A DNA stretch of 63,991 nt, filler included, from Sphacelaria rigidula (GCA_964200075.2; 3 parts of 3 records of this genome joined end to end with filler, not necessarily neighbours in it); one strand, 5' to 3'. Shown: positions 1 to 63,991, counted from the first letter of the whole stretch. The notes: generated by a model from the sequence alone, not told the origin. Program-made: numbers and translations.

Positions 1-289
1 AAATGCGCCACCCTTTTTTTCTTTAAAAGCATAAGGGTCTACCCTTTTTTGTATATTGCCCTTGTAAGAATGTGGAGATGTTATGCAGGTGCAACGGGGG
101 AGGTGTCATTGGTGTGGTTTTGAGGCCGCAGTCAGATCATATGTGAAATCACATTCCGTAAGGCAAGAGGGAGTAAATGCCCTGTGATGATGGTAGTTTT
201 TATATTGTGGAGTTGGGGGGGGGATTCCAAGGAAAACTGAAAATTTTACTGCATCATCATCTAACCATAACAGAGCGGTACTGTATACT

Positions 290-504
290 GTATCTCGAAC
301 TCGGCTCCCGGTATCCTGGTTTATCAGTTATTCGCTGGCTCTGAGTTGTGTTCTATTTTTTCAAGTGAAAGTAATCGCGATTCATAGGAGGACCTGACCT
401 GGCGGTGAAAGGGTCTCATCATTTGATGAATCGCCATCACTTTCACTTGAAAAATAGAACAAAACCAACCAGGATACCGGGAGCCGAGTTTGAGATACCT
501 CTAA
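290..504. mobile_element. MITE family A, copy 1 (left end truncated), Tc1/mariner-like
   Basis: Imperfect inverted ends gtatctcgaactcggctcccggtatcctgg ... ccaggataccgggagccgagtttgagatacctctaa, followed by TA. Homologous to 928-1125 in the opposite orientation. Confidence 0.75.
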
Positions 505-927
505 TAATAACAAGATCCTTTATTTCACAAGATTGGGTTTCTAGCATTCGATTGAGGTCACTTCTTACGTATAAAAAAACATTATTATAAAAAAAAAAGC
601 AATTTCCTTATAATCGACTAAAACTTCGATTCTCCATAGGACGCTTCTTATTTACTCTGGAGTATAAAAAAAAAATGATGATAAAAAGCCGTTTTCTGAT
701 GATCGACCGAAAATCCACTTCTTCCTACGTGATGATCAGAAAGCGAAGAAAGTGCAGTTTGTAAGTACTCACTCGTTTAATAACAACGTCGATCGAACAC
801 GTAAGAACGAGTGCTTCAAAAAATCTGTTGGAAAACATGCTACTATTTTTGAAACACTTTTTATCCCTCTCATAGAAGAAGTAAGGTGTTGAAAGTGCGA
901 CAAAAAATACAGTGATGCTACTTCTTA

Positions 928-1125
928 TTAGAGGTATATATCTCAAACTCGGTTCCCGGTATCCTGTTTTTTTTTTTTTAAGTGAAAGGGATAGTGGTTT
1001 ATCAAATGATGAGACCATTTTACCGCCAGGTCAGGTCCTCCTATGAAACGCGATCACTTTCACTTACTTGAAAAAATAGAAAAAACAAACCAGGATACCA
1101 GGAGCCGAGTTTGAGATACCTCTAA
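928..1125. mobile_element. MITE family A, copy 2, complete with TA flanks
   Basis: TA|ttagaggta...tacctctaa|TA. TIRs are about 35 bp. The internal segment accgccaggtcaggtcctc is the reverse complement of the copy 1 internal segment. Confidence 0.8.
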
Positions 1126-1141
1126 TATGTGTATAATAATA

Positions 1142-1566
1142 CAACTAGTTGGAGAGTTCATTTTTAGCCCTTCCTTCTCCGTCGTTTTTCCCTCGAAAAG
1201 AGGGCTAGGCGGATGTTGACACCTGGGGATTACTTGCCCTACTCACTGAGACCGTTCCAGAGCAACTTTGCGCCTTCCGTAGGTCATAGCTTCGTTTTTT
1301 GCCAAAAATGTATTTTCAATAACAATCGGTGCAGTTATATAAAAACAGGGGGGAAACTGCCATTTTTTTTATAACTTGACCGTTTGTTATCGAAAATAAT
1401 GCAAGTTTGGCCAAAAACGAAGCTATGACCTACGGAAAGCGCGAAGTTGCTCTCGAACGGTCTCAGCGAGTAGAGCAAGTAATTCCCAGGGGTCAACATC
1501 CGCCTAGCCCTCTTCTCGAGGGAAAAACGACGGAGAAGGGCCAAAAATGCACTCTCCAACTAGTTG
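1142..1566. mobile_element. Foldback (near-palindromic) MITE, TA-flanked
   Basis: TA|caactagttggagag...ctctccaactagttg|TA. Arms of about 200 bp are imperfect reverse complements around a short spacer near 1345-1365. Confidence 0.85.
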
Positions 1567-1602
1567 TATTTTTTTATACTTATATATATAGGAAGTAGCC
1601 TG

Positions 1603-3350
1603 ATTAATTAATTAATTATTGTTCGGGGATGGTCGATATATGGTTGGATGGTTGGTTGGATTGTATTTTTTGGACAAGGGAAAGACAATAGTAATATGTG
1701 GATCGAAAAATAATTTTATAACTCGGCAACTGTCACATATTATAGAAGACGAGAACGAAAAAACAGAAGTGCGAGGGAAGTCGTACGGTATGAGGAATAC
1801 GCGAGATACTGGTACGACACACGGATGCGGTATATCCGTGCGAGGGAAATGAAAAACGGAAAGAAAAAGAACAAGAAAAGTAGTAGTACGCAAGTAATAG
1901 GTTGTGAAACATGGTCGACATGAGGTTGAACGTGAAGCACAAAGTCGGTGTGAGGGAAGAGAAAAAAGGAGGGGAAAGTACCACAGAAAATAAGGAGCAC
2001 GCACAAGGCAAAACGCAAACACAATTAGTTGCAAAAGGGATCAAGATGGGAAAAGTAGGGTACGAGAAGCCTCCTGACAACATAAGAAACGGCGAGAAAG
2101 GATAGAGGCATCGAAGAGTCACCGAAGGCGCGTCGTCAGGGTCACGGGCCGACGAAACCCACGTTGATGGAGGTACCACCTCGTCCACCCCGTCGCGCAG
2201 GTACCGATACCCCTGGTTCTTGAGCGCCTCCCTCACGGCGAACCCATGTTCCACAACTACACAACAACTTTTGTTGGGGACCAACATATATATGGATAGC
2301 TGGGGCCGACATATACTAAAAAGTAGAACGCCGTAGTGACAATGTGTAGATGATGTTGGAACCGGTGATAGAATGATTGCAGAAGGGAGGGGATGTAGTG
2401 GTGGTTGTGACGTCATGAGATGAGAGATCGCCGCGCAGTGAGTTATTGACGGGTCCTCCGTTGATTGCCAAAGAAATGGTGCAAGTATGGACATTGATGG
2501 GATATCGCCGGAAAGATGGGCATGTTGAGTGTCGAGAATGCACGGTGCAGAGGTGAGGCAATGTATGATATTCAGCGAAAAGGGGGGAGTGTAATGGTGG
2601 TTCGTCGTTTGAGCGAGGTAATGGTAATGTGCGGTAAGGTAGGCTATGTGAAGACGAGTGCCATGGGATCTTTCCGGGAAATTCCGATGATATATCGGCG
2701 GCGAATGAAGAGCGAATAGAGGGCGAATGGTGCAAAGGTAAGGTGCGGTAAGATCATTTGCGGAAATTGGAATTTTTTATTATCGTGGATGGTCGCTGGA
2801 TATCTCGTGAGAGGGCCGGAGAATCATCGGGATTTGGACGGTGAATTCTGTGTTGGGGAGGTATGGTCAGGTACCGTATTGTAATTTTATGGAAGTGTAA
2901 CGCGTATTAAGGTGGCATAGTATGTGGAGACTACTACGTTTTGACGTTTCTGGGATTTGTTTATGGGGCATCTGCGGCGAAGTATGCGGGCGCTTGGAGG
3001 GTGCCTACTGCAAAGGTTACGTGCGTTAAGATCATTAGCGGAATTCTGGAAGTCTAATCGTGGTTCCTCGAGGGGTTTGATGTGTGCGTTTGATGGGAGA
3101 TAGCCGAGAAATTATGGGATTTTTTTAAGGTGGATGCTGCCATCGTGGGTTATGTTGACGTACTGTACTGTAGTTTTTCGGAAGTGAAAGGTGTGTTTTT
3201 GTGGCGTATGTGAAGACCAGTGCAATTGGATTTTTCGGGGAAATGTTGATGGTGTGCCATCAACATTTCCCCGAAAAATCCAATCGGAACTCGGCAAGTT
3301 TTATCGTGGTCGTGGAAGCGTTTAATGTGTAATTGCTGGGGATTATCGGG
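1603..3350 (-). mobile_element. Degenerate non-LTR retroelement-like sequence with (TAAT)n 3' tail; 5' boundary uncertain
   Basis: The minus strand ends ...cccttgtccaaaaaatacaatccaacca...aacaataattaattaattaa. The same 3' end and tail recur at 56017-56099 (+). The ORF remnants are broken. Confidence 0.45.
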
Positions 3351-3410
3351 ATTTAGAGGGTAGATACTAAGTGTCGTTGTACAGAGCCTGCTGTTCAGGA
3401 TTCGAACAGC

Positions 3411-3778
3411 GAGCGCTCACTGGTTCAATGGGTAAAGTGTTTGCTTCCTGAACAAAAGATCTACGGTTCGAATCCCGGCATGATCAATTATGGAAGGAAT
3501 GAGTTTGACGTGTGAACAGTGAGGCTTGCGAGAGGCACGAGGCCCTGGAGATCACTGATGTGTCATGCCGGGACGGACCACGCAACATATCTTTTGTTCA
3601 GGAAGCGAACAGTTTACCCATTGAACCAGTGAGCGCTCACTGGTTCAATGGGTAGACTGTTCGCTTCCTGAACAACTGTTCGCTACTGTTCGCTGAGCGC
3701 TCCAATAGCGAACAGTTTACCCATTGAACCAGTGAGCGCTCACTGGTTCAATGAGTAAACTGTTCGCTTCCTGAACAC
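3411..3778. repeat. Cluster of inverted, tRNA-Arg(CCT)-like head sequences (palindromes)
   Basis: A-box TGGTTCAATGG, anticodon arm TTTGC-TTCCTGA-ACAAA and B-box GGTTCGAATCC at 3411-3484. An inverted copy ends at 3638. Palindromes at 3594-3675 and 3707-3768 are centred on GAGCGCTC. Confidence 0.7.
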
Positions 3779-4169
3779 CTGTAGCATCGATGAGTCAATG
3801 CTACTGGGCATGGCAAGGACGACCTAGCAGTACAGCACGCATGAGGCGAGGATGAATTGGCGTTGGCGAGGAGAGATTACGGCAGGGAAGAGCGGGCGAG
3901 ACGCTGGGACGGCGATACGGTATGTGTTCATCATGTCTACCTTGCTACCTTTGGGCCCCACCTTGGAGAGATCTGGGCATGAGGTCCGTGACCTCTTCTG
4001 AAGGTGCATGGTACGAGGTATGCCGTCGCTGGGAGTGGGCGACGTTTTTACGTACGTCTGAGAAAAACGCCTGTAGGATTTTTGAACACCAATTAAATTC
4101 AAAAACAGATTTTCAGGACGAGGGGACGACAGTAGACGATATAAAAAGTTTCGTAAAATAATCGAAATT

Positions 4170-4300
4170 AATTTCAGAATCAGAGTGAACGAAGGAAGCT
4201 CATGAAACTTCGGTGTGGACGCCGTAAAAGTCCAGAACGGAAGCTGATGCGACATGGCTTGACGTGCACTTTTTTTGTCGCGGTGATTTGCCGCAGGTAA
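4170..4300. repeat. Dispersed repeat (DNA-transposon-like end), copy 1
   Basis: cggaagctgatgcgacatggcttgacgtgcac(t)ngtcgcggtgatttgccgcaggt matches 19950-20080 in direct orientation. Confidence 0.65.
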
Positions 4301-4349
4301 ACCTCCGTACCGTACCGTACCGTACCGTGCCCTATTCTTCATACTGCAC

Positions 4350-4620
4350 TTGCGCTACTTCACTACACTGCGGTGCACTATAGGGCACTGCAGTGCTGGG
4401 CAATGCGCTACGGTAAAGTACAGCGAAACCGTGCAGACAGTACGGCAGCACTTCCAAAAAACAGACAGAGCTGCATTGCAATTATTTTGCGACATGCCAC
4501 CCATAACGGTGGTACAAGACGCCACGACCTCTGAATGGAATGGCAATTCCCCAATTTGTAAAATCTCGTGTTAAATGAGGGATTCACTGCTGGCCCAGCT
4601 CGTAGTGAAACTTATACTAT
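4350..4620 (+). pseudogene. Possible degenerate hAT transposase fragment
   Basis: PITVVQDATTSEWNGNSPICKISC*MRDSL resembles the hAT motif (L..DV.TRWNS...L.R....R.AL). It has an in-frame stop and was recognised by eye only. Confidence 0.35.
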
Positions 4621-5240
4621 CACCCACCTGTTCTCTTCCGTTCTGACTCAAAAATGAAAAAAAAAAAAAAGCATTTCTTGAAACTTTTTAGCAACACTTG
4701 CTTTCAAGGTGTTCATCGGATTTATTTCGTTGGAATGCATGTCATTATATGCGACGCATAACACATGAACTTGCTCAATGTACCACGGCGCATCAATGAG
4801 AGAAATATTCGGATGGTTTGTATCGCCGTTCTCCTTCTTTTAACGTCCGTCCAGAAAAACGTGTCGTTACGTTAGTACACGTATAGCTAACGAGTCCATA
4901 CTTCGAAGTGTCACACAACGCCATTCACCCTGAAAATTTGGCCGCTTGGGTAGTAGGTAGGTGATCTGTTAAATCGGCACCATTTACACGCGGCATTCAG
5001 ACATGTTAGTGTTCCATCCATTCAATAAATGGAACACACGAAAATAACGTGTTCCTACTGAAAGCCCGCACTGAATCAAATGATAGAGACACTTGATGTT
5101 GCGAAAAGGTTGATATAATATGAAGTGCACAGCAATGAACGAACACAGTACAAGAATACACCGCAAAAAATCAACGCCTGGCTCCTGCAGTATTCCACGT
5201 TTACTCCCAAGTATCATCCTATCAGCTGTGTATTTACGTT

Positions 5241-5496
5241 GAGTCATCCTACGATAGGGGGAGGGGGGGGGGTATTGTGGGCCACTTCTTGCACGAAATC
5301 CCAAGTCAAATTGTCGTTGAAAGCAGCAACGGTTGTTCGAACGAGCTTGTCATAGATATATAACGCTCACTCATACTGCTCGACACCATTTTTAACCATC
5401 TACAAGCGCACCGCGAGTGTGGTAGGTCGTCTTCGGACACACCTATGAGTCTCTTTTTCGTGCAATCAAATATCCCCCCCTATCGTAGGATGACTC
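5241..5496. mobile_element. MITE with 21-bp TIR (GAG...CTC) and 4-bp CGTT direct flanks
   Basis: cgtt|gagtcatcctacgataggggg ... ccccctatcgtaggatgactc|cgtt. Confidence 0.75.
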
Positions 5497-6364
5497 CGTT
5501 TTTAATGTTTACCTGTATGCAGTCTTTTCTGCCAGTAACTTGGTGGGAACTTGCATGCGGAGAGCTATACATATGTTATCATGATATTAACCGCCGAGCA
5601 ACTTCAGCACGTGCCATCACCATCCTATCGGCCATGAACTTCTGCCTCGCATTTCACCTGTTGTGTTCCAGTTCCCTCTCCCTATATATATGTATATGTT
5701 ACATGATCAGGCTGTGCTTTGATAAACAGGTCGTAGGAATTGTTACATAATATGATATGCACTTATTCCTGTTTTTTCCTCTCTAACTTTCTGTCTCTTT
5801 ATTAATACGGAGATATACAAATACATGTCGGAAAAAATAGGACCCATCCCTATGGCAAGGATGTGCTAGTTGATCCTCAACCTGCGGCCGTTTCTCGTTG
5901 TCAAGTTTCGTTCCGATATTTCCACGGGTCGAAGCGATGCTTCCTCGTCATTATATCGAACTTATCTTACGCGGGATGAATCTTGGTTTCCTGCGCTGTA
6001 GCGATTGTTAGTGTATGGTCGACTGAAGCGATTCTTTCCAGGTAGATCTGGAAACATCGTACGGGCTTCGCTCAAGCGATTTATCCTCGCCCTGAATGGG
6101 CTTTCTTCGTATATATAAGGGCATGTCTTGCAGTTGTACGTTTCCGTTTGTTTGAGGCCTCGAGCTATGTGTCCCAATTTGTTTCCACCAAACTAACGTC
6201 GATGCTATTGTGATGGGAGCTCAGAGGCAGTACTGGATTTTTCTCGGCGGAAAGAAGGGTTCGTTTGTGGTTTCATAATCCCTCCTCAGACCCACAGCCC
6301 TTAGCCCCGCGGTAGAAACGTCTCGTTGTCGTTCATGATGGGTCTCCCTCCGAGACGCATCCTA

Positions 6365-6404
<40 letters not shown>

Positions 6405-7065
6405 AGCACCCCCGCCCCCCACACCNNNNNNNNNNTCTTTTTTGCTTCGTGTTTGGGGTCCCCCCCTCGCTCGTGCCCCCCCCCCCCCCCCCCCCCCCCC
6501 CCTCTGCACTGCTCACTCGAGGGCGCCTGCCTAATCATCTGGTCGGTACGAGCTTGGTGCTTTATGAGTAATAGAATCGAATGGGCGTCCGAGTGTCTTT
6601 TCTAGCCGACAGCTGCATTTCTCCACCGTAAATATTCGACAGGAAAACGCTCAAGGGATTTGCACGCACTATACGTTTTCTACACACATAAGACTTGAAC
6701 ATCAGAAAAAAAAAACACAGTTTACATACATTATTTATCCATTCAGTCACTCTCGACAGTCTGATATCGCAGGTAGCCACAGCATTGTGAGGTGACCTGC
6801 AAGGAATGTCTACATACAGCTTCTACGGAGAATCAAAAGGACTCTTGTGCGTATCTCTCATCGTCCGCCCGCCAACCCCGTGACTCGATAATCAATGACT
6901 CATTAGCCCCCTTTTATGCTGAGCACAATCACCATTTTGCAGCAACGAAAGTTTGCTGTACACGTACATTTTGATTCACAGCAATAACGCCTCCAGCGGG
7001 ATTGTTGGAGTACCTTTTGTGCGTCTCACGTCGCCGCTTTTCTCCCAGACGGCACACATCGTGGT

Positions 7066-7144
7066 ATATATATATATATATATATATTCCAATATCTGTT
7101 ACTACTGCTGCTACCGCTGCTACTGCTGCTGCTGCTGTTGCTGC
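7066..7144. repeat. (TA)n and (CTG)n microsatellites
   Basis: Direct reading. Confidence 0.9.
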
Positions 7145-8019
7145 CTCTACCTCAACCGTTCTCCTAGAAGAGCAGATAATTCTACACTATTAAATATACT
7201 ATTTCGTCGCACGCACACACCCCTACGCCCAGTGTTCGCTGGAAGTAGGTAATAATAGTACCTTTCTTTATCACACGCAAGAAAATCACAATAGTCAATT
7301 GCCCTCGTCATCTCTGAAAGTCTTGCTCGCTGCTGTAGCGTACCTTGCACTCCCTCACAGAAACAGTCAACGCTTCCAAAGTTCCGCCCCCCTCCATTAG
7401 TGGCATTGATCACATTTCCATCAAATCTCTTCGAAAAACATGCGACAACCGAACCCAAACAAGTCTCACAACACTACAGCTATTACAGAGGGAACCCAAG
7501 TCGCGGCGGTGGTACTGCAGTTCTCGCCATGTTTTTCCGTCTGCATCCACAACTACCGTACATGCCAGCTTGCATCCGATACCCTGCCACGACCATCTCA
7601 ACCCCTACCACGACAACAGCAGGGTCAAATTTGTAGTTAATGCTTTTTATTGTGGCGCATGTACTTTCCTGCGCCGCGCTCGCCTTCTGTATCACGATCA
7701 CGACGACATACAACGCATGAACCCTTACGAATTCGTCACAATAACAAATCAGTCTCTTGGCGACATTCAACCATTTAGACAATCCAAAGAAGCAAACGCC
7801 GTATTCTTGCTTGGGGAGCGGGAAAAGACGGGACAGCACGTCCGCGCATGCATTGCATTTTCGTCACCTCTAAACGAGGCCTTCGCATTCCCCAAATAAG
7901 CAAACCACGAAATAGTAGTTTTCAAAAATGCTTTTTCTCTTACCCCGCCTGAAAATTCCACAAACAACAGTAGTTTACAACAACAAAAACAACAGCAGGA
8001 AGCACACACATAAAACGCC

Positions 8020-8033
8020 GACAACGACAACAA

Positions 8034-8076
<43 letters not shown>

Positions 8077-8088
8077 AACAACAACAAA
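8020..8088. repeat. (CAA/CAG)n microsatellite
   Basis: Direct reading. Confidence 0.9.
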
Positions 8089-9491
8089 CTTCCTGCCAGC
8101 TGCGACGATAGATCGCATCCAGTAACGCACCAAGCGACAAAATCTTGTTTGTTCCTTCATATGACCTTGCAAAATTGGAACGTCCCGTACTCGCCCCTAA
8201 CCCGACGTTTTACTGCATAGGCAAACAAAATACCGTCAATCTGATATACATACAATGGATAAGGGGATTCTGAGCACGCCGACTGACTCCTGTTCTTATC
8301 CTGACATCCGCTTGTTTCGAGAAAACATTAATGTCGGAACAGAAAAACTTAATTTGAACAAAAACAACGCGCTTCAAGTGTGACAGTATGTAGCTATACC
8401 ATCTGACTATTGGTATGCGTGAGACACCACATACTCCCAGACGGATCCCTATCTTCTATTATACCTACACCAACTTCCGCTGTTCCGTCTTGCCTTGTGC
8501 ATGACGCCAAGAAAAATCCAGAAAACAGTAGTACAACATGGTCGATCATGTTCCGACAACAGCTTGAGTTGAACTGCTGCGTCGAGTTCGGTAGTACGTC
8601 GAAGTGCGACGCGTATAGATCACAAAATATATTTTCCATGTCATAGGACATATGATTTAGGTACTTTGCCGCATACGTTTCATTATTGCGCGCTGAACGT
8701 GCGCTGTCATCTGACCACTATTGTTTTCGAACGAAAAAAAAGTCAAAGTCCCATATACTCATACGGCAAACAGCGTGGACTTGAGTCGGGAACATCCCGT
8801 CTGGTACGTCGACGTAAAAGACGCGCACTCCGCAACGAAGCTTTCTCGTACAACGGCCCAACAGAATTCGGGTGCAACTGAAAAACGACTTTCGATGTAC
8901 CTATTCAAAGATAGAAACAAACGTACCATGTGGAGTCGTCTACATCGATTTTGATGCCGCACAATTGTTGAGACACAAATCAAGGTTTTCACGACAGTAA
9001 CGACGGCGCGCGACGATGCGCCAAGTGGTCGCTGCTGATGTTGGTTGTCAGGAGCGACGAGCCCCCCCCCCCTGCCTCAAAGTGACACTGAGGAAAAGAA
9101 CGTCCGGAGGTAACAGAAGTAGCACCGCTCTTGATCCTCTCAGTATTACACGCAGCAGTTGAGTCGAGCGCCGTTTCGTTCTGGATGATCCTTGTAGTAG
9201 TTGGAAGAGAGGATGAACAATATAACCGAATCCGGGAAGAGAGGAATATCGATTTGAGTAATTCGAAGAGTAGCAAAGCGGCATGTTTTAATTGGCTGGT
9301 TGGTCGCATGACCGATTGGCTACTTGATCGTGCATCAAACGAGGGTGACGAAATCGAATTTATTTGAAGAAAACGGACAGTCTCGGCAGCGAGGAGAGCT
9401 GACATTGAGACATAACATGTATGTACAAAGCGCTACAAATGGAGCACTATTTTAGGCGTATCAACATCTCTCTCTTTTTTGTATACATATG

Positions 9492-12400
9492 TCACCTTTT
9501 GTGCCGGAACTCGGCCGAAGTAGTCGCTGCAGCTCTAGCACTACCAGCAGCAGCAGCAGCAGCGGTAGACGTATTCTTCATCGGCGGAAACACCACCAAT
9601 CCCAGTGTTGATCCCGCCACCGATGCCGACGCGTCCATCGACGACAACCTGCGCTGCTTCGGTTGCATAGTAGTAGTCGGCTCGTTCTCTGGCCGCATCA
9701 ACTGCTGCTGTGGGTGAGAGGAGGAACAAACCGAAGAGTTACAAGGAGATCCACAACAGGCGCAAGCTTCTGCTCCTTCTCCTTGTCCCCCCCGTCCACT
9801 TCCCCTGCCTTGCCCGACCCCATCGTTGTTGTCTGCGCTACCGAGCGTCTGCCTGGCAAAGTCGACGGTGGATGCGGTACCAACAAGAGAGGAGGAACTC
9901 ACATGCCGCCGGTGAAAGCTGGGTAATGGCGATGATGACGGTGATAATGGCGGGGCGGTGGTGACGGCGGCGGCGGTCCTCATCTTGGGCGTGCCTTCGC
10001 CGCCGCAAGGGACACAGGCTGGCATCGAGTTGGGCCGAATCAAGGAGCGGACGAGCTGGTCGGGTGCAGGGGGCGAGGCCCGCGTGTTGTTGTGATTGAC
10101 GAGGCCGCAGCTGACCCCGTCACTCACGCAGGCGTGTTCTCCCCCTCCAACAACGGGACGGCTCGGAAACTTACGCTCGCCTGTCGATGTCCGTTCCATC
10201 TTGGTTCGTATACGGTCGTACTCTTGTACTGACGTGTAGTATGTCGGAGGAGGTGCGTTTTGGAGAAAATGCCACAGGGAGAGAGGAAAGTAGGAGCAGG
10301 GTGGGGTTATTCTGGTAGGCTACGTGCTACATGCTATACGAAATAGTGAATTGTGGAGAACAAATGCTTTCGTATTTTTTCCCAGGTCTTTAGCACTCTT
10401 GCGTGGCGGATTGCTTGTTTCCCAATAAGGGGTGCGGAGGAGAGGGGGTGCGCACACAAGGCTACGAAACGTGGTAAAACTCCAGCTGGCACAAGGAGTG
10501 AGGGTTCAAAAAAGTAATTCAAGTGCTGGATAATTCAATGGCTCTCCGGCCTCATCGCCATGTAGGTGAGTATCACAGTGAATCGCGTCTGTCGATCTTG
10601 CCGACGACGTACAAACGTCGTTATGCAGCTGGTGCAAGTAAGATACACACGGAAAAAATAGGGAGCAGATAAGAAACAAGGAACAAGGAAACGACAACGC
10701 TTCCCCCCCCTTCTCACCGAGTTCCGTCCGGGTCACTTGTAATTGCGCCGCGAGGACCTCAAAGTCCGTCTTGCAAAGCGGCGATAACAGCGCTCGCCCA
10801 CTCCATCGTCCGCTGCTGCCTCTGCTGCCGCCGGCCAACCCGGTGTTATGCGGAAAGGATCCGTGAACGCTTAGCTCTGCCTCCATGTGGTAGTTGGCTA
10901 TTTTCGTGAGCAAAGCGTGTACCTTTTGTTCCAGTGCGGGCAAAGAAGGCGGAAAAGAAGAGAGGTGTTAGGAGAAAGAAAGAAACATTGTCGGCTTGGG
11001 TGCCGGCGGCAGGAAGCCGTTCCATGAAGATATCGCGGGGTGGAGTGGGTTGATAACAGCGTGCATAACCACCTTCTGTCTGAGTCCTTCGTGCAAAATT
11101 ACCCACCACCGTGTCACGTATACGTGATACTGTAAATATACGGGATCTACAAGTACCGAGACGTAAGACCAAGGAAAATGATGACGCGATATGATACGCT
11201 TCTATCCTGGACGCGCCAAAATGTTATTCTCTGCATAGCTTTCACCTGAGAGTGAGTGGCCGGAGGGATCGTTACAAGTTCCGCCACCTTTCGACAGCGG
11301 TAGTGCTTTGTAAGGAAGGGATGTTGCAGCAGCGCGCAAGCAGTTGGTCTATCTGCGGGCTCGCGCTGCAACATGAAGTCCACGAACTCGCACAGCTCTG
11401 GGGTAAAAGATTGGCGCGGGAGCGTCGGCACAGGGTCGTTGGCGATCGCCTGCATCATCTCGAACACTCCGCCATGAGTCGGGAGAGGGAACTTCCCGAG
11501 CGCAAGAGCAACAATCACCTGTTGCGTTTTGTGGTGTTTTTGGCGACAGTATTCGTCATGAACAACTTCGAAACATGAATGAGATACATTCTTCAGCGGT
11601 ATTTCTTGCAAATTGAGACCTGGCATATTGTTGACTTCTAAGCCACCAAAAAGCCATCGTCAACGATCCGTCCTCCAACGGCGGCGTTTCCGTGCCGCGT
11701 ACTACTTTTACGTGCAAACGTGCGCATACATCAGAATCCTCACCAGGCCAAGGCTCCAGATATCGCTTGGATACGAATAGTCTTTGTGAGTGATGCGCTC
11801 CGGACTCATATACGTAAGGGTGCCCGTGAACGTCTTAGCGAGGGAGCCTGTGCTGGTAAGTTCGCGCACAACGCCAAAGTCTGACAACTTCACGCGCCCA
11901 TGCTTGTCAAGGAGGATGTTGGACGGCTTGATGTCGCGGTGAATTTGATGCTTGGAGTGCATGTCCGCAAGTCCGCGGAGCACCGAGCGACCGACGGCTG
12001 CAAGCGCTCGCTCGGAAAGGGCCTCCCCGCGACTCACAAACTCTTGCAGAGTTCCGCCGTCCATGTACTCCATCACCATGCACACGCTCCCGGTCTCCGT
12101 TTCCGTGTACGCGTCGTGGAACGCAACGATGGGGAGGTGGCTTAAGGGTACCCCCATGCACCCGCCGCCACCGCCGCCACCGATACTGAAAGCACTCGCG
12201 TGTCTTCGGTGGCACTTGTAGTGGTCCTGCTGTTGACCGCCGGGAGTAGCGGCGGAAGCGGAGGCGGGGGTCGACGCGGTATAAGTGTTCCTAACGTCTG
12301 AGCCGAAGCCCCAAGTCGATTTTGGGCTGCTGCGCGTGTAACTGTAGCTGCTTCTGCCCGACGGGGGAGTGACCGTCGCTGTGGCCGGCGTAGATTGCGC

Positions 12401-15400
12401 CCCAGGAACAGGTGGAAGGGGTCCCCCCGACCACTCGGTGTTGCCGGCGAGCTTGCTGAGGAATTCTTCGTCTTCGACGCTGCTCCACGAGCTCGGCGTG
12501 GGACTGTTCGCTTCTTTCTCGTGAAAGTTCCAGCTCTCCACGCTGTCATGATCCCGTCCATCACCGGCACCCGTTGAGGAGTAGTCCTCATCGCCTCGCC
12601 TCCCCGCCTTCGTCCCAGCCCCACCGCCGAAGAGGTCAATTTGAGCAGCAGGAACTAGCGGCACCTGTGCATAATGATTAAGCATTGCGAGCCAAAAGTA
12701 CCCGGATCGACAATCAATTTAGGTGTGCAGCATTCTCCCAACATTAGTCGTTTGCATGAATTTACGAGAAACGTAGTTCGCGGCCGCTTTCTCGTCAGAA
12801 TGTTTTTCTGCGCTTATTCAGCGTATATCATTTTTCTCGCACGAATTTCCCCCCCGGTGGATGAAGCTCTCCCATAAGCTCAACCCTGACCCTACAACAT
12901 CCGATTGCCCCTGCCCACCCGCTTCTACACCCAGCCCGCGGACATCTACCGCACCACCTGATACTCACCCGAGCCATGGAATTCAACGTCTTGAGCTCTC
13001 GTATGAGTTGGTTTCGCTTTTCATCGTCGTGCACCTGCATGATCTTGACCGCTACCAGGCGCATGGACGGCACATGTAAGGCCTTGTGCACGGTACCGCC
13101 CCCGCCCCTCCCTAGCTCCTCCAACAAAATAGTTGTCTCGTTCATGCGGCGAGCCACCGTTGTGGTCGACGGGGGCGGAAGGTCTCCCCCGCCCGCATTT
13201 TCGCCGGCGTTGCTGCCGCCGCCCCACCCGCCCCTGCCTCCACCACCGTGGTCCTCGGTGGCGCCGGCGTCGGCGGCACCGGGAGCCAAGCGACCGCCGA
13301 TGCCAAAGCTGCTCTCGACGCTGCAGGGCGGCTGCTGTTCCGACTCGAAGGCTGTCGCAAGCGATCGAGGCCGCGTGCTGCCGCTGCAGCGGCCTCTTTC
13401 CACGAAAGATGTCTTGCAAGTCCGGTGTCTGCCGCCGCTGCCGCAGGAGGGACCTGCTGCAGTTCAGAATTCGTGCGGTATGACGCATTGGGTACCGTGG
13501 AACATGCAGTGAAGATTGAGATGGTGGTGGTGGAGCTCCGGGGTTTATCAAGACGAGCTGAGCATCTATATCATACGAAAGTGCCACTAGAAAGGTGGGA
13601 GGCCAGGGTTCGGTGATTTTGCAAGGAGTGCAGGGCGGGACATGTTCCCCTCGGAGCGCACAATTCACGGTTTACTGGCGGTTTCAGTCTGCAAAAAAAA
13701 GGATTCAGCAGGACAGATACAACACGAAGACAGCATTTTTCTTACCTGAAAAGTGGGTCGGGGTTGGCGCCGATCTCATGCCGTTCTGATCGAGGACAAA
13801 GCCGTCAATCTCCAGCGTTCCGCTCTCACTGAACTGGTACGATTGCTCCAGCGATGGGGGCACCGGAATACTCAGCTCGAGCGAGATTCCCATGATATCA
13901 CTAGCACCGCCACCGCTCCCGTCTCGACCACTGACATCGCTAGCGCAGTGCACTTCGCCGTTGGCGTGACCCTTATCCCGCGACGGGCCCATCTTACGTC
14001 GTGATACAGCCATGGACGGCGCACCAGCCTCCTGACTTGCCCACCCCACCTTACCCGGTTGATCCACCAGTCCAGATGCATAGATATTGTCCGCTGGCCC
14101 GTTGGTTGTATCCGCCGCCACCAGAGATTTATGACAACTGGCAGTGTGGATGCCCTGGAGATTTTTCATGCGTCTCAATCCCAATGAGCGTCCGCCACTG
14201 CGGTCTCCTTGATGGCCCGTTTCTGACGCGGCCATATCCGTACCGAACTTGCTGGCATTATTACCTGGGTAAGAAGCAGCTCTTTCCAGCTTGCCCGGCG
14301 GCGCTCTGGGCCTGTACTCTGCTCTCAAATGATCAGCAGAGGCTGCTGGGGCGAAGGTGGAATCCATCACCTTTAGTAATCCCGGTACACGGGGGAGCTC
14401 TCGCCCACTACCATCACCATCATCACAACCACAAACACCAACAAAACCACCACCGCTCCCGCTCCCGCTCCCGCTCTTGTGGGTACCACTGTTGAACTGT
14501 GGAGACAATATGTCACTCGAAAACTCGCCGGACGTTAACACAATTTCGGAATCCTCCGAAATCCTTTTGTCCCAAAAGTCTTCTTCTTCTACTGTTGTCG
14601 GTGAAGCCGGTGGCTTGCCGCCGTCGTGCTGATGAGGTTGTGTTTGCTCGACTCCCCTCCCTACCCCTCCCTGCCCCCAGCCGCCGCCACTTAAGTTGCT
14701 TGTGCGCCTAACACCGAGTAGGCCTTTCTTGTTGTGTGCCATGGTTTGCGCCGAAGAGAGCGTTCCGACCTCTGTGCGCTTGTGATGTTGGGGCTGACGG
14801 TAATGAAGATGATCGTGAGGCGGCTCCGCCCTGGACGGTGCTGATGTCGGCGAGCCCTCAACATCGCCATTGGTAGTATCACTGACACGGAAAGTTGACG
14901 CCGGCGCTATCGCGCCGGACAGTTTCGCCAATAAGTCGCTTCCTTCCGTCTCTTGTACTGCGCACGATTTTGTCGGCACTGTCGATGTCGGTGCTACTAC
15001 GGCTCGCTCGGAAGTCATCGACCGAGACACCACCGCTGTCGTTGGCCGTCCCCCCGGATTCATGATCGTTGTGGTAGCCGCCCGGTTCGGCGTGGATGGC
15101 GTGGATGGTGATATCAGCGGTGACCACACGGCACCGTTGGATATAGTGGACTTTGGCTGCTGTTGGTACTGCTTCAGTCCAGCGGTCGGGTGTTGAGGTG
15201 ACATCTCTTCGTTGTATTCCTGTTTTTTTATTATTATTGTTGTGGTTGGTTGTTCGCTTGCACATACTGTTCATTGTTCGTTCGACCGAGAACGCTAACA
15301 AGCACGAGGTTTGACCATCATGAACGGATCGAGTTCATCGTATACTCCGGAGCACCAACTGCGGTACGCCAAAGGGCTGAAGTAGAAAGAACCACTCAAT

Positions 15401-18222
15401 TGTGCATTCTATTTCGGCAGATGTTTGCCGTACTTGCCCACTTGATCTTTGGCAGACAGTACGTGTGAATGTGTTCACAGAAGCCTTCGCGTAAGACGTA
15501 AGAGCCAGAATCTGTCTATTACGACATGAGTGGTTCTGCTGTATGCAAAAAACATTTCTAGGTAGGGGTGCTGGATTTGGGGCTTTTTTGTCGATAACGG
15601 TGACACAGTGGTATACGAAATCCAAGTCGCACAGAACGTGAGACGACCCTCTCGCAGGCAAACACTACAAACTATGAGATTTGACATCGTTTTAGAAACA
15701 CAAGGTGAATATACCCCAAGCAAGATTTGGCCAAAGAAGTGCACCCGAACCGAAGAATCACTCATATCCATATCCTCGGTGGAGAGTTTGAGTTTGTTAT
15801 GTGAACCTTCCGACAACGGGTCGAAAGAAACAAATGAATCTCTCCGCCAGATTTCAGAATGAGAGGTCCAATGGATCAATCGACAGAACGGCGTACAGTA
15901 TATGGCGAGACTAGAGGGCAACACCCTCCCGGTCTGTATACCTCGAGAATGCACGTGCGCAATTGACCGGGAGGGTGCAGCACCAAACAGGCAATACTGA
16001 GGCCGCTGGCACATTAAAGTTCAACTGAAATAATGGCCGATCTGCTTCCACCCCTCCCTCACCACACTCACCACAGTACTAGCGACCGACTGATCGACAG
16101 GTCGTCGAGTTGTCCCCGAGCGACCACAGGAAGAAGGGAGAGGCGAGCATGGATTTTCTGCCCGATCTTCCCGTAGATACGACGGCCCTCCTGCGGGAAA
16201 GTCAGGCCTTGGCGATAGCACGGTGTCGAGTATGCGAAGCGCTTTTGCGGCACGTCTTGCATGCCCTAGTTTCATGTTAGCCCGGTGTAGGTCTTCTTCC
16301 GTGGCGTCCTGATGTGGAGGTAATGACCGGTCCAGACCGAATAAGTGGAGGGTTGAAGAAAAATATGAGAACGACAAAACCACTCAAGCGCGTTACTCAT
16401 CAATCAGTGCGTATACACGTGATGGTGTGTGTGAAACAAGAACCCCTGCACACAGCAGCATCAATTATTCAACGCACGTACGTGTACACCTAGAATAAGC
16501 GTAGAAGTTTGCATATACTTTTCACCACCCTGTCGGGAAAGTTAACGTACATGGACTTGTACTTGACAACGAAAGAGCTCAATGCTCCCTGTATCATGAG
16601 TTACCATGTCAAAAGAGCTAACATGATATATATTGGCGTCCCGTCGTCACGAAAACAAATCGGAGTTCCTAACGGCGTTACTGATATACAAATATATACA
16701 AAAAAACAAATTTGAGTTCCTAACGGTATCAAGTCAGCGCGGCCAAAACATACATATGTATCTTACTCAGCGGAAAATCCAAGATCGCTCCACGTGATCA
16801 CACGTTGTGCGGCATGCTTTTGTATCATGTACACGACGCCGTCTTGGTTAGGTTGATCGAACGATGAAGGGGTTGCGGACTATCTAGAGCGAGGTGGACG
16901 GCGAGTTACGAATAGATTTGACTCGATTTCGGATCCTTTTCGCCATGGCTTGTTGGGTAAAAGTATATATGTGTGTTCCTGAAGCAGTTGCGGTGCGTGG
17001 CTACCGCGACATTCTACTCACATACGCTTCGAAAATATTTCAAGTACAAGAAAGTTACAAGTCCCATGATTTTCAATTGCACTCGATGCCAAGTGAAAAT
17101 CGCTGCAGCCTTCCATGGATGGACAGAATAGTGGAATGTACATGCCGCCGTACGCGCAAATATCGGTAGGTGGAGTATACACACACCAAATACTAATCGC
17201 TCGTCGCCCAGTAGACGTCGTTGCTGTTGCGGTGGCGTGGTCTCTGTCTTGACTGAAAATGTCAAACACGAAAATATGAAGGGGGAATAAAGTATACTAC
17301 TACTTTGACATCCAAGGTGCGTGGATCTAGTAATTATCTGTCGCAATAGAAAGTAGCACATGTTTCATTCCACCAGGATTTCTACATCACCAAGAGAGTG
17401 GTCAAGATCTGTGAAGGTAGTCAAAACTGAAACACCCGCCACCCTACCGGTGCTACCGTCTGTCTGCGTTTTCCACCCAAAAAAGACTGTGACGTACAGT
17501 AAAACTCAGATGCCTCTTAACTCCACCCCCCCCTCTCGCTCTCGCTCTCCCCTTGCCCCTCGCCCCTTGTCCCCTTTCTTTCTTCCTGTCTCTTCTCCCC
17601 TCAACACGGTAGTGTCAAGGCAACGCACACACCCAGTGGGTATAATTGAACATCGTGGTGACTGCTGCCGTATTCTCGGCGACACATTAATATGGGTACT
17701 TGGCATACCTCCCAGTGGCAAAAAACATATCACAGACGGGGCATACATTATTGCTATTTAGCTCCAAGACCCTACAACATACCCGGCAACACATTACTTG
17801 ACATACGTCGTCGTGGCAAAAAAGATGTCACAGACGGGGCATACATTATTACTGTTTAGCTCCAAGACCCTACAACACGGCGTGGAGAGAAAATACAGAA
17901 CTCTGAAAAAACGACGTCGCCTGTTGAACCAGGGAAGCAAAACGAAACAATGACCCGCCCGGAAGTCCACGTATTATTGAAGTTTGAAGTTTGTCGTGAC
18001 TAGACGGAGGCAACTCTTTAAAACGCAGATTACCATTTGCGCGTAAGCATGGCGATGTGCCTATATCACATGCATACTTCGTACCTCTTGCAGTGACTGT
18101 ATGTCGTCGAATCCCAGCGCAAGAAGTGCATCAACGTAGACTTTGGCTTGTTCTCGAGGGATCCGCAGGGACACAAGCCAGGACAGCATGGATTGTTGAT
18201 GTTCATCTTGTTCCGTGTGCAT
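9492..18222 (-). CDS. MAP kinase kinase (STE7/MAP2K family) with N-terminal SAM domain, 8 exons, ~1489 aa
   Basis: Exons (minus): 18222-18085, 16308-16072, 15219-13746, 13453-12969, 12664-11744, 11518-11246, 10922-10718, 10228-9492. All introns are GT-AG with matching phases. Kinase motifs: LGRGGGGTVHKA, VAVK, ELKTL, MEYMDGGTL, QIHRDIKPSNILL, VKLSDFG, TFTGTLTYMSPERI, YSYPSDIWSLGL, ALGKFP. MEYMDGG and YMSPERI are typical of MAP2K. The start codon and the linkage of the first two exons are provisional. Confidence 0.85.
11246..13130 (-). other. Protein kinase domain (MAP2K type), spread over exons 4-6
   Basis: Subdomains I-III in 13130-12969, IV-IX in 12133-11744, X-XI in 11518-11310. Confidence 0.93.
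16072..18222 (-). other. SAM (sterile alpha motif) domain split over two exons
   Basis: The spliced translation SMLSWLVSLRIPREQAKVYVDALLALGFDDIQSLQE|DATEEDLHRANMKLGHARRAAKAL fits the SAM pattern WL..L.L..Y...F...gfD....L....EDL...G.K.GH...I..AL. Confidence 0.8.
17717..17877. repeat. Direct duplication of about 62 bp (intronic)
   Basis: ggcaaaaaa..tcacagacggggcatacattatt..tttagctccaagaccctacaaca occurs at about 17717 and about 17815. Confidence 0.8.
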
Positions 18223-19949
18223 AATCCCAATCTCGGTTGTCGTGCCACCGCTGGCGGTATACCTGTGACGAGGAGGGGAGGGGGGACTACGAAAAGAACA
18301 CTGTACCGCTGTTGTTGTTGCCGCTGCAGCTGTTGTTGCTGTTGTTGTCGCTGCTGCTTCTACTTCCGTCCTATCTGAACCTCTCTGACTGGTGGGTCTT
18401 TTAAGACAGTCATGAAAAGAGGCTGCTGCGGGCGATTATTATTGATATCTCCCTATCAATCTTGATCCCTAGCCCTCCGAAATCACGGCGTTCGGTATCT
18501 GCTGCTGGAGATTGTCCATGTAGCTGTAGCCTTGATCTGTTATGTTGTGTGCAGCAATACTGTTGCTTCAGGTATCTGTGGGTCGTAGCTCATTCGATGA
18601 ACAACAGCTGGTGAGGGTGTCTCGTGTGACGTAATGTTGGGTTGGTGAGTACGCATTCTCTAATTGGGACAAAAACAGGCAGATGCTCAGGAGAATGGCG
18701 CGAGCGTGACAGGGGTAGCTCCTAGGTAACTTACAGGTTGAAGTTTCATCTCAAAACCATAAGTTAATATATACATTCATCATGCACGTCTTCGATACGC
18801 GGACCATCGGTACTATTTGCGGCTAACTGCGGCCCCATTTTCCTCAGTATGCATACTGTATACAAATAAAGATTACAGCTGGTCAGCAATTTGTCAGGAC
18901 ATGAATGGGTCGTCGGTGCTGTGGCCGTGTCGAGCTTCCTTCAACATCATCAATCAGCTACTTGCAGTCATGAGCCATAGCACGCGAGTTGTGTTCCCAT
19001 CAGATAAACGTCAGCCGTCCACTTGCACTTGTTCCATGCATCTCGATGAATCGCCGCACATTATATATACATGAATGAGGGGTGGTTCTTGGGTGAGTTC
19101 CTATAGTGAGGTATTGGAAATGTACTCGCGCAGGATAATATACTGTACTAGGAAATGAATCGGCAGCAGCCGAACCAATTAACAAGAGCTTGGATATAGC
19201 TGTAATTGTGCGACGCTACGCAAGAGAACAAGTAACTGCCGCGTGTATGTAATGCCGCCCACTCGCATGAACCGATACAAAGTATATCATGATACAGAAT
19301 CAAAACATACATTGCCAGGAACGTGTACGTGGATATACATGAACATGCATGAGCCGCTTATGACGTTTTTTTTTGTCGATTATTTGTTGATGCGATGCTG
19401 TAACTCACCGACCGTGCAGGGCGGACCGTCAGTAGTAGTAGTTGTTGTCGTCGTTCCCCACCTTCTACCAAAGCAAAGCAACCGAGTTGCTTGGTGCGGG
19501 TGACACATATACTGTATCCAATCAACGGTGCCCCACTGTACATTTAGCGTGGTTGAACTGAAGTAGATCCCTCTGTAAGTGTGCAACTGTACGCACATCC
19601 ATGCAATAACACAACAGACACTATAATACTGTATATATACTCATGTATCCCTACACTACTGCCGAACCGCGGTTCGCGGCTCTGGCGGGAAATGAGAACA
19701 CGATCATACGTCTTCAGTAACCCGACGGACACCAAGTGTCCATATCTACATGAAGGACTTCAAGCAACACAAATGACGTGTAACGCGTGTATACTGAATG
19801 GATGTACGTTTACGTGAGATGTTCGCCAAAAATCAGAGGAGTGGTTGAACATCCGGGCCAGCTGATTGAACATATATCGTCTTTGTCAAACCCTACAGTC
19901 TGAAAAAGGCCCATTATTAGAAAGCTTCTCAAGATTTTTTTTCAAATCA

Positions 19950-20080
19950 TAGAGTCAGAGTGCAAAGTGGAAGCTTCGAAACTTCACAGCAGTGGACGTT
20001 AAAAAGTTCATAGCGGAAGCTGATGTGACGTGGCTTGACGTGATTTTTTTTTGTCGCGGTGATTGGCCGCAGGTTGCCCC
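19950..20080. repeat. Dispersed repeat (DNA-transposon-like end), copy 2
   Basis: Homologous to 4170-4300. Ends ggccgcaggttgcccc. Confidence 0.65.
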
Positions 20081-21304
20081 GCCAAATGTACGATCGAGCA
20101 GTGTTTAGGCTTTAGTTCCGTATGCGCGTTTCTTTCTTCAAATTAATTGAGCTCCAATTTTGTTTTGATGCTTTTTTTCAGTTTTGCAAGCCCCATTTTA
20201 GGCTTTTTTAGTGCAAATTAGGCGCGCTTTTTGCGCCTTAAACCCGTCCTTGTTTTGGCGGTGTGGGAGTTTTCTCTCACGAGGTGCGCCTTCTATCATG
20301 AGGACAAGACGACAAGTTGGGCATTCGAAGTTTTGTTGATTATTTATAATAAAAAAATGAAGCTTTTTCAATTATTCAGTTTGGGGACCACAATCTTCAC
20401 AACTACACCCTAACCCACGTACGGAAACAACAAACGCCACTACACTTAACTTACAATACTTGATACAGCAGTACGACGTTGTAGCCTCTAGGCACAGGGC
20501 ATTGCAGCCTTCGGCCTCTCGCCCGGCAAGCTACAAGCTACCATCCACCACCCTCCCCGCATCATCTACCGTCAGTCAGTCGAAATTGAAAATCTTGTCG
20601 AACTACCGGTACCGATTGTACTTCATCATAATAATAACTACGGATCCGATCCGGTCACCTAACGTCTTCTCCCGCCGGGAGTTCAAGCGCCCCCCTCAAA
20701 ATCGAAAACACTCGCTCCGTAGACGCGGACGATGGCTGGATAAGTACAATAGCCATCGCCACGAGATACCAACTGGGAAGCCTGTTTTTGTTGTCATCTC
20801 AACACGACAGTAAACCATACTCCGAGTGCGCGCCTGAGGCCGCGACCAAAAAGTCGTCCTTCTCGGACAGTAGGCCCGCCATGATCTCGTGAGTTACAAA
20901 CGCTGCTATCGCTCGTTATCACTTCTCTCTGTTGGTGTGCTACTACTGCTGTCTACTGTCTGCTGTACAAAGTACAAGTGTATTACTCCCTCTGGGCGGA
21001 TTTATAAGCAAGGTTCGGACCAAAAGCGGTCTCACTCGGGCACTTGAAGGTCTTTTTCGGAACCGTTTCTTGTTGTTGTTTTTGGACCGCCGCTGCGGAA
21101 CGCACAGAATCGCCGTCTTTTAGAGGTCGCACCGAAAAAGTTCGTCGCACCCCAGCAGAAGTTGCTCGAAATCACCACCCCAACTTGGGACCACCGTCCA
21201 AAAGCCTTCCCATCTGCTGGTGAGACATAACATAGGATTCTATAAAATGAGGTTCATCAATGAAATGAGGTTCGAGCTCAAAACAGTACTTTCTCCACGC
21301 TTTC

Positions 21305-21404
21305 NNNNNNNNNNNNNNNNNNNNNNNNNNNNNNNNNNNNNNNNNNNNTTAATTAATTAANNNNNNNNNNNNNNNNNNNNNNNNNNNNNNNNNNNNNNNN
21401 NNNN
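21305..21404. other. Assembly gap with TTAATTAATTAA linker
   Basis: N-run with an embedded all-frame-stop linker. Confidence 0.95.
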
Positions 21405-23217
21405 ATTTGGCGTGGTGGTCTGTAAGATAAAAGTCAAGTGCCGCCTCGTGCCTTTCGATTGCATGTTTTCGATCGAAAAAAAATGCTTTTTCACTCGTTG
21501 CATTCCTCTCCGCGCGCCGCTAATTATAATTTTAAGTTGAAGCCCTCGAGGAACATAAATGCGGTGGACCTGTCAAGTAACACAAAAAAATTCGATCGCA
21601 CTTTGTCGATCGAAAAAAAAAATGCTAAGACACGCCCTGAGGAATCCGCGGCGAAAGATTGGCACAACAACATAATGCAACAACAGGGGCACAACACGAG
21701 CAGCAAGCAGCTTGTATCCTCCTGTTATTAGACAGTCTTGACATATGAACAGCAACGTCAGTGACAAGCTTGTCACAGAAAAGTACTATTATACATTTCG
21801 TATGGGCCAGGTCGTTATCTCGAGATGACCAATGTACTTGTGAGAGATACTGATTGGCTCATTGAGGCTTCATTCCTTCTGTGGGCAGGGGTCGATGCAC
21901 ACTTTCCCCAAATATAGTGTCCAAAACCGGCCCCCATTCACCCCCCATAACTGTAACCTGCTGGCGCATGGGTGCTGGGAGGATCAACCACTTTGATTGT
22001 AGATCATCTCCGTCCTATACTCACTTTTCAAGTGAGGACAACGTCGATTCGGTTCGTGTCTCCTCATTTCGCTCACTAGCTAGGGTATGCGGTGGAAATC
22101 GGAAAATCCGATCGGGTAGGCCCACAAAACATATGTACCTAGTTTATTCACTTGTTTTACCCGTTTTCTTGGCTTTTTACCGATGAGGTCGAAAGCAACA
22201 GTCTCGACTTTTTCAAGCGAGAACGCAACGCAACGCAACGCAACGCAAAAAAAGTATAAATCAGACAAGGTACAACAACTGTCATGTGCCACCGCTGGAA
22301 ACGTGTGCTTGGCATTTCAACGCTCGATAGCTGATACCCTCAAAGTTGACCACAGTACTTACACGGCGCTTTTCCCGGTAGCGTTGATAGATCGATATAT
22401 GTTGATCGAACGGCGCCCTTCTACGTGAAAATCTGTCCACCTTTTTTTTTTCACGAGGAAAACAGCCAGTTTGAGGTGACGCGTTCGTCCAAGAGCAGAC
22501 AGTCGTGGTTCAGTCCGTCACCGATTGGCACGAAATCAACCATATGATTGAGAACCACCGTCCTGGCTATCGGGCACTGTACCGGGCGTGACCTATCTCT
22601 ATATTACCGTGTGAGCAACTGTAAGGGAACAAGATGAGGACCGTGAGGCGAGCAAGGGTACAAATCAATTTCGTGAGGGAGGGGTTGGTGAAGTGACGGT
22701 ATCTGATGGAGTCATTTTTTTTCTCTACATACCTTTTCACGTACCTTTTCTGGACGCCTCCTTACCTATGGAAGGCTGGTGGGGACTGCCCCCACCTATA
22801 TATATGTGTGTTTGGCCCTCGCCACTATCCAAACCCTGAGCAAGATTAACCATAGCACCCGTAAACGATTCTTCGGTATATTTATGTTGCCGTTCACACA
22901 ACACAACGACCAAACCCGTCGTGCTCGGTCGAACATGGAATTCCGACTCTGCCCGCTCTGGGCACCAACCAAGGTGTGAGTGTTTTTTCGGGGCTACTCT
23001 ATTTGCTGAGATGTTGTCTTCTCTTTTTGTGGCTCTTTCGTTCTAAGAATGAACCGAGGGTCGAGAAAATGAACGGTTCTTTGGTGTCGAAGCACATCAG
23101 AACGTCCCTCAGCAATTATTTCTGCCGAAGGAGAACGCGCGTCCTGCTCGAGGACGTACCAGTTGTTGGGAAATGTTCCGATGCACTGTGGGTGTGTCAC
23201 TGGGTCATGTGACATTC

Positions 23218-23595
23218 GATAGCTGATGATAGATAACTTGTCGCACGGTTCGGTTCCACCGCATACTGTTACGTTAGTGCGCTGGATACCACATCTGATG
23301 GCATTCAATGGCACAGGCAGTAGTCCGTCGCAACTCCAAAGATGTTTGCGTACAATCCATGTCCGCTGGAGGAGTACTGTTGAGTTATAACTTACCCACC
23401 CCCGAGATAGCTGATGATTGAGAACTTGTCGCACGGTTCGGTTCCACCGCATACTGTTACGTTAGTGCGCTGGATACCACATCTGATGGCATTCAATGGC
23501 ACAGGCAGTAGTCCGTCGCAACTCCAAAGATGTTTGCGTACAATCCATGTCCGCTGGAGGAGTACTGTTGAGTTATAACTTACCCACCCCCGAGA
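23218..23595. repeat. Near-perfect tandem duplication, 188 bp x2
   Basis: Units start at 23218 and 23406 (gatagctgatgat...cttacccacccccgaga). Confidence 0.92.
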
Positions 23596-25960
23596 GCGTG
23601 TGGCAGCGTCTCCCATGTGACCACGGCGTCGAGTTGTACCATCCCTGTATCAAGAAATCAAAGTACGATTCATGAGGAGAAAACCATGACTATAGCTCAT
23701 AGGCTCGGGGTAGGTCATCTGTTCAATTGGCATCACGTTCAATCGAGAAAGGGTTGGTGAACACCCACATGGCTCACCCTACTAGTAGCGGTTACGCACT
23801 GGACCCTTTGGTCGCCAGGGTTGGTCATCTGATGAACCGGCATCATCGCATTGAACGAATGCGAGTTCAGACCCGGATGTTCCATCCTGACACGTGAAGG
23901 GTTTTGGCTGAGATGCGCTTGGTACAGAAGAAGCGTTCATGTTCCCGACCCTCTGTGGAGCTTTCGCATTTCAAAATTTCATTATATTACTAGATTTCAA
24001 TGGCAATATCGGGATTCGAATCTTCAGTACGGCTGACACTCATTTTTTCCGAATCGGTACAACAGGCGCCCATTTGAGGTCTACCAACGCTCACCTCGCC
24101 TGTGGAACTATTTGTACCCCCCCCTTCCCCGAGGGTTCCCGGTGTACCTAGGGTTGAGGTTGATATTATTCGGAGAATATGTCAACCATGGGTAGACTGT
24201 AGACGAGTTAGGACACCCCCACCTTTTACCGTTCGTGCAAAAAACGCGAAACACCGACATGTTTGTTGGCGCAACAGAGCGGTCAAAATCAGAATTCAAT
24301 CCCGAGTGAGCTCGATGGGTTTGGTCTTGGTCTTCGATGAAAGGCATAAGTAATGTGCTGAAGAGGGCAATTCTTGGAGTACCATGGTTGCTTTTGCCCA
24401 GGGTCTGGGGAGAGGTGGTTTAATCATTATACGGCGACCCCCCCCCCGCAGGTGAACTGAGATGGACTATTCCACATTTAGGGTTCATGAGAGTCCTTTC
24501 CTTGCTCAACGGAACGCCTTTTTCATAAACATGTGGATGTGTGGCATCTGTATAAAAAAATAGTCCCGTAAAACCCCCGACCGATTTGACCCTGCAGTCA
24601 ATTTCGTGCAGTCAGCATGTGTGCTCTATTTCTTCGATGGACACAACGAGAAGAAACAGTCCGCGTGCCATCGCTCTCCACCGAGCAGTCTACTGCATGT
24701 TGCTGATGTCTCTCCTTAGTGCTCCACGACAACACTCCTGACAGTGTACAGCCACGCTTGCAACACATGGGTGGCCAAGAAGGCGGTATAGACCACGACC
24801 GGGGTAAACAGCATGTTGTCTGTGTCATCTATGGACGAATTGTCAGTACCGAAATGAGAAATATGGGTAGACAGCGAAGTAGTCCATCTGCAGGGGAACA
24901 AAGTGACGATGTTGATAACAGTGATTCGTCAGAAAGGTCACTCTGCTTCTCTCCGACCTCCTTCTTGGCTTCTGATTCTCCTCGGGAAACTTCCATACAC
25001 GCATGGCTGACTTGGTGAGCTTTTCGGCTGTCCTGCAAACAGGCCCACACCCCCTGTAAAAAAATATCCGCCCCGTCCCCTGGAAAATCTCGAATATCCT
25101 TGGACTGTCGGCCGGGTAAACTGTTCCGAAATGACACTCGCTGCCCAAAGGTTAACCGGAGTTGGGCTACATGTTGTTCATGGTTGAAACATTGTATCGC
25201 TAACCCTGAGCCTAACCAACCCAAGGCGTGCTGAAAACCCTCGGGTGAAGGAGGTGCATGGGGTTCCCGGGGCAAAGCGTGAGAGTGTGCGTTGGTATAC
25301 CTCAAATTGGCGCCTGTGGCGCCGAGTTCGACGAAAACGCATTCTGCGCACCCTAGGAGAACACGGGACTGTCCGGCCCCCCTGAAGACCTGATTCTTTT
25401 GTAGACTCGAATCAAGTAATATCAGATTGTAGCCCAACTCGGGTCAACTCTGACGGTGATCCCCGCCGGCTTTGAAAAGGTTGGAAAGGCAGTCCAGAAG
25501 AGGTAGTGAGGGAACAAGAAGACTACACTGAATGTACCCGTGCGAAGTCGGCCCAACGAGGGAAAAGTGCAAAATTGCGGTGAGGCGTTTTTGTTGCACA
25601 TGTACCGCACGATACGAGAGTGCGTTATTTTCGGTATCTTCGTGCTCAGGTGTAGCACTTGGTTCTCCATTCGATGTGGTGTGGATACCTCCGAGCACGT
25701 GTAGGGTGTGTGGTGGGTTTCCCTGTTGCTCGATTGTGTACATGAAATAGATTAATCACCTTTTGAGGGTGAAAGAAAACACGTCGAGATGTTTTTTACT
25801 TGCCTGGAAGCCCAATGAAAGTCGTGCCGCATTATCGTACAACCTATCCCGGATCTAGATGGTGGTTGAAAAGCGCCTGTACTCTTGTGAATCGGGAAGG
25901 TTTTCACGTTTTTTTTTTTCATTACTTATTCGTGTTCGGTTTGTTGTGACGCACGGGCAC

Positions 25961-26290
25961 AGCCGGTCGCCCCGGTGGCTCAGCTGGTAACAACCTCGAA
26001 ACCCTTTGACGGCCGGGTCATGAGTTCGAATCTCGGTGCAGTCGTACGATTTGGATTTTTTTCTCACACAATGCCCAACAGTGGATAGCGTCTATGTCGT
26101 GGGTACACAGAAGTGGACCCAACGATCGACGAGGGAAGGGGAAGTAACGAAGAAAGAGGTGGAAGGAAAATGAAGAAGGAAAAACTCCTGCGTCGGCCCT
26201 CCTCCTGTGTGACCCTGGCTAGTGCGCCCACATATACCGGAAGCTTTAGACCAGCGTCCAGAATAGATGGGATGGCAATACACACACACA
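25961..26290 (+). mobile_element. tRNA-derived SINE, copy 1
   Basis: A-box TGGCTCAGCTGG, B-box AGTTCGAATCT, conserved body and (CA)n tail. Homologous copies at 27338, 52180, 53731 and 58063. Confidence 0.8.
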
Positions 26291-27337
26291 GTGTCACTGT
26301 GTGCACCAAAAATTGCACACGTTTGCGGTAATCCTCTCGAGCAGTGGAGCAACTCAGGCCGTGTCTTGAAAAAAAAATCGACTCGAAAACGTCGAATCGA
26401 ACTGGTGGTTACGAGGCAGAATCTTTTACGTCCACGGTATTTATGTTCCTAGATGGCTTCGAGTCCATTTTATAACTAGTTGCGAGCGACGGGCAGGGTC
26501 AAGAACAGAAAAGCTTAGCTTTTTCGAGCGGAACGAGCGGCGGAATGAACGAAGCGGCACGTAACTCCCATGTTGCAGACAACCGTGCTAGATACTACCC
26601 TTTCTCTCACAGAGGTGAGCAAAACCCAAATGGTTCATTCGCAGCTATTGTATACCTACTCAACCTTGCGGCGCAGATCACGAACTGAGCGCAGGGATAC
26701 ATACACTGCAGTGAAAGGAAAGCGACACCACCACTGTTTAGGCATGATGTGTTCCTTTTAGTTCGCGAAAACTCAGGAATCTAATTTTTTGGCATGGTCC
26801 ACCGACGGAGTTGCGTGTTGGAGTAGGCGATCGAATTACCAACGCGCTCATGGACAGTCGAGGCGGTGCAGAACTGCACATGGTTCAAATCTGCTTCGCT
26901 TCCTGCTGTATGCAGAGAGTCAGAAAGCTGTGCTGTCTATCAAATCTGCTGTGTGTCGCGTTGCCCGCTTCTTTTCCTCATCGCGCCCGCATGCTGTGCG
27001 AAACACACACCATCTGGACAACAGTGCAGTACAGTACAGGCCGCCACCGTTGTACAGTCTGTACTGTCTGCTCTGTGCTGTATATTGAATATAAGTAAAG
27101 AAGTACCGCTTCACGAATTCGCTTCGCCTCTTCGATTCAAAGCGTGCAAATTCGCTCGGACCCAAACATAGCAGAACGAAGTTAATCAATTCCGCCGCAC
27201 GAACTTGTTTGAGTCGGAGAAAAAATGATGAGACACGGCCTCAGCCCATCTTGTTGTATTATCCACTCAGCGGTCCTTTCGCGTGATGAAAGTTTCGGTA
27301 GGGCCAGCATATACAATTTTTGTCGATTCGTACATGA

Positions 27338-27680
27338 AGCCGGTCGACCCGGTGGCTCAGTTGATGAATTCGAAACCCTCTGACGGTAGGGACGTGGGTT
27401 CGAATCTCGGTGAATTTTTCACGATCTGGGATTTTATCCCACATCATGCCCAGCAGTCGAGAGCGACTATGTCGTGTACACAAAATCGACTTCACGTTCA
27501 ACGAGGGAAAGGAACTGCTGAACCGATAAAAGTCAAGACAAGCATCGCAGAAGGAAGGTGGGCTACTAAAACCAAAGAAGAAAACTCATGTGACCCCGGT
27601 CGATGCGCCCACATATACCGAAAGGTGTAGAATGGCGTCCAGAATATATGGATAACACCACCCACACATACACGCACAAA
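27338..27680 (+). mobile_element. tRNA-derived SINE, copy 2
   Basis: agccggtcgacccggtggctcagttg...ggttcgaatctcgg...ggcgtccagaatatatgga...cacac tail. Confidence 0.8.
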
Positions 27681-28606
27681 CATCTGGCCCCGTAAGAAGT
27701 GGTATTAACACTCCCTGCGGATATAAATGAACGATCGTGGCGTCCCCCGCCCCGCCCCCACGCCACTAGGGGAAAATAAGAGAATACTAGTCATGTGTTT
27801 GCCGTTAGTACTCGTATGCCTTCGACATGCATCTGTCTCGCTGTCAGGTGGTGTCAGAAAGTCGTTGCGCCGAAATAGCGGCGGTGATCCTTCACGTATG
27901 TAATTGACAGTTCTCAAATCAAGTCAGCGATGAGCAATCGCGCTATGATTTTTTACCTCTGCACATATAACACCCTTGATAGGAGATGGACTTGACCTGT
28001 AGACCGCAAGGGTAATCCGTCTGGACCACGCTCTCTCTTTTTTTTTTTCCGAAGTGAAATTGATGCTGATTCAACAGATGACCTACTCTCGCCGTCGAAA
28101 GGTTACAAAATGAGAGTTACACAAGAGAATAACTGCTGAAAGAAACTCTACATCAGCACGATGAAATTTGTGTGTGTGTGTGTGTGTGTTTTTTTTTTTG
28201 CTTATTTTTCCGAAACTCCCCAAATCAATCGGTGCTGGTGATCGACCAACAACAAGAGCCAGCCTCATTTTCCCCACGCCTATCTTCGCGTATAGGTCAA
28301 GAAGTAGGAACAAGAAGTTGGGTACAGACCCAGCATCCGAAATCACCACATCGTGGGGGAGGAGGTAACGTCATGGTGTGGGTTGTGCTGAGATTATACC
28401 GAACGTATGACTCGTGCATCAACTGGTTCCCTACTGCCGGAGTTTGACGTGTTGTACCCAATATCACCCCAACCCCCGTCGCTTTCACTTGCGTCATGAA
28501 CACGTATTCGCTATTCACGGCACAGCGGCAATTTGGTAAGGGGTGCAAATATACGTACGTGACGTGATTCCAGAAGCAGCTACTGATCGATCGACGCTCG
28601 AGATGT

Positions 28607-31600
28607 ATGGATGACGACTTTTTCAAGTCTCTGGTTCCGAATCCATATGGTGACGCCTGGATCCGTGCGCAACAGACCGAGGCAAAGCTCTATCTTAGCA
28701 TGCACGTTTCGCCACATGTAGTCAACTGGATTAAATAGCCTGAGAAAACGGTGTGCATTGTTGCGGCGAAAATCTTTCCGGTTGGTCGCCGATACCTCGA
28801 AGGGATCTGTTATCCTGTTGTCTATTTCAACGATGAGCTATTTTCTCGTGTGGTGATGATGAAAGAAACTCAGAAAGCTGGAAGAACTGCATCGTTGATA
28901 TATACATGTATATTATACCCAGGTTAGGTCTTCAGACAGCTAGCTGCACGCGTCTGCAAAACGCATCCTATTCGGAGACACACTCAAAGAGTGTCGATTT
29001 GTTTTTTGCGCGTTTTTCGTCTACACTATTGTATGCAGAGTATGAAAGGATTACGTTGAATGCAGTCGAGGAGCGAATTCTTCCCCCAGACGTACGTATC
29101 AAGATCGCGGTGGCCCAGGCCAACGCGGGTGATTATGGGCAGGAGAAGATGGAAGCCGATGTAAGAGAATTTGCTTGGGCAATTGTCTTTTGTTCGTTTT
29201 TTGTCACGATATGTCTTTCGGTTCGGCAAGTACCTTTCCAGTATCACGCGAGGGACCGCAACAGTGTTTGCCAGCAAGATGCCGTAGCATCTGTAGGACA
29301 GCGATTCGTAGACCGGGGTAGGTGTGTTTCTGTATAATACTTTTGAAATGAATTTGCCTGCCCCTCGCGCAGCACTACGGTTTGATGGAAGCCCCCCGCA
29401 TATATGTATAGACAACAGTCATGGACAAACTGTGTGTGACTTTCTTCAGATGGAACGATGAAACGTTTTGGTTTTTATTTTCGATTATTCAGCCGTCTTG
29501 AGTGTGCAGTGAGTTGCCGCGGAAGAGTTTTTCCCGAATGATGTTTATTTTTAGTCTGCTTCTGCTTGAGTGTCCAGTATCTACGATCCTCTTGTCGATG
29601 GTAGCCATGTTTTTACTGCGATTCACTGCACGGCTACCGAGACAGTATTATGTTCGACATACGCTCATGTCGGTTATCGGCCTTTCCATTTCATTGAAGA
29701 CAAATGTTTCCCGGGACGAATCCCCTGCGTGTTCTTTGGTGCCGGGTCATCATTTGGCGGGAGACGTTGATAGTGTGTTAACGCCACATATTTTGATTCA
29801 CATTTTTTTGCTCGCCGTACTGAAGGTGCTTTTGTTTGCCTCTCTGTACGTCTGTCTCTCCGATTGGTGTCTTATATTCGATTCCATAATGTTCTTTTTT
29901 ATTCACTTTTCTTCAGAGAGTGTTGGAGTGTTTTTTTCTCGGGCAAGTCCATCCTGTCACCACGGCTGGATCCCTGCGGGATCTGTTCAAGTAGTGCGAT
30001 AACCTGTAGATCAATGGATCTGTGTCGTCTGTTTTTTTGTTTCGCTCCCAATTTTTTGTCCTCTCACCAACAGATGAAGAGACTAGACAGCTTGGTGCGA
30101 ACGCTGTCGCTCTATGGCCTCTTGGAGCGAAGGTCTATGGAGACGTCCAGGTGCGAGTTGTCGTCATTTATAGTATTGTCGTTCGCTCAGCCGATTTCAG
30201 GCCGCATCGCAGCTGCTGCGGAGTGACCGAGATGTTATCTCTTGTTCCAAGAGCAAAGTGACGTGACGAAGAGTGAAACGCCCGATTATTGTTCTACACC
30301 ACATGCAGAAAAACATACTTGTGCGGGAAGAAATTGCGGTTAGGGATCGGGGACAACGCTGGGTGCTGAGTTTTGTTGTTTTCCTTTTTACTCGGAGCGT
30401 TTGTCCCCCTGGTAGCTCGTAGGTGAGGCGGTTGCAGTTGGCGAGAGGGCATGTGCCCTTGTTTTCTTTTCACCCCTTCGTGTGTGAAGTGTCTTGTAAG
30501 GTAGGAGCTCATCAAACTTTCGAAGCTGACTTATTTCTGTCGATGACTGTACTCGCTGTTATGGGTCTCAACCGACCCCGCCCCGACTCATCGTACTCTC
30601 TGCAGGTCGGGCGACCCTCTCGCCCCCGACCGTGTGCGTGAGCTCGGGAAAATGTTGGTGGCGGCCGTCCAGCTTGAGCTTTTCCAGATGTTGGACGAGA
30701 TCTGTGAGGCCGGAGACGTTGATAACGAGCTGTTCGATGACTTGTGTTGCGACACGATTCAGGAGGGTCGACGCAATGGTTTCGTGCTACTCACGCTGGA
30801 GCAGCTGATTTCGCCTGGGTCAGGGTACAAGCGTCTGTTGCAGATCCGGAAGGATCAGGTGTGTGTGACTGTGTGTGTGTTTGTGTGCAGAGTTTTGGAG
30901 CTTTGTTGTTGTTGTTGTTGTTGTTGTTGTCTTGTTGAGGCGGTAGTGTGGGAAGCATTGGATTCAACTACCCTTGACCACCTGAGTAGTCAGCAAGCGG
31001 TACGTCAACTTCCGCCGCCGGAGAATCGTATCTCCACGTGTTGTGGCCCTGTTGTGTGTGGTCATTTCCCAGCTTCATAGCAAGTATGAGCGCCGCTACC
31101 TACCTACAGGTACCGGCATGTCCTGTGCGATCACACCGCAGGGATGATGTCTTGCCCTCGAAGACTGGGCATGCCCTTGGACGCCTGGCACGGGCAGTGT
31201 TGTGTCGCTGCTTGCTCGCGTCAACGCCCATGAAAAGTATATACGAGGCTGATGACATGTAGTGTGCTGCGTCGCAGTCATCGCGCGCACTCTTGCAACT
31301 GAGTGTACGCACTGCCCTGCTGCATCTCAATGGACAAACACATGCGCTATTAACAGCGCTTCCATGCGCATGATGTGAGGATTTTTCTATTCTGAATGTT
31401 CCATCCGGAGTTCAGATTCACCTGTGAATGCGCACGACCACCGACGGCTGTTAAAGTACGAAGATTATTGTCTACGCCTTCCTCCTCGCCCTGCAACGCC
31501 GTGCTATTGTCCAGTTTGTGGAGGAGATTGCAGATGTGGCGGGAATCCGAGGTCTGGCCGGGCACGACTGCAACAAATCGCCGACAAGCTCTGAAGGCAG

Positions 31601-34600
31601 CGTACCGGGTACGTAGTTCATTGACTTTGTTGTAGAAAGAGCCCATTTCCCCTGTACTGGAGGGTGGACTGTACACGAAGAGAGCTTGGCTTGGTTGGTT
31701 TTGAGGAGTTGTCAAGCGTATTCCGCGTTTTCTGCGATACTCTCTCCAAAATTCGTCCTTGAGAAATTAGGGAAGGGTAGGAGCGAGAGTAGTGACATGA
31801 AGCAGGATTCGAAAAAAAGTGTCGGCGGGGAGAGGGGGCTTGATGGAGTCTTGTTGAAGCTTGGTCGAGAAGCTGACCTGCTGACATATGTGCACAAAAA
31901 CTCTATCCAACCAGTCCTCTTCATTGTTGCGCACAAGAAGTGAACAATGTTTTTTGCCTTGCAATGTTGCAGTAGTCACATCACGCGGCGCGCGAGGTCA
32001 GAAGGAGAACCGGGTGACTTCGGCAAGATGAAACTGTTTACATCAACCTCAACATTTACTTCGTAGCAGTGTGAAATAACTCTGTAGCCGCAGCGTCCGT
32101 CTCCTCGTGGAAGAAAGATCCGGTAGATCAGCAAGCGATCCCCTTCCCTCCTCCCCGCTTGGTTTATGGTCAAACGACTAAGGCAAGCGACAACTGAGTA
32201 CATACCCCCCCAGCCCGCTCCCGCCCCCTTCAGCGCTCCGTCTCGAAACGGATACGTGGTCGATGATCAAACGACTGAGGCAGGCAATGACTGAGGATGC
32301 CCCCTGCCCCCACGGCGCACCTATGAAGCTTATTGCTCCAATTTTCTGATTTCTTCTTGGGCACTCTTCGTTTATTCCCCCTTCGCTTCTCTGCTGGTAT
32401 GCTCTTCGTCTCTCGTCATTTTTATGCAGGTAAAAAAAGAGTGTTGTACAGTGATCGCGGCTCGCCGCCGAGAGAATCTAGCCCCCACCACGTCAGCAAC
32501 AGAAATGGCAACACTAATGGTAGGGGTCACGACAACGGTACGAGTCGCGTGAACGGCAACCTGTCGCCTTCTTCGCCGTCGGGCCACCGTCGCACACACA
32601 CGGATCGGATACGGGAACTCCTCAGCAGGGTCGACGGACTCGTCGATGATGTTGCTGAGGACCCCGACGAACAGGAGAGTCTCAACGCTGGTGCCGACCT
32701 ACCGCCACTTTCCCCCTCGGGGCTTACTCTGCGCGCGAGCGGCAGCGGTGGTGGTGGCGGCGACACCTCGAGCATCCGCAGCGGCACCCGCAGCCATCGC
32801 AGTGGGGTTACCATGGAAAGTAGCGGGGCGCGGGTGTCTCTCGGCGATCTTCGACCCACGTCGTCTTCGAGGAATGGCAGCGAAACGTCTTCGCAACTGC
32901 CAGAGGACCCGGAGCAGAGGACGTTTTTTGCTGACGAGAGCGAGGCGCACCCTTGCTCAGACCCATTCACACTGGCGGAGGGACGGTTTCATCCACCAGT
33001 ACTGCCCAAAGAAACGACGAAAGAGACTCGGTTATTGTCGGAAGTGGATTGGCTCATCGCGGGAACGATGGCAGCACTGGGGGATGAGGCCGAGGAGCTG
33101 GGCGCGTCGTTGACTCCCGACAAGAACGGCGAACACGGCGCGTCGCCGGAGGTTGCGGGCACGTCTGAGCGTGTCGATATGGACGGTGAAAGCGTGCCGG
33201 AGCGTGATGCTTCGCCGGGGCGAAGAGAAGTCATGAAAGACTCTTCGTCGCAGGCTCCGACAGCCGTAGTAACGGACCAGGAGGACGGCGGGGAGCGGGG
33301 GAGTGAAGAAGAGGTCGGCGGATTGCCGTCGCCCCCGGAGAGGAAGATGATCATGGAAGCCGCGAAGGAGGAAATAGTGTACAGTGGTCAAATGGAGAAG
33401 GTGGGTGAGTTGAAGATCGGAGTCAAACTAGCTCCGCCCGAAGTTGATGTCACCGAGGACATTTCCACCGGGGGCGTGTGTTTTTCAGGACTAGGCATTC
33501 TCTGAAATATTTTGAGGCTCTCCTGCCATAGGACAGGTGGTCAAAGGCGCGGCGGCAGCGATGCCTGAGGCTGCCATCAAGGTTGAAGTAATCACGGCCG
33601 AGATCGGTTCTGTCGAGGAGACCTCGGTCGCTGACGTATTTGTTGCAGACAAAAGTTTTTCTGAAAATAATCTTGGCGCTCCCTCTGCAGTAGAAATAAC
33701 CGAGGCGGTGAAAGCGGTGGCGGTGTCGGGTGAGAACGTGTCAGTGCCAGTCGAGGGGAGCGAGTCGGCGTGTGCGATCCCTATACAGGCTGGTTCACGG
33801 AACCCCCCCCCAAAACACTCATCAGCAAAACTTCACGCCGTTTTGGAGAGTTGGACCCTGAAATTTTGCACAGGTGTTGTATGGGTCATAACGCAACCTT
33901 GTTTTGACGAGTTTTTTTTTTTTTTTACCTTTTTACTTTTTTCACCGTTTTTCCGGGGTCCCAATTTTTTCGAGAGAACTTCGATCCAGTCGGACCCCCT
34001 AAAACGATGGAGAAAAAAACCCCTCCTCCATACAGAGTTCCAGAATGACCCATAGCACACCTGTGCAAAATATCAGGGTCTAATTCCTTGAAACGGCGTG
34101 AAGTTTTCGCTTTTGTGCGATGAACCTTGCCGTGCCACGGTGAACCGGCAATCTACTAAATTTTAGTATGAAAATGGTGTTTTTGGGCCTTTTTCGACGT
34201 GAACATGAAAATTCAAGCACCAGTTAATCGAGTTTGGCCACGAAACTGTGTGGGGTTCTTCCTTGGGTTTTGCGGCGGCAGAGCGTTCGCGAAAAAAATG
34301 AAAAAAAGACTGTAGTGCCGGTTTTCCGGGGTCCCAAAATGGATGACTTCGAAAAAACGACTTGGATCCCGTCGGACCCCCGAAAAACGGTAACAAAGTT
34401 CGAGAACTAGAAAAACCTAGTTGATCGAAACTTGCGTAATGATTCATAGCACCTTTGTGCGAAGTTTCAGGATCTAACTCCTCCTAGATGCGTGAAGATG
34501 TGCGCGTTTGTGCGAGGATGTGAGCTCAAAACGTGCAAGCTCCTAACTACTTGGTTTGAGTATGAAAACATCTTTTGGGTTGAATTTTACGTCAAGGCGG

Positions 34601-36560
34601 AAAAAATCGTATGAGATTTTCGAGTTTCTTCAATAAAAATTGTACATGTGTTCCTTGGACCATCCTGGGACGCATCATGTTATTTTTTTTCTTCTGAGCC
34701 ATTCTGGACCGCCTTTCGGGGGTCTGTACTGGAACCCCCAGAAGCGCGCAGAGAACGGAGAAACTTCGAACCCTTGCCAAGAACACAATATTTCGGTTTG
34801 GAGCATCAATACCTACGGAACTGCCAAGTTTGAGGATGATGTGAGCTTTTCTACAACAGATGTAAGGGAAATCGTCACGAGACTTCCTGGGTCTTTCCTG
34901 CATATCATGAGTGGAAATTAGACGACTCCAAACTCCACATTACCGAAACATTACGATTTCGGGTATAATTCTACCCTGTTGGAACCGTTTTCAAATCCGT
35001 TTCTCCCGTTGGATTCTTGAGGTGATGACGGTTACTACGATTTGAAGCATGTGGAGATTCGGTGGAAAATGGGCCTGGAGTTCGTATTTTCAATTTCGGA
35101 ACAGTTTGAAAGGCGCTGATTGGTCGAGACACATTCTCGTTCATAGCGCCACCGCTATAGCCTTTGAAAAAATCCGGCTATGTCACCCTCTTCGTCTGTT
35201 AATTGCGGTCAGTATGATACCATGTATGCCGCTATTGGGTGCATATTGCAGAGAGCATTTGCTGATGACAAAATTCGTTTTTTTTTCCGTGAACCAGCCT
35301 GTATATGCTGATGAAATACCTGCAACAGTTTCTACGCTTAACTCTCACGACAGTTCCTCCAATGATGATGGCACACTCGTTCCCGTTGAACTCAAGGATG
35401 GATTTGAGAACGAGAGTTTTGCGGCGTCTTCGTTGGAGTCTGTTGATGGCGACCATCGCGTTGGAGAGGAGGCGGTGCGCGTCGAGGGAATTGGTGCTAG
35501 CCAGGTTTCCCGGGAGGAGGATCCCGCACCCGCCGCCGTTGTTTCTCACGACCCGATTTTGATGGCACAGGATGATGACGCAGCCTCGGACGTGGCATCG
35601 ATAGGGCAAAAAGAAGAGGATACGAACGGCGATGTTGCTCGCGACGGGGAAGTTGTGAAGAACCCACCGGCGAAGGCAGGGCGCATTAATGAGGCTGTGT
35701 CTACGTCGGCACACAAAGAAAAGAGCTATGAAACTACTTCCTCATCCCTCAGTGCGCCCGTCGTGATCAAAGAACCAGAGCCCGTCGCGAAGGCCACGGT
35801 AGCGGTAGAGACAAAACACGCATCTCCGGAAGAAATTTTGATGACACAAGACGATGATGCGGCCTCGCAGGCGGCGTCCGTTGATGGCCAAGATAGCACC
35901 CAAGTCGACTTCGGCGGTCGTCAAACGGGCGACATTGCACAGGAGAACCCCGCCCATCTCGATGTGGAAGGTCACTTGAAAGTGGAAGGAGAGTGTCAGA
36001 CGTGGTCTGCGCATGACAGAGAGGAGGTGGTGAAGGTTTCAAACGTTGTCGCAGCTTCTCTGGATCCGAGGAAAGAACAATCAGAGCAGGAACGGTCACA
36101 ACCAACTTCCAGGGATACGTCCCCGGAAAGCTTCCACTCTCAGTTGCAACAGTCACGGGAGTCGCATCACATCCCAAGCACCGCCGAAACCCGAAAGGCA
36201 ATGGGATTCCACTCAGATTCGGCGGAGCACCTTGAGTTGCAATCGCGGGTTGGCGGTAGAAGCAACAGTAGTAGTCTGAATGGAGATGACCGTCGATTGA
36301 GAAAGGAGCCGGTCATTACGGCGGGCATTCTCGCTTCTGAGACACGACGAGGGGAGCAGCAAGGTGATGACGGAAAGGACGGTGGAGTGGGCGTGACAGC
36401 ATCATCTGCGGCTACGGGCAGCAACGGCGTCGTGGTACCAAATGGAGACCATGGTAGTAATGCCGGTGATGGTGAAGGTGCGAGGGGTGTCGATGGTGAA
36501 GCGCTTGTGAGAGAGATTGTTGATTTGGCCGACGTCAGTTTGGAGGACGAGGCAGAGTGA
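28607..36560 (+). CDS. Hypothetical protein (~1093 aa): folded-looking N-terminal ~260 aa and a long acidic low-complexity C-terminus; last exon interrupted by a TIR element
   Basis: Exons: 28607-28681 (GC donor), 28739-28922, 29039-29160, 30074-30150, 30606-30858, 31515-31608, 32430-33400, 33537-33785 + 35304-36560. Phases are mutually consistent. The 5' end is provisional and no domain was recognised. Confidence 0.7.
32162..32310 (+). repeat. Dispersed repeat family X (ggtcaaacgactaaggcaagcaac...ccccc), tandem pair
   Basis: The same motif occurs at 51750-51935 (+, x2) and 63920-63991 (-). Confidence 0.75.
33786..35301. mobile_element. Non-autonomous TIR DNA transposon (TA TSD, Tc1/mariner-like), 1516 bp, inserted in a coding exon
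   Basis: TA|caggctggttcacggaa ... ttccgtgaaccagcctg|TA. It has an internal inverted repeat (about 33827-33890 vs 34046-34108) and repeated ttttccggggtcccaa / gtcggacccc motifs. No transposase ORF was recognised. Confidence 0.9.
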
Positions 36561-39036
36561 TTTTCAGAGTGATTTTTTTTTTTTCTATATTTTTGAGACG
36601 CAGCCTACAGTGAAAAGGGACATTTCGTGCCCGCCGTGTGGCCTCGTGGTGGTGAGTTCAGGTCATGCAGCGTTTCTGCTTTTATTTTTCTTCTTGCGAC
36701 GTGACGCATATCTCCGACTCGCCTGTTTACGTGTCTCTGCTGGATGGGTGTTGGAGTGTACGTCACTTGTGACGTCTCGTGAGTGCGAGTTGGTATTGCC
36801 GAAGTGCGAAGTGTGATCGGGTTACAGTATGTGAGTTGGCCGTGGCTGGCGATGTTTCGAAGTCGAGGAGACGATATTATGAAAATATTCGAAAGTACTG
36901 CTTGTCATCGCCTGTTCGGTGCATGTCTGCGGCAGTGATGATACAGGTGCACGAGTGATGTGTGGGTGGGTGGTTCAGCCAAACCCAGGCTCTAGATGTA
37001 ATTCAATATTGTTTCAATCGGATTGCTGTGTTTCGTTGAGTGTTTATTGTAGCGTGTTGTCGTTGGACGTTTAGCCTCTTGTTGTGAGAGGGGAGGATAT
37101 GAGGTATAATGATATAACTTGTGAATGAGAGTTTTCCTGCGCAAGATCGGCAAAATCCTTGACAAAATGAGTATTTCAGATTTTGTCGGACGGGTATGTC
37201 TAATTTGTGTTTGCCTTTCCAGCGCCCAGGGGGTTGGTCTCTAGTTGGACTTTAGCTGGACGGAATATTAGAGGGTGGGGGTATTGCTTGGTTTCAGGGA
37301 AGAGACAAGACCTCCACGGCGATGTAAAGCACTATCCAGTACCACTACCATCACTCAAACTACGTATCGACAACAAAGCCACCCGTAGCAGTGAGGGTGT
37401 GCGGGTGCAGTCATCATGATGATACTCAAGGCGGTAGTATACATGGGCAAATTGATCAATCGAGCACGAAGGAACTACAGTAACTGATGGTCATCTACGC
37501 CCGGTCTTGATGAACCATTCCTCAAGATATAAGGCTTGATCATCTGTCATGTGTGGGTCTAGAAAATATGTGTATTGACGTTTATCGTCCCCCTTACGGT
37601 ATTTTTGTGGTGCAAAATCGCGGAATCGACGAAACACGTCAACACTGTTTACGCTCGGAGTTCAGCAGAAACATCAAATGGGGATATATGCTGAGTCTGT
37701 AACATGAAAACGAGGTGTGTGTTGGGGGGGCATTTTCGCCTCATACGGCCGGCCCATGCGCAACAGAGCTTCTCTAAAAACATTTCTCATACCCTCGTAG
37801 CGCGAGATTAGCAGACGTTCATCGGATGTGGTATTTCTTCCCCTCAAATACCTTTTCTAGACGGGTGCAGACTACCTGACTTTGAACAACTTTTTGGCCT
37901 CATGTACTTCATGCAGTCGGCGCGCGCCCCTACGACCCAAACCTCATGGCACCCTGAAAATGGATGGAAATTCCCCGCTTTTTGACAACTGAACGAAGAC
38001 TATGACCAAACCTGGCGAGCATGTTTTTCCGTGAACAAACTTTTGTCCACAAACAACTGTCGGTAACTTCTCTCACTCTGGCACTCCAAAGGTGGTTTCG
38101 CCGCACTCCATGATCCGGGAGAAGATATTCCGCATACTGCATGGGAACCCGAGTAAGATTTTCCGGCAAATCCGAATGTGGGCATACAAGCTATCCCCCC
38201 GGACTCCAATTTCACGAAGTGTAATTGGTTTCTGCTGCGGGTAAAACTTCGACTCTCCGTTTTTTTTCTTTTTCTTGACTGCATCCACCCAATATAAATG
38301 ACTGTCAGGACCTGAGAGAAGGTGGCCGCTTTGGGTACGGTTAAAAATGCGGAGATACCGTCGAACAGCAATACTAAACCTTTCTGGGATTGGCATCAGG
38401 CAGTCCGTGGAGAACGGAACAGAAGTCGACAAGTTATCGTTCGTATTAGAAAAAAAAGCGCATGAAATGCTTTGCAGGCTGGAAAACACGTATTTTCATG
38501 AAGAATACCTTCGTACCCCCATTAGTGTTGTATGCGGTTGTAAGAACTCTACCGTAGTACATCAATACCTGGCGGGGGGACAGGGAAGCCGTCCTCCCTA
38601 AGGTCTTGAAAGTCGTTCAAACTAGGTGGATGTAGTTAAGAAAAACTAAACTGTCTAGCTTTCATACCTGTTGCGAACTTCGGTCGGGAGTAAAGTACGG
38701 TAGAGCAACGAAAGCTAGCTATGATCGGGTTTGCCTGCCGTACTTCCGACAGCGTTGCGTAAAAGCCACAAGACCTTCGCTGTCGGCGGTTGATGGCGTC
38801 GGTGTCAAATGCAACGACAAGGGGATGGCCGTAGAGCATTCTCGTCCCAGCTTGTAATGCATGACCTCCTCACATCGGAGTAACTCTGGAAAGCTACTCG
38901 TACTGTACAGAGGTGTTCACGCGACCAGCGTACGCTCCAGATTGCAGCATGGACGGACTCCTATGCGCCACGCTAGGAACAGTCAAATCACCACCGTAGG
39001 TATCTTTTTTCACTCCCCATGTCAAAACGGTCTCTA

Positions 39037-39109
39037 CAAGTGTTTGATCTTTCATACACCCCCCTCAACGGCACAAGTGTTTGATCTATTATATACCACC
39101 CTCAACGGC
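39037..39109. repeat. 36-bp tandem duplication
   Basis: caagtgtttgatct...accccctcaacggc x2. Confidence 0.75.
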
Positions 39110-40148
39110 GGCGTGGGGCACGCTGTTGTGGTCGGGCACCCAGAGGGTTAGATGTGGTTAAAACCAATGATGAATAACACCCCCCCCCAGTTCAAATTTA
39201 ACCTATTTGTTGTTGCCGCACCAACGCACTTACTGGCATGTGTGTAACAGAGAACAGTAGTAGCGGTGACGAAAACATTGACCTGTTGTTAAAGGACGTG
39301 TTTTTCAGCGCACGGAGGCGCGTCCTGTCCAGAAGGAGAGGCAGAGAAAAATCGATCTTCGCAGTGGTGAGCTCGACAGGCAAGAAGAGACGAACTCTCT
39401 CCGCACCTCGAACAATATATTCGTGAGATTGAGAGTAGCGGATCGGATTGAGAGTTGGAGTTCATTCAAAATGTGGGTAAGGCGTGCAGTTCCGATTAGT
39501 GGGCGAAAGGCTTAGGCAGGATGATGAACAATATTATCGTGAGATCAAAAGTACAAGATATGACTGAGAGTGCGATTTTACTCGAAACACGAGACATGTC
39601 TTCCCGGTTGATGGGCGAAAAGCCTGGGTTGGACGTTCAAGATGTTGATGTCTGGCTCATCATGTAACTGTCGTGAGATGAGAGCAGCTGTGATTCTCAC
39701 GTGACAGTGTTCCGTGTTGGAAGTCACTGTTGTTTCGGACGACTGCGTACCGTTGGCCGGCGGGGAATGTTCAGTGTGAGGTGTTGAATCACCATCGATC
39801 TGAAAGTACGCACGAACAAGATGGACTGCTCTCGCGCCGAGGCTCACGGTTTCGACTTTGCGGAAACATATCTTCAGACAGCGTAATATGATGAAAAATA
39901 CGCTGATGGAAGCACTCCGACGGCACATCTTCTGGACATCAGGCGGGCAATCTTTCTTCCAGGGCGAGAGTCGGGAAACTCTACATATGTCACCTGGTTC
40001 AGTATTATTCCGTCACAGGTATTTTCATCAGCCGCTGCCAAAGAACAGTGTACGAGCCCACGAGTGGTTTACAGAATTGATGACAAACCTTCCGTGCCAA
40101 AAAAAGCACATTCATCCCCACGTGTCGGAACGAACAGCACACACCAAT

Positions 40149-40566
40149 AACACCCAATTCGTGAGATTCAGAGCGTAGTTTCAGATTCAGAGTGAATGCT
40201 CTCGCGTTCTCAACAGGCAAATTTTCTCTTGTTTTTTTGCTTGAGCACACGTCGTGCTGTGCATGCAGCTACCGCACAAAGCATTTTACGCCTGGAGGGG
40301 CATTTCGGAACTGAAACTGTTTCAGGCACTTATCGATTTGTCCTTAAAGAGGGGATTTTTTTATGCAGTGGACGGACTACTTCGTTGCGATCAAGTGATG
40401 TGTCAAATTGATCGTGTAGGTGACAGCTTTCATTGAAGCCACCGCTTCACCTCCTGGGCGCATTACTCCTCTAACTGTGGCCATGTCAAAATCGACGGGA
40501 AAATCAATTCTTTCGGGTCTCACTCTGAATCTGAAACTATGCTCTGAATCTCACGAATATGGTGTT
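40149..40566. mobile_element. MITE with ~45-bp inverted ends
   Basis: aacacccaattcgtgagattcagagcgtagtttcagattcagagtga ... tcactctgaatctgaaactatgctctgaatctcacgaatatggtgtt. Confidence 0.75.
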
Positions 40567-41269
40567 CAATCACAACATTGGTACAGGAAAAAACGTACCC
40601 GATAAGCAAAACAGCTGCACACGAATTTTGACCACTCAACAGTGTAGATGGTGCTGAGGGCCTGTCTTACGGCCCGTCTTAGCACATCAGTTCTCGATCG
40701 AAATTGTGCGGTGGAAAACGAAAATCCCTATCTGATAGGCTGTGATTTCAACCGTCTTCAAAATTTTCGACAATGGTTGATATTATGGCCCATCAGATCG
40801 GAATTTTTGTTTTCCACCGCATGATTTTGATAGAAAACTGATGTGCCAAGACAGACAGTTTGGTTTCCACTGTACCTCTCCGACCGAAAAATGATGTGCC
40901 AAGAGGTGGACTGAGCGAACGAGCACGCTGACAGCAAATAACGGTACGACAGACACCAGACACCAGGTAACGATCGACTGTTCGTGACTACGGCTTGTCT
41001 CCCCCGTCTACATCCCGCTCCTCTTCGCGTCCCGAGGCCTGTACACACCCAGCATTTGCCGCATTCGCATAGCTGAGGTAGTCTCGTCGAACGTGGTGGC
41101 CGGCTGAACTCATTTAGGTGATCTTCCCGTTCACCTCCTCCTCCAACACGGTGCCTAACGTTAACCCTTCGGGGACTTAACCCTCAGGGGGTGCTGATTT
41201 TCGTTGTGAATCGGCATCATTTTCAGGTTTGATGCCGATTCACAAAGATTCACGAAACAGAAAACAGCA

Positions 41270-41750
41270 CTTGAGTTCCCAAAGCTATATGCAAACTACC
41301 GACCGTGTGCTTTTCCACGTCCATCGTGCGTCGGGCTCGAAGGAGGGAGTCTCGCACGTCCTGTGTACGAAACCGCAACAAAAAAAGTCGGGGGCGGCGG
41401 TGGACGACACGGGTTACCGGGGGAGTCACGGTGGTCGACTACAATCGGGGTTCGGATCCTCCGACACGGTTCCCACGGAAGACTTGCGCAAGAAGAAAAA
41501 GCCGCATCCCAGAGGGCATACGGTCACACAGTAACAGGAATCGAAAGAGAGGCGTTCGAACCCAATATGCTGTGGGATGGGAAATACCTTATCTGAATAA
41601 GGGCAATTTTCCCCTGTGACGTGAAGGATCCACGATATACACCCCAACATGTTCACGGTACCAGTACACGATGCAGCTGGCGACATGCAGATGGGACAGT
41701 TCGGACGTTCACCAATGCAGTAGTGTCAGGAGGAAGGAAGATAGAGAGGC
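41270..41750 (+). pseudogene. Possible decayed Ty3/gypsy integrase C-terminus / chromodomain
   Basis: PEGIRSHSNRNRKRGVRTQYAVGWEIPY resembles a chromodomain (E.I..HR.....QYLVKW.GY). An FHV motif lies upstream in another frame and a purine tract lies downstream near 41728. Frameshifted. Confidence 0.35.
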
Positions 41751-42702
41751 GTCATCTGTCCTTTCAGACAGTTTTGGGGCAGGTTGGCTTACAGATCATC
41801 CGATCTGTCCATGGGAATACTCTCATCGTTCTGGGAAAGGTTGGCGTACAGACTTGTGTACCCTAGTCCCAAGGAGAAGGAACGCCTTCTCGGGCCTAGA
41901 TCAGATAGGTTGCGTCGCATGCATCCTCGGTCACTATCTGAGCTGCCCTCCGAGTTGGATCATCTGCTCCTACTGTTTACCTTATGTGAGAACAGTACGC
42001 TAGGCGAGCAAGAGAATAATAAGCGAGAATTACAAGATATCAACCCTTCGAGCTCCCTTTGTTTGTTTGCTACTGTTGACCATCAGTCACGTAAACCTGT
42101 GTGTGGAAACACATATCTCTCGGACACATCATTGTACCTTGTGCATAGCTTGCAGCACATTGATCTATCGAGGAAGATTATTAGCCGTTCACTCGTATTC
42201 TTGTAGCCTCTTTGCCTTGTTTAGCTGTCTCTTTCTGTAGCCCACGTTTGCTACTCGTCACTTTTGGTTCACCCTGTAATTTTCCTCTTTTTAGTAGCGG
42301 TTTCAACAGTACTCGGGTTTCGTTTAGCGTTTAGAGTGCTTTCTTTTTTGCCGTGTTATAGTGCTGTCTTTCTGCATCCCTTCAGTTGCATTTCCGCCGC
42401 AGCAACCACAATTGCACCTCCACCGCTGGCACACTCTGTCTTTTGTCCTTCTCTTGCTTTGGTTGCTCCTTTTGCTGAGCTTGCACTCCTAATCTGTAGT
42501 GTCCTTGCTCCCTTGTCATTGTCCTCCTGCTCCGCATCGCTCGACGAATACGTCCAGCGCTGTGTCACATTGCTCGTTGTGCCCTTGCAGGCAATTGACG
42601 ACACTTTCTACGATAGCCCCCCCCCAAAACCAGCTGAAATTTCAACCGAATAAATGGCCATCAAACGCCGGATCGACGGGGTCAGACCGCATGAAGCGGC
42701 TC

Positions 42703-42802
42703 NNNNNNNNNNNNNNNNNNNNNNNNNNNNNNNNNNNNNNNNNNNNTTAATTAATTAANNNNNNNNNNNNNNNNNNNNNNNNNNNNNNNNNNNNNNNNNN
42801 NN
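42703..42802. other. Assembly gap with TTAATTAATTAA linker
   Basis: N-run with embedded linker. Confidence 0.95.
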
Positions 42803-43020
42803 ACTTGAAGCGAATGATCAAAGCCACTCTCGATCGTATCATCTACTCTCAATCTCACGAAAACACTCTTAAACGTGCCCCACAGGGTGCTATCTGTCCA
42901 CGTGGGCATCCATTGTTCATTACCAGAACCGTTCCGGGTCCAACTCTAAATCTTGAGGTGAGGATGGGCCTGCAAACTACAGATGAATGTGTTATCTTTT
43001 TTTGTTCCGAAAGCACCAGG

Positions 43021-43453
43021 ATATAACACGGGATCTTACAAATTGGGGATGGATATTTTATTGGGGATGAGAAACCCGGAGAATTAAAATCGTATTATCC
43101 ACACCAAATCTTCGAAGTCTGGTTCCATTTCTTCATCTACTGATGGCTTTTGACAACTGCTACACGCCATAGAAATTCGCATTTCGATCACCGAAATGTT
43201 GGGGTCCTAGGTGAAGAAACAATTTCGGAACCATTTTGGCGTCCGTTCGCACACCCCGAATTTCCCGAAATTGTTTTTCACCTAGGACCTCAACATTTCG
43301 GTGATCCAAATCCAATTCTTCAGGGCGTGTAGCAGTACTCAAAAGCTATTAGTAGGTGAAGAAATGGCACCATGTTTCGAAGATTTGGTGTAGATACAAA
43401 GATTTTTATTCTCCGGGTTTCTCATCCCCAATTTGTGAGATCCCGTGTTATAT
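43021..43453. mobile_element. Foldback (near-palindromic) MITE
   Basis: atataacacgggatcttacaaattggggatg ... catccccaatttgtgagatcccgtgttatat, with arms of about 200 bp. Confidence 0.85.
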
Positions 43454-44514
43454 GCCCTTTTTTGTCTATTGCCCTAGACACAAGGAACGGCTGAAAAAAA
43501 GAACCTACGTCATGTCAAACAAACCTGTGGTACACAGAGCATAACGGAATGAACTTGTGGGAGATTCTGGTGGTTCCTACTCTGAAAGCGTCCATCGTGT
43601 CAGCTAGACGACAAAAAGGGTGCATATCGTGAAATTGTGGTCTTGCGATTTTTCTTGTATTACACTCTGTATACTATCATTGTTTTATATACCTCAAGTT
43701 CGTTTTGAATGTTCGTCGTGTACATCCTCAAGAAGGAATCTTACGGAAAGCACAGGACTAAGTGAAACTCCATCTCCACGTCAAGCACTTGTAACGTACA
43801 AAACGACGAGGTTCCCACATGACTTATCTCGCAACTCTAGTATCATAGACTTCCCCTTCGAGCTATGGTTTCGCATTATGCCTGAATCTCAATGCTTCGA
43901 CGTCCACGGCGTCTCGCCACTGAATCACACCATTACTCTTCACCTCTGCCCACACTTTGAGGTTATGATTTTTTTCCCGTCCATGCTTTGACCCATGCTA
44001 ATTATTCCGACCTCTTGTTCGCTTACCGGCCCGCGGGTTCATGAATGGTTCCGCCGGCGTGAAAGTTACCGCCAGAAGGACATGGGCAGTGACAGAGCAA
44101 GACATGAAATGCGATAAAACCAAATCGTGGTCCAATAAGCGAGTGAGAGCGGTTTACGTGGTTGGTGGAGACGGGTGAACGTTTTTCTTATCGAATAGCA
44201 GATGCACAGCTGCATTGTTCCCCTACTCTCTCACCACTCGTTTGATCACCCATGACGGTACCCACGTGTCACGACACAACACCGAAGCTGCCTGCATGGG
44301 CCTATAATGCCTCTGCGTATAGGCTACTGCTCTACCAGAACGATGAGCTATCATGCAGAACCCACCACGTCGATTTTCATACAATATCCATACTTCAGCT
44401 AACCCTCAACAGTGTGCAATCGGATGCTGCTTCGCTCCCCTGCCCATACTATTCCCCATTCTAAGGGGACCAATTTCTTCACAAAAGACATAATGGCTAC
44501 TGTAGCGAATCGTC

Positions 44515-47500
44515 CTATAGGGAAAAGTCACTCTCTGCGTCTTCCCCCCAGTCTTCTTCGTAATCCGTCAGGTTCCCATGATCCCAGTCACCGTCCAGCA
44601 GGCCAAGTTCCTCCTCTTCATCAGCTCGCGCAGTACTGTCTTCGACCTCTTCACCGTACAGATCAAGCTTTATCACTATCACCTCACAGCCACTCGGTAT
44701 CTTGCCCGTAGAGTTACCCAGACCGTGAGTATCCACTAGGTAAAGACGCTTGAGAGTGGACGGCCATACGACGCCTGGAAATCCATACGAGACAGGGGAG
44801 GGGGGGAGGGCTGATGGTCTCGCATGCCGCAGTGATATGACCAATGACCTCGCATCCCTACAAAGCCAGGACGGAGCACGCCGGGTTTTCGCCTGGCCAG
44901 GCTCGCAATCGGTCACCGAGCGCAAATCGCCGTGATGTGTTCCGCGATTCACATGAAGGATGAGCTACATCCTGCCAAGATTGTTCGGCCCAAAGCGACT
45001 GATAATCTTGCATATGCCAGGGGGGACTGACACACACAAACCTATTCCCGTACACTTGGCAGTAAACTGTAGGATTGCGTCAGAGCGGCCAACGTATGGA
45101 AGCATAGGTCGGACAAGAATGTTTACGTGGACTGCGTTGATGTATAGTAGCACAAGGTTGTGCCACGTCACGGTGACGGCAGCGATTGGGCCATTTTGTG
45201 CGCATTTACCCACGTGTCTACAGCATACGACAAAGCTCGCAGGGGTATGCTGATGATTAAATCCACGCTACTTTTAAATGGTCCTTGATCTTCCATGTGG
45301 GAAACATAGGAATGAAGCTGGCTCAGATCGCACTCAAAAAGAATGTTCATGAACCCCAGCTACGGTACGCATCATGCTTTGCTTCCCTGAACCAGGTTCT
45401 CTCGCGTATGCACCGGGCATCACCACGAGCAGTGACTACGCTGCCTATACCGCAAGCTAAACAAAAATATCCTACATACCGCATGAGACCTTCATCTTCC
45501 CGCGAATGTGAAACGAAGCACCACACACGGCGAACGTTTCGCTTCGTGTACGAATATCCGAGTAAACATGCCGACACACTTCTCACGAGCAAATAGCGAT
45601 GCTCGAGTTTGCTCTCGAACGCTCCGACCACACCGGTACAGCGCAGTGGTGCACCCGGGATGGGTTGGCATAGTGAGAAGCCACGATCACCCGCCTTGTT
45701 GCTAAACCTGTCTTGTTATGGGTGACGTCGACCATTGTGGAAGTCTTTCAAACGTCGGACGTATCATTTTCTATAGGATGCGGGTCATACAGCTCAAGTG
45801 TGAACACACCTGCGTACCCGATTCGGGTGATACGGTTCAACTAGTTATGGAACGGTCCTCGTGATCCGGATATCATCGATCAGGAGGGAGGTATCTTGTA
45901 CGGGTTATAAGGATACACAGGTTCTTCTTGACGCTTCGTGTACACCTGATTCGGATTACACAGGTGTGGCCAAGATCATGTACGAATACTCGGGTCATAC
46001 AGATCATCATCAGACATATATGTACGAATCACACGGGTAATACAGATCATCATCAGATGGATATGTGCGAATCGTACGGGTAGTACAGGTCATCATCATG
46101 CAGATATGTACGAACCGCACGGGTCATATAGGTCATCATCGGACTAGCGCCAATAAATATACGTACAGTCAACATACGGACTTGTGAACATGCACTTTGT
46201 ACCAGGGCCTTACGGGTTGGCAGGTGAGGATTACTGGATATTGTTTTTTGTATACTTCATTTGGATGCGCCGACAGTGCACATCTTCAGAAAAAATATGC
46301 AGCTCTACCGTGGAACGACCCGGAATAAAATATCCATACTTCATGTTCCATATGCCCGGGTTGCTACAGCCAACATACGGACTTGTGAGCATGCACATTG
46401 TAAGAGGGCCAGGTTAGCAGGTGAGGATTACTGAATACTGTTTGTTGTGTACTTCATTCGGATGCGCCGACAGTGCACATCTTCGGAGACCATTTGCGGC
46501 CCTACCATGAAACCACTTGGAATAAAATATCCGTCCTTCATTTTCCATTTGCCCGGGTTGCTACAACCAACGTCCGGACTTGTGAACACGCGTTGTACCT
46601 GGGCCATACACGTGAACAGGTGAGGGAGCTGAATATTGTTGTTTTCTTGAATACTTGATCCGGATCTCACGGGTGCGGTAAAGGGTAACTTGTACACTAG
46701 ATTCGGACCCCACAGGTGAGGGGTAGCTTTTGGTGTACATGAGATTCGAATCGCACGGGTCGACGAAAAGCTACTGCGCTTCCCTGACTCGAGTGATATA
46801 TATCACAATTATGTGAGTTGTACAGATGGCACGGGTCTGCAGATCAGCTGTACAGAAAAGTGTGTGTGTGGAGCGAGTCATACAGCTCGTCGCCCGGCAA
46901 ACGTGCACGGGTCAAGCGGTTCCTACGGATCAGCATCGGACAAATGTGTACGAGTGACAGCTCACCCCGGACGGATCATGATTTATGCCTCAAATGAGCT
47001 GACCCGGATCTGTGACGAGCTGATCCGTCCGACGTGTGAAGTCTTTCTATTATTCGAGTTGCAAGGAGCCCAAAACACCTTCTGTAGGTTGGATCCAAAC
47101 AATGAGGTCGAGTTGCAAACTTTCTGTCGGCGTTCCACATGCAGCTACGAAATATGCGGAAAACGGCGGGGCATATTATTCATCAACCAATACGGCCCCC
47201 GGCCCCATCCCGAAACTAGCTGTACTCTGTGGCGACAACATCACAACCGCCTGGTGTTATCATGATCATCTCCAAGAAAGGCGAAGCCACACCTGCTGTG
47301 CAATATAGCCGTCGTGTGAACAGGTCTGGGACTGTGGGCGCATTGAACTGCGTGAACACGAGCAGAAGTGCTCATTTTCGAGGGTGATCCCAACGCACCC
47401 TTTCATCCTTTCACGATAACATGACCCACCTTGCAAAAATGAGCGCTGAAACTGCTGACCAAAGCCAACCTCGCGGAGTTGGCTCGGCCAGTCTACGTCT

Positions 47501-48411
47501 TCCACATCCTGATTGAAACCATCCGAGAGCCACAACGTTCGCAACCCTGGGGGTAAGTAGGTCTCCGCGCCGGCGATTGGGGAATTGAATAAAGGGGGTG
47601 CAACACCGAGGGGCACAGTATAAATGCCCCGTTTGCGTTCATTGATATCACTCCTTTGCAAAAATTCGAGCGTCTCAAGGCCGGCCGGCCAGCGCGCGCC
47701 CTCAATCGGCTGGGTGAACGCAGGCATCGACAGCTTCTCCAGCCCAGGGGGCCACTCCACATTTGCTATGGATCCGTCGAACGTGAGCCCGAGATACAGC
47801 TCGCGTAGTCCAGCGGGCCACCAGGGTGCCATCCCAACGATGGAATGTTTTACCCACGGGATGGTGAACGCGTCGCCGAAGCTCAGGCGTGTAAGAGTCG
47901 TTGGCAAGGAGATATCTATCAAAGGCACGCTCAACTTGGTCAGATGTATGCACTGCACTCCCACCGGCCATTTGGGTGTACACCTTAACAGGTCCCCGTA
48001 ATTCCACTCAAGATCCAATGACGAAATCCTCCTGTATGGCAGCACTCGCGAGCTGTTAGTTGTACTCGCGCCACTGCTGCTTCTGGCGCCAGCCGTGGAT
48101 GCAGTCACAGGAAGGGCGGAAGGCGACTCGGGACATAGCGTGGGGTGCACAAGCGAATGGGGGGTTCTGCAGCAGACCCTGAGGAATGGCAGCGAAACAC
48201 CGTCACGGAATGCGTTGCAGAGGGCGAGGCACGTGGCATGCATCTCATTGCCTCTGTCCTCCGTGAAGATACTTGAGACCACTGCGACCTGGAGGGCGTT
48301 CATTGTTACATGATGTTGCGGGGGTGGCCGTGGTGATACCGGCGGTTCCTTTTGGCTGGAGGGACCAGGCAAGGTCTGCTTGTAGTTCAAGGCCGCAGAT
48401 TTACGAGACAT
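44515..48411 (-). CDS. FNIP-repeat (LRR-like) protein, 2 exons, 413 aa, acidic C-terminal tail
   Basis: Exon 48411-47430 (caag|gtgggt) joins exon 44774-44515 (ttccag|gc), both phase 1, giving ...FGQQFQRSFLQGVVWPSTLKRLYL... Repeats: FDGSIANVEWPPGLEKL, FTQPIEGARWPAGLETLEF, FNSPIAGAETYLPPGLRTLWL, FNQDVEDVDWPSQLREVGFG. Confidence 0.82.
45979..46143. repeat. Degenerate minisatellite, ~43 bp x4 (intronic)
   Basis: tgtacgaat.ac.cgggt.atacagatcatcatcaga..tata units. Confidence 0.8.
46170..46655. repeat. Tandem repeat, ~200 bp x2.4 (intronic)
   Basis: Units start at 46170, 46371 and 46568 (caacatacggacttgtgaacatgc...). Confidence 0.85.
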
Positions 48412-48704
48412 CAGTTCAGCGGGAGGGAGGGCAGGGGCGGATCATCGACACCTTGAGTTCCTGACGATAGTTGCGAATTTACATTTTATACACTAGACTC
48501 CATGGGATATAGTCTACTGTCGGCATGTGTTGACTACTGATGGTGATGCCCCCGAAGACGCGGGAGGCACTGTTGGAACGTATCTATCCTACCATACCGA
48601 TTATGACCCCCCCCGCTACCCATCCCCTCCCCGAACATTCTCAGCGGAAAGGGGGTGCTACCCGATGTGTTAGTCATATTGCGACCAGACAACAGTGCAC
48701 GGTC

Positions 48705-48908
48705 AGGGCGAATCATCACGACTACGAATCACCAAATCTACGATTTCTTCGGCCTGATTGCCTAGAAGGGAGAAAAAAATTGACGGCTGGTCCAAGGGGT
48801 ATCCACGCAAGTTTTGCGCCATTCCACGTGTCATGGCTGCGTGTACCTGGGTTGCAACGCTAAAAACAAAGCCTAGGGATTGATTCGTACGATTCGAATC
48901 AAGTATAC
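48705..48908. repeat. Dispersed repeat, inverted homolog of 61189-61392
   Basis: About 200 bp of clear reverse-complement similarity (ctggtccaaggggtatccacgcaa...ctgggttgcaacgct). Confidence 0.85.
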
Positions 48909-49729
48909 TGAAACCAAGTAACTCCCAGACGAATTGTTATTTGTCCGACCCTTGCAACAGTGAATCCGAACGCATGACCGGTACAAATAGAAACCCTGCA
49001 TCCTACCCTAAATAGCATGTCTCTTGTTTCCATATTGGGACTACAGACACCCCCAGGAAGAGACTGCTTTACCCCTCCCAAAGCACGCGCTGGGGGTATA
49101 ATCTACCGCCAGGGCCACTTAAATATGAAGGGCGATGCCCCTGAACACGCGAGTGGTCACTAGAGCGTACACATAGCCTACTCGCTGATTTGAGACCACC
49201 CTTCCCCTTGACGGGCGGACTAGAACTGATAGTTACCATCAATACATGGGAATCTTCACAGTGTACTCCTAGGATAGTCAGGGGCACCAACGTTCATTCG
49301 TGACAGGCCAAAATGGTGGATACCACCCCCAGGGGGTTGTCCTATGCCTGGAAACACCATGGGCCTGCAGTAGTCAGCGTCAGTGGCCACTTAAACACGC
49401 AGGTAATTTCTCGGCATCTCAAAAAAAATTCCAAATTTGTTTCGCTTGCCACCGCTCATCACAGTGACTGTTGGATGCCAAAAAATGGGCATCTCGAGAT
49501 ATTTTTATCCTCTTGACAAATTTTGAAAGAAAAAATATCGGCGATAAAAATTGAGTGATCTACGGGCTTTACCGATCTTCGGGGGTTCTGCGAAAGTGCA
49601 ACCCCAGGTTCTAGCTTTTCGATTTTCTCGGTGGACCGACTCGATCCCGATCATATAAGCGAAGACTCATTTTTTTTTTTTTAATTCCACCAATTCACTG
49701 CGCCGGGAAACTATGTTTCTTGGACCATT

Positions 49730-50185
49730 CACGGTCAATAACACCCTCCTGATAAACGGAGTATTTACTCCGTATTGCCCCCACAACACCAAGTTGGGGC
49801 ATTGTGATTTGAGCACGGTCTGCTTATTTTGCCGAAACTATCGACGCTAGCACTTTCGAGTGCTCATGGAAAATGTTATGCGAAAAAAAAACGAAAAGAG
49901 GCCATCCGCAGAAAATGCTAGACTGAGGTCTGCGCAGTATTGGGGAGAGAGACGATCTCGATCGTTATTGTGAAGAATTTTATACGCATTCATTTATCTG
50001 AATATTTACCGTTTCGGTGCGGAAGAGCCGGGAAACTGTTTATATTCGACCCAAAACGGTCAATAACACCCTCCTGGTAAACGGGGTGTCTAGTCCGTAG
50101 CGCCCCAAAAGCACCGACTTGGGCACTGCAGTTTGAGCGCAGCCTACGCTTTCCCCTAAATCTACCGGCGCTAACACTTTCAAGT
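49730..50185. repeat. Diverged direct repeat, ~130 bp x2
   Basis: acggtcaataacaccctcctg.taaacgg... at about 49731 and about 50056. Confidence 0.75.
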
Positions 50186-51749
50186 AGTAACGAAGAATAG
50201 TACTCGAGAAAAACTCAAGAACTACAACAACTACGAATTCTGAAAACTTCTGATGCTGACTGCTTGAACTCATGTGAGACTTAACCAATGCTTACAAGGT
50301 GTTTTCCCAAGAGTCGTACGTGCCACGCACTAAACATTCGACTCTTGATGAGGTCCTGAATATACTGAAACAACCGGACAAAAGCGGAGTAATACTCGCC
50401 TGCATGCTGATGTACAATGAATCAATCGATATCCGTCGGTCCAAGTGCTAAAACCTAACTTGGCGTTTGCGAAGCCAGACTTTACCTACTTGGGACGCAA
50501 GTTTTTCCTATCCCTACTATTTCGATAGTGTAGATATGATTCCCGGGTTGCCGATTTCATTACCTGTCTTGTACACTCCGAATTAGTAATCTAGAAAAGT
50601 GGCGATTTTCCAGCGAAGAGAGAGTTAATTTTTAGAAAAGGAACCGGCAATTCGGTGTCTGCGCCAAATTTTCACGGGGAATACGTTCCCCTCCTCTGTT
50701 TTATTCAGGACGAGACTTTGGCTGTGACCGCGGGAGTGCTCCCATGGAATTGCAACATCAACCTTCCATCAGTCAATGTTTTATGAAAAAAAGGAGTGAA
50801 GCATGAAACCCCACGCCCCCTTATCGTGTAATGAAGCTTGTACATCACTTGTGGAGAAAGACCGAGGCCTTCATTCTTCATGGGAAACACCACTTGATAA
50901 AATGGATCCGCTCGGTATTGGAATAAAATTGTGTTCGACTTCAGTAGGTGGGAACGAAGGTGAACGAACGACCGGAATCTTCATGAGCACCATTCCTGCA
51001 CTGGGAAACAAAGAAACGAGGACAAAATAAAACCAAGCAGGACATGGAAAGGAAAGGGATGGAAAACAACTATAAAAATAAAATGAAATGAGCAAAAAAA
51101 GTACTAGAAGAGACCGGCCCCTGCAGCATGACTTCAGGTCGTTTCTAACAGCACTTTTGGAATTATTGGTGATTGAAAATTCGGAACATTTTTCCGGTAC
51201 AAAATTATCGACAACTCGTTGAAGAAAAGAATAAATCAAGGGGGGACAATAGGGTCTTCATAATATACCTCATGCATATCGTGCCAAAATTCTGTGGGAA
51301 AACACTTGAAATTGAACAGCATAACCGCGGTTCATTTTTTTGTGGCAGGTCCATCTCCACGTGGGACTCAGTCTTCGACACGAACACGCTATGATGCACC
51401 TCAATTTGGGTCGTTTTCAATGAAATTTTGACACGATGTTCACGACGTTCGTGCGAAGATCTCATCATCTGCCCCATACACTTTGTTTTTATTCTCCGTG
51501 AGTTATTGGAGACTAAACGTTTCAGAACGGTTTGTTTCGGAACTGAATCGAGCACAACTCCTCACGAGAAAGCAAAAAATGTAGGGGGCAGATGATGGAG
51601 TCTTCGCACGTAACATACGTCCTGTACATCGTGCCAAAATTTCATAGAAAACTGCCCGAAATTGAGCTGTATAATCGCGTGTTCACATCCCTGTCCGCGT
51701 CTTGGGCGGCCCAGGCTGCACCCCCCCTAATTTGGAGTAAGGACGGTGC

Positions 51750-51935
51750 TCCATCTCGATAGGGATGCCTGGTCAATGGTCAAACGACTAAGGCAAGCAA
51801 CAAATAAGTCCCCCCCGCCCCATGTGAGTACGCCCCCTTCCCCCCCACCCACAGTCCGTCTCGGAAGGGATGCGTGGTCAATGGTCAAACGACCAAGGCA
51901 AGCAACGAATGAGTACGCCCCCTCCTCCCATCCCC
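51750..51935 (+). repeat. Dispersed repeat family X, tandem pair
   Basis: gggatgcctggtcaatggtcaaacgactaaggcaagcaac x2. Confidence 0.8.
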
Positions 51936-52179
51936 TAATTCGACAGCGTAGATTCGCTCCTCGGGTTGATTTTTTTCTTCATTACTGCCTTGGATATTCC
52001 AAAGTGACGTTACCAGAGAAGGGCTCATGTCGAAAAGGGCACCTCGGATTCAGTGCCTCCATCCCATTTCCAGTCCGAATATGTTTTTTCTTCTCCATTC
52101 GAGTAAGAATTTTGAGGGCAAAGCCTTAGCCTGGATTATTGTAGAAGTGCCCCATGTGCAAAAATGCACCCATACTGCC

Positions 52180-52828
52180 GCCGATCGCCCTGATGGATCA
52201 GTTGAGAACCTCGAAACCTTCTGACGTGGGGTCGAACCTCGATGAATCCACACGATCTCGAATTTCCGTCTGATCATGCCCAAAGGCGAAGAGCGACTAT
52301 ATCGTGTGTACACAAAGGTTTCAAGCCTGTGTTGGGTAGGGTAAATACCCGGATATTTACTGTCCCGATTTTTTTGTGTTGCGATCGTCCCGTCTTCAAA
52401 CTCCACCAAAATATGGGTAAAGTTAGGTAAATCCCGTTACTCTACCCACTTACCGGGCATTCTTGAATACGATGTCAATGCTCTTCCCAAATTCCGGGTG
52501 CTCGAGTACGATCTCGGAATACCAAAATATAAAAAATACCCTACCCAACACAGCCTTGAAAGATTTGACTTTACGGTCGGCAAGAAAAGGAGACCACCGA
52601 ACCCTTCTCGCGATGAAAGCTAAGGCAAGCACGCACAAGGGCGATGAATACCAAAAATTCAAAGTATCATAACTTCTGAGTGTGACCTTTACACGTAGTC
52701 CGAAAGGTGCATTTTGGCATCCAGTATTCTCGGGAAGTTGGTCTGTGACCACGGAAGGCGTCCGCATCAGAAACAACAACAACGAAGACAAAAACAATAA
52801 ATGGGAATGGAATGATAGCACACACACC
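52180..52828 (+). mobile_element. tRNA-derived SINE, copy 3 (diverged, interrupted by a MITE)
   Basis: Head at 52180-52316. The body resumes at 52559 (aaagatttgactttacggtc). A tail-like ggcgtcc...atgggaatgg...cacacac lies near 52757-52828. Confidence 0.65.
52322..52558. mobile_element. hAT-type MITE (22-bp TIR, 8-bp TSD with 1 mismatch)
   Basis: aaaggttt|caagcctgtgttgggtagggta ... taccctacccaacacagccttg|aaagattt. Confidence 0.8.
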
Positions 52829-53730
52829 GCAACACAAATCCGATCAACAGGGCCGTGCAGTGTTGTTCCTATTCAATATGATGGAGGCATTTTACCGCGC
52901 TCATAGTTCATCATCTGCTGCGTTCATTGGAGACGGTCATGCTCTAAGGCCTGAAACATGCTGAAAATAGAGAGGCAGACGTCCGTGGAAGAGACGCTTC
53001 ACAACATCACGGCAAGACAGCGGTGCAGAAGTCTGCACAGGCTGAGGCAGCCGGATGGGAAAGGATGTATAACACTGAAAAGGGAGGAAGCACTTAATGC
53101 ACAAAATGTATCCCGGCCGAGAAACGCAACACGAAGTTGACACTGTGTGGTACTAGTCGGCAGTACAACGAAATACTGTGGTACTAAATGTATGATGCGA
53201 ACCATGCCTGGGCAGGACTGGATCACCCGCGATCCATCCGTAAAATGTTGAAAATTGCAACTTGCACTCTGTCCTACCCTGGAACCAAATGCATTGTTAA
53301 AAAAACTCCGCACAAGGGCGATGAGAGGACTGTCGGGAAAAGGTCAAGGTATTGACGAGGGAGCGTCAGCTAAACGAATTCGCGCTTGATTCTGGTAAAG
53401 GATTGCCACAGCAACCGCTCTTGTCCTCGTGAGACCGTCGTGATACCCGGCCGCGTAAGTCTGGCACTGCCTGGCAGGAGACTCTACCCCCTCCCCGAAC
53501 AGCTCCAAAGCGGTCCGTGACGCAAGACGCTATTCTGTACAGCTCAGCTGTACGACCATGCCTTACTCGACTCGGCGTGCGAAAGTCTATGCCATCTCCC
53601 TTTACGATATGGAAAGCCTGAACTGGTGATTATTTCCCATCTTGGTGCCAGCATCGACGGACAGGGGGGCGACGTGAACAACAATGCCAGCAAGATCTGC
53701 CGCTGCCTACGTGCGGATTTCAAATCGTTT

Positions 53731-54107
53731 AACCGGTCGCGCCGGTGGCTCAGTTGGTTACCTCAGAACCTTCCGACGGTTGGGTCGTGGGTTCGAATCT
53801 CGGAGCGATCTGGGATTTTATGTCACTCAATGCCCAAGAGTTGAGAGCGACTATGTCGTGGGTACACGAAATTCGCTTTGATGGTCGACGAGGGAGAGGG
53901 ACTGCTGAACCCCTCTCGCGATAAAAAAAAAAAGGCAAGCACCGCAGAAGGAAAGTGGAGAATTAAAACAAACAAAAAAGAAAAAAAACTCCTGCGTCAG
54001 CCTTCCTCCTGTGTGACCCCGGCTGGTGTGCCCACATATACCGAAGGGTGTAGACCGGCGCCATAATAGATGGGACGGCAACACACACACACGCACACAC
54101 ACATACA
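53731..54107 (+). mobile_element. tRNA-derived SINE, copy 4
   Basis: A-box TGGCTCAGTTGG, B-box GGTTCGAATCT, (CA)n tail. Confidence 0.8.
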
Positions 54108-56016
54108 CGGCAGCATCGTGCATAATCATCCTTTCAAGCCACGCAGCGCACAAAATGCTTTGATTCGCCGAAACTGCTGCGTCAACGCCTACCTGCGGCC
54201 TCAAGCCAGACATAAGTCAAGTTTCAGCATCATCAGACGCCAGGTGTGCTGTGTTAGGGCGCATAATCTCCAAAAATACCGCCTCCATATTATTGAAAAG
54301 GAACAACACTGCGTGGGAACAGATTGGGGCTCAGCTATTTCGAAACTAATATGTGGGCATGAGCTCTCACCCATGAACCCTAAGGAAGCAAGGCGCCAAA
54401 CTACTACTGTATACTGAATAAAACAGTAACAGAATAGAAATTCCTGGTCGGATTACACTTGCATGGCTTCGAGGTCGCAGCCATGGCGACGCAGCCCAAT
54501 AAATGTTCCGAAAGTCGCGACGATGCCGTTTGCAGAAAAATCGTATATGCACCACCGCGCCTTGCACACACTCTTCAAGAACAGAACAGTTGGGTAGTGC
54601 TGGTCAACTAAAACGCGAGAAAATGTAGCATTTCTGATGTCCATCCTCCTCACCGGACTAGTTTCCTCCGTATCAGACATCGCCCCGCTCTCGTACAAGG
54701 CCCGAGACTTTCTGTGATGAGCGATTATACATTTGTCACTTGCCAACCCAGGCAGCAAGCGTTTGCACAGATATGTTTTACTGCCGACACCCACCCATAC
54801 ACATAGAGCCGGTTTTGACATCGAAGCAGCACACGTGAACTACGCACGGTATAGTACTGTATTGTTAGCATATTACAGCATCGTGGGTGGAACTGCAGAG
54901 CTTCGTTTGGGCTTCGAGGGTTGCACGTTGCATATTCCTGTCGTAGATTTGTTCATTAGTTCACATTATCAGGCTTCTGGCGTTTCTGAGAGTCATCGCC
55001 AGGGCAACAGATTTGCGGACGTGAGGTGAGTGGCATTACGTGACGGTGTATAACACCCCCTATCTCGGATTTTGAACTTGACAATCGAGAGGCAGTAACG
55101 TTCACTCCCGAAGCGGAGACAGATAAAGAGATAGGTAGACAGACAGACAGACAGCTAGACCGAGATTCTGTCGATTCTGAAAAATGACATTGCTCTTTTA
55201 GATGAAGACATGTTCGGTTAAGTGGTCACTGCATTTTTCGAGGAAATGGGATTGAAAGACTTGTGACAGAGAGGGCGTTATACTCCGTCCCTTCCCTCGT
55301 ACAGAGAGTAGCCCAGCACGGTACAGATACTCGTAGTACGGGGATGTATCGTTATGTGGTACACCGCAAGCATGCAGTGCATGACAATGCAACACTTGAG
55401 CAAATATTTAGTAGTTGTGACGAGATCAGCGTGTAATTCTCATGCAGCAATGATGGGCTGTGTTGGTGCTCACGGTATTGCTCCGCAGCTCAAGTCGGTC
55501 AACAAAAGCGCGACTGATACTGGAGTGGGAAGAGTTGGCGTCGTACTGGTCGTTATCCTGGTGTATCTTTATGCCTGTTCGGCGCCGGCCAGAGACATGG
55601 GTCCGCACATTCACATTTCAATTACCCACAAGAAGCATCACCTTTGTACTCAGGCACCTTACCGCGGGAGCATGATTTTGGGACATAGACTGCTCACACT
55701 CCACCGATATCATGATGGTCTTCTCTGTTTATCTGTTCTACCTCGCTGTTTTTTTTTTCTCACTTTTCTTCAGGAAGTGCTGTTACGAAGTACATTTTTA
55801 TTTTTTCTCGGGCTCGTCTGCCATGTAACCACGGCTGGATCCCTCAGGGACCAGTTAAGGTACGCAAGCCAATCAAATATATGGCCAATGATATCACGAA
55901 GACACAGTACAGTATAGCCACTCTCGATCCACGTGAGCACCAACCAAGTCTGCTCATGTTGTCTCAGACGTGACCGAATGGCTGCTGCAGCTATTGAGCG
56001 GCTTGAGGAGGCGTTC

Positions 56017-56099
56017 ATATTGTCTGTCCCTCGTCCAAAAATAAAATCCAACCATCCATCCTCAAACAATGTTAATTAATTAATTAATTAATTAATTAT
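56017..56099 (+). mobile_element. Extreme 3' fragment of the retroelement family at 1603-3350, with (TAAT)n tail
   Basis: atattgtctgtccctcgtccaaaaataaaatccaacca...aacaatgttaattaattaatt matches the reverse complement of 1603-1690. Confidence 0.65.
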
Positions 56100-56239
56100 T
56101 TTACTTATTTTATTATTTTTGTATATATTGTTATGACTGCCTTTTTATTTCAATATTATTTATCCTACGAGAGCACAGAATGGGGAGAGGGAGGTGGGAT
56201 AGTGCCGCAACAGAGAGATACGGCATCCCTCGACCAAAC

Positions 56240-56819
56240 AAAAAGCCGTCGAGTCAAGATCGAACGGGCTACAAGAATCTTTCCTACAAAGTTGTTCTCG
56301 AGATGACCAAATGCGAACGTATCGAGACTACTATCCGCAAGCGTCAACTCTTGTTCGCGGGAGCCCTTGTCCGGCTGGACGAAACACGCGGTTCCGAAAC
56401 GCATCATGCACGGACAGTTAGTCGCACAAGGGTCCGAAGGGGCTGGCCGCACCCCCGAACAATGGGGGGGCAACCAACCTTCAGAAAAACCTATGTGGAC
56501 TGGGGGCTCTTTTCCACGCAAAGGAGTGCGACGGAAGTGGTTCGTCTACGGTGTAGAGACTGACGACGCACACGATTGTGCCACCGCGGGGGGAAACATG
56601 GGGAAATGGCATCTTGGAGTGAAGAAGGGTGCGGAAGAGTTCAAGAGCACGTGGCGACGCGAACACAGACGAGAATCGGACCGCCGCCACAAACGAGAGG
56701 CTGCTACGTGGAGAACCGTCAATCAGAGAACTGCCCTCTCTAGCACAACAACAGCAAGAGCCCGCGAGGAATCCAAGATGGAAATGGCCGAGGGAATGAC
56801 CCGCTTTGTACCCGATTAG
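56240..56819 (+). mobile_element. 5'-truncated LINE (RTE-like) ORF2 C-terminal fragment, frameshifted
   Basis: LSYKVVLEMTKCERIETTIRKRQLLFAGALVRLD..(fs)..PKRIMHGQL...GRTPEQW matches the post-RT region of RTE-clade LINEs (I...IR.RRL.W.GHV.RM...R.PK..L.G.L). Confidence 0.8.
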
Positions 56820-58062
56820 GGATTGATGAAAAAACGAGCTAGCACGGGAACCATCGTACCCCTTTCTTCTCCTGTCGGCTGTTGATTTTTTATCCTTGGT
56901 CGGTGGTTCTGCGGTGCTCCCTGGTGTGTATTCGTAGGCAAATCGAAGATGTACCGGGACAGAGTATGCTCAATTAAATTAGCGGGCGAAGCCCACATCA
57001 CGAGCCAAACCTCCCACACACAGATTACGGTAACCCAAAGTGAATTTACAGAAGCGCGACTCCCTTATGTGTGGGAGCTTCCACTGTCTGTTGTGTTGTG
57101 GTTTGTTCACGCATTGCGAAGACCGTTTGGATTGCATGGGCTGCGATATTGTCGTTGNNNNNNNNNNGTGTTCGTCTCTCCAGAAAACAATGGTAGTCGG
57201 CACGCAGTGCTAGCTGCACACTGTTGAAAGCTTCATGGGTGAGTTGACTCTTTCGTCTTCGGTAAGACGAACAACGCGCTGTCCGTTGCTGCGACACCCC
57301 TGCTGGTTCCGTGCGTTGGGCGCCTGTACTGTACCGTACTGTTGTACTGTGTTCGGTGTACAATACTGTATTTTCTATGATACCGTATTTGTCTGAAAAG
57401 CGCTACGAGTTAGACCGCACAACAGTTGGTTTTAGACTACTCCCCTGGCGATTCCCAAGCGAAATGGAGCATTATGATTGGTGAGTTACCGAGCGATCTG
57501 TCCCGCTCCAAATGCAGTGTGCCTATTTGTACCTGCTGTACTGTGCTGTCCCTTGAGTTTCACCACTTACCTAGTCTCTTTCTCTGTTCTCTCTTTTTCC
57601 CCTGATCTCTCGCTATGTGTGTATTCTTTCCTCCCAGTGTATGCAAGTAGCAGTTTAGTGCCTCGCTTCCGTAGGGTTTATGTAGGACGGCTTCATATCC
57701 AGACAGTATCGCCAAGATAGTGTTTTTTACGATTGAGTAGGAGTGTGGCTTTGTCGCAAGATCTTTTCCACCGAACCCATGTTGCTGAGGCCAGCCATCT
57801 GTACGAGTAGCCTTCCTGTTTTCTCTCTGTTTTGTTCGCAAGTTAATTACATTGCCACCGCGCCCCGGTGGTATGTAGCAATCGCGCAACGGATACGGTC
57901 ATATTGTGATTTTGCCCGCATGTCGCATCGTCTCAATGGTACTTCTTTTTTGCTGTCGCCCGACTGCTGTTGTAGCTGCTGCTGCTACTCTGTCGTACAT
58001 GCGATTTTTCTCATCGTGAGGCGCTGAGAACACAGGCTTCTACTTTTCAGATTTTAATCGGC

Positions 58063-58356
58063 AACCGGTCGCCCTGGTGGCTCAGTTGGTAAGCTCGAAA
58101 CCTTATGGCGGTTGGGTCGTGGGTTCGAACCTCAGTGTAGTCGCACGATCTGGAATTTTATCTCACACCATGTCCAACAGTGGAGGGCGATTGTATGTCA
58201 TGGGTAGACAAAATTCGACTTCACGGTCGACGACGCAAAGCGACCGCTGAAACGCTCTCTCGATATATAATGCGGCAAGTACCACAGAATGCAGGTAGAG
58301 AACGAACACAAATAAAAATATAAGGACTCCTGTGTTAGCCTTCCTCCTGTGCGACA
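58063..58356 (+). mobile_element. tRNA-derived SINE, copy 5 (3'-truncated)
   Basis: aaccggtcgccctggtggctcagttggtaa...gggttcgaacctcag...ccttcctcctgtgcgac. Confidence 0.8.
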
Positions 58357-58967
58357 CGTAACGCATAGAACTATCACTGGTTCGCGCGGGTCTCACACAC
58401 AAATCATCGTTTCTCATTGACTTATGAACATATTTGTGCAAGGTCACGCATAGCTCAGCTCATGAGCAGTTCTGGACCAAGCTGTGTGTTTGTGGATTGC
58501 GGGGGCAGTGATTCCCCGCGTTCGATCAAGCTGTGTGTTCTCGGTTTGCGGCGACAACGAGTTCCCTGCGTTCACCTCTGATTGTGCTGAGTTGTTTGTC
58601 ATGGGTCACGCCTTTGCATGAGTCTCTGTAAACGGGGCACCTATGTTCCTCTTCTGGCTAGAAACGAGGCGATTTTTGTTTTTCTATCGGCATCATTTTC
58701 ACTCAAAGTTAGTATCGGCATCATGTTTGGTTGAGAATCAGAGACTGTATGAAACAGCAACGTGCCGTCTTTCTCCACTGAACGCTCGGGGCGGGGTTGG
58801 CACGCCACGAGCGCGTTGTAATCTTGCATCCATATCGCATCCTCTCGACTTTATTTCACTTTTTTCCGTCTGTGGACCGCTGCTGTAGCTGCTGCTGCTG
58901 CTGCACAGTACATGGGATTCAATATTCGCGAGGCACTGAAAATAATGGTTTCTACTATTACTTTCAT

Positions 58968-59280
58968 CCTTCGACCGCTAGGGTAGGTCATCTGGGTCCC
59001 GCGGAAAATTTTCAAGTGCAAGTGATGCCGATTCAACAGATAATCTACCGTTGCGGTCGAATGGTCAAATCTGAGTCGCCACTATTCATTCCAAAATTGA
59101 ATCGACATCAACCTCAGTTGAAAAAAAATGCATGACCCAAATGACTTCCCTCGCGGTCTGCGGTCACAAGGTTGATCCCATAGACCGCGATGCGGGTAGT
59201 CCATCTGGACCATGCCCATTTTTCAAGTGAACTTGATGTCGATTCAACAGATGATGACCTACTCTCGCAGTCTAAGGCTT
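58968..59280. mobile_element. Cluster of short inverted-repeat elements (family B: gatgccgattcaacagatgacctactctcgcggtc)
   Basis: Related motifs at 23708-23860, 28000-28105, 41204-41245 and 59515-59710. Confidence 0.65.
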
Positions 59281-61188
59281 ATGGTGGTGATGATGCCGAG
59301 CCGAAGAAGCAGACGATGAAGAGGCCAGCAGAAACTACCATTCCCCGCTGCTCAGCTGATGAGCAACTACGGCTTAAGCTGTGTGTTTTTGGTTTGCGGG
59401 GCAGTCAATTCCTGAGGTTCACCTTTGATTGTGATAGGTTGTGTTGAACCTTCGTACGTACCCCCGTCATCCATTTTCCTCTTGGGGCTGAAAGCAAAGC
59501 AAAAGAGTCATTTGTGGAATCGGCATCGATTTCACGTGACTCTCGAACCGGCATCATGCCCATATGACAATTAGAAGACGCGACAAAAATCGTGCCGCCG
59601 CTCTCCATCAACCCTTTGACGGCGAGAAGAGTAGACCATCTGTTGAAACTGCATCAATTTCACTTTATCGAAGTATGGATAATCCGGATGGAGTACCCTC
59701 GCGGCCAAGGAATAGAATACCGTCCTCCTCTTGAGGCAGGGCGTGCACACCTGGAGTGTGTTTTGACCTTACACGCATGTCCTTTTGTCTCATTTGTACT
59801 TCTCTTTCCCCTCCGCTACTGCTGCCACTGCTGCTGCTGCTGCTACACGGTACACAACATGCTAATTCTGTTCATCATGACAAGCCGTATGCAGCGGTTC
59901 GTTGCTCTCACACCAGAGTATTATTTTCGCACATCAGCACCATCTCTCGGACCCGTGGTCACAGACGTAGGCCCGTCTTTCCGATACCGTTCTGTTATTC
60001 CTTACAAGTTCTCATCGTTTCTTCTGAGACTCGAGACAATAAAACAAAATAAAACGAACAAAATATCACCAACTAAAAGCAAGGAGAGAGACGCCAAGAA
60101 AATAGAAGAGAAGCAGCCTCCCCCGGATTCATCGAGGCGAGGTAAAAAGAAACCCTTAAGCGGGACTTCTATTTCGATTTTGAATCGGTATCTTCTCAAC
60201 GGATGCTGACCCTTCTTGTGTGTGGTGGACCCGCGTCTCACACAAGCAATCATTTCTCATCGAGTCCTGAAAAGGGTTGCGTCAGGCCTCGAACAACGTG
60301 CTCAGCCCTTACGCTGCTGCGGCTTTGCCAAACTGTGCCATGTACCATTACGCAACGCACATGAGCATCACCGGTGACCATGTATTTTGGCTGTCGATCC
60401 ATTGAGCGTGGCAGCGATAGCCGCCGAAAATCTTGTATTTACATGTATTTCGGCAACAGTCTGCGGCAAAAAACATGCGCAGGATACACTCACCATCCGT
60501 ATGCAGTATGATAAGTCTCCAAGGCCTGGGGCTTTCATAACACTGCATGAAGCTAGTGTGCATTCGGACGAGACCCTAAATACGAGCATAATTATCTCCT
60601 GTGTGAATATTTAAATTGGAGAGAGTACCTCACAGAAAACTGTTTCGCCAGTATCATGAGGTGAGCGTTCCCGAGGCACTCACACCTGGTACCGACAGAT
60701 TTTCGCGACCCTAGGTAACGGGTACCGTTCGGTAGCAAGAGCTCACGATGACAGATCCGCCATGCCTACGGGAAGCACTCTTTGTGTCTGCTCAGCACCC
60801 GACGCATGGCCAATCCTTGCCCTATATATAAAATAAAATAAATACACCCCGCTTCGGAGAACCCTCCGGCTATAGAACTACTGCATCGAGCTCCCATAGG
60901 AGGAATCGGAGGTCCGTCCTCGTCGTTTGCACGACGGAGCCGTACCGTAGAGTCCTAGCAAAGGCGTGCTTACATTTTGTTTTGTTCGGGTAGCCTCTGT
61001 GGCGGGCGCTCGGTCAATCACGTCAGCAGAAGGCGAGCAACCAAGCGGCTGTTGAGCGACACTTGACGTATGTGTTTGGGAGAGCGTGCCGAGGTATCCA
61101 AAAAACCGCAAGTTGGTTGGCGCTAAAATAATCAAAACATTGCAAGGGTCGGATGAATAATGTTTCGTCTGGAAATTTCTTGATTTTT

Positions 61189-61392
61189 GTATAATTGATT
61201 CGAATCGGACGAATTAATCCCTACGCTTTGTTTTCAGCGTTGCAACCCAGGTACAGGCAGCCCAGACACGTAGACTGGCGCAAGAGTTGCGTGGATACCC
61301 CTTGGACCAGCGGTCAACTTTTTTGTCCCTTTTGGGCAATCAGGCCGAAGAAATCGTGGATTTGGTCATTCGTAGTCGTGAAAATTCGTCCT
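61189..61392. repeat. Dispersed repeat, inverted homolog of 48705-48908
   Basis: Reverse-complement similarity over about 200 bp. Confidence 0.85.
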
Positions 61393-63919
61393 ATCCGTGA
61401 AACATTGTCGTGGTGTCCCTCTGGGTCTCGGGGAGTGAACTGACTTGGTGGAGTAGACTCGTGTGCGCTTCTAATCGACGTGTTTTGGTGTACAAGTCCT
61501 CTTGGGAAACCCCGGCCTCCTCCGACTTCCTCAGTTTTTCGGTAGGCCCGACTACCCTAGTACAGAGAGAGAGCAAAACCCAAGTAGCAACGGAGTAGAA
61601 AAGAGGGACCGCGCTCCCGCGACAGCCAAGTGGCGCAGTAATGCATGATGGAGGCTACCACTTCCGCATGCCCTCTTAAACCATGGCTGACAGCCGAGTG
61701 GTCGGTGGTAGATGCCGCCAGTACTCACCACCGTCACAAGAAATAGCGTTTGTAACACATGGATGCGATCGGCTCACCCCTCCGCTTCTTGATTGCCGGT
61801 GATTGCCTTTGGAGTACTGCCTCCCCATGACATGTCGCTTCTACCCTAACAATGTGCTAGCAGTCGCGACTATGTATCCGTGATGGAGCATATAGAGGAC
61901 GGTACGGTGTGGTGCTGTCTGTGGTGTGCTGTGGTGTACCGCACTGCTCCTATGCGACCGATACGGGATCTGACCCGTACTGACCGGTTGTCATTGTTTG
62001 ACTGCGCAGTTGATTCTGATGTCATTGGTTTGATGAAGGTAGCCCAGAACCCCCTCGGGGCTTTTTGTGGGATTTCGGTGATGTGATCCTGGGATGTTCG
62101 GCCGTGCCACCGTCACTGGCTGATGGTTACACCGGGATATTTGGGGTGTAGCACTGACGTCAGTTTGGTCAACGAAGTGCTGATATATCGGGCGATGAGC
62201 ACAACGACACACGGGCCGGTTGCCAACATGGCCATGGCGACCTACATACTGCTTACCGGTTGATACGGGAAGTTCTGAGCAGTTCCCAGTGTATCACCAG
62301 CGATGCCTGAAACGATAGAGCCTACAGTGTACATGTAAGTGCCGCATGGTGCTGATAATCACGGCTATAAAGTTTGCATCACTCACGGGTTTTTTCGTGA
62401 ATTGACAGCGGCGACGTCGTTTTAGGCTAGCTTCTTCGAAACGATCCCAACATCTGCAACACACGATGTGCGCATACTGCTTCCCCGTTTCGCTGTGAGG
62501 TCAAGTGTACACCGGAACGATGCCTCACGCCGGCACAAGAGTCAAGGCTGTAACCATCAATACAGCCATGAAACGCCTCCCTAACGGCCACTCATGAAAC
62601 CCGGGGGACCTAAATGTCCTGATAGTCCGCAATCCGAATCGTCATAGTGTTTCGAAGCAGTACTTTTACATGAGATTTGTGTCCGGATAGTCTGGTCCGT
62701 TCGTCCCCTTTCAAATTGAAGACGGGGTTTCTCTAAAACTGCGCCGCTATTTGTTCGGAGAGTACCACTGTCGGAAAGGTACCTTCGAATACTATTGGGG
62801 AGGCGGATGTCTCGCTTCCAGAAGGGATTCTTCTGTGATCGTCGGGGGTATTTTCTCCCTTCCTCAGCGTGCGCAAAGTGCTTGCAATGGTGGTAAACCG
62901 CACAGTGGCATGAGCCTGGCCTGATCTGCACATTATTTCCACTTGGGTGCTCGTGTTTTCGCTGAGTTTTGGGTTGTGCGTGGAAGCTGAAAACGCTGTG
63001 CATCATATCAGCTCATGCACATGTGCCAAAGAATGTACGGCACGCTCAAATTCCAGTCGGTTAAGGCATCTTGTAGCAGAGATGCTGTGTATCCGGCGCT
63101 ACATGGTGTAAGGTAGTACAGAAATGCCAGAGCTTCTGTCTGGTGTCAACCAATCTCGGGAAAATGCCAACACATTCCCTCTAACTAACTGTAGAATGAA
63201 GGCCGAACTACATCTTCAAAACCCAACCGGAGAGTAGTACATGCGGGGTACGCACAGCTAGACCCCAAATTTCCAATCTCGCCCAAAGGTATGTCATCCT
63301 GTGCGATCTCCCACCAAGATTTCCCTTGCTAGTAGGCAGCAATGGTTATGCTTATGAGATGCAAGTTTTCCCGCATGTGTACAGTATGCTGGCTCTTTAC
63401 ATCTTGTTATAGTGCCGTATTTTGTCTCCCCATCATTTCGCGACCCACTTGACGTTTTACGATTTTTTTTACAAATTCCGGCTTGGGGTTGACTAGTCTA
63501 TGATTTGAAATGTACTGGGAAAACTGTGCCGAATGCAAGCACCATCACATAGCAGCACCATTCAACGAGGATTTCTCCATATTATGGTATGCCGCAGATA
63601 CAGACTCGCTGCACGGGTGGTGTGGATTGTTTGTACGGACCAGCGGCGGTATGCTGGCGCGTTGCGTTACCAGCATCGCTCTTGCTCATCACACACCAAC
63701 ATCATGGAGAACACCTGCTCACAGACATGGGTCAATCAACGAGCCCCGATATTGCGGCGTCTGCTTTGTGAGTGCCGGTAACATGGGGAGGGCGAGGGCG
63801 TGGACGAGGACGGCTGCGGGAAGAGCTGAACCAACGGGGTTTAGGTGCAAACATGCCTCTTCATCGTGAGTGCAGCGTGTGACGTTTTCCAGGACGATAA
63901 GCGTTTGCTCGGTTGAGGA

Positions 63920-63991
63920 GAGGGGGGGGGTGTACTCATTTGTTGCTTGCCTTAGGCGTTCGACCATTGACCACGCATCCCTTTCGAGACG
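63920..63991 (-). repeat. Dispersed repeat family X (runs off the window)
   Basis: Reverse complement cgtctcgaaagggatgcgtggtcaatggtcgaacgcctaaggcaagcaac. Confidence 0.8.

Follow-up and report, generated by a model that had tools for sequence, protein, structure and literature searches.

The classic case of spliceosomal removal of an exonic transposon through latent splice sites is reportedly that of Tc1 in C. elegans exons, attributed to Rushforth and Anderson in 1996, and the maize Ds and dSpm alleles are likewise said to be classic cases in which an exonic transposon is removed through latent sites. A transposon may more generally "activate nearby latent splice sites", in the wording of the available portion of Yenerall and Zhou 2012 (PMC3443670). 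In introners, as described in the accessible parts of two reports (Gozashti et al. 2022, PMC9860276; the review of Mikina et al. 2024, PMC11282704), the intron consists entirely of the element, which provides at least one of the two splice sites, either itself or through its duplication. The mRNA then stays as it was or differs in a few codons. Many similar copies of an introner form introns in many genes. The introner test of Gozashti et al. 2022, in the same accessible text, requires that the similarity shared by a family starts at most 5 exonic or at most 10 intronic bases from both intron ends, and family medians of 30-654 nt are given there (PMC9860276).

A preliminary description of a stretch of Sphacelaria rigidula DNA (GCA_964200075.2; 63,991 nucleotides, called here the window) had proposed an introner-like event, namely a DNA transposon that sits in a coding exon and brings its own in-frame splice acceptor. 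Our analysis supports the transposon and its exonic position and assigns the splicing to other sites: the transposon in the coding exon is probably bypassed by splicing between a native GT donor and a latent in-frame AG, both belonging to the host gene. The event is tidy but fairly ordinary and involves no new kind of mechanism.

Results

The element extends over positions 33786-35301 of the window (1516 bp, no strand assigned). Its left terminal inverted repeat (TIR), CAGGCTGGTTCACGGAA at 33786-33802 on the plus strand, is matched on the minus strand by an exact reverse complement at 35285-35301 (17/17), and the perfect inverted match reaches 21/21 nt once the flanking TATA is counted. When up to 3 mismatches were allowed, the 17-mer gave 3 matches in the window against 0.20 expected, a number reached in 0/100 shuffles. 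The borders, cctata/CAGG...CCTG/tatatg, allow the target-site duplication to be read as TA or TATA from the flanks; we took it as TA (left copy 33784-33785, right copy 35302-35303, neither given a strand) because only TA leaves both flanking frames in register. Excision of the element together with one TA removes 1518 = 3 x 506 bases and fuses in phase the left flank, which ends in ...SACAIPI, with the right flank, which begins with YADEIPA..., and the two ORFs concerned (33516-34055 and 35046-36560) indeed lie in the same genomic frame. The repeats, the TA flanks and this in-frame fusion are thus as first described. Inside the element lies a palindromic sub-unit (33827-34107, no strand assigned) with 95-nt arms that are 78% complementary, part of which recurs at 34318-34518. 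In the frame of the host gene, the element contains 20 stops. The stop announced at 34055 is real and lies at 34053-34055 in the ORF listing. The longest of its ORFs encodes 115 aa; 10 internal ORFs are of at least 60 aa, and the 4 of these 10 that were scanned against Pfam gave 0 families. A 2-bp TA duplication is the mark of the Tc1/mariner superfamily. With its TIRs, its TA duplication and its repetition in the genome, the element is a TA-duplicating (Tc1/mariner-type), probably non-autonomous TIR DNA transposon.

Regarding its abundance, 15,457 contigs of the DNA-like run X1 and 15,482 of the DNA-like run X2 matched the whole stretch, nearly all of them on its repeats; single contigs cover the flanks, compared with about 15,460 per DNA-like run in the element region. 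The summed depth on the element was 38,336-153,285 in X1 against about 26-33 on the flanks, and 70,074-288,809 in X2 against 66-95, so roughly 1,000 to 6,000 times the flank depth, a summed contig depth that does not equal a copy number. The identities of the 15,457 X1 contigs over the whole stretch were at least 99% for 833, 95-99% for 2,651, 90-95% for 6,685 and below 90% for 5,288. Joints from 34107 to 35281 or 35283 in the DNA-like runs reveal shorter relatives in which the left part is linked to the right end. The family of the element is therefore very abundant and diverged, with deletion derivatives. The insertion itself is present in both X1 and X2, in which contigs span both junctions, and two slightly different genotypes carry it, because the X1 flanks have other letters that the X2 flanks lack. 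Exact scans of metagenome contigs with a TIR 21-mer and with an internal 23-mer containing one N, and of viral contigs with a TIR 19-mer, each returned 0 matches; these metagenome and viral scans thus provided neither an autonomous partner, which would carry a DDE/D transposase of the superfamily, nor further copies. The TIR string had one match in the full text of the literature, in a duck herpesvirus paper, which is due to chance and irrelevant.

The host gene lies on the plus strand. Its intron 1 (31609-32429, 821 nt, GT..AG) holds a further short repeat, likewise very abundant (about 32140-32303), and is followed by the exon upstream of the element (32430-33400), which ends in ...GQMEK at phase 0, as given by its translation and by RNA-like contigs with 0 other letters. 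Downstream, the exon as spliced today (35397-36560) starts with DGFENE... at codon position 1 and ends with the stop 36558-36560. The gene codes for a lineage-specific, low-complexity acidic protein. Relatives of the downstream ORF numbered 0 among 1.84 billion representatives, and Pfam returned nothing for two pieces of the host protein. For the 83 codons that precede the element (segment A, see below), none of the longer proteins among 600 candidates scored, and there was no local alignment with the remainder of the host protein. Pfam yielded nothing useful for 10 more ORFs, and the tRNA and Rfam scans of the window gave 0 and 0 hits. An atlas search with a neighbouring kinase gene led to generic eukaryotic kinase clusters only.

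Splice joints were read from Logan contigs, the assembly of which drops rare variants. The runs X4 and X7, which belong to one study, are RNA by a guess from the run index, and the joint across the element is carried by a single contig per run. This joint, 33397 to 35394 (cut +3, GT..AG), skips 1996 nt and removes 33401-35396; it was found at a depth of 165.6 in X4 (1 contig, side 26) and of 163 in X7 (1 contig, side 255), equal to the depth of the flanking exons, and 0 times in the DNA-like X1 and X2. The joint of intron 1, 31607 to 32429 (skips 821, GT..AG, cut +1), likewise had a single contig in X4 (depth 106.7), another in X7 (depth 163) and none in X1 or X2. Since these two GT..AG joints are absent from X1 and X2 and since the unique part of intron 1 has zero depth in the RNA-like runs, the X4 and X7 contigs were taken as transcripts. 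Position 33400 closes a codon and 35397 opens one, and the spliced mRNA is therefore in frame. Mature RNA thus crosses the element through a GT..AG intron with the frame kept, and the gene is not the silent or simply truncated one that had been envisaged as an alternative outcome. The GT donor after 33400 is used, as had been suggested, and it is joined to an AG in host sequence (35395-35396), 95 nt downstream of the element, instead of to the acceptor of the element. Two unspliced RNA-like contigs, 33372-33878 (depth 5.38) and 33418-33759 (depth 5.3), retain the 136-nt stretch that follows the donor, and no RNA joint was seen for the separate splicing of this stretch (33401-33536). The 15 joints listed, out of 488, include neither the acceptor of the element (35297/35298) nor the GC donor (33788/33789) nor the empty-site joint 33785 to 35304; for the last, it should be noted that contigs show presence, not absence. 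As rare isoforms escape contigs, the AG of the element or the old acceptor at 33536 may still be used at a low level.

The AGs at 35327-35328 and 35352-35353, past the element, are out of frame, and outside the repeat no in-frame AG occurs before the one at 35395-35396. Over the last 25 bases, the pyrimidine fraction is 0.60 for this acceptor, 0.68 for the AG of the element and 0.80 for intron 1. The two terminal repeats can form a 21-bp duplex of -39.5 kcal/mol that spans the AG and GC sites of the element. The used acceptor prevails over the AG of the element despite its poorer pyrimidine tract, and it is by inference only that pairing of the repeats in the pre-mRNA would account for this.

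One alternative is that the acceptor at 35396 is an alternative 3' splice site older than the insertion, in which case the gene would have made a long form with segments A and B, on either side of the element, and a short form without them; the element would have landed in this optional part and abolished the long form, with no change in splicing caused by it. We consider this possible but rather unlikely. The short form keeps the frame and has a high abundance, length variants are plausible since the protein is of low complexity and lacks a Pfam family, and protein searches found no relatives showing the state before insertion, all of which suits an older acceptor. On the other hand, the acceptor looks weak. 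The strong coding signature that A and B keep, described below, is compatible with an older alternative site too, and the present data agree equally with this reading and with the one that we favour.

That the element is removed like an introner, through its own in-frame AG at 35297 combined either with the GC donor of the left repeat or with the upstream donor, appears improbable. Such splicing would add only Q-P-V to the protein or delete segment A only. Several points favour the proposal: the AG at 35296-35297 stands at phase 0, so that an exon would open at codon position 1, and is preceded by a T-run as well as by a possible branch site; the GC donor after 33788 is at phase 0 as well; a splice from 33400 to 35298 would also keep the frame; introners that bring one splice site are established, according to the available text of two papers (PMC11282704, PMC9860276); and rare variants are lost from contigs, the joints listed being 15 of 488. 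Among these listed joints, however, only one crosses the element in both RNA-like runs, and it ends at 35396/35397 at full exon depth instead of at 35297/35298. The expected junctions ending at 35298 do not appear among them, and the low-depth RNA-like contig 33372-33878 continues through the GC site. Both candidate sites, one in the left repeat and the other behind the T-run in the right repeat, fall within the 21-bp repeat duplex, and 385 and 95 nt separate the element from the two intron ends, more than the rule of 5 exonic or 10 intronic bases allows. Instead of adding Q-P-V, the observed splice takes out 114 codons, provided that the flanks were once coding.

The coding nature of these flanks was assessed from the sequence itself. 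Segment A (33537-33785, 83 codons) and segment B (35304-35396, 31 codons, continuous with the downstream exon and ending in the used acceptor), both on the plus strand and now intronic, make up 114 codons that are open only in the frame linking both exons, a condition found in 95/20,000 shuffles of A+B. G occupies 54% of codon position 1 and 9% of position 2 in A+B; the corresponding values are 45% and 22% for the exons but 22% and 28% for intron 1. The codon log-likelihood of A+B was +20.7 in this frame, whereas the other frames gave -41.7 and -56.7; the value of +20.7 was reached by only 0.06% of 16,456 control windows of 342 nt taken elsewhere in the window, exons of other genes included. 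Segment A taken separately scored +19.1 versus -31.4 and -23.5. By contrast, the stretch 33401-33536 is noncoding-like, with a per-codon score of -0.17 to -0.34 in all frames, and the frame of the exon 32430-33400 meets a stop at 33503-33505 within it. This 136-nt stretch, which begins with GT, ends with AG and is at phase 0 at both ends, probably corresponds to an ancestral small intron. Because the 342 flanking nt score strongly as coding, the element is likely to have landed in an exon; the support for an insertion into formerly coding sequence is statistical, not comparative. The searches brought up neither an empty-site allele nor an orthologue, and the old exon structure is for this reason drawn from the statistics of the sequence only.

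These data make it very improbable that the element was inserted into an old intron of 478 nt whose flanking frames are open by chance. Intronic transposons are the common, harmless case, and intron 1 of the same gene also has an abundant repeat. Against this stand the open frame, the codon score, a codon-position composition that resembles that of exons and not that of intron 1, and the presence of an in-phase GT...AG intron of 136 nt exactly where a change of frame is needed. Finally, an excision triggered by repeat pairing and independent of the spliceosome, as in the SOS splicing of C. elegans and human cells, is hardly credible, for although perfect repeats can pair and such pairing triggers SOS splicing, the joint is GT..AG at the native donor and 385 and 95 nt off the repeats, whereas SOS junctions, in the accessible part of the source, are diverse, often non-GU-AG and located in or near the repeats (PMC12779559).

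Discussion

We thus favour the bypass of the transposon through host splice sites. The anatomy of the element, the abundance of its family, the joint in the RNA-like contigs and the coding signature of segments A and B are observed, and we read them together as host splice sites that turned the exon sequence around a transposon into intron. The order of events that we infer is as follows. The gene would originally have had an exon to 33400, the 136-nt intron 33401-33536 and a long exon from 33537, and the 1516-bp, probably non-autonomous cut-and-paste transposon would have inserted into the coding part of the latter. The spliceosome would now link the native GT donor at 33400/33401 to the latent in-frame AG at 35396/35397 within the old exon, so that one GT..AG intron of 1996 nt (33401-35396) takes in the small intron, 83 codons, the transposon and 31 codons. 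Neither splice site of the observed transcript comes from the element; its own AG and GC sites may be hidden by pairing of the terminal repeats in the pre-mRNA, and out-of-frame products would be removed by mRNA surveillance.

The locus offers a natural snapshot of a transposon hit in a coding exon that was survived, the gene having kept an in-frame message because an intron already there now stretches across the element and across 342 nt of the gene's own coding sequence. Such events are one proposed way in which introns grow and exons shrink, and here the event can be dated and tested because the bypassed codons are still intact. A caution for the search for introners also follows: an exonic element with TIRs and a target-site duplication and a convincing in-phase acceptor is insufficient, and junction data decide. 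It is tempting to imagine, although we regard it as quite doubtful, that the family acts genome-wide as an "exon-eating" expander of introns, with paired repeats hiding the signals of the element, exonic copies forcing the spliceosome to the closest host sites that can be used, and surveillance keeping the in-frame outcomes. If this were true, introns would grow and exons would be lost by a route distinct from that of classical introners, for which splicing takes place at the ends of the element itself, and the locus would be a fresh example in which the bypassed codons have not yet decayed. Part of the family might even now function as true introners by way of the AG that follows the T-run.

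Like the introners of Micromonas, Aureococcus, dinoflagellates and others, the element belongs to a high-copy family of probably non-autonomous TIR/TSD DNA transposons, lies in a gene of a microbial eukaryote that is aquatic or associated with algae, and is absent from mature RNA. Of the many similar copies that would form introns in many genes, it is the abundance that the contigs show for this family. Unlike them, it forms the inner part of an intron and, at 1516 bp, exceeds the family medians in the available text. The operational definition of an introner does not apply to it because 385 nt of the intron 33401-35396 precede it and 95 nt follow it; the splice sites used in the joint seen are the host GT at 33401 and the host AG at 35396, and not sites supplied by the element or made from its duplication. 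Far from being unchanged or altered by a few codons, the mRNA has lost 114 former codons, if the flanks were coding.

As is reported for the Tc1 and Ds/dSpm cases, an exonic TA-duplicating TIR transposon adds stops, most mature RNA lacks the element, the sites lie in or beside the element, and the product is imprecise but in frame. Unlike in those cases, both sites here are host sites; the preceding intron contributes its native donor and is thereby lengthened by 1860 nt, with no new intron formed. The allele also differs from laboratory mutants in being natural, from a wild microbial eukaryote, common to two genotypes and shorter by 114 codons.

The locus resembles intronization, as treated in the accessible part of Yenerall and Zhou 2012 (PMC3443670), in that 342 nt of former coding sequence are now intron and an in-frame product survives; as in the intronization via a premature stop mentioned there, forms with the stops of the element would be open to mRNA surveillance. 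It differs from intronization by point mutations, since the trigger here is a transposon insertion and the intronized sequence joins an existing intron. With SOS splicing, as far as the available text goes (PMC12779559), it shares a DNA transposon with pairing terminal repeats that is missing from the mRNA of the gene hit, and it differs from it by a single GT..AG junction that uses the native donor, far from the repeats.

Structure and family of the element

The element spans 33786-35301 (1516 bp) and ends in CAGGCTGGTTCACGGAA and its exact reverse complement, which constitute 17-mer terminal inverted repeats; with the flanking TATA included, the inverted match between the ends is perfect over 21 nt. 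When up to 3 mismatches were allowed, 3 matches to the 17-mer were counted in the window, where chance predicts 0.20; in 100 shuffles this number was never reached. As tata is found on both flanks, the duplication can be read as TA or as TATA. The element plus one TA amounts to 1518 (3 x 506) bases, and a TA duplication therefore gives a continuous frame whereas TATA would not. A single genomic frame is common to ORF 33516-34055 and ORF 35046-36560. The 17-bp inverted repeats, the TA duplication and the in-frame flanks reported in the preliminary description are confirmed. Within the window the element is single-copy, yet it repeats internally, with a palindromic sub-unit (33827-34107, 95-nt arms, 78% complementary) and a partial second copy of it (34318-34518).

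None of the ORFs inside the element is above 115 aa, and no Pfam family was detected (E up to 0.1) in the four scanned of its 10 internal ORFs of at least 60 aa. Three exact scans of public collections (metagenome and viral contigs) for element sequences returned 0 matches and no transposase-bearing partner. Contigs of four public runs were also placed on a 6-kb stretch at a likeness of at least 85%. The two DNA-like runs gave 15,457 (X1) and 15,482 (X2) placed contigs, nearly all on repeats; those of X1 comprised 833 at 99% likeness or more, 2,651 at 95-99%, 6,685 at 90-95% and 5,288 below 90%. The summed depth on the element, a sum that is not a copy number, was 38,336-153,285 in X1 and 70,074-288,809 in X2, compared to about 26-33 and 66-95, respectively, on the flanks. 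This excess of at least a thousand-fold indicates a very abundant and diverged family, again with depth not read as copy number. Shorter relatives, of the kind that non-autonomous derivatives would be expected to provide, show up as joints in the DNA-like runs, e.g. 34107 to 35281/35283, separated by 22 other letters. A non-autonomous element of the Tc1/mariner type would fit the perfect repeats, the TA duplication, the absent transposase and the high copy number, the superfamily being presumed from the 2-bp TA duplication.

Both element junctions are crossed by flank-depth contigs in X1 and X2 (32172-33837, and 35185/35168-37500), and the X1 flanks hold other letters that are absent from X2, e.g. 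at 31834, 33543 and 36127. The insertion is thus shared by no fewer than two genotypes, which differ slightly and come from two studies. That the flanking segments described below keep their frame and the repeats are still perfect argues against an ancient insertion event.

The insertion site

Segment A (33537-33785, 83 codons) lies on the left of the element, segment B (35304-35396, 31 codons) on its right. Joined, these segments are open in one frame only, that by which the upstream exon connects to the downstream one, and only 95 of 20,000 same-letter shuffles are open. G occupies 54% of their first and 9% of their second codon positions, compared to 45% and 22% in the RNA-supported exons and 22% and 28% in intron 1 (31609-32429) of the host gene. 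A codon model trained on two RNA-supported exons scored the joined segments +20.7 in frame and -41.7 and -56.7 out of frame, a score that only 0.06% of 16,456 controls reach, these being 342-nt windows from both strands of the rest of the window, exons of other genes included. The open frame, the G bias and the codon score support the exonic position already proposed for the element, which, on this compositional evidence, landed in coding sequence.

The 136 nt at 33401-33536 score as noncoding in all frames, start with GT and end with AG, and their length gives exactly the +1 shift between the frame of the upstream exon and that of segment A; if continued, the upstream exon frame meets a stop at 33503-33505. 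The simplest earlier structure would therefore be an exon to 33400, a phase-0 intron of 136 nt and, beginning at 33537, a long exon.

Splicing around the element

In the run index none of the runs is on record as RNA, and X4 and X7 are guessed to be RNA. Both carry two GT..AG joints that are absent from both DNA-like runs, and neither has any depth on the unique part of intron 1 (31701-32102), compared to 107-166 on exons. X4 and X7 behave as transcript assemblies. The joint 33397 to 35394, found in both, skips 1996 nt and corresponds, with the cut at +3, to a GT..AG intron at 33401-35396. X4 and X7 each contribute one contig with this joint, at depths of 165.6 and 163 and with a short side of 26 and 255 letters, respectively; the exons have equal depth. 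Since a codon ends at 33400 and another starts at 35397, the message stays in frame, without 114 codons.

The RNA strain has the insertion. An unspliced RNA-like contig of depth 5.38 begins at 33372, crosses the small-intron stretch and segment A and continues 93 nt into the element; a second low-depth contig (5.3) spans 33418-33759.

The preliminary description had proposed that the element brings its own splice acceptor and possibly a GC donor. The phase-0 AG behind a T-run (35296-7) and the CAG/GC at 33788/33789 are present as claimed, and the predicted addition of Q-P-V upon their splicing, as well as the stop at 34055, are correct. However, the joint observed ends at 35396/35397; among the 15 of 488 joints listed, none ends at 35298 and none starts at 33789, and the unspliced contig passes through the proposed GC donor. 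As contigs drop rare variants, a minor isoform using 35298 or 33789 may exist. The earlier interpretation is thus partly supported: a transposon is present, it sits in an exon, and splicing makes it tolerable, as the in-frame joint of X4 and X7 bears out, but the claim that the element supplies the acceptor does not hold for the joints listed.

Choice of the acceptor

The AG (35296-7) and GC (33789-90) of the element both lie within the terminal repeats, which can pair perfectly over 21 bp with a computed energy of -39.5 kcal/mol. Pairing of the repeats in the pre-mRNA could hide both sites. Of the AGs that follow the element, those at 35327-8 and 35352-3 fall out of frame, and the first to lie in frame is at 35395-6. 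Several AGs might be tried, mRNA surveillance leaving the in-frame product alone visible at steady state; likewise, a message using the old acceptor at 33536 would enter the 20 in-frame stops of the element and be removed. By pyrimidine content the acceptor in use (0.60) ranks below that of the element (0.68) and that of intron 1 (0.80), and its choice calls for an explanation. We infer that pairing may account for the use of host sites, and surveillance for the in-frame product. The special feature of this locus is the use of the native donor of the preceding intron, by which an existing intron would grow from an inferred 136 nt to 1996 nt and no new intron be made.

The host gene

Exons of the host gene include ...-31608, 32430-33400 and 35397-36560, and its X7 contig (4,338 nt) reaches past the stretch examined. 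RNA-like contigs cover just 96 letters ahead of the intron-1 donor, and an open, in-phase stretch follows the AG at 31513-4; the gene therefore extends upstream of 31500 via at least one more intron, 31515-31608 being a probable small upstream exon. Its protein pieces, which are acidic and of low complexity, matched 0 Pfam families; the downstream ORF had 0 relatives among 1.84 billion representative proteins, and none were found for segment A among longer proteins. A protein of this kind plausibly tolerates the removal of 114 residues.

Intron 1 holds two adjacent copies (32140-32303) of a short repeat that measures about 67 nt, has a C-rich tail and also occurs at 51750-51921. This repeat is even more abundant than the transposon, bin 32103-32303 reaching summed depths of 325,805 (X1) and 583,402 (X2), and about 23,000 in the RNA-like runs; loose contig ends nearby often run into poly-C.

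Other features of the window

The window is rich in repeats. A dispersed family of 3 to 5 copies (25996-26270, 27338-27651, 53731-54074, 58063-58355) has a head with tRNA-like box motifs, GGTGGCTCAGTTGG ... GGGTTCGAATC, and behind it a body that is conserved; ARAGORN and Rfam called no tRNA on these copies, which we take to be a possible tRNA-derived SINE. Long near-palindromes at 43060-43432, 1173-1539, 40669-40859 and 3595-3777, whose arms measure 71-171 nt and are 78-97% complementary, resemble elements of the foldback or MITE type. At 6342-6532, long runs of some 30-40 C adjoin a 10-N gap. The N-runs 21305-21404 and 42703-42802, each interrupted by TTAATTAATTAA, seem to be artificial linkers between joined contigs; the window is probably three pieces, with the insertion in that of about 21405-42702. 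A split protein-kinase gene lies at 11147-12718 (minus strand; Pkinase E 1.9e-41 for 11708-12718, the C-terminal part of the domain within 11147-11659), and ORF 47266-48441 (minus strand) matches FNIP repeats (E 1.3e-06).

Comparison with known systems

Introners are transposons that form a whole intron and carry a splice site or make one from the duplication, usually leaving the mRNA unchanged or with few codons altered, according to a review (Mikina et al. 2024, PMC11282704) and Gozashti et al. 2022 (PMC9860276). The operational test of the latter demands that similarity to the family begin no more than 5 exonic or 10 intronic bases from each intron end. By contrast, the present element ends 385 and 95 nt from the intron ends, none of its sites appears in use among the joints listed, and the message is short of 114 codons; we therefore do not file it as an introner. 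SOS splicing, described in a Nature 2025 report (PMC12779559) as triggered by repeats and independent of the spliceosome, does not fit, the joint being GT..AG and far from the repeats.

Yenerall and Zhou 2012 (PMC3443670) state that transposons 'activate nearby latent splice sites' and describe an intronization route via premature stops and latent sites. The locus resembles exonic DNA transposons spliced out through latent sites, with the difference that the donor here is the native donor of the preceding intron. Such removal has reportedly been seen for Tc1 in C. elegans and Ds in maize. A convincing in-phase acceptor within a repeat is no evidence of its use, and the locus offers a clean, natural and testable example of transposon-driven conversion of exon to intron. 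Taken together, the observation itself is confirmed and belongs to a known type of event, here with an existing intron enlarged.
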